From: a phage
Length of the DNA stretch: 64,000 nt
Sequence record: PV467749.1
Reading direction: 5' to 3' (one strand)
Part shown: positions 1 to 64,000 of the stretch, in pieces
Numbering within the stretch: position 1 is the stretch's first letter
Layout of the letters: every line of letters starts with the position of its first letter
The notes under the pieces: model-generated
Databases searched by the model: none
What the model was told of the DNA's origin: nothing
What the model saw: only the letters and a program-made list of their open reading frames with translations
Position numbers and translations under genes: made by a program

Positions 1-203
1 AACTTTTCTGGATACATTTCGTAATAGAAACGGTTCTTCCAAAATGTTTCACGATTCTTTTTGTTGAATTCAGCTAAATCGAATTTCATCTTACTGTGGA
101 AACGGTCTATACCGTCATGTTCCGCAATGTACTCTAACAGATTATCAATAATCTCAACTTTACCTGAATCATGGTACAACGTAAATGTTTGGTCAAAAAA
201 CAT
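1..203 (-). CDS. hypothetical protein, N-terminal part only (ORF runs off the window start)
   Basis: ATG at 203..201 preceded by AAAGGAG on the minus strand; frame stays open to position 1; N-terminus MFFDQTFTLYHDSGKVEIID. Confidence 0.4.
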   Translation of the reverse strand, partial: MFFDQTFTLYHDSGKVEIIDNLLEYIAEHDGIDRFHSKMKFDLAEFNKKNRETFWKNRFYYEMYPEK

Positions 204-300
204 ATATTTCTCCTTTAAGTTAAACTAACCTAATGGAATGTCATTCTTCCTTTACTACATGTTCTCATGGTTTAATCCTTTTGTCAATATATAGAAAGAA

Positions 301-330
301 AAAATCCCTGCCAAAAGACAGGGATGAAAA
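301..330 (-). terminator. intrinsic terminator-like hairpin
   Basis: inverted repeat TCCCTG/CAGGGA at 305..324; A-run on + strand just before it gives a T-run after the hairpin on the minus strand; ~95 nt downstream of CDS 420..617. Confidence 0.45.
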
Positions 331-419
331 ACTGAAATAACACATGGAGTTCTTTTTAAATTAATAAAAAGTATTATTATTCTTATGAAAGTATTTATCA
401 TGAACTCCAGTTTATTGCT

Positions 420-617
420 TCAAATGCCCCAATAACCTTTTTGTGCTACTATCTCACGGTATTGAGCACGAGTTAGAACACCTTGTTTACGTAGAGCTTG
501 AAGACCTGATAGGGTTTCTGCTTTACGTAGTTCGTAATTGCGTTGTTCTTTAGATTGAATAACTTTAACTTTCTTAACTTTTGCTACTGGTTCTTTTTTC
601 TTAGGTTGCTTTGCCAT
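420..617 (-). CDS. small lysine-rich basic protein (65 aa), function unknown
   Basis: ORF with GGAGAAA RBS upstream of ATG; N-terminus MAKQPKKKEPVAKVKKVKV. Confidence 0.55.
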   Translation of the reverse strand: MAKQPKKKEPVAKVKKVKVIQSKEQRNYELRKAETLSGLQALRKQGVLTRAQYREIVAQKGYWGI

Positions 618-647
618 GAGTATTTCTCCTTTGTTGTTAACAATATT

Positions 648-680
648 ATTATATCATGTATGGGACGAATGTCCCATACA
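648..680 (-). promoter_or_regulatory. sigma70-like promoter candidate (extended -10 TGATATAAT) overlapping a 10-bp-stem hairpin
   Basis: minus-strand TGATATAAT at 656..648 with GGGACA 16 nt upstream; perfect palindrome TGTATGGGAC-GAAT-GTCCCATACA at 657..680 immediately 3' of the phoH stop. Confidence 0.35.
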
Positions 681-683
681 TTA

Positions 684-2123
684 TTACATATTTTCTTCAG
701 CAAATTCTGCCAGTGGTGAACGAACGACACCTTCTAGTTCGATTACACGACAACCGTCCCAGTTCTTGAACTTCTCGGTAACATAAGTTAGACCGCTGTT
801 AACTGGACTAATGAATTTAGAGTCAATCTGGCTCAAGTTGCCCATAATAACCACTTTACAGTTCATTCCTGCACGAGTCAGGATTGTTTTAGCCTGAGCA
901 GGAGTAATGTTCTGGAATTCATCCACTACTAGGATAGTGTTTGTGAAAGAACGCCCACGAACGAAGTTTAGTGCTTTGAACTGGATAACATTACGTTTCA
1001 TGATTTCTTCGATACTGCCTTGTGGGTTAGCATCATCTTTGTGTAGGAATTCCAACGCATCAATGGCAGCTCCACAGAATGGAATCACCTTCTCTGCCTC
1101 AGAACCTGGCAAGAAACCAATGTCTTCGAATTGGGAATCTTGTGTTTTGGAGAAGATGATACGGTCGTATTTTTTCTTCTCTAGTACTAGCTCCAGTGCA
1201 GTAGCAATGGTGATCAATGTTTTACCAGTACCTGCGGAACCCAACAGTACTGTTAGATGAACATCAGGATCTAGAATACTGTTGATTGCTAGTGCTTGCT
1301 GAATATTCTTAGCCTTGATACCCCACACTTTAGCACGTAAAGCGACTGATTGTCCAACGTCTTGGAATACAAGAATATCTTCTGGTGTTAAAGTACCATC
1401 GTCTTCTTCAATTGCCGATTGACCTTCGTACACAAATAGAACATCAGCATTATCATATAGGTAATCACCGATGCAAATATTTTGTGGCATGATATGTTCA
1501 ATCAAGCTTTTTGGAATGTAGTGATACAAACGGCGACCAACTTGTTCAGATTGGATAGACACATCAGTTAGATTGCTATACACATCCCAAAAATCTAGGT
1601 CGAGGTGATGTTGACCAATGTGAATCAAATCACTATCACCAATCACGATATCATGACGGTAATCTTGAACTTCTACTCCGTAGCTTAGAGCCTTGATACG
1701 CATATTGATATCACGGGTAACCAGTACTGAATCAGTTGCTAATGCTACTAAAATGATTTTATCATCTGGTACTGTGCTTTTTAGAAGAGTTTGAACTTTC
1801 TCTTCGTTACCAGCAGTACGAATTAGTGCTTCAGCTTCTTCGCTTGTAATAACAAACAATTTGCTTTCAGGACTCATATTAGTATGAACATCAGCAATAT
1901 TAACACCAGTACTACTAATTTCTTCATGTGATGCATCAGAAAGGATTGCTTCAATGTTACGGATTGCAACACGAGCATCACGGGAAACATCCACATTACG
2001 ACTTTTGATTGAATCCAATTCTTCAAGTACTGTGAACGGTAGAATGATAGCTGCTCCATCAAAAGCAATGGTAGCATTTGGATCAGATAGTAGTACGTTT
2101 GTGTCAATTGTATATTTTTTCAT
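684..2123 (-). CDS. phoH: PhoH-like ATPase with N-terminal PIN domain (PhoH2/YlaK-type)
   Basis: 479 aa; N-terminal PIN-like acidic residues (IDTNVL...LEELD); Walker A LLGSAGTGKT; Walker B-like VVDEFQN. Confidence 0.85.
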   Translation of the reverse strand: MKKYTIDTNVLLSDPNATIAFDGAAIILPFTVLEELDSIKSRNVDVSRDARVAIRNIEAILSDASHEEISSTGVNIADVHTNMSPESKLFVITSEEAEALIRTAGNEEKVQTLLKSTVPDDKIILVALATDSVLVTRDINMRIKALSYGVEVQDYRHDIVIGDSDLIHIGQHHLDLDFWDVYSNLTDVSIQSEQVGRRLYHYIPKSLIEHIMPQNICIGDYLYDNADVLFVYEGQSAIEEDDGTLTPEDILVFQDVGQSVALRAKVWGIKAKNIQQALAINSILDPDVHLTVLLGSAGTGKTLITIATALELVLEKKKYDRIIFSKTQDSQFEDIGFLPGSEAEKVIPFCGAAIDALEFLHKDDANPQGSIEEIMKRNVIQFKALNFVRGRSFTNTILVVDEFQNITPAQAKTILTRAGMNCKVVIMGNLSQIDSKFISPVNSGLTYVTEKFKNWDGCRVIELEGVVRSPLAEFAEENM

Positions 2124-2184
2124 AAAACATCCTTGAGTTATGAGTACATCCTTGTACTCGACTAATGGTTAGTGACTCGGAATA

Positions 2185-2487
2185 TTACATGCTCGGTTCG
2201 TATTCAACATAACATCTTGAACCACGAGCCTTTTCCTCCCAGCATTCCTGGTAAACTAGTTGACCAATTGATACTGGATCTCTTGATAACCCATTACGAA
2301 CTTCACCAGTACTGGTTTTATAAGTAAATGAGCATTTATTTTCATTACATTGACCTAATCCTATTACAGTCGCTGTATTGTAATGAATATTATAACGTTT
2401 AGTGTTCTCATGATATGAACTGAACCATAGAACACCTATACCTAACAGTGTTGTGCAAATAAGACTCTTGATATGTGTTGAAATCAT
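2185..2487 (-). CDS. hypothetical small protein with hydrophobic N-terminus (signal/TM-like)
   Basis: 100 aa ORF; N-terminal hydrophobic stretch LICTTLLGIGVLWF; several Cys. Confidence 0.5.
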   Translation of the reverse strand: MISTHIKSLICTTLLGIGVLWFSSYHENTKRYNIHYNTATVIGLGQCNENKCSFTYKTSTGEVRNGLSRDPVSIGQLVYQECWEEKARGSRCYVEYEPSM

Positions 2488-2804
2488 AGTGCATTAAATC
2501 CATTAGTTAAGTAAGTTTCAATATTAACTTTCCCTACTGGATTACTACTATGTACATAGTATTTAAATGGTTCTTTAATATTATGCTCAAACATATAATC
2601 AATTAGAAATTTGGCAAAAGTGTATCCAGTTTTCTCATCTGTACTCAAGTCACCCAAGTCATGGTCAAATGAGACAAATGCTGGAATTCCATTTTTGATT
2701 ACGTATTCACATGCACTTTCGTAGTCACGACACAATACCATCTCTTGGTCAGGATAATATTTTTGATAATCACGAATATCATCCAAGAACATTGAGTACG
2801 ACAT
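2484..2804 (-). CDS. hypothetical protein, receiver-domain-like (tentative)
   Basis: 106 aa; motifs FLDDIRD, SFDHDLG, VHSSNPVG recalled from memory as a receiver-like phage family; 4-nt overlap with upstream gene. Confidence 0.45.
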   Translation of the reverse strand: MSYSMFLDDIRDYQKYYPDQEMVLCRDYESACEYVIKNGIPAFVSFDHDLGDLSTDEKTGYTFAKFLIDYMFEHNIKEPFKYYVHSSNPVGKVNIETYLTNGFNAL

Positions 2805-2813
2805 TTTAAACTC

Positions 2814-3365
2814 CTATAGATAGCTGATTAGTAAGTTTTCTTTTTGTACAAGATACTCTAATTCTTGTTTCGCAGTTCCGATGAAGTTCTGTGTCATAAG
2901 ATTATTATATCCTGCTTCTCGATTTTGTCCCTTCGAATAACGAGAGATGTGACATAAATTTACACCAGCCACCTCTGCACTAGCATGTTTGCCATATGCA
3001 TAATTATCACGAAGTTTTTTAAGTTCAGCATAAGTCATTTCATAACTATAGCTATGTGAGTGACCCTCTGGAAACAATTCAAGTGATTTTAATGGAGACA
3101 GGCGACTTTTGTCAATGATATAGTTCATTTCTTCTTGAACTTCACGCTGTAACGCATCTTCTAATGACTTATCAGTACTTTCAACTGTTCCACCACATGC
3201 ACCCAACAATCCATCCCAACGCACTTGTAGGAGTACTAAGTTAACCACTGGGATATCATTTAGTTCATAACCAGCGTATGGGGTACATTCTTTTGCATAA
3301 AAGAAACAGAATACAAAATTTGCACGTTTCCCCAGTTGTCCCAGTGGTACTTCAGCTTTACTCAT
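2814..3365 (-). CDS. Nudix-like hydrolase (imperfect Nudix box)
   Basis: 183 aa; GGTVESTDKSLEDALQREVQEE contains the REVxEE core of the Nudix signature, but the G-x5-E-x7 spacing is not canonical. Confidence 0.45.
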   Translation of the reverse strand: MSKAEVPLGQLGKRANFVFCFFYAKECTPYAGYELNDIPVVNLVLLQVRWDGLLGACGGTVESTDKSLEDALQREVQEEMNYIIDKSRLSPLKSLELFPEGHSHSYSYEMTYAELKKLRDNYAYGKHASAEVAGVNLCHISRYSKGQNREAGYNNLMTQNFIGTAKQELEYLVQKENLLISYL

Positions 3366-4114
3366 CGCATTCGTTCCTTAATTATAGTTTCAACCTGTGG
3401 AATTGCTTTCGTCGCAGGTTTGATGACTTTCTCATTAAAAAGAAAATCATTATCATTTTTTCGGATGTTAACATTTACACTATAGCATGGAAGTGCACCA
3501 GCTAGTCTGGACCATACCAGTACTGTATCACTACTTCCAATAACTACAACTGTATCATTTTCTGTGAGACTTTTCAACACTTCATTTCGTTCTTCATAAA
3601 TGGGGAGACGTACCCCATCAACGTAGCGATGATACTCACCAATCATCACTACATTTGGTTTTGCAAAAACATCAGCTTTAGGGATATATGGTTCATAACC
3701 ACAATTAATGACATTGTAATCATCGGTATTAATAGAAAAGTTCTCAATTACTTCACATAAATTGCCGTGTAGTTTGAGTTCGGTTCCACCAATTCTAGTA
3801 TATAGATCATCCATATTAGAAGTCATGTGTAAAAAACAATCACCATACAAATCTTCTAATGATTTAATAAAGTAATGCATTTCATTAGGATGACATTCAC
3901 CTAATTTTACACGCAATGTATTATAAAATGAATGAACTATATGATACTTAGAACTAAGTCGTGCAATGTTACAAACATCATTAATTTTGAAATTGTCCCA
4001 CAACCCATCATCAAAGCGGAATGGTTCCATCCCGCTCTCAACTGAAAGACCTGCCCCTGAAATTATAAGTAATCTTTTGTTCCCAGCATTTTGTATAAAT
4101 TTATCTGATATCAC
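3362..4114 (-). CDS. Sir2-family (sirtuin-like) NAD-dependent protein
   Basis: 250 aa; GAGLSVESGMEPFR matches the sirtuin NAD-binding motif GAG(I/L)S.ESG.P.FR; downstream LKLHGN (candidate catalytic His); no obvious CxxC zinc ribbon. Confidence 0.7.
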   Translation of the reverse strand: MISDKFIQNAGNKRLLIISGAGLSVESGMEPFRFDDGLWDNFKINDVCNIARLSSKYHIVHSFYNTLRVKLGECHPNEMHYFIKSLEDLYGDCFLHMTSNMDDLYTRIGGTELKLHGNLCEVIENFSINTDDYNVINCGYEPYIPKADVFAKPNVVMIGEYHRYVDGVRLPIYEERNEVLKSLTENDTVVVIGSSDTVLVWSRLAGALPCYSVNVNIRKNDNDFLFNEKVIKPATKAIPQVETIIKERMR

Positions 4115-4123
4115 ATTTACTCC

Positions 4124-4315
4124 TTATATAAAAAGTATCAAGTTTAATACTAAAAATACAATGATAGCAATATGATAGACATACATCCACTTATTGTGTC
4201 CATGTTTATTACCATTCCTGAATTCTCGGTATAAACATTTAGTATGATTGTATAACACCACACAAATAAACACAACTATGAAACAAAAAATCCACTCGTA
4301 AACTATGTATGCCAT
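4124..4315 (-). CDS. small hydrophobic membrane protein (63 aa)
   Basis: two hydrophobic segments (WIFCFIVVFICVVLY; IAIIVFLVLNLILFI). Confidence 0.4.
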   Translation of the reverse strand: MAYIVYEWIFCFIVVFICVVLYNHTKCLYREFRNGNKHGHNKWMYVYHIAIIVFLVLNLILFI

Positions 4316-4346
4316 CAGATATACTCTCTCTTTATAATTATTATTC

Positions 4347-4940
4347 TCAGTATTTCAAAATATCAAACTCTGGACTAACACTTGTTACATTATCACTGAC
4401 AATTTTGAAAATAGACTCAACACGTTCATGTAACTGAACATTGGTTTCTTCTTGAACTTCAATATACGCTGACATGGATGCAATTGCATGATAAGTCCCA
4501 CTTCCGACAGCAGTAATTTGTGTTTTAGGTTGCAGTACTGAAAAGTCTTCTTGAACTTCATAAATCGTATGATTATGAAGAATAATGAACTGACCACCAC
4601 CAACGTCTTGTGATGCATCACGAGCACCCCATTCATCTTTAAACATTTGACGAATGATAGGAATAACTTTCAGTACTAGATACTGTGAAAAGGTTTCCCC
4701 TGCAACTTGTTCTGGTAGAGTTAGGTTGTAATTCAACAACTGTCCCATGCGGAACGAGGTAGTATACCCCAACGCCATTACTTCTTTAGTGCGAGTAAGA
4801 CCATCCTCATTGAGTTTAATGAACTCTTTCTCAAACACTTTAGGCTCAGTTTGAACTGCTTTAGTGAAACCATTGCTTCCTAATTTATCACCAGCGATGA
4901 AGGAAGATGTGCCATTTGTGTGAGCGATAATACAAGTCAT
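4347..4940 (-). CDS. HslV-like (Ntn-hydrolase / proteasome beta-type) peptidase
   Basis: likely start at ATG 4940..4938 (AAGGAG RBS; ATGA overlap with upstream stop), giving Met-Thr N-terminus MTCIIAHTNGTSSFIAGD as in HslV (TTIVSVRRNG..IAGD); later GSGTYHAIAS like HslV GSGG; track ORF 4347..5009 starts too early. Confidence 0.65.
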   Translation of the reverse strand: MTCIIAHTNGTSSFIAGDKLGSNGFTKAVQTEPKVFEKEFIKLNEDGLTRTKEVMALGYTTSFRMGQLLNYNLTLPEQVAGETFSQYLVLKVIPIIRQMFKDEWGARDASQDVGGGQFIILHNHTIYEVQEDFSVLQPKTQITAVGSGTYHAIASMSAYIEVQEETNVQLHERVESIFKIVSDNVTSVSPEFDILKY

Positions 4941-5197
4941 GAAATAACTCCTTGTGCAAAAAGTGCCGTATACAACCAGTATATCAGCAACCCTAGTGTA
5001 AGTAAACATGCTCCGTAAGAAATTGATAGAACATAGTAAATTCCTGCTTCTAACTTGGATGCAAATTTGTGTGTACTGGAATCCATAAAACCACGTTTGT
5101 AGTCTTTATAGATGAAACATGTTAAAACTAATGTAATGCAATATACAATAGTTGTTGCATAAAAAACAAGAGATGTTAAGTTTTGTAAATTTGTCAT
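4937..5197 (-). CDS. small membrane protein (86 aa)
   Basis: two predicted TM helices; AGGAG RBS sits inside a 7-bp hairpin (ATACACT/AGTGTAT) at 5212..5228. Confidence 0.5.
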   Translation of the reverse strand: MTNLQNLTSLVFYATTIVYCITLVLTCFIYKDYKRGFMDSSTHKFASKLEAGIYYVLSISYGACLLTLGLLIYWLYTALFAQGVIS

Positions 5198-5289
5198 AGT
5201 TTATACACTCCTAGTGTATGTGAACTTATAACAAAGGATGTACCACTTTATCATCCTCTTATTATAATATTATTATTTTGTATCTAATA

Positions 5290-5898
5290 CTAATGAATGA
5301 TACTACCTAATTCGAGCAACTGATCTGGTGTAAGTCTCACAACTTCATTACCACGAACCTTACTAACCTCCACTAACAATTCTGGAGGAATACCATTCGC
5401 TGCATATAACGCAAATAGAACACCAACCTTAGTTGATAGCTGTTCAGCAAAAATAGTCATTTGGCGAACTGATATGTATGTGTCATCACTATTTCGTGCT
5501 TTACTTTCGATTGACACATTATGTAGACCTAGAATTGAGTCCTTCATCATGTATCTGTTTTCTATATTAGCACTAAAGAATGCGATAGTGCAAGAAGAAT
5601 TACAATATCTTTCAACAATAATTGTTAAATTGTTATCATTGACAAAATTTCCTAGTGCCACTCCCGCATCAAAATCACCACCAGGTGACGTAATGATGAT
5701 AGTGTCAAATGGGTGTGTTTCTCTAAAAACCATCAAACGGTTTACAGTATTTTCAGTTAAAGTTGAAATGAACTGAACTGTCTGTTTAGATTCATCATAT
5801 CTAATGATACTTTTTCTTTCAACACCTGCACTTGCAGGAAAGTTAATTAAGAAAATAATAATAATAGATTGGATGATTTCTTTACATAATCGTACCAC
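5290..5898 (-). CDS. secreted ClpP/SppA-like (S14/S49-type) serine peptidase-like protein
   Basis: 202 aa; hydrophobic signal-like N-terminus; IITSPGGDFDAGVALGNF resembles the ClpP INSPGG region; track start is GTG at 5898. Confidence 0.45.
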   Translation of the reverse strand: MVRLCKEIIQSIIIIFLINFPASAGVERKSIIRYDESKQTVQFISTLTENTVNRLMVFRETHPFDTIIITSPGGDFDAGVALGNFVNDNNLTIIVERYCNSSCTIAFFSANIENRYMMKDSILGLHNVSIESKARNSDDTYISVRQMTIFAEQLSTKVGVLFALYAANGIPPELLVEVSKVRGNEVVRLTPDQLLELGSIIH

Positions 5899-6033
5899 TG
5901 GTTAACCCTCTTAGTTGATTGTTGATTACATAAATAATATTATAGGAAGATTTAACTTAAGTCAAATTGTTTTTTATATCACTTCACAAATTCCCTCACA
6001 GAATCACCCCGCCTTTTTACCTTCTTTTGAATG

Positions 6034-6061
6034 ATTATATCACACTAATGTATAATGTCTA
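6034..6061 (-). promoter_or_regulatory. sigma70-like early promoter candidate (TAGACA-N16-TGATATAAT)
   Basis: minus strand TAGACA (6061..6056), 16-nt spacer including TGA, TATAAT (6039..6034); in the 250-bp noncoding region upstream of CDS 5290..5898; a second weaker TTGACT-N15-TATAAT lies at 5939..5965. Confidence 0.45.
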
Positions 6062-6149
6062 TGCTTTTGTCAACAAATAACGTGGTAGTACTGAACTCGT
6101 TGTTGGTTCTAAGAGTTTTCCTGAAATTCAAATTATCGTGTACTAACAA

Positions 6150-6180
6150 AAGAAAAAGGAGCCTTATGGCTCCTTTTTTT
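6150..6180 (-). terminator. strong bidirectional intrinsic terminator
   Basis: AAAAAGGAGCC-TTAT-GGCTCCTTTTT perfect stem flanked by A-run and T-run; immediately 3' of CDS 6179..6445. Confidence 0.75.
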
Positions 6181-6445
6181 ATTCTACAGTATTAAGCTTC
6201 TGACAAATCATGTCAGCTTCAACACGGTCTTTATAATAAATGGTAAAACCAAATTTACCAGTTACTTTATACTCTTTACAAGTTAAACAATTTACAATGT
6301 AGTACTTGTTGTTTTGTGCTGAAAATCGTACTTCATGATTACGCATCACTGGTGGAGTAGTATTATCATTTAATACCATCATCACTAAGAGTACAAGAAT
6401 CACAACTGCAAATGGAATACCTAAAATCAAGAAAGTCAAAGTCAC
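6179..6445 (-). CDS. hypothetical protein with N-terminal TM helix (88 aa)
   Basis: N-terminus MTLTFLILGIPFAVVILVLLVMMVL hydrophobic. Confidence 0.5.
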   Translation of the reverse strand: MTLTFLILGIPFAVVILVLLVMMVLNDNTTPPVMRNHEVRFSAQNNKYYIVNCLTCKEYKVTGKFGFTIYYKDRVEADMICQKLNTVE

Positions 6446-6918
6446 AACCCCTTATCATAAATGCAATTTACAATAATCCCAGCATCTTCCAGTACTTTAA
6501 TAGCTTCTGGTGGAGTGCGAGGATAACTTTTGTGATAAATCACGCGAGCAATACCACTTCCCGCGATCAACTTAGAACAAGTATAGCATGGTTGCAGCGT
6601 TGTGTAAAGTGTTGCTCCCTGACGTTCGGTAGGTGAACTGTATAACAATGCATTCATTTCAGCATGGATTTCATGGATATTACTCCATTCATGGTGTTCA
6701 TGCTTTGCGTCATCGCTAACCCAGTCTTGGAAACGTCCACCATTAACTAAGTGCTCATTAGCGTCACAGCAGTTAGGTTGTTTAGATGGAGTGCCATTAT
6801 AACCAGTACTCAATACTCGGTTATTTTTAACAATAACACAACCAACTTTCTGTGAAATGCATTTACTCTCTTCAGCCACGACTTCGGCTATCTTCAACCA
6901 CGTCAAGTGTTTCATCAT
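6442..6918 (-). CDS. cd: dCMP deaminase (cytidine/deoxycytidylate deaminase family)
   Basis: 158 aa; zinc-ligand motifs HAEMNAL and PCYTCSKLI (H-A-E ... P-C-x-x-C). Confidence 0.85.
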   Translation of the reverse strand: MMKHLTWLKIAEVVAEESKCISQKVGCVIVKNNRVLSTGYNGTPSKQPNCCDANEHLVNGGRFQDWVSDDAKHEHHEWSNIHEIHAEMNALLYSSPTERQGATLYTTLQPCYTCSKLIAGSGIARVIYHKSYPRTPPEAIKVLEDAGIIVNCIYDKGL

Positions 6919-7399
6919 ATACTCCTAGGGATTGTAATTTGGTTTTACAGTTCGAATGTATTTTAAGAACACGAAGGTAGTTTAGCACATCTGATTCTTC
7001 AATGTCAAATGGTTTCGCTGCATAAACGTCCCATGCTCCCATTAATTCTGTACAGAACTTGATATCACCCGAACCCAGCAACTTGTCACGGAATTGTTTA
7101 AACTCGATTTCTTCATCGGATAATGAAAAACCCAAATCCATAAAGCACATACCACCAGCACTGAAGCATGACCCAGATGATGTACCAATTAAAATATCAT
7201 CCATCCCATATAAACCGTAAAAAATATTGGAGTACCAAGTACTAAGTTTACTTCGGTGATGATATTTAAGAACATTCTTCTTGATATTTACATCTAATGA
7301 ATTAGCTGATGATATCACTTTTTTGGTTAAAATAATAGTTTTGTTCAAATTACTCAACCATACTTTAGTATCAGTTGGGCTAAGAGCAGTGTATTTCAT
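6872..7399 (-). CDS. hypothetical protein
   Basis: 175 aa ORF; 3' end overlaps the cd start by 47 nt. Confidence 0.55.
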   Translation of the reverse strand: MKYTALSPTDTKVWLSNLNKTIILTKKVISSANSLDVNIKKNVLKYHHRSKLSTWYSNIFYGLYGMDDILIGTSSGSCFSAGGMCFMDLGFSLSDEEIEFKQFRDKLLGSGDIKFCTELMGAWDVYAAKPFDIEESDVLNYLRVLKIHSNCKTKLQSLGVYDETLDVVEDSRSRG

Positions 7400-7400
7400 G

Positions 7401-7925
7401 TTAATCCTCTAAATTCCATTCATCAACCATAGTTGAGCATAATTCCATGTGTCGGAAATATTTCTCATTAAGTGAATATGGACTCTTATAAAATTGTCGT
7501 ACATCAGTGAATATATCATAGTTTCTATATATAAATGACATATTTTTATTCATGAATTCTATAATCTTCCATAACTTTTCTGTATCGTTTCGTATAGTTT
7601 CTGCACTCAATCCCGTCAATTTCATTAGACGCTTGATTTTGAAGCCTGACTCTATTGACGTATTATTATGCTTAGTTAAGTAACTATAGCCGATAGAACT
7701 CTGTATTAGTTCGATACTATCAGTACTGGTTATTGTTCCTAGAAATGATCTTAAATTTCTATTCAACCAATACCATTTTTTGTTCTTGTTATAGTAAGAA
7801 TACCATTTTTTAACTATATCTATTGCCTCTGAATTTAATCTCTCGGCAAATTCATCAATTAAAAACATGTGATTGAAAAATAAATCACTTTGATCTTCAG
7901 ATAATTTATATTGCTGCATATCCAC
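7401..7925 (-). CDS. hypothetical protein
   Basis: 174 aa; track start is GTG at 7925, in-frame ATG at 7919. Confidence 0.55.
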   Translation of the reverse strand: MDMQQYKLSEDQSDLFFNHMFLIDEFAERLNSEAIDIVKKWYSYYNKNKKWYWLNRNLRSFLGTITSTDSIELIQSSIGYSYLTKHNNTSIESGFKIKRLMKLTGLSAETIRNDTEKLWKIIEFMNKNMSFIYRNYDIFTDVRQFYKSPYSLNEKYFRHMELCSTMVDEWNLED

Positions 7926-8002
7926 CTACCCTATTAACAATTACACCTTGGGTATTTACCTCGTATGGATCAATTTTTGATCAATAATTTTTGATATGCA
8001 GC

Positions 8003-8031
8003 AAATAAAATGGGAATCATGAAAGATTCCC
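8003..8031 (-). terminator. intrinsic terminator-like hairpin
   Basis: GGGAATC-ATGAAA-GATTCCC 7-bp stem at 8012..8031 followed on the minus strand by ATTTTATTT; 3' of CDS 8039..8485. Confidence 0.5.
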
Positions 8032-8038
8032 TAAGTAA

Positions 8039-8485
8039 TTATTTCTGGAATGGAGTGTACTGGTACTGCTCACAATCAGATACAGTTAGTACACCTTCAT
8101 CATAACCGTACTGGAGAATAAGATCAAATGCTTTATCAACCATAGCTACAACGTCTTTGTAACGAACGATGGTATGTGCCTGTTTCTCAACTGCTTTCAT
8201 AATACCCATCAACATCCAGCGACCTTCATCAGTGTGAAGTTTAGCAAAACGAGGACGTTTAGTTGCTGCCATAATGTCAGTCCATTCTGCTTTAAACACT
8301 GATGGACGTTTAGGAATATCATACAGAGTTGTTGGGAATGTTACGTTGTTTTTCTTCATAGCTTCAGCTTGTGCAGCACGATAACCTTGACGGAATAGTG
8401 GGTGCTGTGATTTTAGCTGTTCATTGTTAAAAACTACTTTGTTTTTAAACGCGTCATAACCTTCTTTGTGTTGTGCATTAGACAT
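8039..8485 (-). CDS. hypothetical protein
   Basis: 148 aa ORF, no recognisable motif. Confidence 0.55.
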   Translation of the reverse strand: MSNAQHKEGYDAFKNKVVFNNEQLKSQHPLFRQGYRAAQAEAMKKNNVTFPTTLYDIPKRPSVFKAEWTDIMAATKRPRFAKLHTDEGRWMLMGIMKAVEKQAHTIVRYKDVVAMVDKAFDLILQYGYDEGVLTVSDCEQYQYTPFQK

Positions 8486-8486
8486 A

Positions 8487-8816
8487 TTATTCTTTCCCCT
8501 CGTCAGTACTGATGAATTTTTTATCTGAGAATGTGCCGTGTTCTTGACGCATAGCTTCTGCGTGTTGAACTGCGTTAATTGGATTAATGTTCTTTTTAAT
8601 AAGAACTTCTTGCATTAATTCGAGAACAATAGAAAAACCATTGAGTACTCGCTCTGCCTCGTCAACACCTTTCAATTCAATAGCCACTGCACTAATCTGA
8701 TCTAATGCGGTATTAATAAACTCTGAATCATCTAACACATCATTGACTTCAGTATTATTACGTACAAGAACTTTCATATAATCTCCAGAAATAAGATGCC
8801 CCAAATGAGGCATCAA
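8487..8816 (-). CDS. hypothetical protein
   Basis: 109 aa ORF. Confidence 0.5.
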   Translation of the reverse strand: MMPHLGHLISGDYMKVLVRNNTEVNDVLDDSEFINTALDQISAVAIELKGVDEAERVLNGFSIVLELMQEVLIKKNINPINAVQHAEAMRQEHGTFSDKKFISTDEGKE

Positions 8817-8828
8817 ATGAAATTCAAA

Positions 8829-9524
8829 TTAGACCCACTCTTCCACGCCACCGCGACGTTTGACGAGATACTTACCTTCTTCGTTGCGTGGACCAAGGAT
8901 GATACCATCAATGAAACCATGTTCACCGTATTCGAGTGCTTCTTCAGCGTTCAACCACAGGTCACGATCCGCATCTTTCAGTAGTTGTTCGTGTGATACA
9001 CCAACTGCTTCAGCGATTTCTTTAGTCAGTAGTGTGTTCAATGCATCAGAGTGTTTCAAGGAAATCTTCTGATCAGTAATCAGACCCTGAGTACCGGAAC
9101 TTACTTGGTGACACATGAAGTAAGAACGCTTACCACCTAGACGGAAACCTTTAGTACCAACTACTGATTGTGTATAGCAACCCATTGATGCTGCATAACC
9201 CATTACTACTGTACGGATAGGAGATACACAAGACTTAGCAATGTCAGCGATACCCAAACCTGCGTGTACTGAACCACCAGGAGAACTAATGTAGAAGGTA
9301 ATTGGTTCAGAACCCTGAGAATCCAACCACACCAATTGTTGCTTGATGATATGTGCCATTTGGTCATTGAAGTCAGTATCAAGGAAAATGATACGGTCTT
9401 GCATCATACGAGATGCTAGATCATAAGTACGTTCTGCACCATTAACTTTTTCAACTACATAAGGAATAGAAATGTTGCGAACTTCACCACCAGCATAACC
9501 ACCAAAATTGAATTGTTCAACCAT
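8829..9524 (-). CDS. clpP: ATP-dependent Clp protease proteolytic subunit ClpP
   Basis: 231 aa; SSPGGSVHAGLGI, GYAASMG (catalytic Ser region) and MCHQ (His) motifs; RBS AGAGGAAA; ATG 9524..9522. Confidence 0.85.
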   Translation of the reverse strand: MVEQFNFGGYAGGEVRNISIPYVVEKVNGAERTYDLASRMMQDRIIFLDTDFNDQMAHIIKQQLVWLDSQGSEPITFYISSPGGSVHAGLGIADIAKSCVSPIRTVVMGYAASMGCYTQSVVGTKGFRLGGKRSYFMCHQVSSGTQGLITDQKISLKHSDALNTLLTKEIAEAVGVSHEQLLKDADRDLWLNAEEALEYGEHGFIDGIILGPRNEEGKYLVKRRGGVEEWV

Positions 9525-9558
9525 TGTTATTTTCCTCTATTGTTTCATTGATGTGAGT

Positions 9559-9586
9559 ATTATATCACAGTGTTCGTATTTGTCTA
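9559..9586 (-). promoter_or_regulatory. sigma70-like early promoter candidate upstream of clpP (TAGACA-N16-TGATATAAT)
   Basis: minus strand TAGACA 9586..9581, 16-nt spacer, extended -10 TGATATAAT 9567..9559; -35 overlaps the stop of the upstream gene. Confidence 0.5.
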
Positions 9587-9967
9587 CAAGTTTCTTAAAA
9601 AATCTAGTAAACCGCAAATTGTATGTTTATTAAACATATCGTGGTCAATCTTTAACAACTTAACCATAGCATTATCATACACCGTAGAGTCGGTAATGTC
9701 AAACAAAGAATTTGTGTAATAACGTTCATTTTCTACATAAATGTATAATTCATTTGATTTGTCAAGATCTTCATAGAAGTTAGCATCAAAGTACTCTGCA
9801 TTTCCATCAATCCAAACCTCAACTGAATCATCATCTAAGCAGTAGTTTCTTGCTTCTTTTGAATATATTTCCAGCTTTCTGGCTGCACTGGAGTAATGTT
9901 TATAACCATTAATTACGTACTTTATTTCATCATTGTACTCAATTACATACACAACGATATTTTCCAT
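9584..9967 (-). CDS. hypothetical protein
   Basis: 127 aa Y/D/E-rich ORF. Confidence 0.55.
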   Translation of the reverse strand: MENIVVYVIEYNDEIKYVINGYKHYSSAARKLEIYSKEARNYCLDDDSVEVWIDGNAEYFDANFYEDLDKSNELYIYVENERYYTNSLFDITDSTVYDNAMVKLLKIDHDMFNKHTICGLLDFLRNL

Positions 9968-10362
9968 CAGTACACCCCTATTGACGCAAGAGCATGAAGA
10001 AATTCATATCGTATACCAACTGGGATGTCATCAAAATCAATCTCAATCATTCTTAGTGAATTTGAAAATTGTTCGTATTTAAAGAACGTATTAATTGATA
10101 AAGTACTGAATGGTAACACATCACCACGACTATCATCATGTACAAGAACATACACCTTTCCCACAAATGAATCTAAATCGTCTGCTTGTCTTACATCACT
10201 GATGAAGTTATACCTATCTTTCATCACAGTGCCAGTACCATCAGGATTGTAGTATTGGGTTTTATCACAAGAGTATAGTATACGCATACCCCATCGTCGA
10301 TACAAATGACAGCTACCCAATATAACAAGCATTTTGTCTTTTATATGCAATGTATATATCAT
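9967..10362 (-). CDS. hypothetical protein
   Basis: 131 aa ORF. Confidence 0.55.
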   Translation of the reverse strand: MIYTLHIKDKMLVILGSCHLYRRWGMRILYSCDKTQYYNPDGTGTVMKDRYNFISDVRQADDLDSFVGKVYVLVHDDSRGDVLPFSTLSINTFFKYEQFSNSLRMIEIDFDDIPVGIRYEFLHALASIGVY

Positions 10363-10371
10363 AGTAATTCC

Positions 10372-11163
10372 TTAGATTTCAAATACAAATTTAGGATCGT
10401 AATCGAAGTTCTCACATGCACCACTGTAAGATTCATAACCTCTTGGATTACAAATGATACGAGTTTTCCCAATGTTGTAGTCAAAGCTACTATGAACGTG
10501 ACCATGAATCCAAACATCAGCACCCAAATCTTCGATGTACTGGTCCATATCAGAACAATAACATCCATTCAGTGAGTCATTCTTGTATCTCGGAGATACA
10601 CTCTGATAACTTGGTGCATGATGTGTTACCACCACAACCTTGAAATCATTATCATTCATTAGACGAACTGTGTTAACTGAATTTTTGATAAATTGTTTAT
10701 CCTGATGATGCATGAACTCAACATCATCAGGTTTGAGCTTACGTTTCCACGGTTCTGATGTTGTTCCATGACGAATGTGTTTATAATCATTCATCTTTTG
10801 TTGAGCATCAAACTTAACCAGTGCGTTGCCTTTATCAAAGTCAGTCCACAGTGTACTACCAACCAGCAGTACACCATCCAGCCATACAAATTTGTTTTGC
10901 AAAAAGATGAAATTTGGAATCTCATCTTGCATATCGGACAGTACTTTATTAGTCTTGTGAATGTTTGAACCGTAGTACTCATGATTACCAGGAACCAGTA
11001 CTACATTCTTGAACTGCTTGCACAGGGATTCGATACCAGTACGATAACGACTGCGTTTAGCTTCATCAAAGTCCCCTGCAATAATCAGTACTGTATCACT
11101 GTAATCACCACTATGGAGGTAATCAGTGCCACCGTGTACGTCTGACGTTACAACAAATTTCAT
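10372..11163 (-). CDS. calcineurin-like metallophosphoesterase
   Basis: 263 aa; SDVHGG, AGDFDE, VPGNHEY, VTHHAP, IHGHVH metal-binding motifs. Confidence 0.8.
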   Translation of the reverse strand: MKFVVTSDVHGGTDYLHSGDYSDTVLIIAGDFDEAKRSRYRTGIESLCKQFKNVVLVPGNHEYYGSNIHKTNKVLSDMQDEIPNFIFLQNKFVWLDGVLLVGSTLWTDFDKGNALVKFDAQQKMNDYKHIRHGTTSEPWKRKLKPDDVEFMHHQDKQFIKNSVNTVRLMNDNDFKVVVVTHHAPSYQSVSPRYKNDSLNGCYCSDMDQYIEDLGADVWIHGHVHSSFDYNIGKTRIICNPRGYESYSGACENFDYDPKFVFEI

Positions 11164-11182
11164 AATTACCTCCTATAAATGA

Positions 11183-12601
11183 TTAACCAAGTGATTCAAG
11201 AATACTGTTAGAGAACACCTCAACAGCACTATCACGAATTTCTAAGATACGAGTATAGTCGTCACAAGTGTTTTTGTCAAATCTAAATTCAATAAACACA
11301 GGTAAAAATAGTGATGGTTCGCCAGTACGCTGATCATACACTATATCATTGCACTCCACGGTTACTACTTGACCAATGAGTTCTTGCATTCTTTCCCAAA
11401 TGGTTTTAAACGTCCATTCTGCGTCTTTCTCTTTAATTCCAGTACCTACATTAACTTTCAATGTACCACAAGCACTTTCCAGTTGTAAAGAACCAAGGCT
11501 ACCTTTACGCTTACCTTCACCTTCATTGAAACCAACAATACGCAAGTCCAATTGCATTTTAAGTTTCATTTTCAATTGCTTAGGAGAAGTGTGAGATTTC
11601 CAGATACCATCTTCACATTTCAGTACTGAACCCTCTTCACCTTCGTTCATTAGTTCACTATTGTACTCAAATGCTTCTTTGATGTTTAGAACTTTACGGA
11701 ATCCAACCATACGAACAAAATCACTACCGAGTTCGTTAATTGCATCTACTAAGATCTCGCGGCGTTCTTTGCGTTTTACATTCCATACACCTTCACAAAA
11801 TGCATCATATGGAACAACATCCCAGAGAACGAATACAGTACGCATTGCTTCATTCTGACTGATGCTATCTTTACCAGCTTTCTGGATAATACCGTTACCA
11901 GTAGTGCGTGGGAGAATGGTTTCTCCATCATTGTCCAGTACTACACCTTCACCCATAAAGACTACACCACTACTAAAACGTTCATCTTTACTTTGGATGA
12001 TGTGAGCAAGACCTGCCATTTCACCATCACGACAACCCAGGAAGTCGTATAGTTTACCATTACGGGATGTAGAAGTTAATGAACCATTAATGACAACGTG
12101 GTTCAAGTACTGACCATCCATTTTAACTTCTGATATAGCATAACCATAATCTTTGAAGTTAATGTTCTTTGCAGTCTTTTTGTCAATCAACGAACAACGC
12201 ATGTATGGTTCGTCTTTGATAAAACCTTTCCCGAACACATCATTGCAGTTCTTTTCTTGGATACCACAATCAAGGTTCTTCGTGAGCATTTTACGAAGAA
12301 CTTCCTGGTCATCTTCTGATACAGAACCCAGCACTGAAGCAATGAAGTCACGCCCAGCATTTCCGGTCACACCACGTTTGTAAATGCATTCTAGCTTATC
12401 AATTGCTTCGTCTAATGTCATATGTTGGTATACATCATCAGCTTGTGGTAGCTTTTTATACCCACTTACAATTGAAGGGTCTAGTGTATATTTCAGTACT
12501 TTTTGTAATGTTTGGTTATCTTTGTTTTGTTCAAGGATAGCTTTTTTACCCAGAGTACTGCTAGTATTTTTAATGCTTTCAAGAATTGCTAAAATGCTCA
12601 T
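11183..12601 (-). CDS. ATP-dependent DNA ligase (T4 gp30-like)
   Basis: 472 aa; N-terminus ILAILESIKNTSSTLGKKAILEQNKDN resembles T4 ligase N-terminus as recalled; nucleotidyltransferase motif I EVKMDGQ; motif IV-like EGSVLK; motif V-like LKMKLKMQLD. Confidence 0.8.
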   Translation of the reverse strand: MSILAILESIKNTSSTLGKKAILEQNKDNQTLQKVLKYTLDPSIVSGYKKLPQADDVYQHMTLDEAIDKLECIYKRGVTGNAGRDFIASVLGSVSEDDQEVLRKMLTKNLDCGIQEKNCNDVFGKGFIKDEPYMRCSLIDKKTAKNINFKDYGYAISEVKMDGQYLNHVVINGSLTSTSRNGKLYDFLGCRDGEMAGLAHIIQSKDERFSSGVVFMGEGVVLDNDGETILPRTTGNGIIQKAGKDSISQNEAMRTVFVLWDVVPYDAFCEGVWNVKRKERREILVDAINELGSDFVRMVGFRKVLNIKEAFEYNSELMNEGEEGSVLKCEDGIWKSHTSPKQLKMKLKMQLDLRIVGFNEGEGKRKGSLGSLQLESACGTLKVNVGTGIKEKDAEWTFKTIWERMQELIGQVVTVECNDIVYDQRTGEPSLFLPVFIEFRFDKNTCDDYTRILEIRDSAVEVFSNSILESLG

Positions 12602-12612
12602 TGTATATTCCC

Positions 12613-13815
12613 TTATAGATAATACTTTCCAATGTAAAGTTTATTACTTAGTGATAGCTGGACGTGACAAGGTTTTTCTTGGTAGTAACGAGTTGATGAT
12701 GTTTTATTTTCAGTCGGTGGGAAGAAAGGAGAACGGTATCCGTTCCATGTACCAAATGATACATGTTCGTTTAAATCCACATCCATTGTCATAATACCAT
12801 TAGCATCAATTTCAACTGGATACGCACTGTATCGTTCAAATACATCAGTGTATTGAAGAATATAATCACCATTACGACCATAATAACTTCTGGTTGTATT
12901 GTTCTTTACACCAAAGAACACACGATATGCTTGGTCACCAACTTTAGACATGAACGGTACGTTCTCGTTGAATCGTCCATTACTCATTATATCATCAGGA
13001 TTGATTTCTTCGTACTTTACTTTCAAATCTTGTGCTTTAAACGACTTATCACTTATCAGTACTGGAATATTGCTTTCACATAATGGGTTACTGCGATTTC
13101 GTTGGATATTTTGCCAAAATGCATTAGCTTTAACAATTTCATCTTGAACTGTAGTTTTTACATTCAGTGCAGCACTTGGTTCTAACGCATAAGTTTCAAG
13201 ACGAGCATTAAGAGCATATGTCCCACGAGTAGTATTATATACTAAGTGATACTTGGAACTCTTATCAGAAAATGAAAACTCTTTAGTTTTCTTGATACAA
13301 ATAGCATTTACTTTACCACAATAATAGTAATCTTCTTTATTGTGTCTAAAACCATCACCCACTTTCAATTTAGAAACAACTTCTTTTTGATGTTCTTTCT
13401 TATTCTCCTTCTCAACCAATTTAGCAAAGGTTTTAGTTTTACCGTTAATTAGTTCTAAACTATTATTAAAGAACATAGGTTCAACAAATACACCCTTAAC
13501 AATATCATTGTTGATGATAAGGTCGTTCATGTTTTTAGCACTCACCAAGAACTCGAAACCTTCAGGGTGACGTATGGTGAAGTATGTTTCGCGAGCATGA
13601 ACAGTGAGCTTATGTACCACAGAAAACCCAATTGTAGGCACATTATCAATCCATAGTGAAGGTAGATTGTTTTTCTTAGCCCAGTACTCGGCCTTTTCTT
13701 TTTTAGTCTCAAACGCTTTTGTGTGTGATTTTGTAGCATCTATAATGTAACCAGTAACTTGGTTATGATTTACATATGAACGAGCCACAAATAACTTCTC
13801 TGGAAAATCCATCAA
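12613..13815 (-). CDS. hypothetical protein (400 aa)
   Basis: long ORF, no motif recognised. Confidence 0.6.
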   Translation of the reverse strand: MMDFPEKLFVARSYVNHNQVTGYIIDATKSHTKAFETKKEKAEYWAKKNNLPSLWIDNVPTIGFSVVHKLTVHARETYFTIRHPEGFEFLVSAKNMNDLIINNDIVKGVFVEPMFFNNSLELINGKTKTFAKLVEKENKKEHQKEVVSKLKVGDGFRHNKEDYYYCGKVNAICIKKTKEFSFSDKSSKYHLVYNTTRGTYALNARLETYALEPSAALNVKTTVQDEIVKANAFWQNIQRNRSNPLCESNIPVLISDKSFKAQDLKVKYEEINPDDIMSNGRFNENVPFMSKVGDQAYRVFFGVKNNTTRSYYGRNGDYILQYTDVFERYSAYPVEIDANGIMTMDVDLNEHVSFGTWNGYRSPFFPPTENKTSSTRYYQEKPCHVQLSLSNKLYIGKYYL

Positions 13816-14231
13816 ACAGTCCTCATTGTGCTAATTGCTTTTAATGTGTTAAACAATGCACCATATTTTACTTGCATTAGTTGATCCCCAGTAGGAAGAT
13901 TCATACGCATAACAGACATGTCTTCAACCATTTCAGATGTACATAGTACTGCTACACATGTAGTTGCATCATTTAATCCGGCTTCATTGAATTTAGCGAA
14001 TGGCACTTTTCCCTGCTTACAAAGGTCATCATAATAAGAATTTAACTTATCATGACCACCAGCATTTAGTACTACAATAGTTTCGTGGTCATAATACCAT
14101 TCATCAATAATAGTACTGAAAGCAGTACCTTCATATTCTTTAATTAGTTTTATGCCAGCATGAAATGCTTGAATGCCAGCTTGGACACCTTGACAGTACA
14201 TGTTTGTTAAACAATATAATTTCATTTCCAT
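13812..14231 (-). CDS. hypothetical protein
   Basis: 139 aa ORF; 4-nt overlap with downstream gene. Confidence 0.55.
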   Translation of the reverse strand: MEMKLYCLTNMYCQGVQAGIQAFHAGIKLIKEYEGTAFSTIIDEWYYDHETIVVLNAGGHDKLNSYYDDLCKQGKVPFAKFNEAGLNDATTCVAVLCTSEMVEDMSVMRMNLPTGDQLMQVKYGALFNTLKAISTMRTV

Positions 14232-14449
14232 ACCTCTTGTTTTTCTACAAACCCTTTACCATCACAATGTGGACAAGCATAATAACTGCGATAGTCTTCA
14301 GATGGAACTTGTTGTGTACCATTACATGTAGGGCACACTTTACGTGTACCAGAAATAATACGTTCATGGTGTTCAGCTTGTTTTGCTGAATCAAAAATAC
14401 GACCATCTTCGGTTTGGTATTTTTCTACCATAACTTGAATTACTTTCAT
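14222..14449 (-). CDS. small zinc-ribbon protein
   Basis: 75 aa; CPTCNG ... CPHCDG pair of CxxC motifs. Confidence 0.5.
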   Translation of the reverse strand: MKVIQVMVEKYQTEDGRIFDSAKQAEHHERIISGTRKVCPTCNGTQQVPSEDYRSYYACPHCDGKGFVEKQEVWK

Positions 14450-14459
14450 TTCTATTTCC

Positions 14460-14765
14460 TTATAAAAATGTTAAATATTCAGTACTTAATTGTAATAATT
14501 TACCATCATATTCAATTTCAACATATACATCTTGGTCATAAACAGCAACTACACGACTAATAACTCCACTCTTCACCACATTCTTTTTGTAGTTGAATTC
14601 AACTGAGCAACCAATAAGTTTCTTTGATAGAATCTCACGTATTTGATTAGCATGGTCTTTTAGGATAGAATTAATAGATTTTTTCACAACATATCTATCA
14701 TTTAAGTATTTTTTAACTACATCATGCATATTATTACCTTTTGAAGCGGTTAAATGAGTACTCAT
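14460..14765 (-). CDS. hypothetical protein (loosely related to 17548, 19809, 18136 products)
   Basis: 101 aa; shared pattern ..LIG(K/C)xV..Y..G(V/I)I..V..Y..E by eye. Confidence 0.5.
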   Translation of the reverse strand: MSTHLTASKGNNMHDVVKKYLNDRYVVKKSINSILKDHANQIREILSKKLIGCSVEFNYKKNVVKSGVISRVVAVYDQDVYVEIEYDGKLLQLSTEYLTFL

Positions 14766-15492
14766 CTTTTTCTTTACGTAAGTATCTCATCCCTCCACTT
14801 TGGGGAGTTGCAAGAGTCAAATCACCAGTTAAGAACTGACTATCAATCCAGATACGATTACCATAAATGAGTGGGTCGGATACTGCGGTATGACCACTAA
14901 AGACGCAATGGATACCATCAAGTCTAGGGACGTAATATGTGTTATTTTTCTTGCAGTAGTCGAATGTATCACGGTCCCACAAGCACTTCTCAATTATATC
15001 AGCACTAAGTGATTTTGTCCCACTAACGAAACGTTCCCATGTTGTATATTCCAATGGAACACCAGCATGAACTAGTCCAATCTTCAATCCTCGGTGATTG
15101 ATTTGGATAATCATAGGGAGATCCTTTAAGTACTGACGGAAGAACTGTATACCTGTCTCACCAACTTCATCAATGAACTTATCTCCACCATTTTGTACCC
15201 AACAGTGATGCCAGTCACGGTGAGTTTCAGAATCAACACACATGATCTCGTGGTTCCCAGCAATCATAAAACGGTTTTCACCGAAAAGGAATTCAAACAG
15301 TAGTTTGGAATTCTGGTCACCACGGTCAATAACATCACCTACACAAAAAACATAGTCATTATTGGTGATACCAAATTCTTTCTTGGTAGCATCCCACAGT
15401 TTTCCGTTGCCGTGTAAATCACCAACGATATATAAATCTTTATCATCCGGTACTGTAACTTCCAAAAAATGTTTCATTATTGTTCCAACCAT
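14734..15492 (-). CDS. PPP-family Ser/Thr protein phosphatase (lambda-phosphatase/ApaH-like)
   Basis: 252 aa; GDLHG, GDVIDRG, GNHE signature motifs. Confidence 0.8.
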   Translation of the reverse strand: MVGTIMKHFLEVTVPDDKDLYIVGDLHGNGKLWDATKKEFGITNNDYVFCVGDVIDRGDQNSKLLFEFLFGENRFMIAGNHEIMCVDSETHRDWHHCWVQNGGDKFIDEVGETGIQFFRQYLKDLPMIIQINHRGLKIGLVHAGVPLEYTTWERFVSGTKSLSADIIEKCLWDRDTFDYCKKNNTYYVPRLDGIHCVFSGHTAVSDPLIYGNRIWIDSQFLTGDLTLATPQSGGMRYLRKEKDEYSFNRFKR

Positions 15493-15731
15493 ATAATGTT
15501 AGTGTGTTTTGTAACTTGTGTTCCTGCAAAAGAACCATCTTTAAGATACGTATTAACTTTGAAACGCCATTCACCACCGCTAATATACATATCAGCGATA
15601 ATGTACTTCCCATAACCCCTTGAGTTTATCAAACGTACTTCTTGTCCAATATACTTCGGCTTCAAATCATTAATAAAATCATCAGCCAAAGACATAAGAT
15701 ATCGCAAATGTGAATAGTCGGTGTTGAACAT
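15477..15731 (-). CDS. hypothetical protein
   Basis: probable start ATG 15731..15729 (TAATG overlap with upstream stop; GAGAAAG RBS-like); track ORF 15477..15806 starts earlier. Confidence 0.5.
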   Translation of the reverse strand: MFNTDYSHLRYLMSLADDFINDLKPKYIGQEVRLINSRGYGKYIIADMYISGGEWRFKVNTYLKDGSFAGTQVTKHTNIIWLEQ

Positions 15732-15946
15732 TATTTCTTTCTCTTGAAGTGGGATATAATATCTTTTGTTATTGAGATAAAAAGATACACCATAGTTACA
15801 GGCCAAATTATAGCCATCAGTGCTGCTGATTGTAGACTCATTGCAGTTATGATTTCATCTTTGAAACATTTCCAATTCAGTACTAGAAAGTTACATATAA
15901 ATGAGCAAAACGCAACAAATCCATATATTGCAAAAAAGGTAGTCAT
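15731..15946 (-). CDS. small membrane protein (71 aa)
   Basis: two hydrophobic helices (FFAIYGFVAFCSFICNFLVL; ALMAIIWPVTMVYLFISI). Confidence 0.45.
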   Translation of the reverse strand: MTTFFAIYGFVAFCSFICNFLVLNWKCFKDEIITAMSLQSAALMAIIWPVTMVYLFISITKDIISHFKRKK

Positions 15947-15948
15947 TA

Positions 15949-16281
15949 TTATTCCTCATCAACTTGAATAAGATATTCTAAACTTATTTCATCACCAAAG
16001 GCAGCGGCATCAATTGCATCGTGATTGATGTATTCTACTTGTGCAATTAAACGTATACCGTATTTCATAATTTCAATAATTCTCATTCTTGTATTGGGAT
16101 TTATGTACTGGTAGTATGATTCATACTCTGGATCATCGTCCATTTCCGCATATCGGTTGATGTACTCGTCAGTAAATTTTACTATCTTACCGACGAGTTC
16201 TGTTTCTGCACTTTTATAGAAATCATCTTTCATTTGATGCAACGCAATCAAGTACTGATTATATTGTGCAAGATGTTTCAT
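15949..16281 (-). CDS. hypothetical acidic protein
   Basis: 110 aa ORF. Confidence 0.5.
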   Translation of the reverse strand: MKHLAQYNQYLIALHQMKDDFYKSAETELVGKIVKFTDEYINRYAEMDDDPEYESYYQYINPNTRMRIIEIMKYGIRLIAQVEYINHDAIDAAAFGDEISLEYLIQVDEE

Positions 16282-16283
16282 TG

Positions 16284-16880
16284 TTAATCACAGCTACCGG
16301 AACTAGAACTTGAGCTTGAATCACAACTAGAGCTATCATATGAACCAGTATCAGCAGAAGAGATATATGGTGTCACGACTGCTGCTGCGGTAGTTGCTGC
16401 AATAATATGGGAAGTATGGTCGTGTGTACCTTGTTGTGGTTCATCTTGGACTTTGTTTTTATTCTTCCCTTTAGTATAGCGAGCTTTCTTTGTAGTTTTG
16501 GTGTTCTTTGGTGCTTTAGTACTTTTCGGTGCTGCTTTAGGCTTTACTTCATTAACTACAGGAACAACAGTAACATTAACTTTAGGGTCAGATTCATCAA
16601 GTGCATTGTGAACATTCACTTGCATTTGAACTTCAACTTTAAGTTCTTCTTGTTCTTCAGGAATAACTTTTTCAGGTTCTGGTGTAACCTGATCACGTTT
16701 ATCATTAATCATGAAGTTGATATTACGTTCACCTAGCACTAATAAAGTAACGATGGTGAGTACTGGGGTTAGTACTAGACTAAGTAGTACATAGCCGATA
16801 ACACTACGATTGTAATTGTATGCAAGCATACCTGCAATAACTACACCAAGTACACTAATAACTGCTGCGATTGTTAACAT
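16284..16880 (-). CDS. membrane protein with Lys-rich and Ser-rich low-complexity tail
   Basis: 198 aa; N-terminal TM segments; KAAPKSTKAPKNTKTTKKARYTKGKNKNK then SSSCDSSSSSSSGSCD C-terminus. Confidence 0.55.
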   Translation of the reverse strand: MLTIAAVISVLGVVIAGMLAYNYNRSVIGYVLLSLVLTPVLTIVTLLVLGERNINFMINDKRDQVTPEPEKVIPEEQEELKVEVQMQVNVHNALDESDPKVNVTVVPVVNEVKPKAAPKSTKAPKNTKTTKKARYTKGKNKNKVQDEPQQGTHDHTSHIIAATTAAAVVTPYISSADTGSYDSSSCDSSSSSSSGSCD

Positions 16881-17184
16881 ATTCTACTCCTTTGTATATA
16901 AATTTACCAATATCTTCGATGTATAAACAGATTCCATCTCGTTCATTTAACACAAGCCAATCACCAAAACCACAACTGATGTTGCATATATTAAATTCTT
17001 CAATACCATCCGGTGAATACGCAATGAATGGACATATTTCATCTGATATACCATTTACATAGTTATTACATATTAAATCAAATGTATGTGAACTATAAGA
17101 ATTATCAGTACTGAAAATGTGCATTAATGAACTAGATAGAATTACTATTGTTTTTTCCCACATTTTTAAAAAATCGTTATTCAC
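16855..17184 (-). CDS. hypothetical Cys-containing protein
   Basis: 109 aa; track start is GTG 17184 with GGAG 9 nt upstream. Confidence 0.5.
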   Translation of the reverse strand: MNNDFLKMWEKTIVILSSSLMHIFSTDNSYSSHTFDLICNNYVNGISDEICPFIAYSPDGIEEFNICNISCGFGDWLVLNERDGICLYIEDIGKFIYKGVEYVNNRSSY

Positions 17185-17215
17185 AACAACTACTCCATGT
17201 CAGTGTTGTAATGAA

Positions 17216-17243
17216 ATTATATCACCGAATCAAGATATGTCTC
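17216..17243 (-). promoter_or_regulatory. sigma70-like promoter candidate (GAGACA-N16-TGATATAAT)
   Basis: minus-strand TGATATAAT 17224..17216 with GAGACA 16 nt upstream, in the gap between CDS 17242..17547 and 16855..17184. Confidence 0.4.
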
Positions 17244-17547
17244 ATGAGATTCGCATTTCATCCAGATATAAACTACATGCTTCGAAATTGTTGTCAGCAC
17301 TTAAACCTAAATCAACCATCAGACCACAATGCGTTCCACAGAATTTCTTTATGTATAGTTTCTTATTGTTTGTACCTAAGTCGTATACATATTCATTTTC
17401 GAAAATAGTTTTTAAATCATTACAAATACTTTTTACTATCTTCATTACATCATTATGATACTCATATGGTATTCCATCTAGTTCATCAATGATAATAGCA
17501 AAACCATTGTCATAGTACTTTAGTTTATTGAATGTTTGTATATCCAT
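17242..17547 (-). CDS. hypothetical protein
   Basis: 101 aa ORF. Confidence 0.5.
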   Translation of the reverse strand: MDIQTFNKLKYYDNGFAIIIDELDGIPYEYHNDVMKIVKSICNDLKTIFENEYVYDLGTNNKKLYIKKFCGTHCGLMVDLGLSADNNFEACSLYLDEMRIS

Positions 17548-17844
17548 TTAATATATAATCTCACTTACTTCTATGGTGTAGACACCATCATCAGTCATTA
17601 ATCTAACTGCAACTTTAATATTACTAGACATTCGTGTAACTATCAATCCAATAATTATACCATTCTTTAAAGTACCATTATGGTATCTAACTTTTACTTC
17701 AGTTTTATTATCAATTAAGTATCTTCTAATTATGTGTATTTCCGTTCTAAACAGTTCTAAATAAACTTCACTATACTCCTTATCAGAACCATCAGCACAG
17801 CTATACAATAAATGTACCTGTTCTAACAAAAGTTTTAAATTCAT
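17548..17844 (-). CDS. hypothetical protein
   Basis: 98 aa ORF. Confidence 0.5.
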   Translation of the reverse strand: MNLKLLLEQVHLLYSCADGSDKEYSEVYLELFRTEIHIIRRYLIDNKTEVKVRYHNGTLKNGIIIGLIVTRMSSNIKVAVRLMTDDGVYTIEVSEIIY

Positions 17845-18143
17845 AAGAACCTCACAGATTTAATATTACTTGTTACATGTTTAAACACAGTGTTATTGAA
17901 TACATAACAAATAGTATTAAGAGATTTATAAAAATTAACATCAGTTATTACTGCTTTGGAACCATTGATTAAGCACTGTGATGACGGTAATTTATTTTCT
18001 AATATATTCTTTTCATCTGAACAAAGTGTTCCAATACAATCATAATATAAAGGCTCACCAACTTTATCAGTACTAAGAAAATCGAAAGCAAGATCATCTA
18101 TTAGTTTTATGTAATTGAATAAATTTTGATAGTACTCATTCAT
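17841..18143 (-). CDS. hypothetical protein
   Basis: probable start ATG 18143..18141 (AGAGGA RBS); track ORF 17841..18200 starts earlier. Confidence 0.5.
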   Translation of the reverse strand: MNEYYQNLFNYIKLIDDLAFDFLSTDKVGEPLYYDCIGTLCSDEKNILENKLPSSQCLINGSKAVITDVNFYKSLNTICYVFNNTVFKHVTSNIKSVRFL

Positions 18144-18390
18144 TGTCAATCCTCTTGAATTTAGCATTATTCGAATAAGTATATGAATGTCCAAAATCAT
18201 TTACACCATGCACATTCAATACACCGTCGATGAAATAGATTCGGTCAATGGTGAGTTCACGTTTATAATCCGAATCATCATACCAGCACAGAACACGAAT
18301 ACCTTTATACTTTGTAGTTAGCTCTTTTTCTAATGTAACTAAGTACTCAATATAACTTTTGAATAGCTCTAAGTCCTGCTCAAACATCAC
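18136..18390 (-). CDS. hypothetical protein
   Basis: 84 aa ORF; 4-nt overlap with upstream gene. Confidence 0.5.
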   Translation of the reverse strand: MMFEQDLELFKSYIEYLVTLEKELTTKYKGIRVLCWYDDSDYKRELTIDRIYFIDGVLNVHGVNDFGHSYTYSNNAKFKRIDNE

Positions 18391-18647
18391 TGTTCCTCGT
18401 ATAATTCTATGTCATCGACACCAACTTGGCGAATTGCATTGCTTCTTTTGAATGTATCTTTTTCAAATAAACACACAGTTAAACGTATTTCACACTTCAA
18501 TGCACTGTAATAAATCATATCAATAACACCATATGTTTCATACATTTCTACGTATACATTTCGTCCTAAGTACTTTTCTTCTAAATCAGTAATTAGACTA
18601 TTGATAAGATTACCTATCTGTGATATATCTGTGTGAAATTTATCCAT
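18387..18647 (-). CDS. hypothetical protein
   Basis: 86 aa; GAGAGGA RBS upstream of ATG. Confidence 0.5.
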   Translation of the reverse strand: MDKFHTDISQIGNLINSLITDLEEKYLGRNVYVEMYETYGVIDMIYYSALKCEIRLTVCLFEKDTFKRSNAIRQVGVDDIELYEEQ

Positions 18648-18805
18648 TACAATAATCCTCTCACATAAAACATTGATGAAAATAGATAATCTTCAGTACT
18701 AGAATTTAGTAGTTTATCAAAACTATAATTTTTATGCTTATTTTCATACAAAGACATTCTATAGTATCGTTCTATATTTTCTAAGTAGTCTTTTCGTAAT
18801 AACAT
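18647..18805 (-). CDS. candidate unannotated small ORF (52 aa, Tyr/Leu-rich)
   Basis: ATG 18805..18803 to TAA 18649..18647; stop overlaps the ATG of CDS 18387..18647 (TAATG); below the 60-aa track threshold; weak RBS. Confidence 0.3.
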   Translation of the reverse strand: MLLRKDYLENIERYYRMSLYENKHKNYSFDKLLNSSTEDYLFSSMFYVRGLL

Positions 18806-18833
18806 CTGCGTTGTTACATTCACTATAATGTAC

Positions 18834-18869
18834 CTTAAAAGAAAAAGGGACCAATATATGATCCCTTTT
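18834..18869 (-). terminator. intrinsic terminator 3' of pnk
   Basis: AAAGGGA-(11 nt)-TCCCTTT stem with A-run on + strand (T-run on minus) directly after the CDS 18873..19805 stop. Confidence 0.6.
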
Positions 18870-18872
18870 GTA

Positions 18873-19805
18873 TTAGAAATTTCCTTCAGCCACTTGGAAA
18901 ACTTTCAACCCAAGTAACTTACGCCACATGAATACAACTTGATTGCGGTCATCATAAACCTTTTTAACATCGTAATGATCAACCACATTTTTCATGTACA
19001 GGTCGAATTTTACAACATCATCAGGACGTTTATCATCAATGTCTCGCATAAACAATGCATCATAAGGAACACCCCAATTCTTAAGCCACTGTTCGGTATC
19101 AGCACGACACCCTTCAGTACGCCCACTCATGACGATAATCTTGCGTTTATGAAAAACTGCTTCTGCGATAATAGACAAAATAACTTCGTCGTCTGGTGTA
19201 TCCTGGAGTACAGTACTTTCATCGAACGGGTTACGTCCCCATTTATGAGCAAGAGTACCGTCGATATCAACGATAATAGCAGCTTCTCGTGAATTACCAT
19301 AGTAACCAATGTGTAATGCCTTACTATAATAGTACGTATCTGCCATAGTGTCAATGATATTATCTTGTACTGAACGCTCACGCTGGAGGTTATATTTCTT
19401 ACAAAGTTTTACGAACTCTTTAATCTTAAAGAATTCATGAACATCTGCACCACGGTCTTCATTAGGTACAAAATCATCATAGAAGTTCTTTTCTTTGTAA
19501 TCATAACCATTATCTATAGCCCATACTTTCCATAGATTACGGAAATGTTGTTTAAGGTTCGTATCGGATATGATGATGTTCCAACCATTCTCTGCTGCTG
19601 AATTTGCTGCACTGAACTGTAAATTAGTTACGTACTGCTCATTAGCATCGTTGAATTTGTAAGCATCATGTGACCCAGCCATAGATTCACGAATATCATC
19701 ACGGTTGATGTTGATAGTCTTGGATTTGGCTTTTTTAATCTCTTGCACTGCCCATGTAGTTTTACCACACCCAGGCAATCCAACTGTTAGTGTGATAGTT
19801 GGCAT
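18873..19805 (-). CDS. pseT: polynucleotide 5'-kinase/3'-phosphatase (T4 PseT-like)
   Basis: 310 aa; N-terminal kinase P-loop GLPGCGKT; C-terminal HAD phosphatase motif IVDIDGTL; N-terminus resembles T4 Pnk as recalled. Confidence 0.85.
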   Translation of the reverse strand: MPTITLTVGLPGCGKTTWAVQEIKKAKSKTININRDDIRESMAGSHDAYKFNDANEQYVTNLQFSAANSAAENGWNIIISDTNLKQHFRNLWKVWAIDNGYDYKEKNFYDDFVPNEDRGADVHEFFKIKEFVKLCKKYNLQRERSVQDNIIDTMADTYYYSKALHIGYYGNSREAAIIVDIDGTLAHKWGRNPFDESTVLQDTPDDEVILSIIAEAVFHKRKIIVMSGRTEGCRADTEQWLKNWGVPYDALFMRDIDDKRPDDVVKFDLYMKNVVDHYDVKKVYDDRNQVVFMWRKLLGLKVFQVAEGNF

Positions 19806-19808
19806 CCT

Positions 19809-20138
19809 TTAATCCTCTAAAAATTTAACATGCTCTATATTATGATAGGTGAGCCATTCCTGTGGTGTTCCCTTGCGTATTAAAACACCAATATACGCAA
19901 TACCATTAATTAGACCATTACTATCAGTATTCACATCAACTTTCACAATCTCGGAATCGTACCAGTGTTTGAATGTGTAATCCCAACATCTGACTTTCTT
20001 TCCAATAAGATTGCTCTTGTATTTGTCAATCATTTCATCGACGATAGTTTGTACTGAATTTTTAATTTCAGCTTCTACTGACTTTATATGTAGTAAATTA
20101 CTTTGTGCATTGTTTATCATTGTATTTCCCAATCCCAA
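19809..20138 (-). CDS. hypothetical protein
   Basis: 109 aa; start may be internal Met (20120). Confidence 0.5.
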   Translation of the reverse strand: MGLGNTMINNAQSNLLHIKSVEAEIKNSVQTIVDEMIDKYKSNLIGKKVRCWDYTFKHWYDSEIVKVDVNTDSNGLINGIAYIGVLIRKGTPQEWLTYHNIEHVKFLED

Positions 20139-20334
20139 ATCGCTTGGAGATTTTCACAAGTACAGATTCATCACAACGAATACTAGCAGTATCATTGGAT
20201 GAACTGTACTTTAATGGGGTCCACTGTAATTGAGATTCTTCTAGGAACTTGATACATCTGAAATAATCTTTCAAGGAAAGAAATTTAACTACTGACATAT
20301 CCTGAACAATACTATGCTGAACTTCAACTTTCAT
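20098..20334 (-). CDS. hypothetical small protein
   Basis: 78 aa ORF filling the gap between neighbours; overlaps downstream gene by 23-41 nt. Confidence 0.4.
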   Translation of the reverse strand: MKVEVQHSIVQDMSVVKFLSLKDYFRCIKFLEESQLQWTPLKYSSSNDTASIRCDESVLVKISKRFGIGKYNDKQCTK

Positions 20335-20343
20335 ATGAACTCC

Positions 20344-20601
20344 TTATAGTGGGTCGAATTTATTTTCACGTTTCGATGTATAGCGAGTTACATCATGTAT
20401 TCTCGGCTTAACACCTTTTGGTTTCCTTTTCTTCTTGTATTCAGTACTACTACACCCGAAAGTATTCTCGATTCGTTTCTTACTAATCTTCACACCTTTC
20501 TTAGAGCGTTTGTGCTGTAATTCATCGATTTCTTCTTGTATTTTCCTGAATTCTGTCGGAGAAAGGGAACCGTCATTTTTATACTTAGGTTTAGCCATCA
20601 C
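20344..20601 (-). CDS. small basic protein (85 aa), possible nucleic-acid binding
   Basis: K/R-rich (KPKYKN, KRSKKGVKISKKR, KKKRKPKGVKPR). Confidence 0.5.
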   Translation of the reverse strand: MMAKPKYKNDGSLSPTEFRKIQEEIDELQHKRSKKGVKISKKRIENTFGCSSTEYKKKRKPKGVKPRIHDVTRYTSKRENKFDPL

Positions 20602-20627
20602 TTCTCCTTGTGCTAGGCTAGATAGTA

Positions 20628-21770
20628 CTAAAAATCCTTTAGTACAATTTTCATGTACTTAATAAGAGTCTCTTTGTAATCGACTTTCTTATTGTTGTAC
20701 ATTGCAAAGGCCAAGCCCTGACGATTCAGTTCATTAGTTAAACACTCCTGAACCTTCTTAGCGAATTCCTTTCGCTCCAAGTGCTTGTGTTCCTTGACGA
20801 AGCTTTCAACTTCATCTTGTAAAGCATTATAGCACGAAAAGACTAGTTGTTCCATTCTTAATATCTTTTGGGTAGCATATTCGTCAGTACTGAACAACTG
20901 TTTTAAATCATCACTCGAACCATTTAATACAGCTTCATATAAATGGGAATCGATTATAATACTGTCTTTCGTTAAATGCAAAGAACAATACCAGTCGGTT
21001 TTGATTTTGCACATTGTACCATTATTTAGGATGCACACAAAACCTTCAATGTCAAGCATTTTCTTAACTTCTTCAACACTTTCTTTGAATGTAGCACGAA
21101 CAGGGAAAGTGTAATGAATATCTTTACCTGTCATGTTAGTACTGTACTGTGCAAGGCATGGAAACTTGTTACGTAATGCAGAACCACATAATAGTTCACC
21201 ACTCTTGCGATGGCGAACGTTTAGTACAAATATTTGTTCAACCTGGTATGGTAATACAATACGGTACTCTGGACTTGTATACTCCAGATTAACAGTATAG
21301 CCCAAACGGTCTGCTTCGTCAATGTATTGATACAAATTTTGGTTCTCATTGAGAAGACGAGTACTGTTAATCGCATGGTCTGAATACAATGCAGTATGTG
21401 ATTTACAACGAATTACACCATCATTATCACGGTAAGTACTGATTACTGAACCATCCAACTTAGGCATCACTACTGCAATGTCATCGAATGTGGTATCAGC
21501 AGGGAACATTGTAGCAGGATTTTCGTAAGCATTGAAGAACTTTTTCATAGTACGAGCAGCACAACGAATCATATCACCGTCTTCATCAATTTCCCACATA
21601 GAACCACGGGTTTCTAATGCATTGGGTTGCATGAAATCGGTATATGATGCTAGACGATAACTGAATACACGATACGTTCCACCAGCAGGACTTTTATGAT
21701 CCACATAAAAGAAAGCCTCACGGGTATTACATAAGTGCATTAAATCTTCATATATTTGTAAAAGGGTCAT
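20628..21770 (-). CDS. rnlA: RNA ligase 1 (T4 RnlA-like)
   Basis: 380 aa; covalent nucleotidyltransferase lysine motif PKLDGS; N-terminal region FFYVDHKSPAGGTYRVFSYRLASY resembles T4 Rnl1 as recalled. Confidence 0.8.
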   Translation of the reverse strand: MTLLQIYEDLMHLCNTREAFFYVDHKSPAGGTYRVFSYRLASYTDFMQPNALETRGSMWEIDEDGDMIRCAARTMKKFFNAYENPATMFPADTTFDDIAVVMPKLDGSVISTYRDNDGVIRCKSHTALYSDHAINSTRLLNENQNLYQYIDEADRLGYTVNLEYTSPEYRIVLPYQVEQIFVLNVRHRKSGELLCGSALRNKFPCLAQYSTNMTGKDIHYTFPVRATFKESVEEVKKMLDIEGFVCILNNGTMCKIKTDWYCSLHLTKDSIIIDSHLYEAVLNGSSDDLKQLFSTDEYATQKILRMEQLVFSCYNALQDEVESFVKEHKHLERKEFAKKVQECLTNELNRQGLAFAMYNNKKVDYKETLIKYMKIVLKDF

Positions 21771-22060
21771 TTTATTACCTCTATATCTACATCTGTGCCA
21801 TAGTAGGAAACGTAACCATTATCCGACTTACATTGAATTGATAACTCAGATTCATAGTATGTTACTTTGATCACTGTTAGTACTTTTTCTTCAATTTCTC
21901 CCGTTAAATAATCCATTTCACGAACACGAACATTGGTTCCTTTTGGGAGTTCTTGTGCAATTTTATTAACAAGTTCAAAAGCAGCTTCTTCAAGTGTGTG
22001 CAACAATTGCAATCTATCTTGGATATTCATATTATTTCCACCAAGTTGTATCTCGACCAC
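21767..22060 (-). CDS. hypothetical protein
   Basis: 97 aa ORF. Confidence 0.5.
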   Translation of the reverse strand: MVEIQLGGNNMNIQDRLQLLHTLEEAAFELVNKIAQELPKGTNVRVREMDYLTGEIEEKVLTVIKVTYYESELSIQCKSDNGYVSYYGTDVDIEVIK

Positions 22061-22721
22061 CAGACAAAGATTCGTTGTACTGATGCCTGAAATTAGTATT
22101 TGGATTATTTGTCATTGTACTAATAAAATCAAATTTAACATTCTCTTGAATGTAATTAATAACATTATCTTTAAATTTAATAGTACTGAAATCTAAATCC
22201 AAATGTTCATACAATACAGGATGACAAAACTCATGTGTACGCAATGATGGCATGGTATCCTTAATGTATTGCACAGTGTTAATCATTGCATTGTACTCAG
22301 GCATAGCACGCATCATCATTAGCTGAAAGTGTTCTTCCTCTGACATTGACTCATCCAAATCAATAACTACTTCATCATTTTTAGAGTCATATACTTTAAT
22401 GGAACTCTTTGTTGGATCAAGCATAGCCCACTCTGGATACAGGCATGTTTTCCAAAAAGGATTATTGCACTGAAACATACTAATGAGATTTTGATTTTTA
22501 TCAAAAATAGCAAATCCAAGATCCGAACTTGGCTGTACTTCACATACACAAATATCATAAGGGGAGTCTTCAGTACTGAATGATCCAACTACATTTGATA
22601 TATGTGAATATGGAGTTTCTCTTGATTTTAATTCAAAGGCTCTCTCCATACGATTAACCTGCGGTTGTAATGTAATTACACCCCTCAGTACATATAAAAT
22701 TCTATCTAAATCTTTAATCAA
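22032..22721 (-). CDS. hypothetical protein carrying the family-A-like core (SEEEHFQLMMM) and an HEFCH motif
   Basis: 229 aa; SMSEEEHFQLMMMRAM resembles the array core motif; HEFCH fits HExxH but no further zincin evidence. Confidence 0.55.
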   Translation of the reverse strand: MIKDLDRILYVLRGVITLQPQVNRMERAFELKSRETPYSHISNVVGSFSTEDSPYDICVCEVQPSSDLGFAIFDKNQNLISMFQCNNPFWKTCLYPEWAMLDPTKSSIKVYDSKNDEVVIDLDESMSEEEHFQLMMMRAMPEYNAMINTVQYIKDTMPSLRTHEFCHPVLYEHLDLDFSTIKFKDNVINYIQENVKFDFISTMTNNPNTNFRHQYNESLSGGRDTTWWK

Positions 22722-23296
22722 AATTCTATCCTCGTATCGGTTAATTTCGTTCCGTCCATGTACTTAACAGTTATTTCAATGCGACGTTCAGTACTCAATT
22801 TTTGAAGATCATTGTAGTACAATTTAAATTCTTCAAAGAACTCAAGTGGGGGAATATCGTATAAAGTACCAATCTGGAAGTGCTCAGGTAATCCAAATTC
22901 CAATATATCAATCTTAGGCATAAGTCCATCTGCTGCTGCACCTTCTGGAGTACTGCTGTCTGCTATATAAAACATAGAATTACCATGACGCTGGATAACG
23001 AATATGCAATCATCTTCACTTACATAAATCATATTTCCAAGGTATGGATCGTTATCACACAAATTATCATGGACGAGTTGTTGAACTTGAAGTAAATCTT
23101 TTATAATTCCCTGACCACTATCGTCAACTAGAATATGTAAACCAGAACAATCTTTGCTCAACCAGCGGTATCTTGCATCACATCCTGATTCCATAAATGG
23201 ATATTTTGAAAAATCCATATCAGTACCATTATAAAACCAATCGTACCACTCATTACGCATAGTAATCAGCTTAGTACATAATTCTAATACATTCAT
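22718..23296 (-). CDS. hypothetical protein with family-A-like core (PEHFQIGTLYD)
   Basis: 192 aa. Confidence 0.55.
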   Translation of the reverse strand: MNVLELCTKLITMRNEWYDWFYNGTDMDFSKYPFMESGCDARYRWLSKDCSGLHILVDDSGQGIIKDLLQVQQLVHDNLCDNDPYLGNMIYVSEDDCIFVIQRHGNSMFYIADSSTPEGAAADGLMPKIDILEFGLPEHFQIGTLYDIPPLEFFEEFKLYYNDLQKLSTERRIEITVKYMDGTKLTDTRIEF

Positions 23297-23303
23297 TTTA
23301 GTT

Positions 23304-23603
23304 TTATCCTCTTAGTTTAATAGTACTGGCTGGATAATCTACCATAGTACTATCTGGTAATCCTATACAGTAATAAGGAAAATATCCCATCATATTAATA
23401 CCAATTAACATTCCTGTTTTATATGAAGTATTAATTTCATAGTGGTCGTCTATATCAACCGCCAGTCCATATAAGGATATGTTACAATCCTTGATGTATC
23501 GTTCAAAGATTTTATACATTGATGGGTATACAGTTCCATTGGATTCTCTCACTACATCAGCCAACAACTTTATAGTACTGTTAATTAAATCTATACTAAT
23601 CAT
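23304..23603 (-). CDS. hypothetical protein
   Basis: 99 aa ORF. Confidence 0.5.
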   Translation of the reverse strand: MISIDLINSTIKLLADVVRESNGTVYPSMYKIFERYIKDCNISLYGLAVDIDDHYEINTSYKTGMLIGINMMGYFPYYCIGLPDSTMVDYPASTIKLRG

Positions 23604-23647
23604 CTTTGTACCTGCGAAAAAAGACCAGCAAACGCTGGCCTTAAAAT

Positions 23648-23929
23648 TTAAATTATTTCATATAGACAATATACACCATCAACGCCATCACAAGGAAAAT
23701 CAACATAGAAATTCACACTAACAGTATCATAATCAATTTCAGTGATGTGTCCGGTTTTACCTACACTCTTTACAAATAGTTCAGAACCAAGATATACAAA
23801 CTCAAACTCATCTGCATACTCTTTTATAATATCAGCGAAATCACAACCATATCTGGGATCAGTATTAATAATCTCAAGATATAATGTAATGTATTGTTCG
23901 TATGACCATGTGTGTAGGTAAAAATCCAT
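23648..23929 (-). CDS. hypothetical protein
   Basis: 93 aa ORF. Confidence 0.5.
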   Translation of the reverse strand: MDFYLHTWSYEQYITLYLEIINTDPRYGCDFADIIKEYADEFEFVYLGSELFVKSVGKTGHITEIDYDTVSVNFYVDFPCDGVDGVYCLYEII

Positions 23930-23938
23930 AACAGTTCC

Positions 23939-24667
23939 TTAGAAATATACCATACCCATCAATTCTGAATCTTCAGGACGAGTATAACTTTGTTTTTTAA
24001 CTTTAAAGTAGAAGGATTCATTATCTTCTAAATTATAACGTTTCTTTAAGCAACGGGTGTATGTTTGGCAATTAGGTGAAACCCATTCATAAACATGAAC
24101 ACCATTTTCATCATAACCATTAATACTACAACGGTTTCCTTCGTGTTTCTTGAAGTTTTTACTCTTCTCAGTGAATTCTTTTACCGATGTAGAGGCTGGT
24201 TTTTTATATTCAAATGGAACTTCTGTTATACGAAAATAGAAATATTGTTCGTCTTCATCATATCCAACGAGCACTGTGTTAGTTTCACGTACATTGTAAT
24301 GATTCTTACTTTTCAATTCATTTTCGTATATATCTTTTAATACCTCATCGAATACAATATCACTTGCTGCATTTGGGTCTGAAACCCCACTAATACGGCG
24401 TTCAATAATAAAATCGGTGAATTTGCGGTCTTCTGAAATATCTTCATTCATATAAAGACCTACGAACTTATCCTTGTATGTCTTTACGCTATATTGTTTG
24501 CTTTGAACTTCACTATAAACATCAGCTAACATGTTAGCTTGTCCACATTGTATACCACTAGATGAATATGCAGCAGCATGTTCAGCCATAACAGATGTTA
24601 ACATTTGGAAATTTGCAATATTGAGTTGATTCGCCATTTCTGTTGCAAATTTTATATTATCTATCAT
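23939..24667 (-). CDS. hypothetical protein
   Basis: 242 aa ORF. Confidence 0.55.
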   Translation of the reverse strand: MIDNIKFATEMANQLNIANFQMLTSVMAEHAAAYSSSGIQCGQANMLADVYSEVQSKQYSVKTYKDKFVGLYMNEDISEDRKFTDFIIERRISGVSDPNAASDIVFDEVLKDIYENELKSKNHYNVRETNTVLVGYDEDEQYFYFRITEVPFEYKKPASTSVKEFTEKSKNFKKHEGNRCSINGYDENGVHVYEWVSPNCQTYTRCLKKRYNLEDNESFYFKVKKQSYTRPEDSELMGMVYF

Positions 24668-24692
24668 TTCACATTCCTTGTGTTTATGATTT

Positions 24693-25625
24693 TCATATTT
24701 TTAATTTATTTTCGAGTAAACATTTACATATATAATCAATAACAAGATTTATATCTTGTAAATCAAATGTTTCAGTATACCCATCGCCAAAATAATCCTT
24801 TGGCAATTTACTACTATTTTTAAGCAGATTTAAAATATTATATTCTACACTTTTAATAACTTCGGTATTACCAGTAAAATAATATAATTCCTCTACTATA
24901 AAATTAGTTTTTGACCTAATACTAATTAGTCTCGATTTATCAATCTTTGTAGAAATACCAACTTTATATTTTATTAAAATATTTTGTTCATATATTCCTA
25001 AAATATATAATTTACTTTCTTCTGGGATTGGTCTGATACAATTGCAGTTAAGAGTTCCACATTTAACTCTACTATAATTAATATATTTGTCAAAATTACA
25101 CGCTGTACAATAAAATCTAACCTTATATTGTGTGCCACGATATGTAGATTTATCCATATATATTGTATTTGAGTAATCTTTTATTTTATTCATAATAGTA
25201 TTATATGCTTCGTCGATATTTAACGGCATACAATATAATGAATGACATTTACAATATGAACCTCTAGACTTAACATCATGTACAGTCATATATCTTTCAA
25301 AGGCACAATCATCACAATAAAATCTAGATTTGTTTTTTGTAGTTGTGAATGTGGAAATATCTAATTTTAATTTTGAATTAATTTCACCCAATTTATTATA
25401 TAAAGTTTTAAATGTGGGACAATGACAAAATATCCCATTTTTGTACACATTCCTAACTATGATATTTTTACAAAACCCACATTCATCACAGAAAAAAGTT
25501 GATTTGTTTGATATGGTTGTGTATGTTGTTCTATCCATTTTTACCGATGAACCAATTGAACTCAATTTTTCATCAACCAGTCTGAATACTTCAGAATCTG
25601 GCTTTTTACTTGGCACTTTACACAC
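24693..25625 (-). CDS. T5orf172-domain (GIY-YIG-like) protein with three tandem Cys-rich zinc-finger-like modules
   Basis: 310 aa; three repeats of K-x-x-F-x-C-x-x-C-x-F...C-x-C; C-terminal LYILGIYEQNILIKYKVGISTKIDKSRL matches the T5orf172 'Y..G....KIG.T....R' pattern as recalled; track start is GTG. Confidence 0.6.
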   Translation of the reverse strand: MCKVPSKKPDSEVFRLVDEKLSSIGSSVKMDRTTYTTISNKSTFFCDECGFCKNIIVRNVYKNGIFCHCPTFKTLYNKLGEINSKLKLDISTFTTTKNKSRFYCDDCAFERYMTVHDVKSRGSYCKCHSLYCMPLNIDEAYNTIMNKIKDYSNTIYMDKSTYRGTQYKVRFYCTACNFDKYINYSRVKCGTLNCNCIRPIPEESKLYILGIYEQNILIKYKVGISTKIDKSRLISIRSKTNFIVEELYYFTGNTEVIKSVEYNILNLLKNSSKLPKDYFGDGYTETFDLQDINLVIDYICKCLLENKLKI

Positions 25626-25656
25626 TCCTTGTGTTAGTTATTGTTCCTCATCCAAT

Positions 25657-25684
25657 ATTATATCACTACTTGAGCTATTGTCCC
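25657..25684 (-). promoter_or_regulatory. sigma70-like promoter candidate (GGGACA-N16-TGATATAAT)
   Basis: minus-strand TGATATAAT 25665..25657 with GGGACA 16 nt upstream, in the gap upstream of CDS 24693..25625. Confidence 0.4.
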
Positions 25685-25977
25685 GCTTTGTAACAATAAA
25701 GATTCTCAAATTTAAAGTTCTCTATATCACATTCCTCACGAACTCGGTTCTTGTTCCAGAACAGAATACGAATCCTTTCATAATCACGATAAACACTAAT
25801 AATACTTTTGTGTTTAGATTTGTAGTACTGCTGTATAACCTGAAGAGTTATATCCCTCAACTTGGACTTAATTGGGTAAGACATATCATTACTAGTTGTT
25901 ATGGTATAAACCATCTTCATCGTTTCAGCAACAAGTACTTCATTCGATTTATTTGCCATTAAAATCCTTACAAACAC
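25675..25977 (-). CDS. hypothetical protein
   Basis: 100 aa ORF. Confidence 0.5.
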   Translation of the reverse strand: MFVRILMANKSNEVLVAETMKMVYTITTSNDMSYPIKSKLRDITLQVIQQYYKSKHKSIISVYRDYERIRILFWNKNRVREECDIENFKFENLYCYKAGQ

Positions 25978-26118
25978 TATGTAAAGTAAATCCTAAACCT
26001 ACACCTACGAATGGGAATAGTAAATTAATGTACCAGACATTCATTGTCGAAAGGAAACAAATCCCACTTACTGTCAGTACTGCTAGTGAGAAAAGACTCC
26101 AGATAAAAAATAATGCTC

Positions 26119-26409
26119 TCATAAAAATGTTACCTCGTTAGATGAGTAGTTACGATATATTTGTGAATTATGTTCCACACCATGAATTGTTATATGCCCG
26201 TTGTAGAAAAAAGTAATATCTACAACTTTGAGTTCTTTACGTTTTTTAGTACTGAAATATCTACCAACTAACGCAGCATATATATAATCCCTGTACTCTT
26301 GAGTAATGAATTTATACATATTATGATTTGCACTGCACTTTTCATCATAAGTATTAGTATATTCTTTCATCAGTAGAGCATATGTTTTTTGTATTAATAT
26401 GATATTCAT
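26119..26409 (-). CDS. hypothetical protein, possible outlying member of tandem family C
   Basis: 96 aa; N-terminus MNIILIQKTYALL similar to the MNxxDIQFTYK motif. Confidence 0.5.
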   Translation of the reverse strand: MNIILIQKTYALLMKEYTNTYDEKCSANHNMYKFITQEYRDYIYAALVGRYFSTKKRKELKVVDITFFYNGHITIHGVEHNSQIYRNYSSNEVTFL

Positions 26410-26669
26410 CTGTAGTTTAATATTGAAATGGGAAGACTATATATATGTACGTGAAGTTTATCAACTCGTTCCATATTAACTTTTAAAGTACTTCCATAAC
26501 GACTAATGCTATCTATACGATAAAGCACGTCATTCAGCATCATTACGGTATCGGTGTAATCTTCACTAAGAGATTCAATGTAGATATCTTCAAGTTTCAC
26601 ATCCATGCGTGGTATATCTAAATCCCTCAATAAACGCAGTGTTTGCACGATCAGTTCAGCTTTAGTCAT
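26406..26669 (-). CDS. hypothetical protein
   Basis: probable start ATG 26669..26667; track ORF 26406..26792 starts earlier and would overlap 26662..26862 by 131 nt. Confidence 0.45.
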   Translation of the reverse strand: MTKAELIVQTLRLLRDLDIPRMDVKLEDIYIESLSEDYTDTVMMLNDVLYRIDSISRYGSTLKVNMERVDKLHVHIYSLPISILNYR

Positions 26670-26862
26670 GAATACGCTCACATGCCAGACAATAAATGCA
26701 CTCAATGTCAGGTCGCCATGATTTATCAAAATCTTTGTGCTGTTCTTCAGTGTATTCCGAATCATCATTGATGGGAAAGAAATCACCAGCACCAGAGGCC
26801 CAGTCTGAATCTAAACGGAAACGAGCTAATTGAGTACTGTTGCAATATGGACATTTATTCAA
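26662..26862 (-). CDS. small zinc-ribbon protein (66 aa), TTG start
   Basis: CPYC ... CIYCLAC motifs; only in-frame start is TTG overlapping the upstream stop, so uncertain. Confidence 0.35.
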   Translation of the reverse strand: MNKCPYCNSTQLARFRLDSDWASGAGDFFPINDDSEYTEEQHKDFDKSWRPDIECIYCLACERIHD

Positions 26863-27139
26863 AATTTATTCCTTCTAACTGATATACGTTTAATGAAAAT
26901 GACCCACTATTATTATCGCATCTGAAACACAGTGTTAAAGAACCATTAAAACTAACAACATCAGTACATATACATTTTTCACCATTGGATATGATAGATT
27001 TTCCTATATATAAATCTCTTACTATAGTACGGTAATGTTGCCATAAAAAATAATACACACTTTCATAGTACTCATCTTTTACATATGACAAGTATAAGAA
27101 TTTATAAAATACTTGTATTTCCTTTAAGTTGTTTTTCAT
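26855..27139 (-). CDS. tandem family C member (94 aa)
   Basis: N-terminus MKNNLKEIQVFYKFLY. Confidence 0.55.
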   Translation of the reverse strand: MKNNLKEIQVFYKFLYLSYVKDEYYESVYYFLWQHYRTIVRDLYIGKSIISNGEKCICTDVVSFNGSLTLCFRCDNNSGSFSLNVYQLEGINFE

Positions 27140-27413
27140 TCTCCAACTCCAGTAAATTTACACCAATCCAATCAACATCACTATCAGTACTTAATTCCAA
27201 TCGTAGCTTACCGCTATGACTAACAATATCTCGGAATTTGTATATTTTATTATCACGAACTATACACAAATCATGGTAATATTCATGTAATTCATCCAAA
27301 AACTTTATCCATACCGAACGATAGATTTCACCGTAGAGATATTCTCCAGCATCAACCGTAGCGTATTGGATATACAAAAATTTGTATGTGAATTGTATAT
27401 CATTAAGATTCAT
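27102..27413 (-). CDS. tandem family C member (103 aa)
   Basis: N-terminus MNLNDIQFTYKFLY. Confidence 0.55.
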   Translation of the reverse strand: MNLNDIQFTYKFLYIQYATVDAGEYLYGEIYRSVWIKFLDELHEYYHDLCIVRDNKIYKFRDIVSHSGKLRLELSTDSDVDWIGVNLLELENEKQLKGNTSIL

Positions 27414-27423
27414 ATGTCAATCC

Positions 27424-27735
27424 TTATAGGTCTGTCAACTTCAAAACTTTGATCTCCATAAATTCCCTATCAGTTTTTTCAAGAAATTCAACATGGATAA
27501 TACCTTGATAAGATTTGACACCTGAGTATTCGAATATATCATCGCCATCAGTGTAAGTACTGTAATTCTTTTTTATATATTCAGCAATAGAATCTAAGTA
27601 ATCATAGTAATTATTAATAAATGGTGATTCTTTTGATTCGACATGTTCACCAATCTTCCCACTAAAAAGATACATGTCATACAAACCATATATATTTTTA
27701 TATGTGAATTGAACATCATTCAAATTTAATTTCAA
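27424..27735 (-). CDS. tandem family C member (103 aa)
   Basis: N-terminus MKLNLNDVQFTYKNIY. Confidence 0.55.
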   Translation of the reverse strand: MKLNLNDVQFTYKNIYGLYDMYLFSGKIGEHVESKESPFINNYYDYLDSIAEYIKKNYSTYTDGDDIFEYSGVKSYQGIIHVEFLEKTDREFMEIKVLKLTDL

Positions 27736-27992
27736 GGGAATATCTCCAGAGGAACACTCGTAAATCCAAAATCAGTGTAGAACTGTACCTCTACTTTACC
27801 ATCGAGCTTAATGATTATATCTGAAAATTCTGCATGATCGTTGTTGATAATTACAGTACTGAATTTTTCTTTAATCCTCTCACGCACAATATTAATCATT
27901 TCAATACATGTATCTTCTAAAAATATACTATTATTTTTATTTGCTAGGTCACGAATGCACTTGAATGTTAATTGGAAATCTTTATAATTCAT
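27732..27992 (-). CDS. tandem family C member (86 aa)
   Basis: N-terminus MNYKDFQLTFKCI. Confidence 0.55.
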   Translation of the reverse strand: MNYKDFQLTFKCIRDLANKNNSIFLEDTCIEMINIVRERIKEKFSTVIINNDHAEFSDIIIKLDGKVEVQFYTDFGFTSVPLEIFP

Positions 27993-28258
27993 ATATTCAC
28001 CAAATCAACAGAGAATAAGTCGTTATCAAATTTATATGAAAGTACTAATCTACCACCAAAACTATCGACTCTAAGTATCTTTCGTTTTTTTCCATTAATG
28101 AAAATTTCAGTATTAACAAAATACTCACGTAATTCTTCTAGGTAATTTGACCATAATTTATGAGTAAACGCATTTTTATTAATTGTATTAGTACTTCTAT
28201 TATTGTGGTGTAATTTAAATAATTCCATATAAGTGAATTGTATATGTTTGTAATTCAT
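27989..28258 (-). CDS. tandem family C member (89 aa)
   Basis: N-terminus MNYKHIQFTYMELF. Confidence 0.55.
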   Translation of the reverse strand: MNYKHIQFTYMELFKLHHNNRSTNTINKNAFTHKLWSNYLEELREYFVNTEIFINGKKRKILRVDSFGGRLVLSYKFDNDLFSVDLVNI

Positions 28259-28270
28259 ATTTCCCCTTAC

Positions 28271-28297
28271 AAAAAAAGCCCGAACTTATGTCGGGCT
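28271..28297 (-). terminator. strong intrinsic terminator
   Basis: AGCCCGA-ACTTATG-TCGGGCT stem preceded on + strand by A7 (T-run after hairpin on minus strand); 3' of CDS 28305..28964. Confidence 0.7.
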
Positions 28298-28304
28298 ATA
28301 TGTA

Positions 28305-28964
28305 TTATTCATCGTCATCATCGTCGTCGAGATCTAGGTAAATGTCACCATCACCATCATCGAAGTACTCAACCACTACACCAGGAATGTTCAGTGCTGT
28401 AAACATCGCATCATATTTTTCATCAGATGGGATAAGAACAAACTCATCAATGCTTTGAATTTCAGGCATACGATCTTCAGGAATACCCATTTGCAACAAG
28501 GATTGGATGATTTTTTCCTTGTATTCTTGGAACTTCTCTTCTGATTCGAAATCCATAATAAGTTGTGCTACATAACCATCTTCGTTACCAAATGCGATTG
28601 ACATTTGTGCATCAGTACCGACATATGACCATGTACGCTTGCCAGTATTTTTCTCAATGAAGTTCTGAATTTCAAGAACGATTTCATGACGAGAACTATT
28701 GGCAATGTTGTTAAGGTTAGCAACACCAGCAATAATTTCTGAACTATCATTGGATTCTTCGAATGTACCATAGTCACCTAATACATATTGAACACCATCA
28801 CAATGTAATGCATATGCATAATCCAAATCAGCAAGTGAATCACACTTACCACGGATTGGGCGTAGGGAAAGCCCTAGGCGAAGATAACGAAAGTATGTAT
28901 TAGTATTTGTATTTGTCAACGTAATGCTCCTTAACAATATAAAAGTAGTTGCTGTTGTTGTCAA
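28305..28964 (-). CDS. acidic protein with poly-Asp C-terminal tail
   Basis: 219 aa track ORF; C-terminus DGDGDIYLDLDDDDDDE; contains SEEKFQEY (family-A-like); N-terminal 20 aa of the track ORF are low-complexity and overlap the upstream gene, so the start is probably downstream. Confidence 0.55.
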   Translation of the reverse strand: MTTTATTFILLRSITLTNTNTNTYFRYLRLGLSLRPIRGKCDSLADLDYAYALHCDGVQYVLGDYGTFEESNDSSEIIAGVANLNNIANSSRHEIVLEIQNFIEKNTGKRTWSYVGTDAQMSIAFGNEDGYVAQLIMDFESEEKFQEYKEKIIQSLLQMGIPEDRMPEIQSIDEFVLIPSDEKYDAMFTALNIPGVVVEYFDDGDGDIYLDLDDDDDDE

Positions 28965-29208
28965 AAAAGATGACTAATCCTTTGTAGACATTTACACCAA
29001 TCTTGATTTGGCATATTTTATTCGATTTACAAGCCTCAGTCAATAACATTTTGTGCTCTTTACTGAAAGTGTGGAAGAGTGGTTTTACATGCCACATCTC
29101 CACACCATCGAGTACTGGAAAATGTTCACTGAATTTGATCATTGATTCTTGTAAAAAATAACCTGTTAGATTCGAATCATCAGACATGTAAGTTCGCCAG
29201 GAAGTCAA
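28900..29208 (-). CDS. hypothetical protein
   Basis: 102 aa; start may be internal Met. Confidence 0.5.
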   Translation of the reverse strand: MTSWRTYMSDDSNLTGYFLQESMIKFSEHFPVLDGVEMWHVKPLFHTFSKEHKMLLTEACKSNKICQIKIGVNVYKGLVIFFDNNSNYFYIVKEHYVDKYKY

Positions 29209-29473
29209 TTACTTCGTCATGTGTTAACTTATCACTACGCTCTAGAACATTGATGATGAATGGTGTTTGACTATATAATTCAGCCAGAAAAGCAACTTCA
29301 TCAGATGTATAAGAATATCCCATAGGAACAACTTGTGCAGTCCAGTTTCCTAAAGTTTTGTTTGCAATGATTGCAACCACCGTATTACCTTTGAATTCAA
29401 CATGGATTGAACGGAAACCCGAATCCTCATTCTGATCCCAAAGTACTGGGTTAGTTTTGAACAGTACTGACAT
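29180..29473 (-). CDS. hypothetical protein
   Basis: 97 aa ORF. Confidence 0.5.
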   Translation of the reverse strand: MSVLFKTNPVLWDQNEDSGFRSIHVEFKGNTVVAIIANKTLGNWTAQVVPMGYSYTSDEVAFLAELYSQTPFIINVLERSDKLTHDEVIDFLANLHV

Positions 29474-29475
29474 AG

Positions 29476-30009
29476 TTATTTCCTCATGTATTTTATTACA
29501 TCTTCAAATAGTTTAGTTTTCAGTGCATCATCATTACCAGGTAGAAAAGTACTGAAGCTATTAAAATCTTCATTCTTGGCAAACTCACGCATCTGTGTGG
29601 AACTGTAGCGACTTACATTTCGGTCAATTCCAGCTTGAACTGCCTTGATTGAACAAAAATTATATAACTTCCCATTGTACGTGTCAAGTGTTTTTTGGAA
29701 TGGTTCAAGTCTGTCTGAACCACATATGAAAAGAACATCTAAGTACTTTCCATCCAGTTCTCTCATTATATCAAACAGATTATCTTCTGTATAGATATTT
29801 TCTTGTACAGATGGGTAAAATCCTTCTGTATAGTACATTTTCAGTTCAGGAGGTAATGGGTTTTTGACGGCATCAGTACTGGTACTAAGGAATATTTTCA
29901 AATCAGCATTGTACTGTTCTTGTAGTGCTTGAGCTTTTTCAAACACTAAACCATGACCTCGATGTATTGGGTTACATCTCATGAATGATAGTATACATGT
30001 TTCTTTCAT
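29476..30009 (-). CDS. HxGH-motif nucleotidyltransferase, NadD/NMNAT-like (NMN or NaMN adenylyltransferase candidate)
   Basis: 177 aa; N-terminal SFMRCNPIHRGHG resembles the (T/H)xGH motif of NadD (FDPIHYGH) and related cytidylyltransferase-fold enzymes. Confidence 0.55.
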   Translation of the reverse strand: MKETCILSFMRCNPIHRGHGLVFEKAQALQEQYNADLKIFLSTSTDAVKNPLPPELKMYYTEGFYPSVQENIYTEDNLFDIMRELDGKYLDVLFICGSDRLEPFQKTLDTYNGKLYNFCSIKAVQAGIDRNVSRYSSTQMREFAKNEDFNSFSTFLPGNDDALKTKLFEDVIKYMRK

Positions 30010-30530
30010 ATGTTCTTCATCACCTGACCAATAGATTTAAGATAGTTGATTTTAGCTGGAGTCAAATACTTATCCAGTACTATTAAACAACTAGGGAATG
30101 GTGCACTGTCCGTCTTTTTATCTGGTTCTTCAGGGATACCGAACTTTAAGCGACCTTTTATAAAACAAATACAGTCGCATTCTTTTGATGCATAGTTCTG
30201 AAACGCAACCGTATCGGTACGTGAAGGTACAAGTATCAGTACTGTAGCACCTTTGTTGTATGCATCAACTGCCTTAGATAACCACGTTTTCAAATCACTG
30301 TACGGTGGGTTGAGCCACACGATATTGTTTCCCCAGTCCTGTTCAAGTGAATTGTCTTCTGGTGTAAAGAACTTATCACACAATGCAGTTTCTTTAACAC
30401 AAGCTGCATCTAGTGTAAATTCCCAGAGTTCATCCAAATCTTCAAAGAAATCCTTTGGAGTAGTCCAGTTATCTTTTCCAGTACTGAAATGTACTGATTG
30501 TTTTTTCTTCGAAGCATCCTTCTTCGACAT
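30006..30530 (-). CDS. DNA N6-adenine methyltransferase (phage Dam-like)
   Basis: 174 aa; catalytic motif IV VWLNPPYS (NPPY); 4-nt overlap with the downstream nucleotidyltransferase gene. Confidence 0.75.
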   Translation of the reverse strand: MSKKDASKKKQSVHFSTGKDNWTTPKDFFEDLDELWEFTLDAACVKETALCDKFFTPEDNSLEQDWGNNIVWLNPPYSDLKTWLSKAVDAYNKGATVLILVPSRTDTVAFQNYASKECDCICFIKGRLKFGIPEEPDKKTDSAPFPSCLIVLDKYLTPAKINYLKSIGQVMKNI

Positions 30531-30546
30531 ACATAATTTCCTTTGA

Positions 30547-31092
30547 TTATAGACAGTTAAGTACTATGTCATCAAAAGTACTACTGTCAATGTTGTATTC
30601 ATATAAAAATTTAAAATGTGATCCATAACGCATCATCAGATTAAACTCTTCTTCAGTATTAAATTTGTAATCATGAAGAGTTTCAAGGGTACATGTTAAA
30701 CCTAAAAACTCAATAATTTCTGATGTTACATCATTTCCTGAATTGAAGTATTTAACCCAAACACATTTTCCTTGTGGGTTGAATTTTCTATATTCTCCTT
30801 CTAGTTCTCCATTGACGATATGTGCTTTCGCACTGATTAGATTATTACTATAACGCTCTTCGTAGTAGTTCCCATAACGAGCTTTAAGAATTGTAGGCTT
30901 CTTGGTTGGGAATAACTTAATGGAAGTTAATTCAAAACCGCACTGCAACTCTTTGATGTACGAAATACATCCCTTTTCTTTAATCACAACAAAACCAGTA
31001 AAATTCTCTTGGTCTTGGTTCTGATTGTCTGAATCAACAAATTCTAGTGTTTTATAAGTGACGCTTTTAGATTTTTTAATAAATGACATCAT
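30547..31092 (-). CDS. hypothetical protein with MORN/YwqK-like G-x-x-x-G-x-Y repeats
   Basis: probable start at tandem ATG ATG 31092..31087 with AGGAATA upstream; track ORF starts at GTG 31143; GELEGEYRKFNPQGKCVWVKYFNSG repeat-like segment; TEEEFNLMMRY resembles family-A core. Confidence 0.5.
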   Translation of the reverse strand: MMSFIKKSKSVTYKTLEFVDSDNQNQDQENFTGFVVIKEKGCISYIKELQCGFELTSIKLFPTKKPTILKARYGNYYEERYSNNLISAKAHIVNGELEGEYRKFNPQGKCVWVKYFNSGNDVTSEIIEFLGLTCTLETLHDYKFNTEEEFNLMMRYGSHFKFLYEYNIDSSTFDDIVLNCL

Positions 31093-31711
31093 TATTCCTA
31101 TGGAAACATCAATGACTGTACATGGCGTTGACTTCATCAACACCAGTCGAATTATACACGCTTCGCATGTCTAATTCGACGAAAGTACTATGATTTGTTT
31201 TAATTAATATTGACGGGGTTTGCTTGAGCATATTTCATCCCCCCGCAGGGGAAAGAACAAAAAAAGTTTGACGCTGGTGGCCTTCACATAGTTCATATCA
31301 CGAATTCTCTTACGAGGCGAAAGCGGGTTGCTCTGTTTCTCTCTATCGCGGTTCTTGTAGCAACGGTCGTCGGTCTTAAACATCCCGACACATAATACAA
31401 ATACCATATGACCAGTACTTGTATTTGATTTCACGAATTTTGGACGCAACTATATTGTATAAATTACGACCGCAAATTTCTCATGAAATCTCCCTTAGAT
31501 AATTGGTAAGGTGCGATCCTTATATGTCTATCGAGGAACTCTCTTTATCCTATTGGAGTTCTTTATACAGCCGCATTGCCGTGAGTGGTTCAAACTATGC
31601 CATCATCTAACGGGTTTCATTTGCTGTTCGTACTGAAAGGACTACTCATCTACCCTCTACTTTTCGAGTGGATTAGGCTTTAATCATTTCCATATGGAAC
31701 CTTTCAGGATT
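31093..31711. other. ORF-free, GC-enriched island (~620 bp): candidate structured ncRNA(s) or regulatory/origin region
   Basis: no ORF of 60 aa or more on either strand apart from an implausible 81-aa frame; visibly higher G+C than flanks; local hairpins (GTCGG..CCGAC; GTTGCT..AGCAAC); TATAAT near 31151; no tRNA T-loop motif found. Confidence 0.3.
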
Positions 31712-31745
31712 AAAAAAAGGCGACAACATATTCTGCTGTCACCTT
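31712..31745 (-). terminator. intrinsic terminator 3' of CDS 31774..32622
   Basis: minus-strand hairpin GGUGACAGCA-GAAUAU-GUUGUCGCC (10 bp with two G-U pairs) followed by U7. Confidence 0.6.
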
Positions 31746-31773
31746 ACATTATATCATAAACTTATGGTATGTC

Positions 31774-32622
31774 TCAGTTGTATTCTGTTTTTTCAGTGAA
31801 ATTAGTTAAGATATCTGCACTTAAGCTTCTCATAACCTCAATCTTACTTGGCATGAACCTGTGCTTGTTTTTTACATACAACTCATCATCTTCAATGAAA
31901 GATGTGAACATGAATACCATATCTTCACGTGGAATTGAGAGAATATTACAGTTTTCATTTTCAGCAACAGGGGAATCATTGTAGTACTTAGAGAATGCAG
32001 TACTTTGACGACCGATTATGATAGAATTTCGGATTAGAAAATTACTACAGTACTGAAAATCTTTGTAGTACTTGTCAAGGATATATGGCATTATCGCTTC
32101 TTTCACTTCTTCATATCCATTTGAACTATCAATTGCAGTACAATAATCTTCTCGGTCTTTATTCCCTCGATGATTATCAAACTCGTACTCAAAGAATAAA
32201 TTTTCATTTAATGAATTATTTGAACCAACTGATCCACTATAGTATGATTTTCTATCATTCATTCGATCATCGGGGCATGATGCATACATAGAAATGTCAT
32301 GTGTTGACGTACCGATATAAATTTTCTTAGTAATGTGATTGTACGCGATGTAATCATAATCTTGTACTCCAGTGAGCATTAACTGGAACATCAATTCATC
32401 AGGAACATCAATCAACGGGTACTCAAACTTCGAATATCTACTACGACAGAAATTCTTTTCAAATGCTCGATATGCGATGAAATCTTTTAGGTTTGTAATA
32501 GATTCATGCTCATGTGTATTACTGGTGCGTACATTGACATTAGTAGACGAGCAATACCCTTCAGATTCTTCTGTGTAGTCATAATAACCCTTACTGTAGT
32601 CAACGATTAGATAAAGTTTCAT
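31774..32622 (-). CDS. hypothetical Tyr/Asn/Asp-rich protein
   Basis: 282 aa ORF. Confidence 0.6.
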   Translation of the reverse strand: MKLYLIVDYSKGYYDYTEESEGYCSSTNVNVRTSNTHEHESITNLKDFIAYRAFEKNFCRSRYSKFEYPLIDVPDELMFQLMLTGVQDYDYIAYNHITKKIYIGTSTHDISMYASCPDDRMNDRKSYYSGSVGSNNSLNENLFFEYEFDNHRGNKDREDYCTAIDSSNGYEEVKEAIMPYILDKYYKDFQYCSNFLIRNSIIIGRQSTAFSKYYNDSPVAENENCNILSIPREDMVFMFTSFIEDDELYVKNKHRFMPSKIEVMRSLSADILTNFTEKTEYN

Positions 32623-32633
32623 ATATCTCCAGA

Positions 32634-32668
32634 CAAAAAAAGGACGAGATATTATATCCCGTCCTTTG
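32634..32668 (-). terminator. bidirectional intrinsic terminator
   Basis: AAAGGACG-(13 nt)-CGTCCTTT stem flanked by A7 and T-rich tract; directly 3' of CDS 32674..32979. Confidence 0.65.
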
Positions 32669-32673
32669 GTTTA

Positions 32674-32979
32674 TTAGTGGCTTGCCCAGCAGTAAACAGG
32701 ACGTAGATTTTCCATTGGGTTTACTTCAGGCTTCAGTACTGTAACACGAACTTCATACGGAGTACCATCTGCATGATGGAACGTTTCGTAATGAATACTC
32801 TCAATGAAGGTTTCATATTCTTCTTGAGAACGAGCACGAACTGATGGGGAATATTTCTTTTTGGTATCTGATTTTAGTGTAACACTTACTAGTTCTGATT
32901 CTTCACCATTTTCAAGTTTATTGAAATCGAACTCTGGTACACCTTCAAACATATCAAATTTCATTCCGTTGTCTTCCAT
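32674..32979 (-). CDS. hypothetical protein
   Basis: 101 aa ORF. Confidence 0.55.
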   Translation of the reverse strand: MEDNGMKFDMFEGVPEFDFNKLENGEESELVSVTLKSDTKKKYSPSVRARSQEEYETFIESIHYETFHHADGTPYEVRVTVLKPEVNPMENLRPVYCWASH

Positions 32980-33030
32980 TTTAAATTCCTTTTTATATAA
33001 TGTTAGTTAGATAGTTTTTAATAAATCAGA

Positions 33031-33417
33031 TTAGATTACGTCATACGGTAGAGTACCGTGACGGAATTTATCAAGTTGTGCAAGAACTTCTTTACGTTCG
33101 ACAATCTCTGGCACATCTTCTTGCAGTTGGTCACATACTTCAACGATGAAATCCCAATCGCTCTCACAACTCACACGTACTGCTTCAATTGTTTTCCAAT
33201 CAGCACTAATTTCACCTTCAGGATTTACATACGAAGGCCATACCTTTCCATAGTCTTGTACTGATTTGTCGTTAAGAACACGAATAGCATTGAAAATCTG
33301 TCCAGTACTGAAGTGTTTAGTATTCTTCATGTCTTCTAAGCAACATAGCTTAGGTTCACCCTGGACTTCAATCAGAAGTACACCACCAATAGCTTTTAGA
33401 ACAGAACTTGTATTCAT
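33031..33417 (-). CDS. hypothetical protein
   Basis: 128 aa ORF. Confidence 0.55.
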   Translation of the reverse strand: MNTSSVLKAIGGVLLIEVQGEPKLCCLEDMKNTKHFSTGQIFNAIRVLNDKSVQDYGKVWPSYVNPEGEISADWKTIEAVRVSCESDWDFIVEVCDQLQEDVPEIVERKEVLAQLDKFRHGTLPYDVI

Positions 33418-33488
33418 CTATATCTCCATTTATCAAAAAAAGATGTGAACATTATATCACAAGGAATTGTCATGTCCACAATATTTTA

Positions 33489-33782
33489 TCAAATAGTCAA
33501 ACTTTCGTGCCAGTTATTGAAATCGTTAATAGCCAGCATAAACATATTCTCATCATTAAATTCTAGAATATGTTCATTGTATAAGTAGCTAATGTACTTA
33601 TTACTACAGTGTTTGCTATTCATAATTAGCATTTCAACTGCACGTTCATACGAACATGGGCTGAGATACAATTTTGTTCCATCAGGATGCTCAATCTCCA
33701 CAGCACCAGGTGGAATAAAACGTTCACCAGTATAAGGGATATACGGCTCTGTTTTGAAAATAAGTTTGAATTTAGTATCCAT
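33489..33782 (-). CDS. hypothetical protein
   Basis: 97 aa ORF. Confidence 0.5.
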   Translation of the reverse strand: MDTKFKLIFKTEPYIPYTGERFIPPGAVEIEHPDGTKLYLSPCSYERAVEMLIMNSKHCSNKYISYLYNEHILEFNDENMFMLAINDFNNWHESLTI

Positions 33783-33798
33783 ACCAAATCCTCCATAA

Positions 33799-34647
33799 TT
33801 ACATTGTTTCTTTTATGTTGCGTAACATAGTATTAACTATGTTCATCTTCCCGCCCAACTTGAAGTAATATTCCAATTTATTAATAATATTACTTTTTAA
33901 TATCTCAAATATTTGATATTCATTTGTTTTGAAACTAAGTTCGAATTGGAAAGTATATAAATTGTTGAATAGATGTACCAACGATGCATCAGGTGATTCC
34001 ATTGTAAATGTGTAGTTGGCACGATAACCAGTACTAATCACTACATCCGATGTTTCACCATTCATTGATATGTCAATATTATACATCATTGGGCGACCAG
34101 TTGCAATATCTTTCATTCGGAAGAATGCAGTACTACGATACACAACACCATCTTCGGTAACCTGTTCTTGTATAGTGATATTTGAAACTTCACTCTCTTT
34201 GAATTTGGATTCGAATGAATGAATACGATTTGATTTTTCATCATCCGTATACATAGTGCATGTATATTTTCCAAAATCATCTCTAGATGTATAAGATTTA
34301 TCACTGGCGGTTTTATAAAACGAAACTCCATTGATGTGTTCTTCTTTGTACATCATAGTGTCATTGGATTTGTAGTATGAACAATTAGGTGTTGAAAGAG
34401 ATTCAAAATTGTTCACATCATGACAGTAAGAAATAGAAGAATCGCTATACAGTACAACATCACGAATTGCAACTTCTTTTGAAGTACCTTTTTTGACAGA
34501 AATTTGAAAGTCATTGCATGGGAAGATTCTATATCCATCGTATGTATCTGATGTACTGATGCCAAATGGTGTTGGGGAATTCAGAAATTCGTTGATATGT
34601 TCAAGTACTGAATACTTTTTGAAATTACGAAAATCTGTGATATCCAT
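33799..34647 (-). CDS. hypothetical protein
   Basis: 282 aa ORF. Confidence 0.6.
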   Translation of the reverse strand: MDITDFRNFKKYSVLEHINEFLNSPTPFGISTSDTYDGYRIFPCNDFQISVKKGTSKEVAIRDVVLYSDSSISYCHDVNNFESLSTPNCSYYKSNDTMMYKEEHINGVSFYKTASDKSYTSRDDFGKYTCTMYTDDEKSNRIHSFESKFKESEVSNITIQEQVTEDGVVYRSTAFFRMKDIATGRPMMYNIDISMNGETSDVVISTGYRANYTFTMESPDASLVHLFNNLYTFQFELSFKTNEYQIFEILKSNIINKLEYYFKLGGKMNIVNTMLRNIKETM

Positions 34648-34672
34648 CGTAATACAATCTCCTAAATTTCGG

Positions 34673-34703
34673 ACAAAAAATTAGTCGAGAATAAATCTCG
34701 ACT
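34673..34703 (-). terminator. intrinsic terminator
   Basis: AGTCGAGA-ATAAAT-CTCGACT 8-bp stem followed on the minus strand by AATTTTTTG. Confidence 0.6.
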
Positions 34704-34812
34704 TGTGTTTTACTTTACCATTCTTCATTGCTTTTTTACGGTCCACATGTGTTTGAGGTTTATTAAACTCATTCATATGCTTTTGTACAAAGTTGTTTAC
34801 ATTTTTAGCCAT
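34681..34812 (-). CDS. candidate unannotated small basic ORF (43 aa)
   Basis: ATG 34812..34810 with GGAG 6 nt upstream; MAKNVNNFVQKHMNEFNKPQTHVDRKKAMKNGKVKHKSRFILD; stop lies inside the terminator hairpin; below track threshold. Confidence 0.35.
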   Translation of the reverse strand: MAKNVNNFVQKHMNEFNKPQTHVDRKKAMKNGKVKHKSRFILD

Positions 34813-34814
34813 AC

Positions 34815-35288
34815 TTACTCCAAATCGGGATCTTTAACTGTTAGGCTTTCAATATCACTTGCGTAAAGAACTACATTAGTTTGTGTCTCTGATACTTTAA
34901 AATCATGATAACTATCTTTCACTTTAAAATTATCCAAAATAAACCCTTTACTACAACACATCATGATTTTATCATCTTTGATAGTGTATGTATTCTTTTT
35001 CTTACGTACTTCAGATTGTGGGGTAATATTATCATTGTTACGAATAACACAATCAATGTACTCGTCATTTGTACTCATAGGCATACCCATGATAAACGAA
35101 TTACTAGTACTGATTGTTAGTATAAAAACATTAGTATTTGGATTGTGAAAGAAGTCGTGCATAGTTTTACTGCATAAAAACAAGCACTGAATTATGTCCT
35201 TTACATTGAACATTATATCATGAACTTTGAATGCGTCCAACTCTAAAATGTCATCTATCTTTCCATTCTCAACAGTTTTAATCTCCAT
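34815..35288 (-). CDS. hypothetical protein
   Basis: 157 aa ORF, no family-A motif. Confidence 0.55.
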   Translation of the reverse strand: MEIKTVENGKIDDILELDAFKVHDIMFNVKDIIQCLFLCSKTMHDFFHNPNTNVFILTISTSNSFIMGMPMSTNDEYIDCVIRNNDNITPQSEVRKKKNTYTIKDDKIMMCCSKGFILDNFKVKDSYHDFKVSETQTNVVLYASDIESLTVKDPDLE

Positions 35289-35330
35289 GATCTATCCTTG
35301 ATCTTCAAAGGCACTCCATGTGCACATATA

Positions 35331-35831
35331 TTAGGTCACAGCTTTGTATTTCTCCATTGCTTCGGTGATATTCAATACTGCTTGCGGTACGTCACTTTTG
35401 TTGTATGCAATGGTTAGTTTTTCCATGTTATTGAGAAGACTTAGAAACAATGGAAGTACTTCTGCATTGTCACTGAAGTTACAATCATTGACAGTACTCA
35501 ATTGAAATAACTCACCCGCATCAACATTGAGTGTGTTGTATTCTTTAACAATGTTTTCTTCAGTATTGAAGATGTAGAATACAGTCCCCATGTGGTGTAA
35601 GTATACACCAGTTTCATTCTGAATATGACATGGGGTGATTACAATTGCTGTGTTATCAATATTATTTACTATTGTCAAACGCAGACTATGTAACCCAAAG
35701 ATTACAGTACAATCCTTTGTACTGTGTTGGATCTGGTCACTAGTAAAGGAAGACCCACTATGATTTTTAGAACCATTTAGTATTTCTTTGATAATTTTAA
35801 ATGAAATCTTCATCGAATTAGTTAAAAGCAT
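35331..35831 (-). CDS. array family A member
   Basis: 166 aa; core AGELFQLSTV. Confidence 0.6.
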   Translation of the reverse strand: MLLTNSMKISFKIIKEILNGSKNHSGSSFTSDQIQHSTKDCTVIFGLHSLRLTIVNNIDNTAIVITPCHIQNETGVYLHHMGTVFYIFNTEENIVKEYNTLNVDAGELFQLSTVNDCNFSDNAEVLPLFLSLLNNMEKLTIAYNKSDVPQAVLNITEAMEKYKAVT

Positions 35832-36231
35832 GAACTTTACCTTTAAGTAGATTAATTAATGTTCGCATAGATTCAGTACTGACAGTACCAAAATCAACAC
35901 CTAAGCACTCGTATTGAAAGAACTCAATAGAATCAATTGAGTCCAAAGGAATCTCAACAACCTGATTCCCTATACCAGACATAGTAACATTGCTTTTATT
36001 AATCGTCAAGAAGTTTTTTGAATAAGTATTAAATTTTAGTGAAATCGCGTCGGGGTGCTTTGTAACAATGCAGTACTGGGAACCATACACATATAGTACT
36101 TTACTTTCACTAAGATCTGTTTTAAAAAAATGAATCCCATTGAAGTATTTCTCATTGGCTCCCATCGCCGCGATTAGTTCATCTGTTGTTGTTAACCTTG
36201 TTTCGTTCTTCGTTAAACTGTTGAAAAGCAT
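35818..36231 (-). CDS. array family A member (divergent core)
   Basis: 137 aa; core SIEFFQYECL; start possibly internal Met 36165. Confidence 0.5.
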   Translation of the reverse strand: MLFNSLTKNETRLTTTDELIAAMGANEKYFNGIHFFKTDLSESKVLYVYGSQYCIVTKHPDAISLKFNTYSKNFLTINKSNVTMSGIGNQVVEIPLDSIDSIEFFQYECLGVDFGTVSTESMRTLINLLKGKVHAFN

Positions 36232-36652
36232 AGAATACTACCTTAACCATTTGTAGTGTTTCAGACATTACTTCTGATGAAAATTCAACATCATTGAATT
36301 TCAGCATAGTGTTCTGTGTAAAGAAAGTTGCTTCTAAGTCTTCTAGATTGAAGGGTTCATCAAACAAATTAGTACTGAACATGTCAGTCTTCTTCTTGTA
36401 TGTGAACAAGAATTTGGAATTATAACGAAGAACTATTTCATCTTTATTGACCAGAATACGTGCAATGTTCTGACGTGCTAATGTGGTAATGTTTAAATTG
36501 AACACGTTCTTGCGTGTTTCTGTGATATCAACAAAATACCCATCTCCCTGATGGATATTACATCGTACATCCAACCCTTTCTGTACTGTATTGAACAGTG
36601 CATCTTGAATAAAATAATTTGCTGTATCGATGTTTCCTAAAATGTCTAACAT
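36179..36652 (-). CDS. array family A member (divergent core)
   Basis: 157 aa; core LEATFFTQNTM. Confidence 0.5.
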   Translation of the reverse strand: MLDILGNIDTANYFIQDALFNTVQKGLDVRCNIHQGDGYFVDITETRKNVFNLNITTLARQNIARILVNKDEIVLRYNSKFLFTYKKKTDMFSTNLFDEPFNLEDLEATFFTQNTMLKFNDVEFSSEVMSETLQMVKVVFYAFQQFNEERNKVNNNR

Positions 36653-37164
36653 AACTTCTCCTTGATTGCTGTCATATTTAGAAGAAATTCTTCAAGCAAT
36701 TCCTCTGTAACATACTCAACATACCAGAATATCACAATATCTTTTGAAAGTCGAGTATTCTTAAAAATATCTACTAACTCTTTGTAGTACTCAAGATCAT
36801 ATACATCTTTTATAATTAGTGAGTACTGAAATAGTGATTCTTCAGTTAACTTAAATTCTGGATATAGTAGATCATTAAATTCCTTTGACCCAATTAGGAC
36901 TTTAATTTCTTTAAAATTATTTGTTATACCACCATTGCTTCCATATAACGCCGCATATTCCATGAATTTGGCTTTGGGGTTCCAGTCCAGAACCGTTTCC
37001 CCTTTATATGATAAACGATAGAACGCAGAGAACTTGGTTATTTCCCACGGTTGCTTAATGCCTAATTCATGTATATCAATCCCACTGTACAAAATATCAG
37101 TGAATATCTCACCAATCTTCAATAATAATTTAGTACGTGCTAGTACTGTCATAGGTTCAATCAT
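36646..37164 (-). CDS. array family A member
   Basis: 172 aa; core EESLFQYSLI. Confidence 0.6.
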   Translation of the reverse strand: MIEPMTVLARTKLLLKIGEIFTDILYSGIDIHELGIKQPWEITKFSAFYRLSYKGETVLDWNPKAKFMEYAALYGSNGGITNNFKEIKVLIGSKEFNDLLYPEFKLTEESLFQYSLIIKDVYDLEYYKELVDIFKNTRLSKDIVIFWYVEYVTEELLEEFLLNMTAIKEKLC

Positions 37165-37577
37165 TATACACCTTCATATTCATCAAGGAAATCTTCGATG
37201 ATCATTTCAGCTTCATCCATGTGCATAGCATCAACTTCAACAATGCGAACCTTAGACGTATCCCAAATCATATAGCTAGGAACTGTATCTGGTTCGTAAT
37301 CGTTTTTGTACTGAACTGCATCATAGCCGTTAATTTCGCAGTACTCAATCACTCCACGCCATTCGTCGTCACTGCCCATATCCGTCCACAGAAGCACGTT
37401 ATCAACATCAACTTCTAAGGTATGTAAGTATACTGTATCAGCGTCAACAACGTTCAGTGGGCTTCTCAGCTTGCGTAATGCAGCTTCTAAAGCACTGTGT
37501 TTACCTCCCATATGAAGGCCACCATACGGGATATAAAAGTTATCAATTTTTACAGTACTCGCATGATACAGTTTCAT
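37164..37577 (-). CDS. hypothetical protein, not family A; two H-x-S/T-like motifs
   Basis: 137 aa; LYHASTV and YLHTLEV; acidic C-terminus; 2H-phosphoesterase-like is only a tentative reading. Confidence 0.5.
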   Translation of the reverse strand: MKLYHASTVKIDNFYIPYGGLHMGGKHSALEAALRKLRSPLNVVDADTVYLHTLEVDVDNVLLWTDMGSDDEWRGVIEYCEINGYDAVQYKNDYEPDTVPSYMIWDTSKVRIVEVDAMHMDEAEMIIEDFLDEYEGV

Positions 37578-37586
37578 TATTCATTC

Positions 37587-38171
37587 CTATTTCAGTACTT
37601 TGACCAGGGCTTTAACCGCTGTTTCAAGTTGTGCAAAGTCGTTGATTGTAAGATAATGAATACCCAATGTACTCATTTCTGAATCTATTTTACTATACAA
37701 ATCGAACATGTCAAGTAGATATTGATATGTATATGACTCCGATGACACACATGATTCTTGAAATAGACGTTCTTCCATATCATTTACTACTTCATCATTT
37801 GCGTCTCGAATCACACCATCTTTGTATGTGTAGTAAATCTCATCCCATTCATCTGATAAGCGGAATAGTAAAGGTTTACCATTAAACATCTCAAGGTCAT
37901 ATGCATTGACTTCACTCAATAACATATCATCAGGATCAGGTGTGAAATCGAATTGAGCGAGTGAAGAACCATCATAATCCTTAAGGAATATACCAATAGC
38001 ATTCAATTTAACTTCGCCATAATTGCCATTCTTGAACTTTACACGAATATTAATATCAATGTTTTGAACAGTATCATCATCTTGGAATTGATAATCAATT
38101 TTATACTTTTCCCAAAGTTTTTTAATATCTTTAAAGTACTTAATTTTACTTTCTATTTCTTTAAAGTTCAT
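37587..38171 (-). CDS. array family A member
   Basis: 194 aa; core EERLFQESCV. Confidence 0.6.
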   Translation of the reverse strand: MNFKEIESKIKYFKDIKKLWEKYKIDYQFQDDDTVQNIDINIRVKFKNGNYGEVKLNAIGIFLKDYDGSSLAQFDFTPDPDDMLLSEVNAYDLEMFNGKPLLFRLSDEWDEIYYTYKDGVIRDANDEVVNDMEERLFQESCVSSESYTYQYLLDMFDLYSKIDSEMSTLGIHYLTINDFAQLETAVKALVKVLK

Positions 38172-38799
38172 CTGGAACCGCCATCTCTTGTATGTTCTTG
38201 CATTTTATCATTGCACAATTAGTATGTAAAATGATAGCGTACTTGTGTAATGATTTAATTTTATAACACTCATTAAGTACTGAAATGATGCCCCATAACT
38301 CTTCTACATCAATAGTGATAGGTTCACTAGTACTAAGTTGCATTAGTGCTGCTTCCACATCATCTTTGTTATTGATTTTGAACTGCATACCACGTTTCAG
38401 TATTTTGGTTTTTGGGTTATACTCTGCCATTACATCACCTTCAGGGTAACCCTCGTGTAATAATAATGTAGTCTCATAATCTCCACAATTGAAATTAATT
38501 TCATCATAGTCAGGAACACAAATCATTCCTTCACCATATTGATTATCTACTGATTCGATTGTTAAAATACGCTGATGTTCATTACTCAGGATAATAGAAT
38601 CATGCCAGTACTGCGTAGTGAATTTACTACGTTTCTTTTGACAGCACATACTTGACATGGGACCATACTTTTTATATAGGGACTTCTTGAATGCTATCGC
38701 ATCAGGAGCCACCTTAATAACTTCTCGAATTAGGTCAATAGCTTCTTGATAACTTTTTCTCATTTGTCGTACCCATATAAAATATGATCTAAAGTGCAT
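38161..38799 (-). CDS. array family A member (variant core)
   Basis: 212 aa track ORF; core EAALMQLSTS; probable start at internal Met 38763 (ATGA overlap). Confidence 0.55.
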   Translation of the reverse strand: MHFRSYFIWVRQMRKSYQEAIDLIREVIKVAPDAIAFKKSLYKKYGPMSSMCCQKKRSKFTTQYWHDSIILSNEHQRILTIESVDNQYGEGMICVPDYDEINFNCGDYETTLLLHEGYPEGDVMAEYNPKTKILKRGMQFKINNKDDVEAALMQLSTSEPITIDVEELWGIISVLNECYKIKSLHKYAIILHTNCAMIKCKNIQEMAVPDEL

Positions 38800-39311
38800 T
38801 GAACTTCTTCATGGAAGAACAGTGGGTAAATTTGTATCAATTTTTCTTTAAGTTCAAGTGAATGACATAATTCTAATGCTTTGATACAATCTTCATATTT
38901 GACTAAATTATGCAATGTACTTAACTGAAAATGTTGTTCTTCAGAGTAAGCTAAATCATATACCAAATTATCATCTAAAAGGTTTGATTTCTTTGAAGGA
39001 TCAAGTACTGTGTTGCTATGACCTACCCAGAAAAAAGCATTGGTGTTCATATTATTACAACCCCAACCTGCCCCCATTTTCTGGTGAATAGCAAAGACAC
39101 AACTATCATAGAGAATAATACCAAGACGCTCTTCGTTGACATAAATCGTAACACCATCGATTGTCATGGTTATTTGGAAACGCATTGAACCTTCACTTCG
39201 TGAACGTGCACAGAAGCCAAGATAACGGTTAATAATTGTATTGATTTTATCTGCCCATCCTTCCACATCTTTGGATGCACATAATTTAAAAAGATCATGA
39301 CTTTGATTCAT
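38760..39311 (-). CDS. array family A member
   Basis: 183 aa; core EEQHFQLSTL. Confidence 0.6.
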   Translation of the reverse strand: MNQSHDLFKLCASKDVEGWADKINTIINRYLGFCARSRSEGSMRFQITMTIDGVTIYVNEERLGIILYDSCVFAIHQKMGAGWGCNNMNTNAFFWVGHSNTVLDPSKKSNLLDDNLVYDLAYSEEQHFQLSTLHNLVKYEDCIKALELCHSLELKEKLIQIYPLFFHEEVQCTLDHILYGYDK

Positions 39312-39322
39312 GTAGTTCTCCG

Positions 39323-39904
39323 TTAATCAAGCATAAGTGGCATCATCGCCCATATCTTTTTCATAATCATATCTTCAGTAAAAACAAACGTTTTAGGTGC
39401 AGTATATGATATTGACAACCCAAATGGAAGTACGATTGCATCATCAATTATATTATGAATATCAAACCATGTTTTTACACAATCATATGGTGGAAGTTCA
39501 TGTATTGTACTTAACTGAAAGTATTGTTCTTCACCAAATGTACTGCAATCAATATCACAAATTTTAGTGAATTGATGATTCCATTTAGATATAATACTGT
39601 TTTTATTATTGAACATATTAGTTCTATGCATGAAACCATTTCTGCTAATATGATTTGATATTGCGTTTTCTTCAATATCATTGCTTATTTTAAAATTCAT
39701 GTCAAAGTTGTAGTGCGAACTCGACGATTCTTTGAATTTTAAATGAAAATAACGATTGTTATTAATTTCCATTTCAATACAAAACACATCTGAATCAAAA
39801 CGATTAAACTTGTAATCGTTGTCTTCAGGTAGAGTTTGTAATTTTTTCATAACACCAAGCATAGGGTGCACTAAGCTTCTAATAAAATCATTAGTTATTT
39901 TCAT
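39323..39904 (-). CDS. array family A member
   Basis: 193 aa; core EEQYFQLSTI. Confidence 0.6.
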   Translation of the reverse strand: MKITNDFIRSLVHPMLGVMKKLQTLPEDNDYKFNRFDSDVFCIEMEINNNRYFHLKFKESSSSHYNFDMNFKISNDIEENAISNHISRNGFMHRTNMFNNKNSIISKWNHQFTKICDIDCSTFGEEQYFQLSTIHELPPYDCVKTWFDIHNIIDDAIVLPFGLSISYTAPKTFVFTEDMIMKKIWAMMPLMLD

Positions 39905-40397
39905 AGTATTCCTTTAGAACTTTAAATGATTCAACAATACTATCTTGTGTGTAATTAGAACTATATACAATTGCATTTGATTTGATTGACCACAGATATG
40001 ACATAAAGGTTATAACACTACTACATGAACTTAATGTATTGTTTTGGAATTCATTTTCTTCAATGTTATCAGTACTGGTATTGATGAATTGGATAGTATC
40101 TTGTTTCTGATTAGACATTGAAACTAAAGTACAATCAGTATAAGGAGTGTACAAAAACGTCTCATTACTAATTGAACTATCATTAGTATATGATGGTTTG
40201 GTAATATAAATCAAACGCATGATATCACGCTCAATACCCGATTTACGACTTTCCACTAAAGAAATCATATCTATATTTTTCATATGATCAACATTGACAT
40301 GGAACTTTTTGTTTAGAATTACATCTTTTGGGGAATTTTTATATGAAGATAAGATCTCATACATCTCAACTAATTCTCGTGCATTTAATAAACTCAT
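39891..40397 (-). CDS. array family A member
   Basis: 168 aa; core EENEFQNNTL. Confidence 0.55.
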   Translation of the reverse strand: MSLLNARELVEMYEILSSYKNSPKDVILNKKFHVNVDHMKNIDMISLVESRKSGIERDIMRLIYITKPSYTNDSSISNETFLYTPYTDCTLVSMSNQKQDTIQFINTSTDNIEENEFQNNTLSSCSSVITFMSYLWSIKSNAIVYSSNYTQDSIVESFKVLKEYYENN

Positions 40398-40822
40398 GTT
40401 TTGTCTCTTAATGAAAGAATATCCTTAGTATAAACTGATACAGAAATGTGATTGTATTTCATCATTAATTTATACACATAAGAAGCTAGTACTAAATCGT
40501 AAATTAATTTAGTATCATACAGTACTCCGTATTGTAAAGCAAGTGAATCAATATCATCTTTACTTTCAATATCCAGAAATGTGCCGAAATATGTAGTACC
40601 GTGGAGATGAAAATTGGAATTAATGCAATCAATGCATTCATTGTCCAACAGAGTAGATGATGATGCCCTCGGTGAATCCCAAATAGTCACTGCGTGTATG
40701 CCCTCAACGAACAAATCTATCCATATTTTGTGTCGTTGTCTTTTTTTTGTTTTATAATTTTCTGGATTTGAAAGTGTAGTTTCAATTATATCCCATATGT
40801 ATAAGCATTCATCTCTTGTCAT
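40394..40822 (-). CDS. array family A member (divergent core)
   Basis: 142 aa; SLALQYGVLYD. Confidence 0.45.
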   Translation of the reverse strand: MTRDECLYIWDIIETTLSNPENYKTKKRQRHKIWIDLFVEGIHAVTIWDSPRASSSTLLDNECIDCINSNFHLHGTTYFGTFLDIESKDDIDSLALQYGVLYDTKLIYDLVLASYVYKLMMKYNHISVSVYTKDILSLRDKT

Positions 40823-41400
40823 TATAGCACCTTATCCATTGCTGCATTTAATGCTTTTAAACGATCAACATTCAAAGTATTGAAGATGTACGTTCCTAAA
40901 ATGTGGAAATCGAACTGGTTCTTTTTGTATGTGTGATAAATTAAACTACAAAAAACAACAGTACTAAGAACCTCTTCCGGTATAACGGTGCTCATCTGAA
41001 ACAGTTCTTCATCAACTGTACTTGATTCTGGATTGATAGCTTTTAACTCATACTCTTTATCACCGAATAGTACTTTAATATTATATAAAACACCAACAGT
41101 ACTAATATGAAATGGGTGGTGTGAAAAACTTCCATCATCATTAATTTGGATATCGGATCTAATCTCGCACTCTTCATTACTTTTACTATTATTTTTTACA
41201 ATACAAATATTCCTGGCACCAGAAATAGTAAGAATACCGTGATCGTAATATTCTTTGGACATACATTTAGATGAAAATGACACATCACGAATGAGGTAAT
41301 GTTTGTTAATTTCTTTGGCACTACCAACAATGTGTAGCATCTTTGTACTGATATCATATAGCTGTTGGTGTCTGGCTGTCATATAACTATAAGCGTTCAT
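40822..41400 (-). CDS. array family A member
   Basis: 192 aa; core DEELFQMSTV. Confidence 0.6.
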   Translation of the reverse strand: MNAYSYMTARHQQLYDISTKMLHIVGSAKEINKHYLIRDVSFSSKCMSKEYYDHGILTISGARNICIVKNNSKSNEECEIRSDIQINDDGSFSHHPFHISTVGVLYNIKVLFGDKEYELKAINPESSTVDEELFQMSTVIPEEVLSTVVFCSLIYHTYKKNQFDFHILGTYIFNTLNVDRLKALNAAMDKVL

Positions 41401-41971
41401 ATGTATCCTTGATGTTTTTGATTGCCGTGTGTAGCTCTTTTAATGTATCGGATTCACAGTTAATGAACTTACTATACATTACCAATTCACCAGTGTCAAT
41501 AGCTTTTGCAGTTTCATAGCAAAGCATCATGTACTCAAACTCCTTGAAGTTGTCAAGTACTGATCTCTGGAAAATGTATGCTTCACGAATGTCTTCACTT
41601 TGATCTAGTTCTGGTGGAATTTCCAAATATGTATCATTCTCTACGTCATCAAAATTAGATTCAACAATTCGATTAATATCTTCGTGTAAAGCATTGACAA
41701 ATATCATGTTTGGAGTAATGGAACCGATTTGCTCACTATGCCTTGATGTGCGGATATACATTGCCATAGTATCCCATGAACCTTTTTTCGTCGTTCCATA
41801 ATCGTAAACTTTATAAGACTCCAGTACTACTGAACCAAAACGATATGGTGATTTGCATTCAACTTTAAGACGATAATTTCCAATAGGCTCATGTTCAGTA
41901 ATGTTGTGCTTTTCAGATAGTTCTGCAATGTCATGCATCAATTTCATAATTTGAATATGTTCAGCTTGCAT
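41387..41971 (-). CDS. array family A member
   Basis: 194 aa; core EAYIFQRSVL. Confidence 0.6.
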   Translation of the reverse strand: MQAEHIQIMKLMHDIAELSEKHNITEHEPIGNYRLKVECKSPYRFGSVVLESYKVYDYGTTKKGSWDTMAMYIRTSRHSEQIGSITPNMIFVNALHEDINRIVESNFDDVENDTYLEIPPELDQSEDIREAYIFQRSVLDNFKEFEYMMLCYETAKAIDTGELVMYSKFINCESDTLKELHTAIKNIKDTYERL

Positions 41972-42534
41972 TATAAGTCCTCTAATTTAACAGGTACATG
42001 TTCATTGATGAACGTCTTAAGAGCCAGTACTAGATCTTCTAATTCTTCTGTACTGAATTTTAATATAGTTTTAAAGATTATCAATTCATTTCTTTCTATA
42101 ATCTTTGGAATTTCATATGCTAACATAAGATTGCGAACAGTACCAGCGTTGTGTATGAGGTTCGCATTGAATAAAAGTACATCGTACTCGTCTTTTTTAA
42201 TTTTATAATTGTACTCTTCAATTACTTCATGTGTGTATGTATTCTTATAAGCAATTTTATTTTTATGAAATTTATAACCAACAGTAACACTATCATCATA
42301 AAATGTAGAACGATAATCTTGTTTTCTATCGCCGGACGAAATGATGTGTAATGCTGTGTATTTGTCCTCAACATCTAACTCAATGTTTGCATAACTGTTA
42401 ACAGTTTCATTCTTTAGGACGTTAATGTTATATTTCTCATTAACTTTAATGTACTGGCGTGAACCATTATCATCAATGAACTTAAAACAATGCTTTACCA
42501 ACAATGTGATTTCTTTAATTAATTCAGTACTCAT
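41971..42534 (-). CDS. array ORF, family A membership uncertain
   Basis: 187 aa; no clear FQ core (NELIIFKTIL). Confidence 0.5.
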   Translation of the reverse strand: MSTELIKEITLLVKHCFKFIDDNGSRQYIKVNEKYNINVLKNETVNSYANIELDVEDKYTALHIISSGDRKQDYRSTFYDDSVTVGYKFHKNKIAYKNTYTHEVIEEYNYKIKKDEYDVLLFNANLIHNAGTVRNLMLAYEIPKIIERNELIIFKTILKFSTEELEDLVLALKTFINEHVPVKLEDL

Positions 42535-42599
42535 ATCTTCTCCTGTACTCTGTTAAAAGCGATTATAACACACCTGAATGCTCATGTAAAGCACTAAAC

Positions 42600-42621
42600 A
42601 CAAAAAGACCCATAAGGGTCT
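42600..42621 (-). terminator. intrinsic terminator inside the array
   Basis: AAGACCC-ATAA-GGGTCTT stem followed on the minus strand by TTTGTGTTT; directly 3' of CDS 42622..43206. Confidence 0.55.
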
Positions 42622-43206
42622 TTATTTTGGTAAAACGCTGTCAATGTACGCTAGAGCCTCATCTCGGAGGTACGTTCCATCTATCGTTATGTAATAGTTC
42701 TTAGGGATATCACTACCAATCTTCTCGTAAATTTTCATACATGATATCACATCTTCATCACAAATGGTACTCAATTGAAACTGTACTTCATCAGTTAAAG
42801 GTACGATATCATGTTTAGATGGGGGGTTGGTATTTTCATTCAAAACAATATCAAACAAATTAGGAGTATTCTTTGACGAAATGTAACGATGTTTACTACG
42901 AATTACCATTCTCGACAGAGAAATACTGGAACTCCATCTTGGGTCCACATCTTCGTATGTTAACGCAATTAACATTTCATAATAATCTTGGAATTTCATT
43001 GATGCATAATATGTTTTGTCCTCACCGTACATTCCAAATGATTTGAATTCAATGTCACCTACATTGTGTGTATCGCTATCACTATTCACGAATTTTAACA
43101 GACTGTTGATTAGTCTGATTAGAATATCATCTTTATTCATTATCAGATAACTCCCTGTGCATGTTGTATAAATCTCTAAAGTCCTGATAGAAATCTTTTT
43201 CTTCAA
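42622..43206 (-). CDS. array family A member
   Basis: 194 aa track ORF; core DEVQFQLSTI; probable start ATG 43140 with AGGGAG RBS. Confidence 0.6.
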   Translation of the reverse strand: MKKKISIRTLEIYTTCTGSYLIMNKDDILIRLINSLLKFVNSDSDTHNVGDIEFKSFGMYGEDKTYYASMKFQDYYEMLIALTYEDVDPRWSSSISLSRMVIRSKHRYISSKNTPNLFDIVLNENTNPPSKHDIVPLTDEVQFQLSTICDEDVISCMKIYEKIGSDIPKNYYITIDGTYLRDEALAYIDSVLPK

Positions 43207-43699
43207 GAATATCTTTTAAACTAGGAATCTCATCCATAATCTCATCGATATCAGTTTCAATAGTAAAACCTGATTTATAATTTTGTAAGAGATAACTAAA
43301 AGCAACAATGTAAAGAATTTCATTTGGTTTATGGATTAACATGTGTTGGAACATAACTGATTCTAAATCAGATTCAGTACTAAGGTCAGCATAACATGTA
43401 TCGTTTATGTCAATTCGTACTTTACTTGAATTTGGATTCCATGTAAAGCAATGTGTTCCAACTGTTCCCAAACATCCTACTCTTGTACTATCATTTGTTC
43501 CCAAAAAGATATCAAAATACGTTTCATCTGTATAATCGTATTTTTGTACTTTACCTTTTTTAAGGCATAAATCATTATCCTTTCGAAAAGTTTTAGATGA
43601 TAGTGTATCAATGATGCACATTAATGTTTTTGCAAATGCAATACAATGACGTAATTCAAGTCTATGGAAATTATAATTAGTAAAATTCAAAAAATTCAT
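43133..43699 (-). CDS. array family A member
   Basis: 188 aa; core ESVMFQHMLI. Confidence 0.55.
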   Translation of the reverse strand: MNFLNFTNYNFHRLELRHCIAFAKTLMCIIDTLSSKTFRKDNDLCLKKGKVQKYDYTDETYFDIFLGTNDSTRVGCLGTVGTHCFTWNPNSSKVRIDINDTCYADLSTESDLESVMFQHMLIHKPNEILYIVAFSYLLQNYKSGFTIETDIDEIMDEIPSLKDILEEKDFYQDFRDLYNMHRELSDNE

Positions 43700-44238
43700 A
43701 ATTGTACCTTCAATATTTTATCAGCAATTGATATAACCTTGTCATTGAATACATTACCAATTTCAATTCTTATATACATCGCAGGTGGAATCTTTCCCTG
43801 AAGTGCATAATATGTTTGTATACCTAAGTACTCATTATTTGATAATGAAAATTTGATTCTCTCCATATCTATGTCTGATTTTGGTAAATCTAAGAATTCA
43901 TGATGGAAGTCAACATTTTCAGTGTATATCTGTTCGACGTAATTTGAATAGTCACTACTAATGTAGATGCTATCATCACGAACAATTACTTTATAATCAG
44001 AAGGTTCAAACTTATCTTTAGGAGAAAAGAAGACATCATCTATCTTCTCTTCTCGTATACCGAATAACAATTTACCATCGTACTTTACATCAAGCATACT
44101 ACCTAGAATAGTAATTACACAATGTTCATCAATGTCATGACGTAATGAACGAGTCTTGTATTTTGGGTTAATGAAAATTTTCATTAATTTTATACAAATG
44201 TCGGCAATGCATTTTACATTATCATTTTCTATGTACAT
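43696..44238 (-). CDS. array ORF, family A membership uncertain
   Basis: 180 aa; weak core MERIKFSLSNN. Confidence 0.5.
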   Translation of the reverse strand: MYIENDNVKCIADICIKLMKIFINPKYKTRSLRHDIDEHCVITILGSMLDVKYDGKLLFGIREEKIDDVFFSPKDKFEPSDYKVIVRDDSIYISSDYSNYVEQIYTENVDFHHEFLDLPKSDIDMERIKFSLSNNEYLGIQTYYALQGKIPPAMYIRIEIGNVFNDKVISIADKILKVQL

Positions 44239-44716
44239 CGTAAATCCTCTTTAATTCTTTTACATTTTTAATGAATACTTTCATTGCAGAAATCTCAAAA
44301 GCTAATGATTTAAATTTGCAGTACTTTTTAAAGTACGACATAATGAATAGCATTTTGAGTTCTTTTTCTGTGTAAATTAAACTATTTTGAAAGTAACTTT
44401 CTTCTGATAAATCATCAAGAAAAGGATATACAACTCCATTTGGAGTCAAGAACATGACACGTTCACTCCAAGATCTAAATGAAATGTAATCAGTCTTACC
44501 ACATTCATATAAGGAGTTTATCATTCCGTCAATCATTAAGGAGAACTCAATACTGTATCCTAATCGTTGACACTTGTATCTCTTATCTTCTTTCTTTGTA
44601 ATTACAAAGTGACGACCCAATGCGTCTTTGTTATCGAAAATGAAATCAACTGTCTCTAAACACTCCTTAGCGAACTTTATAGTTTCTCTGTACTTTCGGT
44701 TCATTAGTCTCTCCAA
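44222..44716 (-). CDS. array family A member
   Basis: 164 aa; core EESYFQNSLI. Confidence 0.6.
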   Translation of the reverse strand: MERLMNRKYRETIKFAKECLETVDFIFDNKDALGRHFVITKKEDKRYKCQRLGYSIEFSLMIDGMINSLYECGKTDYISFRSWSERVMFLTPNGVVYPFLDDLSEESYFQNSLIYTEKELKMLFIMSYFKKYCKFKSLAFEISAMKVFIKNVKELKRIYDVHRK

Positions 44717-45117
44717 ACTTTACCAGGGAAGTGTTTCTCGTAGAACTCATCATCACTTAACATATAATCAGGTGTTTCTACTTCTATGGGTTTGTAGAAT
44801 GTTTCTGGAATGTGTGTAATTTTATTGGGTAGTACTTTATGTTCGCGTAAAACCTTCTGTATAGCTCCTAGACGTTGTAAATCAATACAGCCCGGCAGAA
44901 CTAAGCTGTACTGAAATAGCTCATCAGGGGTCATTATAGATACATCCTTGGCTTGTTTGATTTTATTGTTGGCATTAATGAATATATCAAATCCAAGTAC
45001 TGCATTATAGCTTACATATGTTGTTTTGTTTTTGTCAATAGCTGCACTTAAACTATATCCATATATTCCATGTTGGTCAACAATGCATCGTTGCATAATT
45101 TTAATCATTTCGAACAT
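44704..45117 (-). CDS. array family A member
   Basis: 137 aa; core PDELFQYSLV. Confidence 0.6.
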   Translation of the reverse strand: MFEMIKIMQRCIVDQHGIYGYSLSAAIDKNKTTYVSYNAVLGFDIFINANNKIKQAKDVSIMTPDELFQYSLVLPGCIDLQRLGAIQKVLREHKVLPNKITHIPETFYKPIEVETPDYMLSDDEFYEKHFPGKVWRD

Positions 45118-45463
45118 AATTTACCTCGTATGTGTTATAATTCCACGTTTTAACACTATCCATTTGTATATCCTGAACTTCATGGAAATATTTAAGTACC
45201 TTCTGGTATTCCATTAGTTCGTACACATCTTCAGTATTGACAGTGCTCTCCTGAAACAATTCCTCTTCTGATAAAGTACTATAATCAGGGATTTTTATTT
45301 CAGAATATATCTCATTCATATATGAATCATTTTGGTAAATCTGTAGATAAAACTGATTATATTCAGGGATATAGGTTACGAAATGGTTCTTGATGAATTC
45401 ATATCTTGAAGCAAAGCAATCATTGCCATCCGTCATGTACTGAATTGTTGTTGTATTATGCAT
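45101..45463 (-). CDS. array family A member
   Basis: 120 aa; core EEELFQESTV. Confidence 0.6.
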   Translation of the reverse strand: MHNTTTIQYMTDGNDCFASRYEFIKNHFVTYIPEYNQFYLQIYQNDSYMNEIYSEIKIPDYSTLSEEELFQESTVNTEDVYELMEYQKVLKYFHEVQDIQMDSVKTWNYNTYEVNYVRND

Positions 45464-45938
45464 TCAAATAATCCACGCATTTATGGTATACATCTAAATC
45501 TAAAAAGAATCGTTGTTTGTATTTGTAATGATGAAGTAGTGCACCATAAAGTAATATAGCATTAAGTACTTTTGCATCATGAATACAAGACCCTTGGAAG
45601 TACATTTCTTCTGTCATGAAAACTAACTCATTGTACGGGATAAGCACTGAATCTCTAAATGTATCAATGTTAATCTTCAAATCGGACCCTTGGCAATATG
45701 AAATATATTCACCTCGGTAATGAAAGTCATTATCGTCAAAGTACTCAGCATATACTTGATTGTTCCTATTATTTTTAAAGGCAAGTCTTCCTTTGGTTGA
45801 ACTGAATTGGTCATATTGGAACATTCCACCAAAAGGCATTCCACCGAAAGGTTGGGGACTTCTGAACTCCTTTGCAATGCGATGAATGTTAGATGCAAAT
45901 TCTAAAACACCATCGTAATCATATTCTGTTGTAATCAT
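45456..45938 (-). CDS. array family A member
   Basis: 160 aa; core EEMYFQGSCI. Confidence 0.6.
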   Translation of the reverse strand: MITTEYDYDGVLEFASNIHRIAKEFRSPQPFGGMPFGGMFQYDQFSSTKGRLAFKNNRNNQVYAEYFDDNDFHYRGEYISYCQGSDLKINIDTFRDSVLIPYNELVFMTEEMYFQGSCIHDAKVLNAILLYGALLHHYKYKQRFFLDLDVYHKCVDYLNA

Positions 45939-46414
45939 AGACCATTTTTCTCCATGTACTCAATGATTTCATCTACGAAGTTTAAATCCATATAGAATCT
46001 ATCATTTGCGTCATTGAGTTCATCTTTAAGTACTGTAAAAATTGTAGAACTAAACACGATTCTCTCATTGTACAAAGTACTGTACTGGAAGAATTCTTCT
46101 TCTGATCTAACATTAAATGTGTCATATTCATCATCATCATTAGATCTAGGATGATAGTACTTAAAACTATCAGATGTATGGAAACAATATGAGATAAAAT
46201 CCCCTGATGGTGCATCGTCAAGTACACGAATACCACAGAAATTCTCATCTGTAGTATGCAACAAATTGCTATTCATTGACAAATAATTTTTGTACGCATA
46301 AAGTGTGCATCGTGGGAGAATTATATTCTCTTTAACTGTTACAAGGAACTTATGAAGTTTAATGATATTTTGTGCGATTTTTTGTGCATTGCTAAATGAT
46401 AGGTCTTTGGACAT
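45935..46414 (-). CDS. array family A member
   Basis: 159 aa; core EEEFFQYSTL; AAAGGG RBS. Confidence 0.6.
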   Translation of the reverse strand: MSKDLSFSNAQKIAQNIIKLHKFLVTVKENIILPRCTLYAYKNYLSMNSNLLHTTDENFCGIRVLDDAPSGDFISYCFHTSDSFKYYHPRSNDDDEYDTFNVRSEEEFFQYSTLYNERIVFSSTIFTVLKDELNDANDRFYMDLNFVDEIIEYMEKNGL

Positions 46415-46447
46415 TGTGATATAACCCTTTACAATTAATATAAAGAG

Positions 46448-46477
46448 ATTATATCACAAAGATTTGGAGGGTGTCAA
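46448..46477 (-). promoter_or_regulatory. near-consensus sigma70-like promoter inside the array (TTGACA-N18-TGATATAAT)
   Basis: minus strand TTGACA 46477..46472, 18-nt spacer, TGATATAAT ending 46448; -35 overlaps the stop of CDS 46474..47064. Confidence 0.5.
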
Positions 46478-47064
46478 GAGTTCTCACGAAGTTCTACCAT
46501 TTCTTTCCATACTAAATGGTAATCTTCTAAGTCCAGATAGAAGTCTTCATTTAAGTGCTCATATAAGTACTTGTACATGAATAGTACACCTAAATTGTAT
46601 TCAGTAGTAAGCAATGATTGTTGGAAGTAGTTTTCTTCATTTAGTTCTATATCCATGAACTCAAATCTACCTAGACCTTTTAATGTACGTATCTCAACAT
46701 GTGAAGTATCTGTTTTACTGAAGCACATGAATCCACCTCTAAATTCGGGATCATATTCACATTCATACTGTCCACTGTTATTATAGAAATCTCTATTACC
46801 ATCCTTATCTTTTGGCTTAACAACTGATACGTGAAGGTCGTCATCTTTGTACATTGTACGTTCTGGCGTTTTCACACATTTTAACTTATTTTCTTTAATG
46901 TACTTGATAATATCAATTATATCTTGTGCAGTACTGATTGCTGCCTCGAACGTATCCAACTTAAGATGATTGTATAGAGTTCCCTCGTTCTTTATTTTAT
47001 CTAACATACTAACCTCATAGTTCATACATCTTTGATTTGAATTGCATTGGTCCACCAACTTCAC
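46474..47064 (-). CDS. array family A member
   Basis: 196 aa track ORF; core EENYFQQSLL; probable start at internal Met near 47007 (GAGG RBS). Confidence 0.6.
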   Translation of the reverse strand: MKLVDQCNSNQRCMNYEVSMLDKIKNEGTLYNHLKLDTFEAAISTAQDIIDIIKYIKENKLKCVKTPERTMYKDDDLHVSVVKPKDKDGNRDFYNNSGQYECEYDPEFRGGFMCFSKTDTSHVEIRTLKGLGRFEFMDIELNEENYFQQSLLTTEYNLGVLFMYKYLYEHLNEDFYLDLEDYHLVWKEMVELRENS

Positions 47065-47353
47065 ATGGATAATTTTCCATAATACGATTCAAAAGTATCT
47101 GGTACTGTTGTAGTACTTCAATTTCCAAATGTATACTACTATCCAGTACTAATGACTCCTGAAACAATTCACCTGTATCTAAACCTGAAAAATCATTTAT
47201 AGTTAGCATTGGCTTATCATTTGTACGCAATGTAAATGATTCCTCATTTCGGATTAATGTACAGAATTCATTATGTTTTCTGTTATAATTCATTTTAACT
47301 AATAATAACTTAGTGTGAGTTGCGTACATTATTTTTACTAATTCAGTCTTCAT
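47015..47353 (-). CDS. array family A member
   Basis: 112 aa; core TGELFQESLV. Confidence 0.6.
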   Translation of the reverse strand: MKTELVKIMYATHTKLLLVKMNYNRKHNEFCTLIRNEESFTLRTNDKPMLTINDFSGLDTGELFQESLVLDSSIHLEIEVLQQYQILLNRIMENYPCEVGGPMQFKSKMYEL

Positions 47354-47702
47354 AACGGAATAAAATTCTCCTGTACTGCTCCGGCTTAGTACTCAATCTC
47401 TTCACCGGATAATTGTCGAAGATCCTTTTCATTTCTTTCTGGATTAAACAAAGAAAATCAAAATCACAATAGTATTTTTTATCCCATACTAAACTTTCTT
47501 GAAATAACTCATCTTCTTGCATTAGCGTAGTATCAATCGTATCTTCACGTGTATTTGAGTACGCTTCATGACATTGAAATCCATCTTCTGACAATTCTAA
47601 TGTATATGCCGCCATTTCAAACATATCATCATTTGTCTTTAACGAAAGTAAACAACAAACGTATTTTTTCGTTGTGTAGTACGTAATACTAATGGTATTC
47701 AT
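47343..47702 (-). CDS. array family A member
   Basis: 119 aa; core EDELFQESLV. Confidence 0.6.
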   Translation of the reverse strand: MNTISITYYTTKKYVCCLLSLKTNDDMFEMAAYTLELSEDGFQCHEAYSNTREDTIDTTLMQEDELFQESLVWDKKYYCDFDFLCLIQKEMKRIFDNYPVKRLSTKPEQYRRILFRYED

Positions 47703-47707
47703 GGCAT

Positions 47708-48310
47708 TTAAACCTCAGTATAAAGCTTACAATAGCTTTCATCGAAATCAAAAATACTTCTCAAGAACTGACAAAGGTCAGTAAAAATATTTACATTTGC
47801 TATATACACATTATCAAATTCTGTTCTTTCGAAGAATGTATGCATAGAATTTGTAATATATCTCATTGCAGATTCACGCTGCATTGTTATATCATTTGTG
47901 AACATCGCATCTTCATCAGTACTGACTAATTCAATATCAAATGATTGCATATATGGGATACTCTTCCCTAGTGCAAAGCTATCACCGTATGATGCTTCAA
48001 CTGCACCTTTAGAATACACCAATTGATATAAGTCCGAAATAGGGTTATAAAAAGTACGACATATTGATGAACATAATTTATTATCTATCCAAAAGAAAAC
48101 CCTATTTGTATTACCGTCAAATGCTATACGCAATCCATCACCATCTAACGATATATCACCATCGAGATTAAAAGAGAACTGAACTAATGCTTTTTCTAAG
48201 TCCATTCTTTTGTGATAAATGATTTCTTGCATATAGATAATATCATTTACTAATTTCTTAAAATACAAATGAACCTCAGTACTACAACATTTATTTGCAT
48301 TTAATAACAT
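47708..48310 (-). CDS. array ORF, divergent family A-like
   Basis: 200 aa; DEDAMFTNDIT in place of the core. Confidence 0.5.
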   Translation of the reverse strand: MLLNANKCCSTEVHLYFKKLVNDIIYMQEIIYHKRMDLEKALVQFSFNLDGDISLDGDGLRIAFDGNTNRVFFWIDNKLCSSICRTFYNPISDLYQLVYSKGAVEASYGDSFALGKSIPYMQSFDIELVSTDEDAMFTNDITMQRESAMRYITNSMHTFFERTEFDNVYIANVNIFTDLCQFLRSIFDFDESYCKLYTEV

Positions 48311-48897
48311 AGTAGTTCCTTATACATTGCGTGTATTCTTTCAATATCTCTGTAATAACTCATATCTTCACGAGTATCATTAAAAATAGTAACACTGAAT
48401 ATATTAATACTAATTGAACTATTATCAATGTACTCTTTTAATTTATTATAAAGATATATACATTTAGTAGATGTATCATCCCACATAAGACTATTTTGAA
48501 AGATGTTTTCTTCTGTATTAGGATATAAGTACTGGTCAATATTGTACTCCAATGAACTATCACAGTTTTTATATACAGAAATAGATGGAAAATTTTTATT
48601 GTACATAATACTAATAACATTATCATTGTATGTAGAAATTAAACTGGTACTGGATGCTACACTTTCATCATAATTCAGTACTGAAATTCTTGCATTATCT
48701 GTGCAGTACAGATGTTTCATTCCACCTCTCATAGCCATAGTAAGAAATTTATCAGTGAACCATATTCCTTTTGTTTTCAGTATAGTTTCATGCATAAGAT
48801 AAGTTTCAATGAAGATTTTTACACGCTCAAATGCTAAGTCAAGTTCATTGTACATAACGGATATCCTTCTGTAAAGAATCAATATATTCTTTAACAA
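48301..48897 (-). CDS. array family A member
   Basis: 198 aa; core EENIFQNSLM. Confidence 0.6.
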   Translation of the reverse strand: MLKNILILYRRISVMYNELDLAFERVKIFIETYLMHETILKTKGIWFTDKFLTMAMRGGMKHLYCTDNARISVLNYDESVASSTSLISTYNDNVISIMYNKNFPSISVYKNCDSSLEYNIDQYLYPNTEENIFQNSLMWDDTSTKCIYLYNKLKEYIDNSSISINIFSVTIFNDTREDMSYYRDIERIHAMYKELLCY

Positions 48898-49036
48898 CTT
48901 GTTCCTGATACTGTGTGCCCAAATACATCAGTACTTTTAACTCTTTGAATTCAGTACTATATGAGTCGGTTTGCATCATTTTAGAAGAATATATATTGAA
49001 TAGTTTGGCAATATCATCTTGGTCTATTATTTTCAT
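48845..49036 (-). CDS. family B small protein
   Basis: 63 aa; LMYLGTQYQEQVVKEYIDSL. Confidence 0.5.
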   Translation of the reverse strand: MKIIDQDDIAKLFNIYSSKMMQTDSYSTEFKELKVLMYLGTQYQEQVVKEYIDSLQKDIRYVQ

Positions 49037-49241
49037 ATATTCTCTTCTGGATTAGTTCCTGTAAGTGCTGAATATAACCCTTCATTGCAACATCCTGTTT
49101 GTTAGAGCCAACGAAGAACAATAGCTTAAAGTCATGGTAATCCATTTTTGGTTTAGTAGTGAACCATATGTCCCACACTGCCCTCACAGTTCTCATGTAT
49201 TCAATTCGATTAAATGTTTTTGAATACTTCATCGAAATCAA
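49014..49241 (-). CDS. family B small protein
   Basis: 75 aa; LFFVGSNKQDVAMKGYIQHL. Confidence 0.5.
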   Translation of the reverse strand: MISMKYSKTFNRIEYMRTVRAVWDIWFTTKPKMDYHDFKLLFFVGSNKQDVAMKGYIQHLQELIQKRIYENNRPR

Positions 49242-49743
49242 CCTTTAATAAATTGATATTTAAATTACTGTTAAATGCCATCTGCAATTCCATATAGAAC
49301 TGAATAATAGCATAGTCAGGATCAGTACAAGATAGTTGAAAGCACTGTTCTTCAAATGAATTGTAATTGTACTTAGGAATATTAATAGTACGATATAACT
49401 CTGGATAACCCCATATCATAGTGTACACGTCAATTTCAGTACACTTTTTCTTAAAAGTCATCTGTCGAATAGTTTCAGATCTGGATTCAAGGTATACAAC
49501 ATTCTTATGAACGGCTGAACCAATTGAAAGCAATGATGTATCAATGACGTGTTTCTCACGTATCTCACACTTCTGGAATGCACCATTCCCTTGTAGAAGT
49601 TTATGGAAATCGTACTTCTCACTAATAACTGTACTAGGATCAATTAATCCAGTACTGCATTTTTTCAGTACTGGTACGATAGTGCGAATTTTTTTTGATA
49701 AATCTTGTAATGCATCATAATCATTAATGTTAATTTTTCTCAA
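49210..49743 (-). CDS. array family A member
   Basis: 177 aa; core EEQCFQLSCT. Confidence 0.6.
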   Translation of the reverse strand: MRKININDYDALQDLSKKIRTIVPVLKKCSTGLIDPSTVISEKYDFHKLLQGNGAFQKCEIREKHVIDTSLLSIGSAVHKNVVYLESRSETIRQMTFKKKCTEIDVYTMIWGYPELYRTINIPKYNYNSFEEQCFQLSCTDPDYAIIQFYMELQMAFNSNLNINLLKVDFDEVFKNI

Positions 49744-50185
49744 AGGATGCCTCTTCTATAGTAACGAAATCAACTAACCTATCCAGATTTTCAGTGTCAA
49801 GATAAAATACATCCAGTACTGACTTCTGATATAGTACACTAAATGTACATAGATTGTCAAGTGTTCCTTCATTATAAACAGTACTTCCCTGGAAGTACCC
49901 TTCTTCTGTACTCAGAGATAAAATATCAGAAATTTTAAAAGATTCTTCATTCTCATGACGCTCTATCGTAACTTCATCATATTTTCTGTTCAATGAAATA
50001 TAATCGTATGCTAACTCAATTAGACTATAATTATCCGCATTAGTATCAAATAAAGAATCAATTGTAATCTTCGTGCCATTAGAAACTTCTCTTCGTTCAT
50101 CATCTACGTATTCAGGATTTTCTTTGAAGAACTTAACAACTTTTAGAATATCATTTGCTTTCTTGATTGCACTTTCGTAACTCAT
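49730..50185 (-). CDS. array family A member
   Basis: 151 aa; core EEGYFQGSTV. Confidence 0.6.
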   Translation of the reverse strand: MSYESAIKKANDILKVVKFFKENPEYVDDERREVSNGTKITIDSLFDTNADNYSLIELAYDYISLNRKYDEVTIERHENEESFKISDILSLSTEEGYFQGSTVYNEGTLDNLCTFSVLYQKSVLDVFYLDTENLDRLVDFVTIEEASFEKN

Positions 50186-50624
50186 TTTTTCTGGACTCCA
50201 TATATATTACCTGATTTAGTTCATATACATAATCTAAATCAATGAATATAGAATTATTAAAGTTCTCTTGCAGGAATGCATTAAAAACTACTAAAGCTCT
50301 TAACGCCCCATTTGGGTATATAGTACTGTACTGGAAGTAAGCATCTTCTGAATTTAAAAATAGTACTTCTTCTTCTGTGAATTCAAAATATTTTCCACCT
50401 TCCTCTATATAATAGAAAGTTCCAGAATCCCATACGAAGTACTTGAATTCCAAATCATAATCATGGGACTCGTACTTATATTCATTACCTAATCCTAGAA
50501 TATCTGTACCAACACTTATAGTACTAATATATGCCCCTTTATAGTCTAAGTACTTTACATTATTTTGAAAGAACTTTACTATATTAACTAATTCCTCAGC
50601 GTGCTTAAGATCACTTTCGTACAT
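50151..50624 (-). CDS. array family A member
   Basis: 157 aa; core EDAYFQYSTI. Confidence 0.6.
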   Translation of the reverse strand: MYESDLKHAEELVNIVKFFQNNVKYLDYKGAYISTISVGTDILGLGNEYKYESHDYDLEFKYFVWDSGTFYYIEEGGKYFEFTEEEVLFLNSEDAYFQYSTIYPNGALRALVVFNAFLQENFNNSIFIDLDYVYELNQVIYMESRKNELRKCNQESK

Positions 50625-50938
50625 TATATTTCAATCTCTATATATTTTTGGGTAATTAAGTAATCCCAGTAGTACTTCACATGTTTTTGTATCTCAAGTA
50701 AAGCATAAAAATTAATTCTCTTATCCCATACAAGTGATTCCTGAAAAATAAATGATTCATGATCATCTCTGTAATCACATTCAAGGAAGTCAGGAAGATA
50801 ATCACAATCGTGAAGATATTCAATCATTAAAGATTCATTACATCTTCTAACGGCAAGGTGCTGGAAATTATCATGATCGAAGAAATACATTAAACTAATT
50901 GTACCTGGAATGTACTGAATACTGTATAATAATTTCAT
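50624..50938 (-). CDS. array family A member
   Basis: 104 aa; core ESFIFQESLV. Confidence 0.6.
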   Translation of the reverse strand: MKLLYSIQYIPGTISLMYFFDHDNFQHLAVRRCNESLMIEYLHDCDYLPDFLECDYRDDHESFIFQESLVWDKRINFYALLEIQKHVKYYWDYLITQKYIEIEI

Positions 50939-51378
50939 CGTTTACCCTTATGTTCGGCACGTACATATTCATAATCCAAATAAAACCTTGTACTATCAAT
51001 ACTTTTAAAGTACCACATAATAACTAAAGTATCTAGTACTTCATCATCATACAAAGTACTATTCTGAAAGTAATACTCTTCACTATCCCACGGACCTTTC
51101 AGTACTTCAAAGTTCAATTTTAAAGGTCTGCTGCGATTATAAAAACGGATTTCACCACCATAAGCATAACTGATAAATTCTGCATCTGGATTGTATTGTG
51201 AAAAATCTGCGGGACTTTTGGAATTCAGCCCAAGAATAACTGTAGTTGTGGTAAAATCACTATCCTTGTAGTAGTTACCATTCTCGGCTTTGTATACTTC
51301 TTCGAACTTCCCAGCCTTAATATCTTCAATATATGCCTGTAGTTCTTTTGCTTTATCAAGAGCACTTTGTAATGACAT
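50935..51378 (-). CDS. array family A member (four-gene sub-block 1/4)
   Basis: 147 aa; MSLQSALDKAKEL; core EEYYFQNSTL; WYFK..FYLDYEYV tail. Confidence 0.65.
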   Translation of the reverse strand: MSLQSALDKAKELQAYIEDIKAGKFEEVYKAENGNYYKDSDFTTTTVILGLNSKSPADFSQYNPDAEFISYAYGGEIRFYNRSRPLKLNFEVLKGPWDSEEYYFQNSTLYDDEVLDTLVIMWYFKSIDSTRFYLDYEYVRAEHKGKR

Positions 51379-51844
51379 TATCTTCCCCTACAGTATTCTC
51401 TACGTATTCATAATCGAAATAGAAACTATCAGAACCAATACTTTTAAAGTACCACATAATTACAATAACATCTAATTCTTCTTCATTGTACACAGTACTG
51501 TTCTGGAAGTAATATTCTTCACTATCCCACGGACCTTCTAGTACTGAATACGGAATGATTGTGTCATAATCATCGTAATCAGGGCTGTAAATTATAATAT
51601 CTTCATCTCTACAATAACTAATGTACTGATTGTACATATGATATTCACAGTCATCAGTATCACCCGTATCAGTGTGTAGTACTAACGTTTCTGCATGTAT
51701 CTCTGACTCATCATAATCGTCGCGGTCTTTTACAAAAAATTCAGTATCAGATGTTTTATACACACCAGGCACTGAACCTTCTTGTACCATAATCATGTAC
51801 TCATGAATCTTCTTTGCTTCTTTCAATGCACTTTCTAATGACAT
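51356..51844 (-). CDS. array family A member (sub-block 2/4)
   Basis: 162 aa; MSLESALKEAKKI; core EEYYFQNSTV. Confidence 0.65.
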   Translation of the reverse strand: MSLESALKEAKKIHEYMIMVQEGSVPGVYKTSDTEFFVKDRDDYDESEIHAETLVLHTDTGDTDDCEYHMYNQYISYCRDEDIIIYSPDYDDYDTIIPYSVLEGPWDSEEYYFQNSTVYNEEELDVIVIMWYFKSIGSDSFYFDYEYVENTVGEDNVITKCS

Positions 51845-51846
51845 TA

Positions 51847-52287
51847 CTAATCCCCTGTACTTAAATATTCACATGCTCCCCAGTCAAGGAAGAAGGGTTC
51901 AAAATTCAATTCCTTAAAGTACCACAAAACAACCAAGGAATCAAGCATTTCTTGGTTAAAAATAAGACTCTGTTGGAAGTAATACTCTTCAGTACCCCAC
52001 GGTCCATCAAGTACCCCGAAGTCAACAGGTGTATTTGATGTGTCAAAAGTAATCTTAGTACCTGGAATATATACAAAAAAACTAGTATATTGACTACATG
52101 AAGAGTACTGTATAGTATTGTCTTTATCATGGCCCATAAGTAAAATATCATCAGAGTATGTCTTTATACCTGATAGATAATACTCATTACCAAATGCACT
52201 TACTTTATCACCATAGAAACCACTTTTTATGTTATCGTGGAAGTGATGTATTTTGTGTGCCAGTTTAAGTGCACTTGCTAAACTCAT
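51847..52287 (-). CDS. array family A member (sub-block 3/4)
   Basis: 146 aa; MSLASALKLAHKI; core EEYYFQQSLI. Confidence 0.65.
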   Translation of the reverse strand: MSLASALKLAHKIHHFHDNIKSGFYGDKVSAFGNEYYLSGIKTYSDDILLMGHDKDNTIQYSSCSQYTSFFVYIPGTKITFDTSNTPVDFGVLDGPWGTEEYYFQQSLIFNQEMLDSLVVLWYFKELNFEPFFLDWGACEYLSTGD

Positions 52288-52754
52288 ATATCCTCTTTAA
52301 TAACTCGTAGTAGATCCAAGTCCAGATAGAAGCTAGGACAATCGGTATTATTAAAGTACCACAGAATGACAAGCTTGTCAAGCACATATTCCTCGTAGAT
52401 AGTATTCTGCTGGAAGTAGAACTCTTCACTTCCCCAGTCATTATCCAGTACTGAATACGGAAGATGTTTCTCTGCTGCACCAGTTTTAATGTCAGTATCT
52501 TGTATTAAAATATCAGCATCACGACAGAAGTACATGTAATTATCTTCCAGATTAACAACACACCCATTGAGTGTTGTTTCAGAAGAATCTAAGTTTTCTT
52601 CATACATGTGAATGTACTCACTACTGTCATCGTATATCATTCGACAATAAGCTTTACCTTCCTTGAATAGATACCCATTGAGACGATTGAGTACTATTTC
52701 CTTTTTACATAAATCAATTAACTTAGCAATTTCTAATGCTCTTGCAAAACTCAT
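52284..52754 (-). CDS. array family A member (sub-block 4/4)
   Basis: 156 aa; MSFARALEIAKLI; core EEFYFQQNTI. Confidence 0.65.
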   Translation of the reverse strand: MSFARALEIAKLIDLCKKEIVLNRLNGYLFKEGKAYCRMIYDDSSEYIHMYEENLDSSETTLNGCVVNLEDNYMYFCRDADILIQDTDIKTGAAEKHLPYSVLDNDWGSEEFYFQQNTIYEEYVLDKLVILWYFNNTDCPSFYLDLDLLRVIKEDI

Positions 52755-52755
52755 A

Positions 52756-52941
52756 TCAACTCCTGTGTTGTGTCTTGATATAATCTCGGTAAACCATGTG
52801 AATATTAGCTATATACAATTCACTAATATCATATGTACCGAAGTACATGTCATTCCTAATGCTGTTGTTATGTCTAATATCAATTACGAATCGTCGAAGT
52901 ATTGTATTCATGAATGATTCCATTTGTTCTTTTTTATTCAT
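52756..52941 (-). CDS. small hypothetical protein (61 aa)
   Basis: short ORF filling a gap between array members; weak family-B-like FGTYDISELY. Confidence 0.4.
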   Translation of the reverse strand: MNKKEQMESFMNTILRRFVIDIRHNNSIRNDMYFGTYDISELYIANIHMVYRDYIKTQHRS

Positions 52942-53282
52942 AGCTTAAAACGATACCTATCTTTGGAATCAGTCTCTATACAGATTCTTCTATATTCTTT
53001 CATCTTCTGTTGGAGTTCAATAACTTCCTCTAGTGTACACAAGTACTTCTTGTCAAATATTAATGACTCTTGAAATATTTCAGCCTCACCCTGTACAGTT
53101 GTATAGTCTTTCATATTTTCTACAACTGTTCCTTTGGACTGATAATCAATTAAGCTAAAGTAAGAACCATTAAATTTAATGTACTGATCCATTTTGTGTT
53201 CATAATCACCTTTGTTAAGATTGCAATACACTTCCAGTGAAGTACTAATCTTAGGTATAAACATAGAAAAATCATATGTCAT
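52938..53282 (-). CDS. array family A member (three-gene sub-block)
   Basis: 114 aa; core EAEIFQESLIFDKKYL. Confidence 0.6.
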   Translation of the reverse strand: MTYDFSMFIPKISTSLEVYCNLNKGDYEHKMDQYIKFNGSYFSLIDYQSKGTVVENMKDYTTVQGEAEIFQESLIFDKKYLCTLEEVIELQQKMKEYRRICIETDSKDRYRFKL

Positions 53283-53638
53283 TATGTAATTCCTATATTG
53301 AATTTGTATTCTTGATTAATACTTACATTGGATGTATTCAAAGCAGCATACTCTTTCATTTCATTTTGTATTGTAATAACTTCTTCAAATGTACACAAGT
53401 ACTTCTTATCAAATACTAATGCAGCTTGGAATAGTTCAGCGGCATCCATTACTGTATAATCCGGCATATCTTGATGTGGATACTGTAATGAATCGTAATC
53501 AATAAATGTAAATTTACCCTGAGTGTAATGAATATACTCATTTGCACTGTGCATTAAATCACCTTTGTTTAAATTACAAAAGTACTGAAAACTGTTCTTA
53601 AAAGAATGTACTGATATTACAAAATCAAATTCCATCAC
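53282..53638 (-). CDS. array family A member (three-gene sub-block)
   Basis: 118 aa; core AAELFQAALVFDKKYL. Confidence 0.6.
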   Translation of the reverse strand: MMEFDFVISVHSFKNSFQYFCNLNKGDLMHSANEYIHYTQGKFTFIDYDSLQYPHQDMPDYTVMDAAELFQAALVFDKKYLCTFEEVITIQNEMKEYAALNTSNVSINQEYKFNIGIT

Positions 53639-54048
53639 TCTTCCCCTAGATTGAAATGATTACTAAAATTAGTTTCACCAGTTTTACACCATTTATCTAT
53701 ACATTCCCTGTGAATGCATTTAATTCTACGCTGGATTTCAACAATCTCTTCTAATGTACAGATGTACTTCTTGTCAAATACTAATGACTCCTGAAATAGT
53801 GCAGCATCATCCATTAAGGTATAGTCCAGCATATCGGTTGCTTTACAACTAAATCCAGTACCAAGATCCATTAAATAAAATTGTGAATTCCAGAACTTTA
53901 TAACCTTGCCCCTTGTGTAGTTTAAATCACCTTTGTACAAATTACAACACGTAATCAACTCACCCGTGTACATCCATGTCCCTATACAAAATTCATTATA
54001 TTTTATTTCCATAATAATCTCTACTGTAATTAATAAGGTAAACTCCAA
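53635..54048 (-). CDS. array family A member (three-gene sub-block)
   Basis: 137 aa; core DAALFQESLVFDKKYI. Confidence 0.6.
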   Translation of the reverse strand: MEFTLLITVEIIMEIKYNEFCIGTWMYTGELITCCNLYKGDLNYTRGKVIKFWNSQFYLMDLGTGFSCKATDMLDYTLMDDAALFQESLVFDKKYICTLEEIVEIQRRIKCIHRECIDKWCKTGETNFSNHFNLGEE

Positions 54049-54210
54049 TATAAGGAGAACGTTTGCGGGGGCGGGGTATTTTTTGTTTCAGGAAACATGA
54101 ACTGTACTCTGTGAACACATTTTAAAACTTTATATTAAACATATACCTTAACATGTTTTTCAGCGAAAATTTTTTTGACCCCCCCAGCGGCCTGTGAAAA
54201 CGAAACGTCT

Positions 54211-54426
54211 CTATTTATTCAGCCTAGAAATCTTGATTTCTTCAATCCTTTTCATTGCACAAAGCCTTCGACTCGTCTTCTCGTATATATTCAATACTCG
54301 TTGTACTGCATTATCTGCATCTGCAATCTGAACCAAATATGTATCCTTCAAAATCGAATCCATCATGTATTCAAAACCTTTCACACTATAGCAATATACC
54401 ACTTCCGGCTCTTCAAACGTAATCAT
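54211..54426 (-). CDS. small hypothetical protein (71 aa), unrelated to family A
   Basis: ORF in the island that interrupts the array. Confidence 0.45.
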   Translation of the reverse strand: MITFEEPEVVYCYSVKGFEYMMDSILKDTYLVQIADADNAVQRVLNIYEKTSRRLCAMKRIEEIKISRLNK

Positions 54427-54616
54427 AATTCCAATCCCCTATCCCATCTAACCTTCTAAGATATCTTGCGTAAATTATTTCGAAATATCTGTGCAACGAA
54501 ATTACGGATTGCTCATAATCATCATTCCTGTACATTGTGCATGTAAGAAAATCATTTAAACCGTAATCTAAACTGCACTTGAACTTCTCCTTTGCAACAT
54601 CTCTAAAATTATCCAT
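54413..54616 (-). CDS. small hypothetical protein (67 aa), unrelated to family A
   Basis: ORF in the island; ATG 54616..54614. Confidence 0.45.
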   Translation of the reverse strand: MDNFRDVAKEKFKCSLDYGLNDFLTCTMYRNDDYEQSVISLHRYFEIIYARYLRRLDGIGDWNYDYV

Positions 54617-54771
54617 AATATGTCCTCTGCACAGCGTAGGTGTACTGTGAACTCAGCACCGTTAATAGGTAATCTATGTTGTAAGCACGATTTCCTCGTT
54701 GACTAGCACGGCTAGAATAAAGAATATTATCCACATATGTATCGAACTGTTCTTCAAATAACTCTTTCATC
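54609..54771 (-). CDS. candidate unannotated small ORF (~53 aa), approximate coordinates
   Basis: MKELFEEQFDTYVDNILYSS...; start preceded by a tandem 10-mer (AAAGGGTGCT x2 on the minus strand) supplying an AGGG RBS; stop overlaps the next ATG; coordinates +/-2. Confidence 0.3.
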
Positions 54772-54779
54772 AGCACCCT

Positions 54780-55406
54780 TTAGCACCCTTTAACAACTTT
54801 TGAAATGTAATCTTCTAATGCACCAATGTTCTTTGTATTCGTTCGAACTAAAAGATAACTTAAATCCTCGAACTCCTGAACATAATGCTTAACAGCGTAC
54901 ATGCATCGTAATTCAAAATCTGTATGAACCGTTTTGTACTGAAATAACATCTCTTCTGAAGCCTCTAAAAGCTCTGTGGCTTGTTCTGTACTGAACTTAA
55001 AGGGATTCTGTACTCCTGAACTAAAACACTTTTGTTCGTTCGTCTGGACACCCTGTGATAGATATAATCCTGTGCTACCATCTTGTGTTGATATCGAATT
55101 GAAACCATTACTTGCAACCATTAAATCTGAACTCAATACAAATAATAATTTATCTTCCTTATGAATTAATAAATCTGACTTCAGGGATTTTATTCCTGTA
55201 CTGGTTATATCACCTATACTAAGATTGTCACTGAACTTCTCAGCGTTGTTCGCAATGCTCTGGACAAGATTTTTTAATCTCTTAATGGCACTTCTGTCTT
55301 TTTCTAATGTATCTAATAAACTCATTGAACTCATTGTACTTTCCTTACATATTTGTACCGAACAAAACGGAACTTTGAATGCCATTAATCGACACTTCAT
55401 GTACAT
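54780..55406 (-). CDS. array family A member
   Basis: 208 aa; core EEMLFQYKTV. Confidence 0.6.
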   Translation of the reverse strand: MYMKCRLMAFKVPFCSVQICKESTMSSMSLLDTLEKDRSAIKRLKNLVQSIANNAEKFSDNLSIGDITSTGIKSLKSDLLIHKEDKLLFVLSSDLMVASNGFNSISTQDGSTGLYLSQGVQTNEQKCFSSGVQNPFKFSTEQATELLEASEEMLFQYKTVHTDFELRCMYAVKHYVQEFEDLSYLLVRTNTKNIGALEDYISKVVKGC

Positions 55407-55689
55407 ATATATTTTGTCTGAATACCTGAAGCAATTGAACTAAACTCTGTTGCATAATAATATGCATCGCTAAATTATCAAAGGCCGTTTCGTATTGGAA
55501 TCGTGCAGCTTCATCTTCTATGAAATTCGGAACTTGGACTGGATTTTCAAAATTTGTCCTTGTACTGAACTGTACATCATTGTCCTGTACCTTAATACCA
55601 TATGAATTATCATTGTTATCAACTACATCAAATTCAATTAAACTACCATCTTTACTGACGTTTACTATATAAACTGAAAATCTACTCAT
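55345..55689 (-). CDS. array family A member
   Basis: 114 aa; core EAARFQYETA. Confidence 0.55.
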   Translation of the reverse strand: MSRFSVYIVNVSKDGSLIEFDVVDNNDNSYGIKVQDNDVQFSTRTNFENPVQVPNFIEDEAARFQYETAFDNLAMHIIMQQSLVQLLQVFRQNIYVHEVSINGIQSSVLFGTNM

Positions 55690-56324
55690 AATCCTATTTC
55701 CTTTAAATCTTCCAAAAATGTTTCATAATCACTTAAGGAAAAAAAGATATCCGTATCGATGTTCGCATCTAATACATTATACAAATTCTGCATCTGTAAC
55801 ACATCAGGAGCATCAATCAATGATTGCTGGAAATATGCAGCTTCATCTTCTAAAATATCCCTGAATGATCTCTCTCGTACTCTGTGGTGTACTGAATTGA
55901 ATATTGATTTCTCATCCTTAAGCATTGGTAGGTATCGAATGTACATGTGTTCTCTTAGCTCTGGACTGATGGAACCCCTGAACTGTAACACGTATTCGAA
56001 GCACATAACAACATCCTGAAGGTAATTGGCACTGTAATTATTGCTGTAAACAATCTTATGACTTCTGAACTCATCATCATTTCTGAACCAATTGTCACCT
56101 ACTCTGGTGTACTTATGACTAAGCAATCCACCCTCTAACGCTTTGATGATCTTCAAAATGTTGTGTGCAAATGCATATGATGTATTGTACTTGGCCTGAT
56201 ACATGTGTGCCTCAACCTTATCTTGTGTTAAAATATTCACTGAAATGATTATAACACAAAAGCACCACGATGTTAAGCACTCTGTTGTCAAAATCATCTT
56301 GTGATGTAGGATGCAAGGACGCAT
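55686..56324 (-). CDS. array family A member
   Basis: 212 aa track ORF; core EAAYFQQSLI; probable start at internal Met near 56204 (GAGG RBS). Confidence 0.6.
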   Translation of the reverse strand: MRPCILHHKMILTTECLTSWCFCVIIISVNILTQDKVEAHMYQAKYNTSYAFAHNILKIIKALEGGLLSHKYTRVGDNWFRNDDEFRSHKIVYSNNYSANYLQDVVMCFEYVLQFRGSISPELREHMYIRYLPMLKDEKSIFNSVHHRVRERSFRDILEDEAAYFQQSLIDAPDVLQMQNLYNVLDANIDTDIFFSLSDYETFLEDLKEIGL

Positions 56325-56412
56325 TGATGTTAAAATTCACTATATCATTGTGGAATTGGTATGTGAACAAATCAAACTTCGTATGCCTTTGTTTGATATC
56401 ATAGGCGGTCAT
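56218..56412 (-). CDS. small hypothetical protein (64 aa)
   Basis: ATG start; stop overlaps the RBS of the downstream family A gene; becomes non-overlapping if the 55686 gene starts at the internal Met. Confidence 0.4.
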   Translation of the reverse strand: MTAYDIKQRHTKFDLFTYQFHNDIVNFNINASLHPTSQDDFDNRVLNIVVLLCYNHFSEYFNTR

Positions 56413-56413
56413 A

Positions 56414-57022
56414 TTATATATTCAACCCTTTAACAATGGAAATAAATTCTTTGTATACATTTTCAGGTAAAGCTCTACTACCATAAAGAACACTAAATTC
56501 AGGTAACATATCCGAAATCTCTTTCGCTAAATTTATTTCATCCCTGAACATTTGCACAGGCATGATATCCTGTACCAATGATAACTGAAAGAAAAATGAT
56601 TCAATATCTTCATGCACCTCTGAATTTAAATAAATCTCTTCTGGAAACTGGGCTGTACTGTAATAATAAAATACGTCAATTCTTTTTTCATTATTTTGTA
56701 CAAGAGGTAAATTTCTTTCGTCTCTCTTATTAATATTTGTTTTCCATGACTCAATGTTATTCGGAACCCAAAACTCATAAGGTGTCTTCTCTCCTGAAAT
56801 ATTATCCAGCTTCAATCCATAATATTCACTTTCGCCGTACTTTTGCTTCAAAACAATACCTGTACTACTAATGTTTACAATGTACGTATCAACAATCCCT
56901 TCTGTGGTAAAAGGAATATTTAACTCTGAACCTTCAGGGTACTTAGCATTGAATGCATCTAATGCTTTACTTAGCACTGGAATTGCACTTGTACTGTACT
57001 TCATTAATTGGTCTATGTTCAT
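56414..57022 (-). CDS. array family A member
   Basis: 202 aa; core ESFFFQLSLV. Confidence 0.6.
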   Translation of the reverse strand: MNIDQLMKYSTSAIPVLSKALDAFNAKYPEGSELNIPFTTEGIVDTYIVNISSTGIVLKQKYGESEYYGLKLDNISGEKTPYEFWVPNNIESWKTNINKRDERNLPLVQNNEKRIDVFYYYSTAQFPEEIYLNSEVHEDIESFFFQLSLVQDIMPVQMFRDEINLAKEISDMLPEFSVLYGSRALPENVYKEFISIVKGLNI

Positions 57023-57603
57023 TTTAATTCCCCTGTAATCATACTGATATTTGAACGATACATATCGTACACTGTACTTTCTTTCTTGTGCACAATGAAA
57101 TCATAAAGATCAACAAATGCAGGAATAATAATCTTGAATGATTTATTTGGGTACGTCCCAAAATCAACTGTACTCAATTTTGCAACGAGCATAACAACAA
57201 AGATTTCTTCTGGACTATGCAATGTACTGTACTGAAAATATTCCTCAGCACTCATGGCACTTATTGCATTTATATCTTGTGTTTGTAATGTAATATTAAG
57301 ATATTCAAAAATAGAATAAAACTCTGATTTTGTTTGTATTTTGTATTTGTCAATTGGGGTATCTCTCATGAACCATAAACGGTCCTGACCATAAAAAGGA
57401 ATGATTGAATTTGGGGAACCCAAAAAAACTTCTTCTCTATCAATATCCTTTAACTCAATTTGCATACCGGATGAATTGGCAATAATTAATTCATTAAAAA
57501 TGTAATGAACCTTGTGTACAATCTCTTGTACTGAATTGAAATCATCTGGTATTTTAAAATTTTCCATAGGTATCTCCTTAAAAATGATTACACATTGTAC
57601 CAT
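57019..57603 (-). CDS. array family A member
   Basis: 194 aa; core AEEYFQYSTL. Confidence 0.6.
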   Translation of the reverse strand: MVQCVIIFKEIPMENFKIPDDFNSVQEIVHKVHYIFNELIIANSSGMQIELKDIDREEVFLGSPNSIIPFYGQDRLWFMRDTPIDKYKIQTKSEFYSIFEYLNITLQTQDINAISAMSAEEYFQYSTLHSPEEIFVVMLVAKLSTVDFGTYPNKSFKIIIPAFVDLYDFIVHKKESTVYDMYRSNISMITGELK

Positions 57604-57640
57604 GCATTTGTACTCGTGTCAAACAAAAAAAGCCCATATC

Positions 57641-58138
57641 TTACGATACAGGCATGTTTATTTGAATTTCATTGTACAAATCATCAATATATAGACATGA
57701 AAACGATAAACTTTCTTTAACTATATTGTTGTGATAAAGCATTTTAAACACTATATAGAAAAATAAATCAATATCATCATGAACTAAATTCTGCTGGAAC
57801 CACCACTCTTCTGTTAAATCTTGTGCATTAAAATCATCAGGAACTTCAATTGACGACATATCAGCATCTTCTTTGTACTCAAACCACATGTCGTCATTTG
57901 GAAAACGTTCATGCTTCTCTGGGTAACAATTGCTGGGATTAAATGCTAAAATATAAAATACCGTCGCAGAATGTTCTTTATTAAAAAATGAATTATTCCA
58001 CACCTGATACCTTTCACCAACATCAAGCTCTTTTGATACTGATGTTATTGCACATAATGTACGATATATTGTTTCTATTTTGTGAACAAATTTAAAGGCT
58101 GCATCTAAACTAAACTCTAAATCAGACATGCGGTGCAT
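57641..58138 (-). CDS. array family A member
   Basis: 165 aa; core EEWWFQQNLV. Confidence 0.6.
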   Translation of the reverse strand: MHRMSDLEFSLDAAFKFVHKIETIYRTLCAITSVSKELDVGERYQVWNNSFFNKEHSATVFYILAFNPSNCYPEKHERFPNDDMWFEYKEDADMSSIEVPDDFNAQDLTEEWWFQQNLVHDDIDLFFYIVFKMLYHNNIVKESLSFSCLYIDDLYNEIQINMPVS

Positions 58139-58458
58139 AAAATTACCTCAACTAAAATAAGAACGGTATTGAATTCGAGGCAACCTTTGATACCTTGATT
58201 GTACATGTACTTTGCTACTACATATTTCTGTACTAAATTATAATTATTAAATTCCTCAAAATTGTAATTTAGAATGAAATTTGTACTCAAAAATAACTTA
58301 TGCATCTCTAATGCACTCTGATAATATTTGTACAACTCACTGATATCAATACTTTGTAAATCACTTTGTTCATATGTATGATAAGGAATGGCGTCAATAT
58401 CAATATTATTAAACCATTCTCTTAACTTATTAATATCAAATGTATTATTCAGCTTCAT
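58117..58458 (-). CDS. array ORF, divergent family A-like
   Basis: 113 aa; ISELYKYYQSAL. Confidence 0.45.
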   Translation of the reverse strand: MKLNNTFDINKLREWFNNIDIDAIPYHTYEQSDLQSIDISELYKYYQSALEMHKLFLSTNFILNYNFEEFNNYNLVQKYVVAKYMYNQGIKGCLEFNTVLILVEVILCTACLI

Positions 58459-59023
58459 AACTCAATACCTCCATTAAGCACTCATAAACACCATCAATCG
58501 CATAAGCACAAAAACTGAAATTAATTTTGTTATTCTTGTGTAATGGACTATCGTGTACTGTACTCAACATAACACTATAAAACAAAGAACGTTCATGTGT
58601 AAATAATGATTCCTGAAAAAATGCTTCCTCTGATTTAATTTTATTATATTCAATCGATTGATCATTAGAATAAAATGAATCTTGATTTGAATTGTACCAT
58701 GTGTAATCCAAATCATTCTTTGATATAACTGGTGTTGGATTAAACTGTAAAAGACTAATAACACTACGGGCATTTGGGGTATCAGGTGTATTGAATCGTT
58801 TATCAAAATGACTCGTGCACGCAATATGTGAATCAAAATCAGATGGTTTAAACCCCATGAATGCGTTAATGATTCTTGTATATGGTTTTTTATTATGTGC
58901 TGCTTTCTGTACATTATATAAGGCTGCAACAATACAAGCTAACTTTTGTCCCATAAGGATTGCATTAGCGTAGGTGTACTGAATTTCATTGTACTCATTG
59001 CTTTCATTGTACTTCGAGATCAT
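58445..59023 (-). CDS. array family A member
   Basis: 192 aa; core EEAFFQESLF. Confidence 0.6.
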   Translation of the reverse strand: MISKYNESNEYNEIQYTYANAILMGQKLACIVAALYNVQKAAHNKKPYTRIINAFMGFKPSDFDSHIACTSHFDKRFNTPDTPNARSVISLLQFNPTPVISKNDLDYTWYNSNQDSFYSNDQSIEYNKIKSEEAFFQESLFTHERSLFYSVMLSTVHDSPLHKNNKINFSFCAYAIDGVYECLMEVLSYEAE

Positions 59024-59345
59024 GGAACAGCCTCACTTTGCCTAACTCGTCATTGGATATAAATTCGTTAACAGCTTTCTGTATATTCCTTAATAATAGC
59101 ACATCAAATCCTTTTGTGTCAAGCACACATTGCATTTGGAAGAATTCTTCTTCTGATAATGTATTAAAATCCACAAAATTGTCTAATATTACGTCATTAT
59201 CCAAATGTGCCATGTGCCATGTATTTCTTTCGGAGCGTTTAATAAAATTCCATCCATCTGGATAATCGGGTTCTAATTCTACATATATCCCCGATACTGT
59301 ATAAAGCATTTTATATATCATAACTATTGTACTCATTGCTTTCAC
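59004..59345 (-). CDS. array family A member (near-duplicate pair)
   Basis: 113 aa; DFNTLSEEEFFQMQCVLD. Confidence 0.65.
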   Translation of the reverse strand: MKAMSTIVMIYKMLYTVSGIYVELEPDYPDGWNFIKRSERNTWHMAHLDNDVILDNFVDFNTLSEEEFFQMQCVLDTKGFDVLLLRNIQKAVNEFISNDELGKVRLFHDLEVQ

Positions 59346-59653
59346 TGTACGTCGATGTCATAATACGCTCCTACCTCATAATCTTTCTTGCTTTGGAATT
59401 CATTAACGACTTTCTGTATATTTCTTAATGTTACCATGTCATGTCCGTACATGTCAACCACCAATTGCATTTGGAAAAATTCTTCTTCAGATAATGTATT
59501 AAAATCTATAAAATAATCCGTAACAACATGTTCGTCTAAATTTGCCATGTACCATTGATTGGTATCGACCTCTTTAACCAAATTCCATGCATCTGGATCG
59601 GATTCTAATTCTACATATATTAATGTTAATGTATACAGCATTTTATACTTCAT
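59342..59653 (-). CDS. array family A member (near-duplicate pair)
   Basis: 103 aa; DFNTLSEEEFFQMQLVVD. Confidence 0.65.
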   Translation of the reverse strand: MKYKMLYTLTLIYVELESDPDAWNLVKEVDTNQWYMANLDEHVVTDYFIDFNTLSEEEFFQMQLVVDMYGHDMVTLRNIQKVVNEFQSKKDYEVGAYYDIDVQ

Positions 59654-60203
59654 AACTATATCCTTGCATTAAAAGAACATAAGCAATATCAACTAATTCT
59701 AAACGAATGAAAAATTTTAAATTATCTTTCAATAGATTCAAATGCATTATACTAAACAACATAAGATACTTCATTTGATTTGTATTGTATATTAGGGATG
59801 TCTGAAATACTTCTGCTTCATTGTAAGGATCAATAAATTTTATACCTTCTTCACTGTAATCCGTTTTGGAATTCTGATATATAAAATAATCATCACCAGC
59901 ATTGTACCACAAATAACCTTCAAAACTAGAATCAAATTCTGAATTTTCATTTCGCATTAAAGGTGATACTGAAATTGGATTTGAACCAACTGTTGCACAA
60001 ACCTCAATGTAAGCATCTTCACTTCCCTTAACTTCCTCTTTGATTTTATCATTGTACTGTCCTGCAAAACCAGCTTTTACTTCCAAATATAAACTACTCC
60101 CAACTTTATTAATTCTTAAAAGGGAACTCTGTACTGTATTCGCATTGTTCAGCACTAACGATATTGTGCAAATCTTATGTACCAATAACTCAATATCATT
60201 CAT
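59643..60203 (-). CDS. array family A member
   Basis: 186 aa; core EAEVFQTSLI. Confidence 0.6.
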   Translation of the reverse strand: MNDIELLVHKICTISLVLNNANTVQSSLLRINKVGSSLYLEVKAGFAGQYNDKIKEEVKGSEDAYIEVCATVGSNPISVSPLMRNENSEFDSSFEGYLWYNAGDDYFIYQNSKTDYSEEGIKFIDPYNEAEVFQTSLIYNTNQMKYLMLFSIMHLNLLKDNLKFFIRLELVDIAYVLLMQGYSYEV

Positions 60204-60214
60204 ATTGGTATTCC

Positions 60215-60397
60215 TTAATTTGGTGGATTTGGATGTAATAAACGATCTTGATAATTTAAATGCTCTTGTAATATTGCACTAAGATAATAACTAAAATCAT
60301 TAATTCCACCCTTTAAATGTATATTGTAATACATCTTAATGCTTGTAATCAATGAATTATTTAAATCATCAAATGTTCTTGCTTCATATGATTTCAT
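60215..60397 (-). CDS. small hypothetical protein (60 aa)
   Basis: short ORF between array members. Confidence 0.35.
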   Translation of the reverse strand: MKSYEARTFDDLNNSLITSIKMYYNIHLKGGINDFSYYLSAILQEHLNYQDRLLHPNPPN

Positions 60398-60536
60398 TAA
60401 AATTCTTCCCTCAAATAACGCTTAATGGCACAATCTAAATAAAAATCATAATACATCATATCTCTATTCTTAACCCATACACAATAATCTGCATTAATAT
60501 TTCTTAATAATATATTCATATTATAATCTTCACACC

Positions 60537-60947
60537 CTAATCGTGCCATTTAATAGGATACTCCGTTCCATTTATTGTATAAGATATAATCCATCCGTAA
60601 TGAATAGGATGATTTTTGTCTGAAACAGGAATAAAATATAAAGATGTACTAGGATTATAACTGAATAAATCGTTGTTACCAATTGTAAAATGTGATAACT
60701 CAATCTTCCTTGTACCTGTACTTGGACGAAGAACATTCTTAACACCGAAGACTGTACCTTGATATTTCTCGGAAAATTCAAACAATGCATCTGCAATTAA
60801 ATCACGAAACTCCGCATGTATGGTTTCAAAAAAATCTATATTACACGATGTTTTAATATCCTTGAACTCCTTATATAAAGAGCTTCTTGTATTCAAAAGA
60901 AATATTACTTTTTTAAGATCCTGAACTATTTCTGGATTCATATTCAT
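60537..60947 (-). CDS. hypothetical protein, not family A
   Basis: 136 aa; no FQ core. Confidence 0.5.
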   Translation of the reverse strand: MNMNPEIVQDLKKVIFLLNTRSSLYKEFKDIKTSCNIDFFETIHAEFRDLIADALFEFSEKYQGTVFGVKNVLRPSTGTRKIELSHFTIGNNDLFSYNPSTSLYFIPVSDKNHPIHYGWIISYTINGTEYPIKWHD

Positions 60948-61188
60948 TTATCTCATTCTGTAACTTAAGCATCAAAATTTGCATATTAATTTTTTGTACA
61001 AGATGATTGAGAAATTTCTGTACTGTATCTTCTTGTTCTTTTGTACCAAGATAAAATAACATATTAAATTCAGATAATCTCAGAGCGAAATCTTCCTCTC
61101 CCCCTAGTAAACAAAAATCCCTGTACTTTGAAGCATACAAATAAGCATCTATCTTTTTATAATTCACTGTACTTCCTTTCATATGCAT
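60913..61188 (-). CDS. family B small protein
   Basis: 91 aa; LFYLGTKEQEDTVQKFLNHL. Confidence 0.5.
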   Translation of the reverse strand: MHMKGSTVNYKKIDAYLYASKYRDFCLLGGEEDFALRLSEFNMLFYLGTKEQEDTVQKFLNHLVQKINMQILMLKLQNEINEYESRNSSGS

Positions 61189-61199
61189 TAGGTATCTCC

Positions 61200-61511
61200 T
61201 TATATATTGACATGTTTTGTTATCCCTGCTGTACCTTGTATTAAATTATCATACATATCGAGCATCACTTTTTGAATACTAATTAATACTGGCATCGTGC
61301 AAATATCAATGTCGTATATTAAGCTGTACTGGAATAATTCCTCTTCCTGCATTTGTACTAAATTAGGTAAAAGATAATTGTCTGCCTCTTCATCCTGGTA
61401 CTTGAAATGCATAACACCATCCTTTTTGTACAAAAGAATGTCAATATCACCTAACTCTTCTGCATAACCAAAAATACATATACTCGATGTTTTTGCTATA
61501 TTAAATTTCAT
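61200..61511 (-). CDS. array family A member
   Basis: 103 aa; core EEELFQYSLI. Confidence 0.6.
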   Translation of the reverse strand: MKFNIAKTSSICIFGYAEELGDIDILLYKKDGVMHFKYQDEEADNYLLPNLVQMQEEELFQYSLIYDIDICTMPVLISIQKVMLDMYDNLIQGTAGITKHVNI

Positions 61512-61520
61512 ATTCTTCTC

Positions 61521-61871
61521 TTATATGTAGAATTCACATACGCGTTGAACAAAATTCTTTGGAAGATGACAATGTGCAATCATCTGCTTTTGTACTTCCT
61601 TCATGTCTTCGAATGTAAATCCTAAAGAATCATCATGTACTAACAAGTACTGAAACTCTTCTTCTTCAGAGATAGAACATAAATTCGGTACTGAAATTGT
61701 TTTTGCTTTTCTTGCACCCAATTTCCAATGAAAAGAATTATTGCATTTTCTGTACTCAAATATCTTCAACCCAGAACCTGTATTAAAATCAGCTACTACA
61801 ATGTAACATGAATTCTTACGTACAATACAATTGAACTTACGCATTATCTCCACCTCTCTCCGTCTGTACAA
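61521..61871 (-). CDS. array family A member
   Basis: 116 aa track ORF; core EEEEFQYLLV; probable start at Met10 (61844) behind a GGAGAGAGGTGGAG RBS. Confidence 0.6.
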   Translation of the reverse strand: MYRRREVEIMRKFNCIVRKNSCYIVVADFNTGSGLKIFEYRKCNNSFHWKLGARKAKTISVPNLCSISEEEEFQYLLVHDDSLGFTFEDMKEVQKQMIAHCHLPKNFVQRVCEFYI

Positions 61872-62089
61872 GAGTACTGGTACGTTGTCGTTAGGGTAGG
61901 GACCATGTTTGTAATGGGCATATTATTAACAATAACGGTAACAGGCATAAGAATCGTCTCTTCTCTACTCTGTCCTGTCCTTGTGCAATTCATCTTTTGC
62001 ATTTCATCGGACTCCATGAAATACAATACAAATGGTGCAATCCCAAGAACAATACACAAGACGATAAGGAAATTTAAAAAATTCAACAT
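61844..62089 (-). CDS. small membrane protein (81 aa) embedded in the array
   Basis: ATG 62089..62087 with GGGG RBS; hydrophobic LNFLNFLIVLCIVLGIAPFVLYF; stop TAA overlaps the downstream ATG (TAATG). Confidence 0.45.
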   Translation of the reverse strand: MLNFLNFLIVLCIVLGIAPFVLYFMESDEMQKMNCTRTGQSREETILMPVTVIVNNMPITNMVPTLTTTYQYSCTDGERWR

Positions 62090-62153
62090 AATTTTTACCC
62101 CATGATTAACGTACAGGTACTATATCAGTAATGAAAAGTACTGTCAAGTACTG

Positions 62154-62369
62154 TCATTTGCATTTGGACTTTATTTGACACATCAACCCCCAAATTAAAT
62201 ATCGAACACTATCAGCTTGATAGTTTGTTCCTACTGTGTGTTTTAAGATTAACTCATCTTTCAGTACTGAACATTCTGCATTAGATATAGGAAGAGAATT
62301 AATTCTTTTAATTTCTGGTTGTAAAGTCCTGATAAGATTGGTGTAATCTTTGTATGATAATCTTTTCAT
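62154..62369 (-). CDS. family B small protein (divergent)
   Basis: 71 aa; HTVGTNYQADSVRYLIWGL. Confidence 0.45.
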   Translation of the reverse strand: MKRLSYKDYTNLIRTLQPEIKRINSLPISNAECSVLKDELILKHTVGTNYQADSVRYLIWGLMCQIKSKCK

Positions 62370-62372
62370 TGT

Positions 62373-62714
62373 TCAGTACTCAACGATGTGTTCTTCATAA
62401 CCATTAAACTCCGGTTTAGTTTCTTTCATTAGGACTACCATTTTATGTACTAATGGCATAGGAAATTCTAAATCCCATACTAATGATTCTTGAAAGTATT
62501 CTTCTTCAGATAAAGTACTTAAATCTTTAATATCAACGTGCTTGTATATTTTATTTTCGTAATTAAGAAATGATATATATAAATCATTAACATAAGAATC
62601 ATAAGTAATTGTGAATGGCTTACCCTTGTAGTCCATTACATCTTTACATAGACTGCATTTGATATATGTATGTTCTTCTGAACTGTATACATTGAGTTGT
62701 ATATTAGTTTTCAT
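62373..62714 (-). CDS. array family A member (near-duplicate pair)
   Basis: 113 aa; MKTNIQLNVY...DLSTLSEEEYFQESLVWDLEFPMPLVHKMVVL. Confidence 0.65.
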   Translation of the reverse strand: MKTNIQLNVYSSEEHTYIKCSLCKDVMDYKGKPFTITYDSYVNDLYISFLNYENKIYKHVDIKDLSTLSEEEYFQESLVWDLEFPMPLVHKMVVLMKETKPEFNGYEEHIVEY

Positions 62715-62728
62715 AGTTACCTTATATA

Positions 62729-63067
62729 TTAATACTCAATAATGTGATCTTCATAACCATTAGGTACAGGCTTAGTTTCTTTTATTAGTACTATCATCTT
62801 ATGTACTAATGGCATAGGAAACTCCAAATCCCATACTAATGATTCTTGAAAGTATTCCTCTTCAGATAAAGTACTTAAATCTTCAATGTCAATGTGTTCG
62901 TACATGTTATATTTGTAATCAGCAAAAGATATATAAAAACCTCTTGTATTATCATAAGTAAGTGCAAATGGCTTACCTTTGTAGTCCATTACAGAGTTAC
63001 ATGTATGGCATTTGATGTATGTACTTGCAAATGATTTATATACCTTGAGTTTTATATTAGTTTTCAT
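62729..63067 (-). CDS. array family A member (near-duplicate pair)
   Basis: 112 aa; MKTNIKLKVY...DLSTLSEEEYFQESLVWDLEFPMPLVHKMIVL. Confidence 0.65.
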   Translation of the reverse strand: MKTNIKLKVYKSFASTYIKCHTCNSVMDYKGKPFALTYDNTRGFYISFADYKYNMYEHIDIEDLSTLSEEEYFQESLVWDLEFPMPLVHKMIVLIKETKPVPNGYEDHIIEY

Positions 63068-63341
63068 ATTTCTCTTTATTAGCTTGTTTAGATTGTTTGG
63101 TTTTATAGTGAATGAAATCTATTAATGTAATCAAGTACAACGTCAAATAGTACTCTTGTTGATCTGTACCTAATGATACAAAGAACTTGTGCTCATAGAT
63201 TAAAACCTGTTTCTCTTCAAATGGACATTTAATCCTCTGTATAGGCTTAAGTAAATGATAGTACTTATTAAATCTATGATACATTTCTAGTTCTGTCAGT
63301 ACTTTCATATTAAACATGTACTCCATTAGCTGTAGCATCAC
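63057..63341 (-). CDS. family B small protein
   Basis: 94 aa; FFVSLGTDQQEYYLTLYLITL. Confidence 0.45.
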   Translation of the reverse strand: MMLQLMEYMFNMKVLTELEMYHRFNKYYHLLKPIQRIKCPFEEKQVLIYEHKFFVSLGTDQQEYYLTLYLITLIDFIHYKTKQSKQANKEKYEN

Positions 63342-63531
63342 GTAAAGCTCTCAAATACTTCTGTACTGCTTGCTCTTGATGATCTGTACCTAAAAGTATA
63401 TACATCCATAATTCACTGTAATGTACATCTTGTGTATAAGGGTTGTTGTAACTTTTTGATAATATAGCATCAAATTCAGATGCATGAACCCTTGCGAACT
63501 TAAGCATATCTTGTTGTGTTATGATTCTCAT
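63310..63531 (-). CDS. family B small protein
   Basis: 73 aa; MYILLGTDHQEQAVQKYLRAL. Confidence 0.5.
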   Translation of the reverse strand: MRIITQQDMLKFARVHASEFDAILSKSYNNPYTQDVHYSELWMYILLGTDHQEQAVQKYLRALRDATANGVHV

Positions 63532-63743
63532 ATCTTTTCCTGTACTATCTGCATAAGAATCTCTATGTGTGAATTAACAGTTCTCTCTTGATGCTGTGTT
63601 CCTAAGAGTGTCAGTACTATCATCTCTGAACGCAAAAGATTTTTTTCAAGTTCACTTATATCAGTTCTTGAATCAAGTGCCATATATTTGTGATTATTCT
63701 TCCTGAATAGTGCCAAGTACTCTTGATTTGATATTTCCTTCAT
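63528..63743 (-). CDS. family B small protein
   Basis: 71 aa; LTLLGTQHQERTVNSHIEIL. Confidence 0.5.
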   Translation of the reverse strand: MKEISNQEYLALFRKNNHKYMALDSRTDISELEKNLLRSEMIVLTLLGTQHQERTVNSHIEILMQIVQEKI

Positions 63744-63970
63744 AGTTTATTCCTGATGCCATTTAAAAGTGCTCTAATATGCTCCTGTACGAATTTGTAC
63801 TGACTGTCTGTTCCTAGAGTGAGTAGTAATCTTAAATCTGAACTTTTGATATGATATTCTAAATCATTATTTGATTCTTGCATCAGTTTCTTAAAGGATG
63901 AGAAGTTTGCAGCCATTAGTTCAATGTATTCTGCTGTTCCTAGTGGTTTGTGTATTGGCTGTTTGTGCAT
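63740..63970 (-). CDS. family B small protein
   Basis: 76 aa; LLLTLGTDSQYKFVQEHIRAL. Confidence 0.5.
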   Translation of the reverse strand: MHKQPIHKPLGTAEYIELMAANFSSFKKLMQESNNDLEYHIKSSDLRLLLTLGTDSQYKFVQEHIRALLNGIRNKL

Positions 63971-64000
63971 TTTAATTTTATTACCCTTTTGAGTGTATTA

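Follow-up and report, generated by a model that had tools for sequence, protein, structure and literature searches.

The window analysed here, a stretch of 64,000 nucleotides from a phage (sequence record PV467749.1), comes from an Asteriusvirus jumbo coliphage (PBECO4/121Q-like, Rak2-like) and contains a long tandem array of paralogous genes that share a Phe-Gln (FQ) motif. The first-pass annotation had reported the same acidic-aromatic-FQ signature in four genes outside the array, two of which lie beside the RNA ligase gene rnlA, and this raises the question of which of these genes are true relatives of the array proteins. All of the strings that it quoted are present, on the minus strand, in the ORFs to which they had been assigned. 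Our analysis makes it likely that the two genes beside rnlA, 22032..22721 and 22718..23296, belong to the FQ family as an rnlA-proximal clade and that the other two, 28305..28964 and 30547..31143, are unrelated to it.

The FQ-motif array

A tandem array of paralogous hypothetical genes has been noted before in coliphage 121Q and Rak2-like phages (Hua et al. 2017, PMC5646251; Simoliunas et al. 2013, PMC3622015), and the present result modestly extends it. Those two papers give the existence of the array, and neither its motif nor a function; elsewhere in the literature we found the array and its paralogues in passing mentions only, without function. In the window it is represented as follows.

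35331..63067, minus strand: main tandem array, 45 motif-bearing paralogs with a few degenerate or unrelated ORFs interspersed
46448..46477, minus strand: sigma-70 consensus promoter-like site in an intergenic gap of the array, a perfect TTGACA-18-TATAAT with TG (pattern match only)

The 45 copies have in common the core motif [ST]EE-x-[YF]-F-Q-x-S, in which the Gln is followed by a variable residue (N, Q, Y, E, L, M, G, H, T or A). Array members are 103-212 amino acids long, and the short forms look like truncated versions of the long ones. The array is kept across Asteriusvirus at 83-98% nucleotide identity, and that of the window is syntenic with those of 121Q, PBECO4 and phAPEC6. The FQ family takes up approximately 8% of the 350-kb phage genome, its proteins are acidic (median pI 4.85) and soluble, and no membrane segments were found in them. 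The array has few intergenic gaps, and sigma-70 consensus promoter-like sites, identified by pattern match only, are located there; a promoter scan around positions 20-26 kb gave no enrichment over shuffled sequences.

When the array profile was used in a word-indexed protein search, only 10 matches came back, owing to the database-size E-value; used exhaustively, it gave 142 clusters, including one false positive (the tandem-repeat protein P0130). Relatives of the family were not found in Pfam or the PDB, nor was informative annotation in Pfam, NCBIfam or PHROG; array members match many PHROGs that have no assigned function (among them phrog_12674, 9317, 13866, 19795, 30978 and 29816).

Two FQ-type genes beside rnlA

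The second locus lies 12 kb from the array and includes the following features.

18873..19805, after rnlA: Pnk-like polynucleotide kinase/phosphatase gene, as read from its own sequence and from Pnk Pfam matches on its counterparts in related contigs
20628..21770, minus strand: rnlA (T4-type RNA ligase 1, by annotation), conserved gene downstream, to which the mini-array is anchored
22032..22721, minus strand: CDS of 229 amino acids, diverged and positionally conserved FQ-family member of the rnlA-proximal clade
22221..22235, minus strand: HEFCH, residues 163-167 of the 22032 protein, a non-conserved HExxH whose first His is approximately 90% conserved
22299..22346, minus strand: core motif of the 22032 protein, residues 126-141, S-E-E-E-H-F-Q-L-M-M-M-R-A-M-P, opening a predicted helix at 128-137
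22718..23296, minus strand: CDS of 192 amino acids, probable, strongly diverged family member in the mini-array slot upstream of 22032
22850..22888, minus strand: degenerate motif of the 22718 protein, residues 137-149, P-E-H-F-Q-I-G-T-L-Y-D-I-P

For 22032..22721 the TTG start codon and the TGA stop of the preceding gene overlap as TTGA, GAGGA lies 9 nt ahead of the start, and the product contains DESMSEEEHFQLMMMRAMPEY and THEFCHPV. We trained a family HMM on the 45 paralogs of the array and searched all 367 six-frame ORFs of the window with it; 322 of these are non-array. The 22032 protein was the top non-array match, at 18.0-18.4 bits (E 4.6e-5 to 7.5e-5), and each of its orthologs scored at least as high as the best unrelated ORF. 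When a 14-residue motif PSSM derived from the same 45 members was applied to 81 non-array proteins, with 200 shuffles, the 22032 motif reached 16.9 bits, within the array range of 13-39 bits (set-wide p = 0.005). The resemblance extends well beyond the motif: 22032 orthologs align with long-form array members over 82 columns (hhalign probability 82%, E 1e-5), covering the strands before the motif, the motif itself, the long helix and an F-x-h-D strand, and BLASTP aligns 22032 with the array member 38760..39311 at 29% identity over 86 amino acids (E 2e-6).

In an alignment of 23 orthologs, E128, E130, H131, F132, Q133 and P141 are invariant (E-x-E-H-F-Q), and overall identity is only approximately 20%. 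The 22032 branch reads FQ-x-M-M where the array reads FQ-x-S-T, and it has an invariant Pro at Q+8. On these grounds, there is little doubt in our minds that 22032..22721 is a diverged member of the FQ-motif paralog family.

The first-pass annotation had also remarked that HEFCH in this protein fits an HExxH metallopeptidase site. The pentapeptide is indeed present, as in the HExxH zincins; however, its Glu and second His are substituted in most of 22 orthologs. Across the 23-sequence alignment, the Glu is replaced by D, K, R, V, S or N and the second His by F, N, S or L, giving strings such as HRLVN, HDIGF, HKLFN, YVKCS and HKIGF. This lack of conservation refutes the metallopeptidase idea. 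Moreover, no peptidase match for 22032 was found in Pfam, NCBIfam or PDB sequences (the last searched with the ortholog profile), and HEFCH lies at the end of the long helix beside a strand, in a predicted fold without zincin neighbours. That 22032..22721 encodes a zinc metallopeptidase thus has a negligible probability, and HEFCH is, judging from the ortholog alignment, a chance string.

The evidence for 22718..23296, whose product contains FGLPEHFQIGTLYDIPP, is more mixed. By the family HMM it was the second-ranking of the 322 non-array ORFs, at 8.9-10.1 bits (E 0.017-0.05), and BLASTP aligned it with the array member 39323..39904 over 47 ungapped residues (28% identity, E 1e-4), in a match that begins 35 residues ahead of the motif. 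On the other hand, its motif PSSM score of 5.3 bits gives a per-protein p of 0.02 and is non-significant set-wide over the 81 proteins; its single-sequence hhalign comparison (rank 3 of 81, probability approximately 3%) is not separated from background; the consensus acidic pair and Ser are absent from it; and an HMM made from the EJP2 and Hallingskeid genes in the same slot gives it only 1.3 bits. These points could be explained if only 22032 were truly related and the resemblance of 22718 (PEHFQIGTLYDIP) were a matter of chance in an unrelated, lineage-specific neighbouring gene. The orthologs of 22718 are all at least 68% identical and confined to PBECO4/121Q-type Asteriusvirus, and no more diverged ones were found in INPHARED or IMG/VR.

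Nevertheless, several observations argue against such a coincidence. The length of 22718 and the position of its motif agree with the array long forms, and in seven other genomes or contigs the same slot holds clear, canonical family members. Nearly every 22032 ortholog has the Pro at Q+8, and so do 10 of 15 mini-array genes, 22718 among them, as against 1 of the 45 members of the array and 5 of 189 representatives of the family. Finally, canonical RaK2 array members score down to 0.4-8 bits with the same HMM, so a low HMM score is no evidence against membership. We therefore regard 22718..23296 as probably a diverged member of the FQ-motif family, with the chance explanation a serious but clearly less favoured one. 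Orthology between 22718 and the EJP2 and Hallingskeid slot genes could not be demonstrated. The copy of 22718 in SD-2_S15 is fragmented.

The mini-array upstream of rnlA is kept in distant relatives. In Rak2-like phages and metagenomic contigs, the gene order is a 243-amino-acid protein (the ortholog of 23939..24667), one to four family members, the 22032 ortholog, rnlA and pnk, where the rnlA counterparts in related contigs match PF09511/PF20819 and their neighbours carry Pnk-type families. The 22032 gene is conserved as a single-copy ortholog, and in all of the examined genomes and contigs that have the 22032 type it overlaps or adjoins the start of rnlA, usually by overlapping the start codon; RaK2 is without the rnlA-proximal clade. 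Like the 121Q-type array genes, 22032 and, apparently, 22718 carry the family motif in proteins of the same size, element order and orientation and are assigned to the same family; unlike them, they are set 12 kb away in a separate mini-array fixed beside rnlA, and they form PHROGs of their own (32531 and 37163) with no cross-matches at E <= 0.01. We regard the two genes as a separate, positionally conserved rnlA-proximal clade of the family.

Extent and nature of the motif

The remaining two of the four flagged genes fared differently. The minus-strand ORF 28305..28964 contains FESEEKFQEYK, but its motif PSSM score (-5.1) is at chance level, its family HMM scores (E 3.7-20) are noise, hhalign gives 0.2% probability against the family, and its orthologs do not keep the FQ, reading FI, FE or FN instead (Q146 to I, E or N). 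The ORF 30547..31143, also on the minus strand, contains NTEEEFNLMMRYG, with F-N rather than F-Q, and scores at chance by the PSSM (-2.2) and at E 0.78-21 by the HMM. Its orthologs conserve a signature of their own, E-D-E-x-F-N-x-x-M-x-Y-G (with L or I in the first position after F-N), and its profile matches the array at a probability of only 0.5% and the 22032 orthologs at 5%. Both were rejected as family members, and they are conserved proteins that belong to other, unrelated families. A shorter start, at 31092, had initially been given for the second of these ORFs. An additional candidate, 31774..32622 (PDELMFQLMLTG), was also rejected, with an HMM score in the noise and an hhalign rank of 2-6 among 81 at a probability of at most 2.4%.

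The proposal that the signature occurs in four genes outside the array consequently holds for 22032, a clear homolog (HMM E 4.6e-5, PSSM p = 0.005), and probably for 22718 (HMM rank 2, E 0.017), the top two non-array matches, and fails for 28305 (E 3.7) and 30547 (E 21). The two retained genes had been described as larger proteins upstream of the array, with a motif that may define a broader module, small stand-alone versions of which were amplified. Array long forms, however, reach 212 amino acids and only 22032, at 229, is slightly longer; in terms of transcription, both genes are on the downstream side of the array; and both appear to be full-length counterparts of the array long forms with the same element order. 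The analysis thereby disposes of 28305 and 30547 as false leads and of the metallopeptidase call as spurious.

A different view of the motif itself would be that it is an independent short module, for instance a peptide for docking or a site recognised by a protease, embedded in proteins with no other relationship, 30547 and 28305 among them. Proteases of the TEV/3C type recognise ENLYFQ|S/G, and TEV requires the Gln to be followed by G or S. Positions P6 to P1 of such an E-x-x-Y-F-Q|G/S site are similar to the family consensus E-E-x-[YF]-F-Q, and several array members read EEMYFQGS or EEGYFQGS. Furthermore, a smaller, 8-sequence profile of 22032 aligned with the array over the 16 motif columns only, and the similar E-D-E-x-F-N motif kept by 30547 orthologs aligns with the 22032 motif over 17 columns (E 0.008).

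Deeper profiles, however, align over the 82 columns described above, BLASTP alignments span 86 and 47 residues, 28305 does not conserve its FQ, and the 30547 profile stays at 0.5-5% probability against the family. AF2 models of 22032 and an array member (pLDDT 77 and 81) predict the same order of secondary-structure elements, namely an N-terminal helix, a beta region, the motif helix, a long helix, a strand and a C-terminal helix. The model of the array member predicts a helix for the motif, within its region of highest confidence (block pLDDT 96-98), rather than an exposed linker. Given this structural context and a highly variable residue after the Gln where TEV would require G or S, the protease-site reading was discarded, and an independent short module of any kind seems to us very improbable.

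The homology reading is the one that we retain, although the Foldseek TM-scores of the 22032 model against array members are low (0.24-0.38). When this model was compared with BFVD, its best neighbours beyond its own orthologs were uncharacterised proteins of Rak2-like phages. One of these, H6X4N8, we infer to be RaK2 ORF431 from its length and the sequential accession numbers; ORF431, which contains DDELYFQYSTLY and reaches 22 bits, is one of the genes within the RaK2 array.

Possible role of the FQ proteins

The published virion proteome of phAPEC6 (PMC7247149, Table 1) contains neither the two rnlA-proximal genes, gp378c and gp379c, nor gp404c-466c of the array, and the family proteins are, from the absence of these tested genes, apparently non-virion. 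The authors of the CBB study consider the corresponding region early (PMC5259590).

We tentatively suggest, as a possibility rather than the expected outcome, that the FQ proteins are two-part binding proteins, whose expression timing, binding function and targets we infer. They would consist of a fast-evolving N-terminal helix and beta region and a conserved C-terminal helical module, the first helix of which would begin with the acidic-aromatic-Gln motif. The near-invariant F-Q and the acidic residues preceding it could be the functional core of that module, either by forming a binding surface common to the family or by nucleating the fold, and the variable part could give each paralog its own target. 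The family might then act as an early-expressed repertoire for host takeover or anti-defence, with the 22032 type as its stable, single-copy branch, which would be co-transcribed with the RNA-repair genes.

Large DNA viruses have multigene families whose members join a conserved docking part to a variable one, among them the poxvirus ankyrin/PRANC and ASFV MGF360/505 proteins. Like the FQ family, these comprise numerous rapidly diverging paralogs in tandem close to a genome end, with a small conserved element and a variable region in each, and by analogy a presumed role in host interaction; they differ in having no sequence or fold relationship to it, and the comparison is one of analogy only.

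The RnlA-Pnk RNA-repair module counters anticodon nucleases. The 22032 type overlaps or adjoins the rnlA start in every carrier examined and may therefore, although we consider this unlikely, be a dedicated partner of this module; the adjacency may also reflect plain synteny. On this idea the 22032 type would be the conserved founder type of the family, and the 45-copy array would consist of its diversified descendants, binders or decoys that use one helical FQ core against different nucleases or defence systems of the host. Because it evolves slowly and is present in a single copy beside RNA-repair genes, the 22032 branch offers a tractable entry to the family, with one gene to study as against 45 redundant ones, and E128, E130, H131, F132, Q133 and P141 of the 22032 protein are concrete targets for mutation.

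The FQ signature inside and outside the main array

Almost all gene-sized ORFs of the window lie on the minus strand. Its sequence identity is 97-98% with the Escherichia phages EC.P1, vB_Ec-M-J and fEgEco12 and falls to about 87% with PBECO4 and 121Q; all five are Rak2-like jumbo myoviruses of the genus Asteriusvirus. The FQ family, named for its aromatic-FQ core motif and called 'family A' in the first-pass annotation, occupies one long array:

35331..63067, minus strand, main FQ array, 45 tandem ORFs of 103-212 aa

Mutual identity among these ORFs is only about 12-15%, and all 45 carry the core [ST]-E-E-x-[YF]-F-Q-x-S-[LT]-[IV] about two thirds along the protein. Measured from the left physical end of fEgEco12, the array extends over roughly 27-57 kb, just inside that phage's 21-kb terminal repeat. 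The first-pass annotation had proposed that the signature recurs in four genes outside the array, and each string it quoted is present in its ORF:

22032..22721, minus strand, 229 aa (gene 22032)
22718..23296, minus strand, 192 aa (gene 22718)
28305..28964, minus strand (gene 28305)
30547..31143, minus strand (gene 30547)

Within the window, dispersed members were sought with a 14-residue PSSM derived from the array (run on 81 other proteins of the minus strand, with shuffled sequences as controls) and with a full-length family HMM (against all 367 six-frame ORFs). Gene 22032 reached 16.9 bits with the PSSM, within the array's own 13-39 bits (set-wide p = 0.005), and ranked first among non-array ORFs with the HMM (18.4 bits, E 4.6e-5). 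Gene 22718 scored 5.3 bits (per-protein p = 0.02, non-significant set-wide) and ranked second (10.1 bits, E 0.017). PSSM scores of -5.1 for gene 28305 and -2.2 for gene 30547 are at chance level, and their HMM E values (3.7 and 21) are noise. Expanding the HMM with 149 family sequences from public data left this ranking unchanged for the flagged genes. The proposal holds for gene 22032, probably also for gene 22718, and fails for the other two.

Homology of gene 22032 to the FQ family is well supported. Its 22 ortholog clusters, recovered by tblastn and profile searches down to about 20% identity, leave F29, D74, W98, E128, E130, H131, F132, Q133, P141 and Y171 invariant, so that conservation in the protein peaks at the family motif, and all 23 sequences score at least as high with the family HMM as the best unrelated window ORF. 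When the 23 sequences were aligned by hhalign with 29 long-form array members (82% probability, E 1e-5), the 82 shared columns ran from the pre-motif strands through the motif helix and a long helix to an F-x-h-D-h strand (GFSIDYxHMD in the orthologs versus SFYLDLEYLD in the array). BLASTP also matched gene 22032 to array member 38760..39311 (29% identity over 86 residues, E 2e-6). The phAPEC6 ortholog gp378c (MK817115.1, 2084..2476 of the stretch examined) is annotated as the C-terminal 130 aa only; tblastn finds the full 229-aa frame intact at 91% identity, and annotation differs between records.

AF2 models of gene 22032 (pLDDT 77, pTM 0.74) and array member 51356..51844 (pLDDT 81, pTM 0.78) share one predicted succession of elements, from an N-terminal helix through a beta region, a short motif helix, a long helix and a strand to a C-terminal helix. 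In BFVD, the top matches of the 22032 model were its own orthologs, followed by uncharacterised proteins of RaK2, GAP32 and Yersinia and Erwinia Rak2-like phages (probability 0.87-0.92, TM only 0.24-0.38). One of these, H6X4N8, maps by length and sequential accession numbers to ORF431 inside the RaK2 array, which contains DDELYFQYSTLY and reaches 22 bits in the family HMM search. The two models were compared by order of elements, and this structural evidence is supportive rather than decisive.

Rejected relatives and the HEFCH string

Orthologs of genes 28305 and 30547 occur in 70 phage records each, across all Rak2-like genera. Gene 28305 was rejected, its orthologs replacing the Gln of FQ with I, E or N and its profile probability against the array being 0.2%. 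Orthologs of gene 30547 keep E-D-E-x-F-N-[LI]-x-M-x-Y-G near the C-terminus, which resembles the 22032 motif; profile comparison assigned it a probability of 5% with the 22032 orthologs and of 0.5% with the array, and this gene was rejected as well. The 28305 protein is strongly acidic (pI 4.1, net charge -27) and ends in a poly-Asp/Glu tail, which the examined SE_PL and Erwinia orthologs retain. Gene 30547 lies directly upstream of the dam methylase gene in the genomes examined and shows, by eye, Gly/Tyr-rich MORN/YwqK-type repeats in mid-protein; no Pfam match was found for it.

A further ORF, absent from the first-pass list, has PDELMFQLMLTG at residue 79 (31774..32622, minus strand, 282 aa). 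Its family HMM score is at noise level, its hhalign rank is 2-6 of 81 with a probability of at most 2.4%, and it is probably unrelated to the family. The representative search also returned a false positive, a public 773-aa tandem-repeat protein (13 copies of ...YRVTFQHPLILQDP...) whose match to the family profile lay in its motif region (E 7e-5).

The suspected HExxH metallopeptidase motif of gene 22032, HEFCH (residues 163-167), is refuted. Of its two His and one Glu, H163 alone is largely kept across the 23 aligned sequences (about 90%); orthologs carry D, K, R, V, S or N in place of E164 and F, N, S or L in place of H167. Searches of Pfam, NCBIfam and PDB sequences matched no peptidase family and no solved structure.

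A second cluster upstream of rnlA

Turkey5, Hallingskeid, EJP2, fENko-Kae01, Munch and three metagenomic contigs share a conserved gene order, in which a 243-aa protein (ortholog of 23939..24667) is followed by none to four ORFs of 156-197 aa, the 22032 ortholog, the RNA ligase 1 gene rnlA, and pnk. The 22032 ortholog usually overlaps the start of rnlA by about 35 nt. The intervening ORFs read FMSEETNFQGSTIVDIP, FLTEEMHFQASTVLDIP, LLHEEYHFQTSTIYNLP and similar; six of them score 7.7 to 35 bits with the family HMM, and these ORFs are FQ family members. Genes 22032 and 22718 therefore sit in a second, small, positionally fixed family cluster. In the window, the two are translationally coupled by a TTGA overlap, with GAGGA 9 nt upstream. 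RaK2 (NC_019526.1) has the large FQ array (ORF412-ORF439, up to 79 bits), and the interval from its 243-aa protein to rnlA (45564..48651 of the stretch examined) contains just four small ORFs (53-103 aa), with neither a 22032 ortholog nor a mini-array.

Taken alone, the 22718 protein makes a marginal case for membership. Its family HMM rank of 2 comes with an E value of only 0.02-0.05, its hhalign probability is about 3%, a search for diverged orthologs found none, and no orthology with the same-slot genes of EJP2 or Hallingskeid is detectable. A low HMM score is itself no evidence against membership, since canonical RaK2 array members fall to 0.4-8 bits with the same HMM. In favor of membership are an ungapped BLASTP match to array member 39323..39904 (47 residues, 28% identity, E 1e-4) that begins 35 residues ahead of the motif, a length and motif position like those of the long forms, its placement in the mini-array, and a Pro eight residues past the motif Gln. 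Counts for this Pro are 1 of 45 array members and 5 of 189 family representatives, against 10 of 15 genes of the rnlA-proximal cluster; essentially all 22032 orthologs carry it as well. On balance, we consider that gene 22718 probably belongs to the FQ family, with appreciable room for doubt.

Family properties and neighboring genes

Among 1.84 billion representatives, the family search returned only 142 clusters (50% identity) at E <= 1e-3, and all placeable matches come from Rak2-like phages. Family proteins have acidic isoelectric points (median pI 4.85; 4.9 for gene 22032 and 4.4 for gene 22718) and lack hydrophobic segments. Their phAPEC6 counterparts gp378c, gp379c and gp404c-466c are absent from the published virion proteome (PMC7247149 Table 1), and the corresponding region of CBB is regarded as early (PMC5259590). 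By pattern match, the rare intergenic gaps of the array hold consensus sigma-70 promoter-like sites, including:

46448..46477, minus strand, full match to the sigma-70 consensus (TTGACA-18-TATAAT with TG), located in the gap that precedes 45935..46414
42604..42623, bidirectional terminator-like hairpin, then an 11/12 promoter-like site before 41971..42534 (region 42562..42623)

These sites suggest that the array is split into several host-RNA-polymerase transcription units. From the spread, acidity, virion absence, array position, promoter-like sites and CBB assignment, we infer that family proteins would be early-expressed and cytoplasmic, each combining a variable N-terminal part with a conserved helical C-terminal module, for which the acidic-aromatic-Gln helix may act as the nucleus. 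This motif helix is the best-predicted part of the array-member model (block pLDDT 96-98). Diversified repertoires for host interaction or anti-defence typically show such a pattern, and the family may be one of them. Within it, the 22032 type would be a stable branch, kept as a single copy and transcribed together with the RNA-repair genes. In sequence the motif is similar to the TEV-type site E-x-x-Y-F-Q; however, it is helical and well ordered in the model and the residue past the Gln varies, and we judge the resemblance coincidental. The literature found on the array describes neither the FQ motif, nor a function, nor the rnlA-proximal clade, so that our finding extends an already known, uncharacterised family by new members and by a second, conserved locus.

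Several array ORFs lack a clean FQ motif:

38161..38799, minus strand, reads ALMQLST, 12.8 bits
36179..36652, minus strand, reads ATFFTQNT
40394..40822, 41971..42534, 43696..44238 and 47708..48310, minus strand

The first two look like degenerate family members. Another motif-less array ORF (37164..37577, minus strand, 137 aa) has no Pfam match; our guess is that it underlies the 'putative ADP-ribosyl transferase' annotated somewhere in this stretch of the related record ph0011.

Outside the array, five tandem ORFs of 86-103 aa (26855..28258, minus strand) have mutually similar N-termini, a short MN/MK lead followed by D/H-[IVF]-Q-[FL]-T-[YF]-K or -M, and on sequence grounds appear to form a second small paralog family. 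A third may comprise seven minus-strand genes for proteins of 84-110 aa (14460..14765, 15477..15806, 17548..17844, 18136..18390, 18387..18647, 19809..20138 and 21767..22060), one copy lying between gene 22032 and rnlA; their apparent common pattern is an N-terminal helix and a beta-rich C-terminal half, e.g. ...GKKVRCWDY...V.V... Finally, a 479-aa ORF (684..2123, minus strand) appears by eye to fuse a PIN-like N-terminus to a PhoH-type ATPase; a PhoH-like protein of phAPEC6, gp341c, is listed as virion-associated (PMC7247149 Table 1).

Follow-up and report, generated by a model that had tools for sequence, protein, structure and literature searches.

A HIGH-motif nucleotidyltransferase of an apparently virus-restricted family, encoded next to an orphan Dam-family methylase in an Asteriusvirus-type jumbo coliphage

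The window analyzed here is a stretch of 64,000 nucleotides (sequence record PV467749.1) from an Asteriusvirus-type jumbo coliphage that is 98.7% identical to phages EC.P1, TH47, and WPEC5. Its minus strand carries two adjoining genes, i.e., an upstream gene (30006..30530) for a 174-aa orphan DNA N6-adenine methyltransferase of the Dam family (PF05869), and a downstream gene (29476..30009) for a 177-aa HIGH-motif nucleotidyltransferase of the phage "cytitidyltransferase" family. The N-terminus of the 177-aa protein, taken from the ORF translation, is MKETCILSFMRCNPIHRGHG. It contains the signature R11-C-N-P-I-H16-R-G-H19 (29953..29979, minus strand), an (H/T)xGH motif with an arginine ahead of it that is putatively nucleotide-binding, while a C-terminal segment, S136-S-T-Q-M-R141 (29587..29604, minus strand), is predicted to correspond to the ISxTxxR motif with which the superfamily binds nucleotide phosphates. 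In the translated methylase, the NPPY catalytic motif (motif IV) occupies residues 74-77 (30300..30311, minus strand). A first-pass annotation had picked out the 177-aa ORF by its P14-I-H16-R-G-H19 motif and the N6-adenine methyltransferase by its NPPY motif, and both genes lie where it had placed them.

The two coding sequences share four nucleotides, ATGA (30006..30009, minus strand), in which the TGA stop of the methylase overlaps the ATG of the nucleotidyltransferase. The first-pass annotation had reported such an overlap but with the genes in reverse order, the nucleotidyltransferase stop running into the methylase start. A Shine-Dalgarno-like sequence, AGGTGAT (30019..30025, minus strand), lies within the methylase coding sequence 9 nt 5' of the nucleotidyltransferase ATG, where it may promote initiation; the minus-strand junction reads GGTCAGGTGATGAAGAACATATGA. 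A stop/start overlap and an upstream Shine-Dalgarno-like sequence are both present at this junction, and the two genes are, judging by the sequence, probably translationally coupled.

Upstream of the methylase, and separated from its ATG by a gap of 16 nt, is a 198-aa gene of unknown function (30547..31143, minus strand; phrog_16210, 1.8e-81). On the other side, the TAA stop of the nucleotidyltransferase (29478..29476) falls 2 nt ahead of the ATG (29473) of a 97-aa gene, also of unknown function (29180..29473, minus strand; phrog_14956, 2.4e-43). Two more downstream genes without known function, of 102 aa (phrog_38105) and 219 aa (phrog_15575), span 28305..29208 on the same strand and probably close the same transcription unit as the nucleotidyltransferase. 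They are followed by a terminator-like hairpin of 7 pairs (5 of them G-C) and then TTTTTTT (28277..28297, minus strand), a putative downstream boundary of the unit. Its putative upstream boundary is another terminator-like hairpin, with 12 pairs and a T run (31717..31745, minus strand), which would end the preceding unit; both hairpins come from a consensus scan only. No tRNA genes were found in the 64-kb window, Rfam gave no match within 28000-33000, and neither the nucleotidyltransferase nor its small neighbours matched anything in PADLOC.

The methylase matched the Pfam Dam model PF05869 at 4.3e-33 (114.8 bits; cut-off 28.1), the phrog_111 DNA methyltransferase profile at 5.5e-57, and the PADLOC orphan methyltransferase (oMTase) model at 6.9e-36, and scored 95.7 bits, just under the cut-off of 97.05, against NCBIfam TIGR01712 (phage_N6A_met). 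It is 68% identical to its orthologue in Klebsiella phage KP13-7, where NCPY stands at the position equivalent to NPPY, and 41% identical to GAP32_068. Within the window, GATC is 2.3-fold depleted.

How far does the pairing of the two genes extend beyond this phage? The methylase adjoins the nucleotidyltransferase in 7 of 80 viral loci, all from jumbo phages of the Rak2-like lineage, and each of these seven keeps the whole block, i.e., the 198-aa gene, Dam, the nucleotidyltransferase and the 97-aa gene. There is no neighbouring methylase in the remaining 73 loci, nor with any of the cyanophage, PA5oct, Cr30, or HTVC008M homologues. Because the genes on either side are kept in these seven loci too, the adjacency amounts to block synteny. 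The 4-nt overlap is kept in KP13-7, and the GAP32 genes are 3 nt apart. By a longest-ORF call, an overlap of exactly this length occurs at 21 of the 129 minus-strand junctions in the window, and an overlap of any length at 64, so that we rejected the idea that the overlap is special. We likewise rejected a functional Dam-nucleotidyltransferase "cassette", as the first-pass annotation had envisaged: the adjacency is a lineage-specific, inherited synteny in a tightly packed genome, and does not itself point to a joint function.

The 177-aa protein matched phrog_3041 ("cytidyltransferase") at 3.9e-52 over residues 2-176, and phrog_395 at 4.6e-22. Against Pfam CTP_transf_like it scored 13.6 bits, under the gathering cut-off of 21; its homologues passed that cut-off (GAP32_069 with 27.4 bits, P-RSM6 with 35.2, and 40 of 57 long forms), and its membership of the superfamily (the clan of Pfam PF01467) is therefore transitive. 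In an alignment of 42 family members sharing 27-95% identity, H19, N50, R100, N112, S136, and R141 are invariant, and R11, P14, G18, G97, and D99 nearly so. Further motifs are GSDR at 97-100 and SSTxxR at 136-141, the latter (S136-S-T-Q-M-R141) aligning with ISSSxxK/R of phosphopantetheine adenylyltransferase (PPAT), INSTEMR of NadM, and ISGTKIR of MJ0951. An AF2 model (pLDDT 96.4) has the nucleotidyltransferase Rossmann fold, with a core of five strands and a helical C-terminal subdomain, as in the superfamily. The protein is a HIGH-motif nucleotidyltransferase of the cytidylyltransferase fold, and the motif is no chance match. A HIT-family match in a single-sequence search of PDB sequences (E 0.66) was spurious.

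A word-indexed search returned only close relatives, and the family was instead defined by an exhaustive search of representatives, which gave 3444 at 50%-identity clustering. It is found in 537 phage records, 436 of them from marine cyanophages, and also in several jumbo-phage genera. A first, narrow-pattern scan of species genomes found no family member; when 185,579 species genomes were scanned with sequence patterns, the family was found on just 39 contigs, every one from a metagenome-derived bin and none from an isolate genome. It is thus apparently restricted to viral or MAG contigs, although the narrow peptide patterns with which cellular genomes were scanned may make the restriction look stronger than it is. 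In other phages, long forms of 300-1200 aa have the domain at the N-terminus, followed by DUF5824 and Zeta_toxin/AAA_33 kinase domains. Except for similarity attributable to the P-loop, BLASTP detected none between this kinase domain and the T4-type polynucleotide kinase of the window.

A second recurrent partner is DUF6267. Among the 80 viral loci, about 16 have it within five genes upstream of the domain (mostly one to three), as do 16 of the 39 MAG loci; 5 further MAG loci and phrog_455 show it fused to the domain. We saw no DUF6267 in the window or in the TH47 context. Its KxDG, EGxV, and KxV segments look ligase-like by eye only, there being no PDB profile match and no hhalign similarity to the Rnl1-like RNA ligase or the ATP-dependent DNA ligase encoded in the window. 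Close homologues of the 177-aa protein are already labelled "cytidyltransferase" in GenBank, and across hundreds of genomes the existing labels include NMNAT, cytidyltransferase, PPAT, and ribonucleotide reductase. We found no biochemical test of any member in the published literature, and nothing under "cytitidyltransferase", the PHROG numbers, or DUF6267/DUF5824; the Asteriusvirus genome papers do not discuss the gene.

The first-pass annotation had called the protein NadD/NMNAT-like. The general class held, but membership of the NadD family was rejected: an NCBIfam search at E <= 1 returned only two NadD-type models (E about 0.008), with scores of 16.1 bits for TIGR00482 (cut-off 112.45) and 15.7 for NF000840 (cut-off 150), and no NadM or NadR model. 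With hhalign, the probability was 85.6% for the GAP32 NadM-Nudix (E 5.6e-6, 141 columns), 65.7% for NadR, 24.7% for NadD (covering 23 columns only), and 8.8% for E. coli CoaD. When the family profile was run against PDB sequences, PPAT, NadD, and NMNAT all appeared at 1e-4 to 3e-3, with H. pylori PPAT matched over the full length at 1.5e-4. NMNATs took the top two places among structural matches and the top place in the profile-profile comparison, rather than PPAT or the glycerol-3-phosphate enzymes (GCT) that the first-pass annotation had named as the outcome that would speak against it. The NadM segment D-(W/Y)-x-Y-x4-W, which we take to be the nicotinamide-stacking site and which follows strand 3 in the Synechocystis, Francisella, and GAP32 enzymes, appears to be absent from the 177-aa protein. 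In its place, hhalign paired Y73-T-E-D-N-L-F-D-I81 with D-Y-V-Y-N-N-S-K-W, so that Ile faces Trp, in a low-confidence stretch aligned to one NadM sequence; across the "cytitidyltransferase" family, this stretch is variable.

NAD-salvage genes were sought by tblastn in the complete genome of the close relative TH47, the source phage being known from the 64-kb window. One query was used per family (GAP32 Nampt, GAP32 NadM-Nudix, and E. coli NadR, NadD, and PnuC), and all gave E > 0.1, whereas the controls, Sir2 (1.6e-63) and Nudix (4.5e-98), were detected. The nicotinamide phosphoribosyltransferase that the first-pass annotation had suggested looking for elsewhere in the genome was thus not detectable in TH47. 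The slot in the window that is syntenic to the GAP32 NadM-Nudix and Nampt genes is empty. GAP32 and KP13-7, which represent sister genera, encode a canonical NadM-Nudix and Nampt besides the nucleotidyltransferase, which argues against simple redundancy. The family occurs in 366 Synechococcus-phage records; Synechococcus is outside the top ten host genera for both Nampt (< 55 records) and NadM-Nudix (< 8 records). The distribution of the nucleotidyltransferase gene is uncoupled from that of NAD-salvage genes.

We propose that the 177-aa gene encodes an active catalytic domain, standing on its own, from a virus-restricted clade of HIGH-motif nucleotidyltransferases, and that its Dam neighbourhood is inherited synteny and no sign of a joint function; taken as a whole, we consider this explanation probable. 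The clade would be of the class-I aminoacyl-tRNA-synthetase-like, "cytidylyltransferase-like" type, long annotated as "cytitidyltransferase" in T4-like cyanophages. R11, H16-x-G-H19, GSDR (97-100), and S136-S-T-x-x-R141 would grip a nucleoside triphosphate, most likely ATP, and a phosphate (or similar) group on the acceptor would attack its alpha-phosphate with release of pyrophosphate. The orphan Dam-family methylase gene, itself ordinary, and the nucleotidyltransferase gene would be transcribed together, within a group of some six genes of early type. By its sequence, the family appears to be a clade of its own, sister to the NadM-type NMN adenylyltransferases but differing from NadM on the acceptor side. 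Because of that sister relationship, NMN, which would be converted to NAD+, is the leading candidate for the acceptor, although a tentative one.

The first alternative, in line with the first-pass annotation, is that the protein produces NAD+ in the infected cell as a genuine NMN (or NaMN) adenylyltransferase, in an auxiliary metabolic or anti-defence role like that of the Nmnat of NARP2 or NARP3, and using host-derived NMN. A plain NMNAT is quite possible, because both of the top structural matches, and the top profile-profile match, are of this type, but as a full account we regard it as rather unlikely. PPAT and NadD are almost as close as NadM, the scores against NadD models are far below their cut-offs, no NadM or NadR model matches, and Ile replaces the Trp of the NadM segment. 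The genomic evidence points the same way: Nampt, an NR kinase (NadR), and PnuC are missing from TH47, although Nmnat is encoded by 94% of phages having a KVP40-type Nampt, and the sister genera retain the gene beside a canonical NadM-Nudix and Nampt. A distinctly less probable idea is that the enzyme acts with or on a macromolecule, or on an unusual nucleotide-linked metabolite, in a phage-specific pathway common to DUF6267 proteins and P-loop kinases, of which the jumbo-phage short form would be the isolated catalytic module. The domain does lead proteins bearing DUF5824 and a Zeta_toxin/AAA_33 kinase, DUF6267 is recurrently near or fused to it in viral and MAG loci, and long forms are present in cyanophage virion proteomes (PMC9602691; PMC10665884). 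However, the short form carries no additional domain, DUF6267 is missing from its surroundings and has no detectable similarity to ligases, and the kinase fusions would fit small-molecule pathways equally well. Such fusions are typical of those pathways, as in NadR, CoA synthase, and PAPS synthase.

A CoaD-like phosphopantetheine adenylyltransferase, the label carried in Escherichia phage Turkey3, seems very improbable: besides the low hhalign probability for CoaD, no NCBIfam PPAT model matches, the Arg of G-R-x-x-P stands in place of the PPAT G-T-F-D-P, and the neighbourhood holds no other CoA-pathway gene. We give even less credence to a functional DNA-modification pair, in which the nucleotidyltransferase would, for instance, provide or regenerate a cofactor that the methylase uses, or would itself attach a nucleotide-linked group to DNA. 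The ATGA overlap and the adjacency across three genera, with identities of 39-56% for the nucleotidyltransferase and 41-68% for Dam, would suit such a pair, but the flanking genes are kept in the same seven loci, most viral loci have no methylase neighbour, and 4-nt overlaps are common in the genome. Moreover, PF05869 methylases are self-sufficient SAM-dependent enzymes.

The methylase/nucleotidyltransferase pair is unremarkable, and relatives in GenBank already have it annotated; it is no new system. What lends the locus wider relevance is that existing annotation says very little about a large, apparently virus-restricted, and partly virion-packaged family. A bolder reading, which we think unlikely though not markedly so, is that the family is not a conventional NMNAT but transfers nucleotides to a new acceptor and is specific to viruses; in many phages it would cooperate with DUF6267 (possibly ligase-like) and Zeta/AAA_33-type kinases, and it would often be delivered in the virion. 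If true, there would be a new phage pathway, active early in infection, for building or repairing a nucleotide-linked molecule. A less far-reaching variant would be a one-gene, Nampt-independent route from NMN to NAD+ that still counters NAD+-depleting defences. Should the family make NAD+, phage NAD+ supply would have a widespread one-gene source outside the known NARP pathways. Otherwise, the labels now in use would be misleading across hundreds of genomes, and the recurrent linkage to DUF6267 and kinase modules would point to an undescribed phage pathway.

Among known systems, the methylase is a clear member of the phage Dam-family orphan methyltransferases (PF05869, TIGR01712), with NPPY and a length of about 170 aa, and shows no notable difference from them. 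The nucleotidyltransferase would provide a step analogous to the phage HIGH-type adenylyltransferase of NARP2 (Nampt + Nmnat) and NARP3 (PnuC + NadR-like) if its substrate were NMN, but those are multi-gene pathways, and neither TH47 nor the syntenic slot of the window contains the partner genes. It differs from PPAT/CoaD in its Arg-containing GRxNP, where PPAT has GTFDP, and in having no CoA context. With NadM-type NMNATs (MJ0541, 1f9a; M. thermautotrophicus, 1ej2; and the NadM-Nudix enzymes of Francisella, 2qjt, and Synechocystis, 2qjo) it shares 13-15% identity. It carries their G-R-x-x-P-x-H-x-G-H signature, M-R11-C-N-P-I-H-R-G-H being spaced like GRMQPFHRGH in 1ej2 and GRFQ..H.GH in 2qjo, 2qjt, and GAP32_112, and both have the GRxxPxHxGH and S-x-S...KNP(L/F) segments. 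The D-x-x-Y-x4-W and Y-Y-L-x-x-F-P-x-W segments of NadM, however, give way to family-specific GSDR and YNG..YNF, and, compared with NadM-Nudix, there is neither a Nudix fusion nor a Nampt partner. The closest likeness is to the phage "cytitidyltransferase" family (phrog_3041/phrog_395; S-PM2, P-SSM2, P-HM2, GAP32_069, and Serratia phage BF), of which the 177-aa protein is a direct member, having every invariant residue and a predicted structure that matches those of the family with TM 0.85-0.93. Within it, the protein described here is a short, stand-alone form with HxGH, whereas most members have TxGH, are virion-associated, and make up the N-terminal part of proteins of 300-1200 aa that carry DUF5824 and/or kinase modules at the C-terminus.

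The sequence belongs to a Rak2-like jumbo coliphage, which we place in Asteriusvirus, the genus given in the record of its near-identical relative, Escherichia phage TH47. Region 28000-32000 is 98.2-98.7% identical along its entire length to Escherichia phages EC.P1, TH47, WPEC5 and vB_Ec-M-J, and ~85% identical to PBECO4. The window has a G+C content of 33.4%, and nearly all of its genes lie on the minus strand. Both open reading frames proposed in the first-pass annotation exist there, although their order had been reversed, because it is the Dam methylase (30530..30006, minus strand, 174 aa, with NPPY at residues 74-77) that lies upstream of the HIGH-motif nucleotidyltransferase (NT; 30009..29476, minus strand, 177 aa, N-terminus MKETCILSFMRCNPIHRGHG). 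At the junction (...AGGTGATGAAGAACATATGA..., minus strand), the methylase TGA overlaps the NT ATG, so that the two genes share 4 nt, and a Shine-Dalgarno-like AGGTGAT lies 9 nt 5' of that ATG; at the other end, 2 nt separate the NT stop from the ATG of the next gene, which encodes 97 aa. With a simple longest-ORF call, the same 4-nt overlap occurs at 21 of the 129 minus-strand junctions in the window, and overlaps of some length at half of them, i.e., the Dam/NT overlap is not distinctive in this genome. A hairpin scan placed terminator-like hairpins at 31745-31717 (minus strand; upstream edge) and 28297-28277 (minus strand; downstream edge), which probably bound a unit of approximately six genes, i.e., a 198-aa gene, Dam, NT, and genes of 97, 102 and 219 aa.

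The promoter of this unit probably lies within 31204-31773, just downstream of the strong terminator-like hairpin at 31717-31745. This region takes in ~324 nt of non-coding DNA (31450-31773), among the largest gaps in coding density; it also contains a locally G+C-richer stretch with a CCCC-GCA-GGGG hairpin (~31231-31245) and a doubtful 81-aa ORF starting with TTG, and it had no match in Rfam. A perfect sigma-70 consensus (TTGACA, 17 nt, TATAAT; 12/12) occurs inside the NT gene at 29659-29687 (minus strand), on the coding strand and pointing at the small downstream genes; the total of promoter-like matches in the region was not above shuffle expectation. Elsewhere, a tandem array at 26855-28258 (minus strand) consists of five small paralogues (86-103 aa; 18-29% identity), which have in common an N-terminal MN(L/Y)xDIQFTYK motif and, close to the C-terminus, a conserved Gly. 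A T4-type RNA-repair pair, 8-10 kb downstream of Dam/NT, comprises a polynucleotide kinase-phosphatase (AAA_33 + HAD_PNKP, 3.6e-43) and an Rnl1-type RNA ligase (RNA_lig_T4_1 + T4_Rnl1_C), at 18873-19805 and 20628-21770 (both minus strand). At 34815-60203 (minus strand) there are ~45 successive ORFs on the same strand, mostly of 140-210 aa, every one of which is annotated as "hypothetical" in WPEC5; they may be expanded paralogue families of the kind typical of Rak2-like phages.

The methylase is an ordinary one. It matched Pfam Dam (PF05869) at 4.3e-33 (114.8 bits; cut-off 28.1), phrog_111 at 5.5e-57 and the PADLOC "orphan methyltransferase" at 6.9e-36, and scored 95.7 bits, slightly below the 97.05 cut-off, with TIGR01712 ("phage N-6-adenine-methyltransferase"); no solved structure was near it in sequence. 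Despite this Dam-family gene, GATC is ~2.3-fold rarer than expected in the window (93 versus 219 ± 16), and the TH47 genome has 581 where 1243 are expected; GTAC is commoner than expected (observed/expected 1.4-1.6). GCGC is wholly missing, both from the window (25.2 ± 5.0 expected from dinucleotide shuffles) and from all 352,450 bp of TH47 (~172 expected), which suggests either very strong selection against a site of the HhaI/HinP1I (or HaeII) type or another constraint on the sequence.

Public genomes already have the Dam-NT pair annotated. It is kept with an identical 4-nt overlap in Klebsiella phage KP13-7 (Dam 68%, NT 56% identity), and with a 3-nt spacer in Cronobacter phage GAP32 (Dam 41%, NT 39%). 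Among 80 IMG/VR loci, Dam adjoins the NT family in only seven, all from jumbo phages, and all seven also carry the flanking 198-aa and 97-aa genes; the adjacency is therefore block synteny. There was no methylase nearby in the other 73 loci, nor in those of cyanophages, Cr30, PA5oct or HTVC008M. The auxiliary-metabolic or anti-defence cassette proposed from this adjacency is thus not supported, and we conclude that Dam and NT are probably co-transcribed, which is no evidence of a joint function.

NT itself scored below the cut-off of 21 with Pfam CTP_transf_like (13.6 bits), reached E ~0.02-0.1 with Pfam ATP-sulfurylase and a DUF, and gave 16 bits with the NCBIfam NadD equivalogs (cut-offs 112-150); no NadM, NadR or PPAT (CoaD) model was found in the NCBIfam search. 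However, the PHROG library recognised it clearly, with E = 3.9e-52 for phrog_3041 ("cytidyltransferase"; residues 2-176) and 4.6e-22 for phrog_395. Its homologues GAP32_069 (27.4 bits), P-RSM6 (35.2 bits) and 40 of 57 long forms pass the CTP_transf_like threshold, so that its superfamily membership is transitive. In an alignment of 42 members (27-95% identity), H19, N50, R100, N112, S136 and R141 are invariant, and the nearly invariant residues include R11, P14, G18, S42, K57, G97, D99, Y111, Y116, G127 and R130. The superfamily motifs (H/T)xGH (16-19; position 16 being T in most of the family and H in the jumbo-phage branch) and SSTxxR (136-141) are accompanied by the family-specific S-x-S-x-D-x-x-KNPL, GSDR and YNG..YNF. 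An AlphaFold2 model built from this alignment (pLDDT 96.4, pTM 0.89) has a five-strand Rossmann core and a C-terminal helical subdomain.

Using tblastn, homologues were found in 537 phage records, including 33 from Escherichia phages (Asteriusvirus; 85-99% identity), ~436 from marine cyanophages (~30-34%), KP13-7 (56%), GAP32 (39%), Pelagibacter phage HTVC008M, Caulobacter phage Cr30 and Pseudomonas phage PA5oct. The family is labelled "cytitidyltransferase" in T4-like cyanophage genomes, and cytidyltransferase, phosphopantetheine adenylyltransferase, "ribonucleotide reductase A" or hypothetical in relatives of the window. When 1.84 billion cluster representatives were searched exhaustively with a profile, 3444 matched at E ≤ 1e-3, of which 2267 reached E ≤ 1e-10, the domain being mostly the N-terminal part of proteins of 300-1200 aa. 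Two pattern-based scans, with one genome per species for 185,579 species of bacteria and archaea, found it on only 39 contigs and in no isolate genome; all 39 came from metagenome-derived bins that belong to many unrelated phyla, and look like mis-binned phage contigs. The family thus appears virus-restricted, the patterns behind the cellular scan being narrow.

Would NT serve NAD+ synthesis, as the first-pass annotation suggested? Sister genera among the Rak2-like phages do have a canonical pair of the NARP2 type (the phage NAD+ reconstitution pathway, Nampt + Nmnat); in GAP32 it consists of NadM-Nudix (GAP32_112) and Nampt (GAP32_114; see also PMC5259590), ~21 kb downstream of Dam-NT between dCMP deaminase and a Sir2-like gene. 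Orthologues occur in Mimasvirus, Eneladusvirus, Alcyoneusvirus (including KP13-7), Salmonella Munch-like phages and EJP2 (tblastn); none from Asteriusvirus was among the best matches, and 10 Escherichia-phage records had any NadM-Nudix match, versus 33 with the NT gene. The syntenic region of the window encodes an ATP-dependent DNA ligase (11183-12601), metallophosphoesterase (10372-11163), ClpP (8829-9524), dCMP deaminase (6442-6918), Sir2-like protein (3362-4114), Nudt16-like Nudix (2814-3365) and PIN-PhoH (684-2123). The deaminase-Sir2 slot is without NadM-Nudix or Nampt and contains two unrelated ORFs only, the Sir2-like gene, itself NAD-related, and the Nudix and PIN-PhoH genes being kept beside it (684-6918, minus strand). 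The nicotinamide phosphoribosyltransferase that the first-pass annotation proposed to look for was not found in the relative TH47 either: in its complete genome (352,450 bp; 98.75% identity across the locus), GAP32 Nampt and NadM-Nudix, and E. coli NadD, NadR, PnuC and CoaD, gave nothing better than E = 0.1 by tblastn, while the positive controls NT, Sir2 (1.6e-63) and Nudix (4.5e-98) were recovered. It seems that the pair was lost in Asteriusvirus or was never acquired.

Relatives with a canonical NMNAT also retain NT, and the NT family occurs in 366 Synechococcus-phage records, whereas Synechococcus is outside the ten commonest host genera for Nampt and NadM-Nudix; across phages, the two distributions are uncoupled. 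Of KVP40-type Nampt phages, 94% also encode Nmnat (10.1101/2024.02.11.579819). With neither a Nampt partner nor a coupled distribution, the "pathway" argument for NMNAT falls. The activity itself may still exist, because host NMN could serve as substrate.

Leads on what the family does come from its long forms and its neighbours. The long forms carry DUF5824, and at least 7 of the best 150 representatives have a Zeta_toxin/AAA_33 P-loop kinase domain. DUF6267 (PF19782, 2.2e-121) is encoded upstream of the domain, at most five genes and mostly 1-3 genes away, in ~16/80 viral and 16/39 MAG loci; it is fused N-terminally to the domain in five further MAG loci, and the phrog_455 profile is also a fusion. 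DUF6267 recurs either close upstream of the domain or fused to it in ~18/80 viral and 22/39 MAG loci. By eye, K-x-D-G, E-G-x-V and K-x-V-x-R, which with QGD are invariant in DUF6267, resemble ligase/capping-enzyme motifs, a likeness to ligases that profile searches and sequence methods did not support. The window contains no DUF6267. That NT belongs to some other pathway, one linked to DUF6267 or to kinases, is unlikely. Long cyanophage forms have been found in virion proteomes, and named NMNAT or cytidylyltransferase by homology alone (PMC9602691; PMC10665884); we came across no biochemical work on any member. The interest of the pair lies solely in this enzyme family, which is very large and seems to be confined to viruses.

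NT is probably an active nucleotidyltransferase of its own clade within the HIGH superfamily. When it was compared with characterised families, a Foldseek search of the PDB with the NT model mixed PPAT (E = 2.5e-6, TM 0.65), NadD (2e-6, TM 0.59) and human NMNAT1 (4e-6), with no NadM-type NMNAT among the 50 matches listed. Against PDB sequences, the family profile gave E-values of similar order throughout (MJ0951 1.2e-4, PPAT 1.5e-4, NadD 3e-4, and the NadM-type column with NMNAT (9x6f) 4e-4 and MJ0541 3e-3). Single-sequence hhalign yielded probabilities of 85.6% for GAP32 NadM-Nudix (E = 5.6e-6, 141 columns), 65.7% for E. coli NadR (33 columns), 24.7% for E. coli NadD and 8.8% for E. coli CoaD. 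Neither PPAT nor glycerol-3-phosphate nucleotidyltransferase was the best match in the profile and structure comparison, an outcome that would have counted against the first-pass annotation; NT GSDR does align with PPAT RGLR, and that NT is itself a PPAT is very improbable. What stands of that annotation is the fold, the origin from a phage and the Dam methylase beside NT, not the cassette logic; NMNAT membership and NAD+ synthesis are no more than possible, NMN or NaMN being a somewhat doubtful substrate.

The N-terminal third bears a striking likeness to NadM, in that M-R-C-N-P-I-H-R-G-H matches NadM GRMQPFHRGH and GRFQ..H.GH, and LSTSTDAVKNPLPPELK matches NadM GS...KNPF...ER. After strand 3, however, the NadM-Nudix proteins of Synechocystis, Francisella and GAP32 have in common D-(W/Y)-x-Y-x4-W, which we take to be the nicotinamide-stacking site; opposite it the alignment, of low confidence here, places NT YTEDNLFDI, with Ile facing Trp; this part of the sequence varies across the phage family. 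Likewise, NadM YYLxxFPxW is replaced by GSDR....YNG. From these comparisons we conclude that NT represents a separate clade of the HIGH superfamily, with NadM as its nearest relative, in which the nucleotide site is intact and the acceptor side different from that of NadM.

Follow-up and report, generated by a model that had tools for sequence, protein, structure and literature searches.

Positions 31093-31773 form the largest ORF-free stretch of the 64-kb window (the whole stretch of phage DNA that was analysed, 64,000 nucleotides of record PV467749.1), and the question raised by this locus is what a densely coding genome maintains between two neighboring genes that both lie on the minus strand. 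The earlier note had described the region as an ORF-free, G+C-enriched island, and both observations were confirmed. The sole ORF of at least 50 aa between the flanking genes encodes 81 aa (31204..31449, minus strand) and lacks conservation in homologous copies; with this ORF set aside, the gap measures 630-680 bp, compared to 347 bp for the runner-up, in a window that is 92.5% coding (coding fraction 0.925). The G+C content is 0.404 at 31093-31711 and 0.409 at 31200-31700, as opposed to a window mean of 0.334 (sd 0.034, computed on 500-bp windows), and a value as high as that of the gap is attained by just 1.65% of 500-bp windows. ARAGORN found 0 tRNA and tmRNA genes on both strands of the whole 64-kb window, and no second copy of the element was found within the window.

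A protein-coding gene, whether intact or frameshifted, was considered and rejected, as no reading frame is shared among homologs: across 47 homologous copies, the longest ORF has 34-88 aa, apart from one of 147 aa, and indels among copies do not come in multiples of three. Short conserved ORFs (an SD-like UAAGGGAG followed by AUG; GGGGGGAUGAAA...) were discarded as well, since their frames and lengths vary among copies. The option of a degraded gene, which the earlier note had retained, is ruled out by the absence of a conserved ORF, by substitutions that preserve base pairs, and by a gap that is better conserved than its coding flanks. Small "hypothetical proteins" are annotated over the element in several GenBank records.

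Instead, the comparison of homologous copies shows that the element is a structured non-coding RNA gene, the predicted pairs of which are kept by compensatory substitution; among the options of the earlier note, it is the "structured ncRNA of another type" that is borne out by covariation across copies.

Copies of the element in Rak2-like jumbo phages

The region is 99.8% identical to the Asteriusvirus jumbo coliphages Ecwhy_1, EC.P1, and fEgEco12, and the phage belongs to the Rak2-like jumbo phages (Asteriusvirus) rather than to the classical T4-like phages with which the earlier note had drawn its comparison. Compared with more distant relatives, the gap alone (96.7% identity to PBECO4, 95.0% to G17, and 95.0% to 121Q) is better conserved than the gap together with its flanks (92.4%, 89.2%, and 90.4%, respectively). 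Using blastn, the gap was matched at ~70% identity in 62-72 jumbo-phage records, at 4-5 places per genome, with hosts from the genera Escherichia, Salmonella, Erwinia, Serratia, Cronobacter, Pectobacterium, Yersinia, Xanthomonas, and Klebsiella. Co-oriented sets of 4-5 paralogs are carried by Asteriusvirus, Mimasvirus, Eneladusvirus, and, in more divergent form, Alcyoneusvirus. Among 50,697 phage records, no copy was found in temperate phages, and occurrence was limited to the Rak2-like jumbo group. From IMG/VR, three pattern scans and a subsequent nhmmer profile retrieved about 60 copies, all of them on ~350-kb jumbo-phage contigs or fragments thereof.

The best matches in GAP32, BF, and XbC2 are syntenic, unannotated, and surrounded by the same hypothetical genes, and they adjoin genes for an N6-adenine methyltransferase and a cytidylyltransferase; the best match in CBB is a paralog beside endonuclease VII. 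Copies are spaced 55-145 kb apart and co-oriented in every genome, as exemplified by TH47 (four copies in a single orientation at 49.3, 146.0, 262.0, and 345.5 kb of 352 kb) and the Yersinia phage fHe-Yen9-04 (24.5, 93.3, 174.3, 260.4, and 334.7 kb of 354 kb). The even spacing is suggestive only, with roughly p~0.02 for five random points according to our own estimate, and co-orientation is weak evidence because ~80% of the genes share the strand of the copies. The cumulative GC skew, inspected as the earlier note had proposed, exhibits no switch at the four TH47 copies; as skew in these genomes tracks gene orientation and transcription, the missing switch says little about an origin.

In Mimas-, Eneladus-, and Yersinia-type phages, copies group by genome position into five orthologous groups and not by genome, and each locus has therefore been retained. 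Asteriusvirus copies, in contrast, cluster with one another and not by position. The best-conserved copy is the one at ~174 kb (CBB, GAP32; copy 3 of TH47), which is antisense to both of its neighbors, self-contained between terminators, and ends at a bidirectional terminator; this arrangement implies that the element does not serve a downstream gene. Accessory and defence genes are abundant, and variable, around the copies, and no conserved partner protein gene adjoining the RNA was found.

A covarying fold with four pseudoknots

Compensatory changes were visible already in a simple first alignment, and they were quantified in an alignment of 41 non-redundant copies (A1). The strand was assigned from mismatches: in pairs common to the folds of both strands, A:C mismatches outnumber G:T on the plus strand (39 vs 8), and G:U pairs are therefore tolerated on the minus strand. 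RNAfold z-scores are -1.99 for the minus and -0.49 for the plus strand. While the earlier note had read the element on the plus strand, the asymmetry of G:U pairs as well as the predicted promoter and terminators, which lie on the G:U-tolerant strand, place the RNA gene on the minus strand. The plus-strand reading, in which TTGACG/CTGACG boxes act as -35 hexamers, was rejected: the presumed -10 element of box 1 is the 3' strand of PK-c, which covaries, the key A is missing from that of box 2, and the minus strand is favored by the G:U asymmetry.

On A1, RNAalifold predicted 63 pairs, 38 of which show compensatory double changes, and further helices, including long-range ones, were added by a scan of all column pairs. 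The final model comprises 95 pairs in 18 helices, 4 of which are pseudoknots; in three of these, a hairpin loop pairs with a distant single strand, while in the fourth the hairpin has just 3 bp. Canonical pairs account for 96.0% of 3,695 pair cells, compared to 35-42% when partners are slid by 1-3 columns; changes on both sides affect 70 of the 95 pairs (646 cells); and the covariation score is 0.489, as opposed to 0.06-0.10 in the slid controls. None of 500 shuffles attained any of the observed measures. In addition, ~100 columns are invariant, many of them outside the modelled helices. The conserved-structure check suggested by the earlier note thus came out in favor of a fold.

Copies that were not used in the derivation of the model agree with it. 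Six bacterial copies (see below) have 79-92 canonical pairs out of 83-94. The copy of the Klebsiella phage K64-1 is divergent; of the 17 helices it has, 13 are fully paired, P1, H6, and PK-b are weak, and several contain new compensatory pairs.

Transcription unit and ends of the RNA

These data show that the minus-strand segment ~31741..31200, possibly extending to ~31120, is an independent gene for a large and highly structured RNA with a predicted length of ~540-620 nt, preceded by a predicted strong promoter with an extended -10 element (Table 1). Transcription is predicted to start at ~31741. The TATAAT that the earlier note had seen near the downstream end is present (31753..31748), but it lies on the minus strand, at the upstream end, and is the predicted -10 element of the RNA promoter. 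TGnTATAAT is conserved in aligned copies, the upstream box has the counterparts TGAAAC, TGGAAC, and TGGGAC in other copies, and the layout of this box, N17, and TATAAT/TATACT recurs in jumbo-phage, prophage-like, and island copies. This type of box matches the "TGAAACG -35" promoter class of CBB and GAP32, in which 11 of 18 sites lie upstream of the block CBB_258-329, rich in DNA-synthesis genes (PMC5259590). Exact TGAAAC-N16-18-TATAAT was found at 0 sites in the window.

Table 1. Predicted features of the RNA gene and its flanks in the window, ordered from 5' to 3' along the minus strand.
Feature	Position	Strand	Remarks
Upstream CDS	31774..32622	minus	flanks the 5' side of the RNA gene
Upstream promoter box TGAGAC	31771..31776	minus	overlaps TGA stop of upstream CDS; 17 nt from -10 hexamer
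Extended -10, TG-a-TATAAT	31748..31756 (hexamer 31753..31748)	minus	10/12 matches, TG present
5' hairpin and U-run	31710..31745 (hairpin 31745..31717, 12 pairs)	minus	same arrangement in relatives
5' domain	31630..31707	minus	covariation
P1	31707-31700 with 31640-31633	minus	5' domain
Hairpin with loop GAAAAGUA	31676-31650	minus	5' domain
Invariant GAUGAG	31650-31645	minus	5' domain
PK-a pseudoknot helix	31645-31643 with 31632-31630	minus	5' domain
Central domain	31427..31627	minus	includes invariant UAAGGGAG
H5	31627-31623/31571-31567	minus	central domain
H5b	31613-31610/31582-31579	minus	central domain
H6	31561-31556/31541-31536	minus	central domain
PK-b pseudoknot	31550-31548/31499-31497	minus	central domain
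H8	31522-31519/31510-31507	minus	central domain
H9	31490-31488/31429-31427	minus	encloses optional hairpin module
Optional hairpin module, loop UACAAUAUAG	31473-31442	minus	within H9
3' domain	31292..31425	minus
H10-11	31425-31414/31405-31394	minus	3' domain
PK-c pseudoknot	H10-11 loop with 31298-31292	minus	3' domain
H13	31390-31387/31371-31368	minus	3' domain
PK-d	31364-31360/31331-31327	minus	3' domain
H15	31350-31346/31303-31299	minus	3' domain
H16	31343-31339/31323-31319	minus	3' domain
H17	31316-31314/31309-31307	minus	3' domain
Box 1 CAGCGUCAAAC	31259..31276	minus	CGUCAA 31273-31268, then U7 31265-31259
Distal module	31210..31251	minus	CCCC-UGC-GGGGGG hairpin 31251-31239, invariant G-run, GAUGAAA
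Box 2 (CGUCAA of CAAACCCCGUCAA)	31215-31210	minus	CGUCAA; end of distal module
3' trailer	31122..31200	minus	local hairpins 31180-31146 and 31141-31127; before RBS and ATG (31092)
Downstream CDS	30547..31092	minus	ATG start at 31092; GTG start at 31143 possible

The hairpin with a T-run that had been taken for a terminator at 31712..31745 does exist, but on the minus strand, where it lies at the 5' end of the unit. With the predicted start located in its 5' arm, this hairpin would act as an intrinsic terminator for the upstream gene and also form the 5'-terminal stem-loop of the RNA. A hairpin and U-run following the -10 box were found in the syntenic copies of GAP32, BF, and the Yersinia phage as well.

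Toward the 3' end, a covarying terminator-like hairpin precedes the U-run in most other copies, while it is absent from the window copy and its syntenic orthologs. In the 21 copies having this hairpin (helix 17 of the model), 5 of 6 pairs are changed on both sides. The distal module is kept in every copy, even in those with the terminator-like hairpin upstream of it; its helix (helix 18) varies only by C-to-U changes on the minus strand. The trailer of other copies is of a different, conserved, and hairpin-rich type that ends in UUCUUGAC-hairpin-GGCAA(A)UG. Further variation is modular, with optional hairpin modules at alternative positions and short and long forms of segments mixed among copies. 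In K64-1, box 1 and box 2 have both changed from CGUCA to CUUCA, and this parallel change suggests that the two boxes are recognized by one lineage-specific partner, which is probably phage-encoded.

Comparison with known RNA families

The RNA family is undescribed, being absent from Rfam 15 and from the literature searched. The Rfam comparison that the earlier note had recommended left the 64-kb window without a match at gathering score to any of the 4,227 families, and a permissive cutoff of E<=10 likewise turned up nothing relevant for the window element, five other phage copies, and one Enterobacter copy. The covariance models of GOLLD, ROOL, OLE, RNase P, group I/II introns, tmRNA, 6S, and HEARO did not recognize the element. 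A resemblance to motifs of E. coli RNase P RNA was dropped, as it is unsupported by the Rfam search. In the full-text literature on Rak2-like phages, jumbo-phage ncRNAs, and GOLLD/ROOL, no description of the RNA was found.

With GOLLD and ROOL, the element shares a length of several hundred nucleotides, an elaborate conserved fold, its presence in phages or prophages, and the lack of an associated protein gene. It differs from them by not matching their Rfam models, by multiple copies at conserved positions, by its own conserved promoter class and flanking CGUCA boxes, and by its occurrence in Enterobacterales islands. The phage PA5oct, a distant relative of the Rak2-like phages, contains ORF-free regions of several hundred nucleotides that are transcribed, ncRNA001-004, which were designated "putative lncRNAs" based on RNA-seq (PMC7318152). 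However, nhmmer and motif searches revealed no homology between these and the element.

The RNA is part of the backbone of small defence islands

Among 5,426 complete E. coli genomes searched with blastn, two chromosomes carry the RNA. The copy of strain LR-29-1 is full-length (nhmmer 427 bits) and equipped with a promoter of its own, the two optional modules, box 2, and the terminator-like hairpin; it resides in a ~10.8-kb island beside ffs, together with a tyrosine integrase split by an IS3 element, an invertase, and the candidate defence systems PDC-M45 (DuOB, DUF488) and PDC-S16; literature searches for DuOB/DUF488/DUF4326 returned nothing. A pattern scan of genomes gave mostly chance matches, among which nhmmer sorted out five more true copies (a Silvania isolate, a Buttiauxella MAG, an Enterobacteriaceae MAG, and two others). 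In metagenomes, a scan with GACCGT..ACCCGC..AAT produced only chance matches among the 120 matches listed.

The flanking genes of these five copies have no similarity to the jumbo phage. A tyrosine integrase or a large serine recombinase precedes the RNA in four of the five, and likewise in four, the RNA converges on a gene for an HTH and S24 repressor. Homologs of the S24 repressor occur widely in Enterobacter, Klebsiella, Cronobacter, Leclercia, and Citrobacter, with one exact repressor protein being indexed in 762 blocks of the genome collection. Four Enterobacter contexts represent one ~10-kb island type located between msrA/tamAB and ytfL, and the RNA was found in 4 of 4. Its gene order is variable defence cargo, invertase, LprI-like protein, 286-aa protein, Ner-like HTH, S24 repressor, RNA, and integrase, and the cargo consists of either GmrSD, DUF4238 with nSTAND3, or AAA_15/21 with a Dam methylase. 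Integrase, RNA, and S24 repressor make up a conserved backbone, while the defence cargo varies between islands. Islands of this kind are frequent in Enterobacter, Klebsiella, Cronobacter, Citrobacter, and Leclercia, but E. coli rarely has them. The promoter of the island copies appears to be constitutive.

No replication, packaging, or structural proteins were recognized in the island backbones, and no informative family was found for the backbone proteins of 286 aa, 303 aa, and 257 aa; the unannotated 286-aa protein could be a replication protein. The element has no copy in 72,556 plasmids, which argues against a host-only replicon. With an integrase and a regulatory switch and without recognized replication, packaging, or structural genes, the islands are candidate satellites. 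Satellites of jumbo phages were first reported in 2025, for Pseudomonas, as defence islands with little beyond an integrase and defence cargo (PMC12595487, PMC12772148). The islands described here resemble the satellites I55, I23, and I44 in bearing integrases and defence cargo and in lacking transfer and replication genes; however, the latter occur in other hosts, measure 20-70 kb instead of ~10 kb, and have a nucleus-forming phage as helper (PMC12595487). Moreover, no RNA element was reported for them.

A transcript-primed origin as the preferred reading

Taken as predicted from sequence, the distribution of the RNA leads us to argue for a role in the propagation cycle, and not as accessory cargo or as the leader of a particular gene, because paralogs hold fixed genome positions across genera, because one positional group is antisense to its neighbors and bounded by terminators, and because the RNA belongs to the island backbone while the defence genes vary. 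Within this frame, we prefer, at a probability of roughly one in three, to read the element as a cis-acting transcript-primed (R-loop) origin of replication, which satellite-like islands would have copied. RNA polymerase would transcribe a folded pre-primer RNA from the promoter of the element, and the fold, the two CGUCA boxes, and the invariant G-run after the U-tract would promote a persistent RNA-DNA hybrid. The T4-type replisome of the phage would use this hybrid to begin leading-strand synthesis, in the direction of most phage transcription. The islands would keep a copy in order to be amplified by an infecting jumbo phage, and they may be packaged by a headful mechanism, which would make them satellites of the jumbo phage. 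Features that resemble those of origins are the 4-5 copies per ~350-kb genome, in one orientation and 55-145 kb apart, a promoter of the class that precedes DNA-synthesis genes in CBB and GAP32, and a G-run after a U-tract.

Precedents for such an origin are found in plasmids and in T4. The RNA II of ColE1 is a structured pre-primer of ~550 nt with a G-rich element, and the present element likewise corresponds to a promoter-driven, folded transcript of ~500 nt with a G-rich element. The R-loop origins oriF and oriG of T4 are promoter-driven, and several exist per genome; the parallel consists in several promoter-type sites per genome and in a promoter class associated with replication genes. 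Kreuzer and Alberts reportedly observed that plasmids bearing a T4 ori are replicated and packaged as concatemers by the phage, and this amplification and packaging parallels what is proposed for the islands. In contrast to RNA II and the T4 origins, with which it shares no sequence similarity (none is expected), the element displays far more structure and invariance and is absent from plasmids. Known R-loop origins and RNA II are not known to need four pseudoknots or ~100 invariant nucleotides. Such constraint is more typical of ribozymes or RNPs; it counts against an origin and fits a ribozyme or RNP better. Further points against an origin are the cumulative GC skew, which has no switch at the copies, though skew follows transcription here, the constitutive look of the island promoter, and the 286-aa island protein, a possible replication protein; the co-orientation and even spacing of the copies speak for an origin only weakly.

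A trans-acting stable RNA is the main alternative, and we regard it as only slightly less probable than the origin. The RNA might be catalytic, as a ribozyme, or might form an RNP with proteins of the host or the phage, acting in phage propagation or in the conflict between phage and host or satellite, with several copies providing dosage and the copy of the islands plugging into, sensing, or interfering with the phage programme. Besides the constrained fold, with its pseudoknots and with many of the invariant positions outside helices, this is favored by the autonomy of the copies, each of which is a predicted unit with promoter and terminators (the ~174-kb copy lies between terminators), by surroundings rich in accessory and defence genes, and by the mosaicism and the clustering of Asteriusvirus copies by genome, which suggest gene conversion as in multi-copy RNA genes. 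GOLLD and ROOL, other large phage-associated RNAs, reportedly act as free RNA assemblies (PMC12286853). However, no conserved partner protein gene lies alongside, no activity or target can be named, dosage leaves five ancient paralogs at fixed positions across genera unexplained, and the islands have the RNA in their invariant backbone and not among the variable cargo.

It is improbable that the element is a cis-acting leader that modifies RNA polymerase, by processive antitermination as in HK022 put or rrn leaders, or that otherwise controls a downstream gene array. The order of promoter, long structured RNA, and internal hairpin with U-run, past which conservation continues, is reminiscent of HK022 put and of rrn and lambda nut leaders, in which a structured RNA directly follows the promoter, as are the apparent readthrough of the internal terminator and the orientation of gene arrays. 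In 4 of the 5 positional groups, a co-directional ORF begins directly after the conserved trailer; copies are oriented like ~80% of the genes; and intrinsic terminators are numerous in these genomes (74 predicted in CBB). However, the ~174-kb group and copy 3 of TH47, being antisense to their neighbors and ending at a terminator, cannot serve downstream genes, the island RNA is convergent with the repressor gene, the genes downstream vary between phage genomes, and the RNA is much larger, at ~seven times the size of put RNA. Finally, a selfish or mobile repeat, a recombination hot-spot cassette devoid of RNA function, or a decayed coding gene would account for the multiple copies, the optional modules with mosaic short and long forms, the variable neighbor genes, and the small "hypothetical proteins" annotated here in several GenBank records, but all of these have next to no probability and are effectively refuted by covariation, given hundreds of compensatory changes that keep pairing, a strand-specific tolerance of G:U, positions that are syntenic across genera, the lack of a conserved ORF, and a gap conserved above the flanking genes.

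Returning to the transcript-primed origin, we tentatively extend it, with more doubt than assurance, to a wider proposal in which the RNA is the molecular link between Rak2-like jumbo phages and a widespread family of ~10-kb defence islands of Enterobacterales. The phage would use its 4-5 copies as ribozyme-like, RNA-primed origins, or for another essential RNA-dependent step that involves a phage factor recognizing the CGUCA boxes, and the islands would be satellites whose single copy serves to have them amplified and packaged by the giant phage.

Implications for jumbo phages and their islands

RNAs of such size and degree of structure are rarely encountered, and newly found classes have tended to bring new biology to light; the present one has very strong comparative support. 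The RNA described here is present in the well-studied therapeutic coliphages 121Q, PBECO4, phAPEC6, G17, and fEgEco12, where it is unannotated or misannotated as small hypothetical proteins; at the least, its recognition corrects the annotation of about 70 phage genomes and supplies structural biology with a new RNA family. The distribution is unusual, with 4-5 anciently diverged, co-oriented copies at conserved positions in the phages and one copy per small defence island. The link between phage and island renders two questions testable, namely how replication of Rak2-like jumbo phages starts and how minimalist islands that lack recognized replication or packaging genes spread. If the proposed origin and satellite relationship is true, the element would represent a new class of structured RNA as well as the first RNA-based mechanism by which a satellite exploits its helper.

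Annotation of the RNA and composition of the window

An 81-aa ORF lies entirely within the large structured RNA gene, and many deposited genomes (e.g., PBECO4, 121Q, WPEC3/5, and JP4) label this ORF or similar small ones "hypothetical protein". Such calls inside the RNA are probably mis-annotations. In the window's remaining ORF-free gaps, each 280-350 bp long (table), searches with Rfam and ARAGORN gave no match, and the only other 500-bp windows with a G+C of at least 0.42 (maximum 0.442) fall into two regions of coding sequence.

Features within and beyond the window (L-numbers, loci of other genomes carrying RNA copies; A1, alignment of 41 non-redundant RNA copies)
Feature	Sequence	Position
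81-aa ORF, minus strand	window	31204-31449
ORF-free gap	window	35832-36178
ORF-free gap	window	5899-6178
ORF-free gap	window	5010-5289
ORF-free gap	window	47065-47342
G+C-rich coding sequence	window	651-1450
G+C-rich coding sequence	window	8651-9450
Optional hairpin module, sites	A1 columns	305-345, 480-515
Short/long segment	A1 columns	142-188
K64-1 RNA homolog	L318 (NC_027399.1)	1478-1956 (~279.5-280.0 kb)
ORF-free stretch after copy 2	TH47 (MT446416.1)	145,510-146,040
Variable downstream genes, example	L039	~6,900-7,730
Enterobacter island	L314-L317	~3,500-13,400
E. coli LR-29-1 island	L306 (NZ_AP027515.1)	5,728-16,524
LR-29-1: integrase, IS3-interrupted	L306	
LR-29-1: PADLOC candidate PDC-M45 (DuOB, DUF488)	L306	
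LR-29-1: mSLOG-DUF4326 protein	L306	
LR-29-1: PADLOC candidate PDC-S16	L306	
LR-29-1: RNA copy	L306	
LR-29-1: ORF-free stretch downstream of RNA	L306	11,051-11,820

Variation among RNA copies and at their 3' junction

Within Alcyoneusvirus, Klebsiella phage K64-1 carries a divergent full-length homolog, a stretch to which the GenBank annotation assigns four tiny ORFs. In this homolog, both CGUCA boxes, the two conserved motifs toward the RNA 3' end, read CUUCA, a parallel change which suggests a single lineage-specific partner touching both. An optional hairpin module with the loop UACAAUAUAG and the 3' arm AUCCGUCC-AAAAUU is present at one or both of two sites, and the short and long forms of a further segment are mosaic across paralogs and genomes; these patterns suggest gene conversion between copies. 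Moreover, the same positional copy is directly followed by different genes in different genomes (e.g., L039, L028, and L029), and downstream genes include an ADP-ribosylglycohydrolase, a DNA methyltransferase, and unrelated hypotheticals. Since these genes begin directly 3' of the motif "UUCUUGAC-hairpin-GGCAA(A)UG", which is conserved, the junction may be a hot spot of accessory-gene exchange. In the jumbo phage genome TH47, ~530 bp more without an ORF separate RNA copy 2 from the next gene.

RNA copies in chromosomal islands

In Enterobacter chromosomes, the RNA is part of a ~10-kb integrative island flanked by msrA/tamAB and ytfL, with a constant backbone (integrase, the RNA, S24 repressor, Ner-like HTH, 286-aa unknown, LprI-like, and invertase) and an interchangeable defence cargo (GmrSD; DUF4238 and nSTAND3; or AAA_15/21 and Dam MTase). 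The island appears to represent a still uncharacterised family of satellites or defence islands. The E. coli LR-29-1 island, bounded by ybaA on one side and ffs on the other, adjoins the SRP RNA gene, and its RNA copy is followed by ~770 bp more without an ORF. In the isolate genome of Silvania hatchlandensis H19S6 (L139, NZ_JAMGZK010000045.1), the RNA adjoins a 703-aa large serine recombinase rather than a tyrosine integrase, and the same holds for L156. Therefore, the RNA-repressor module travels with different recombinase types.
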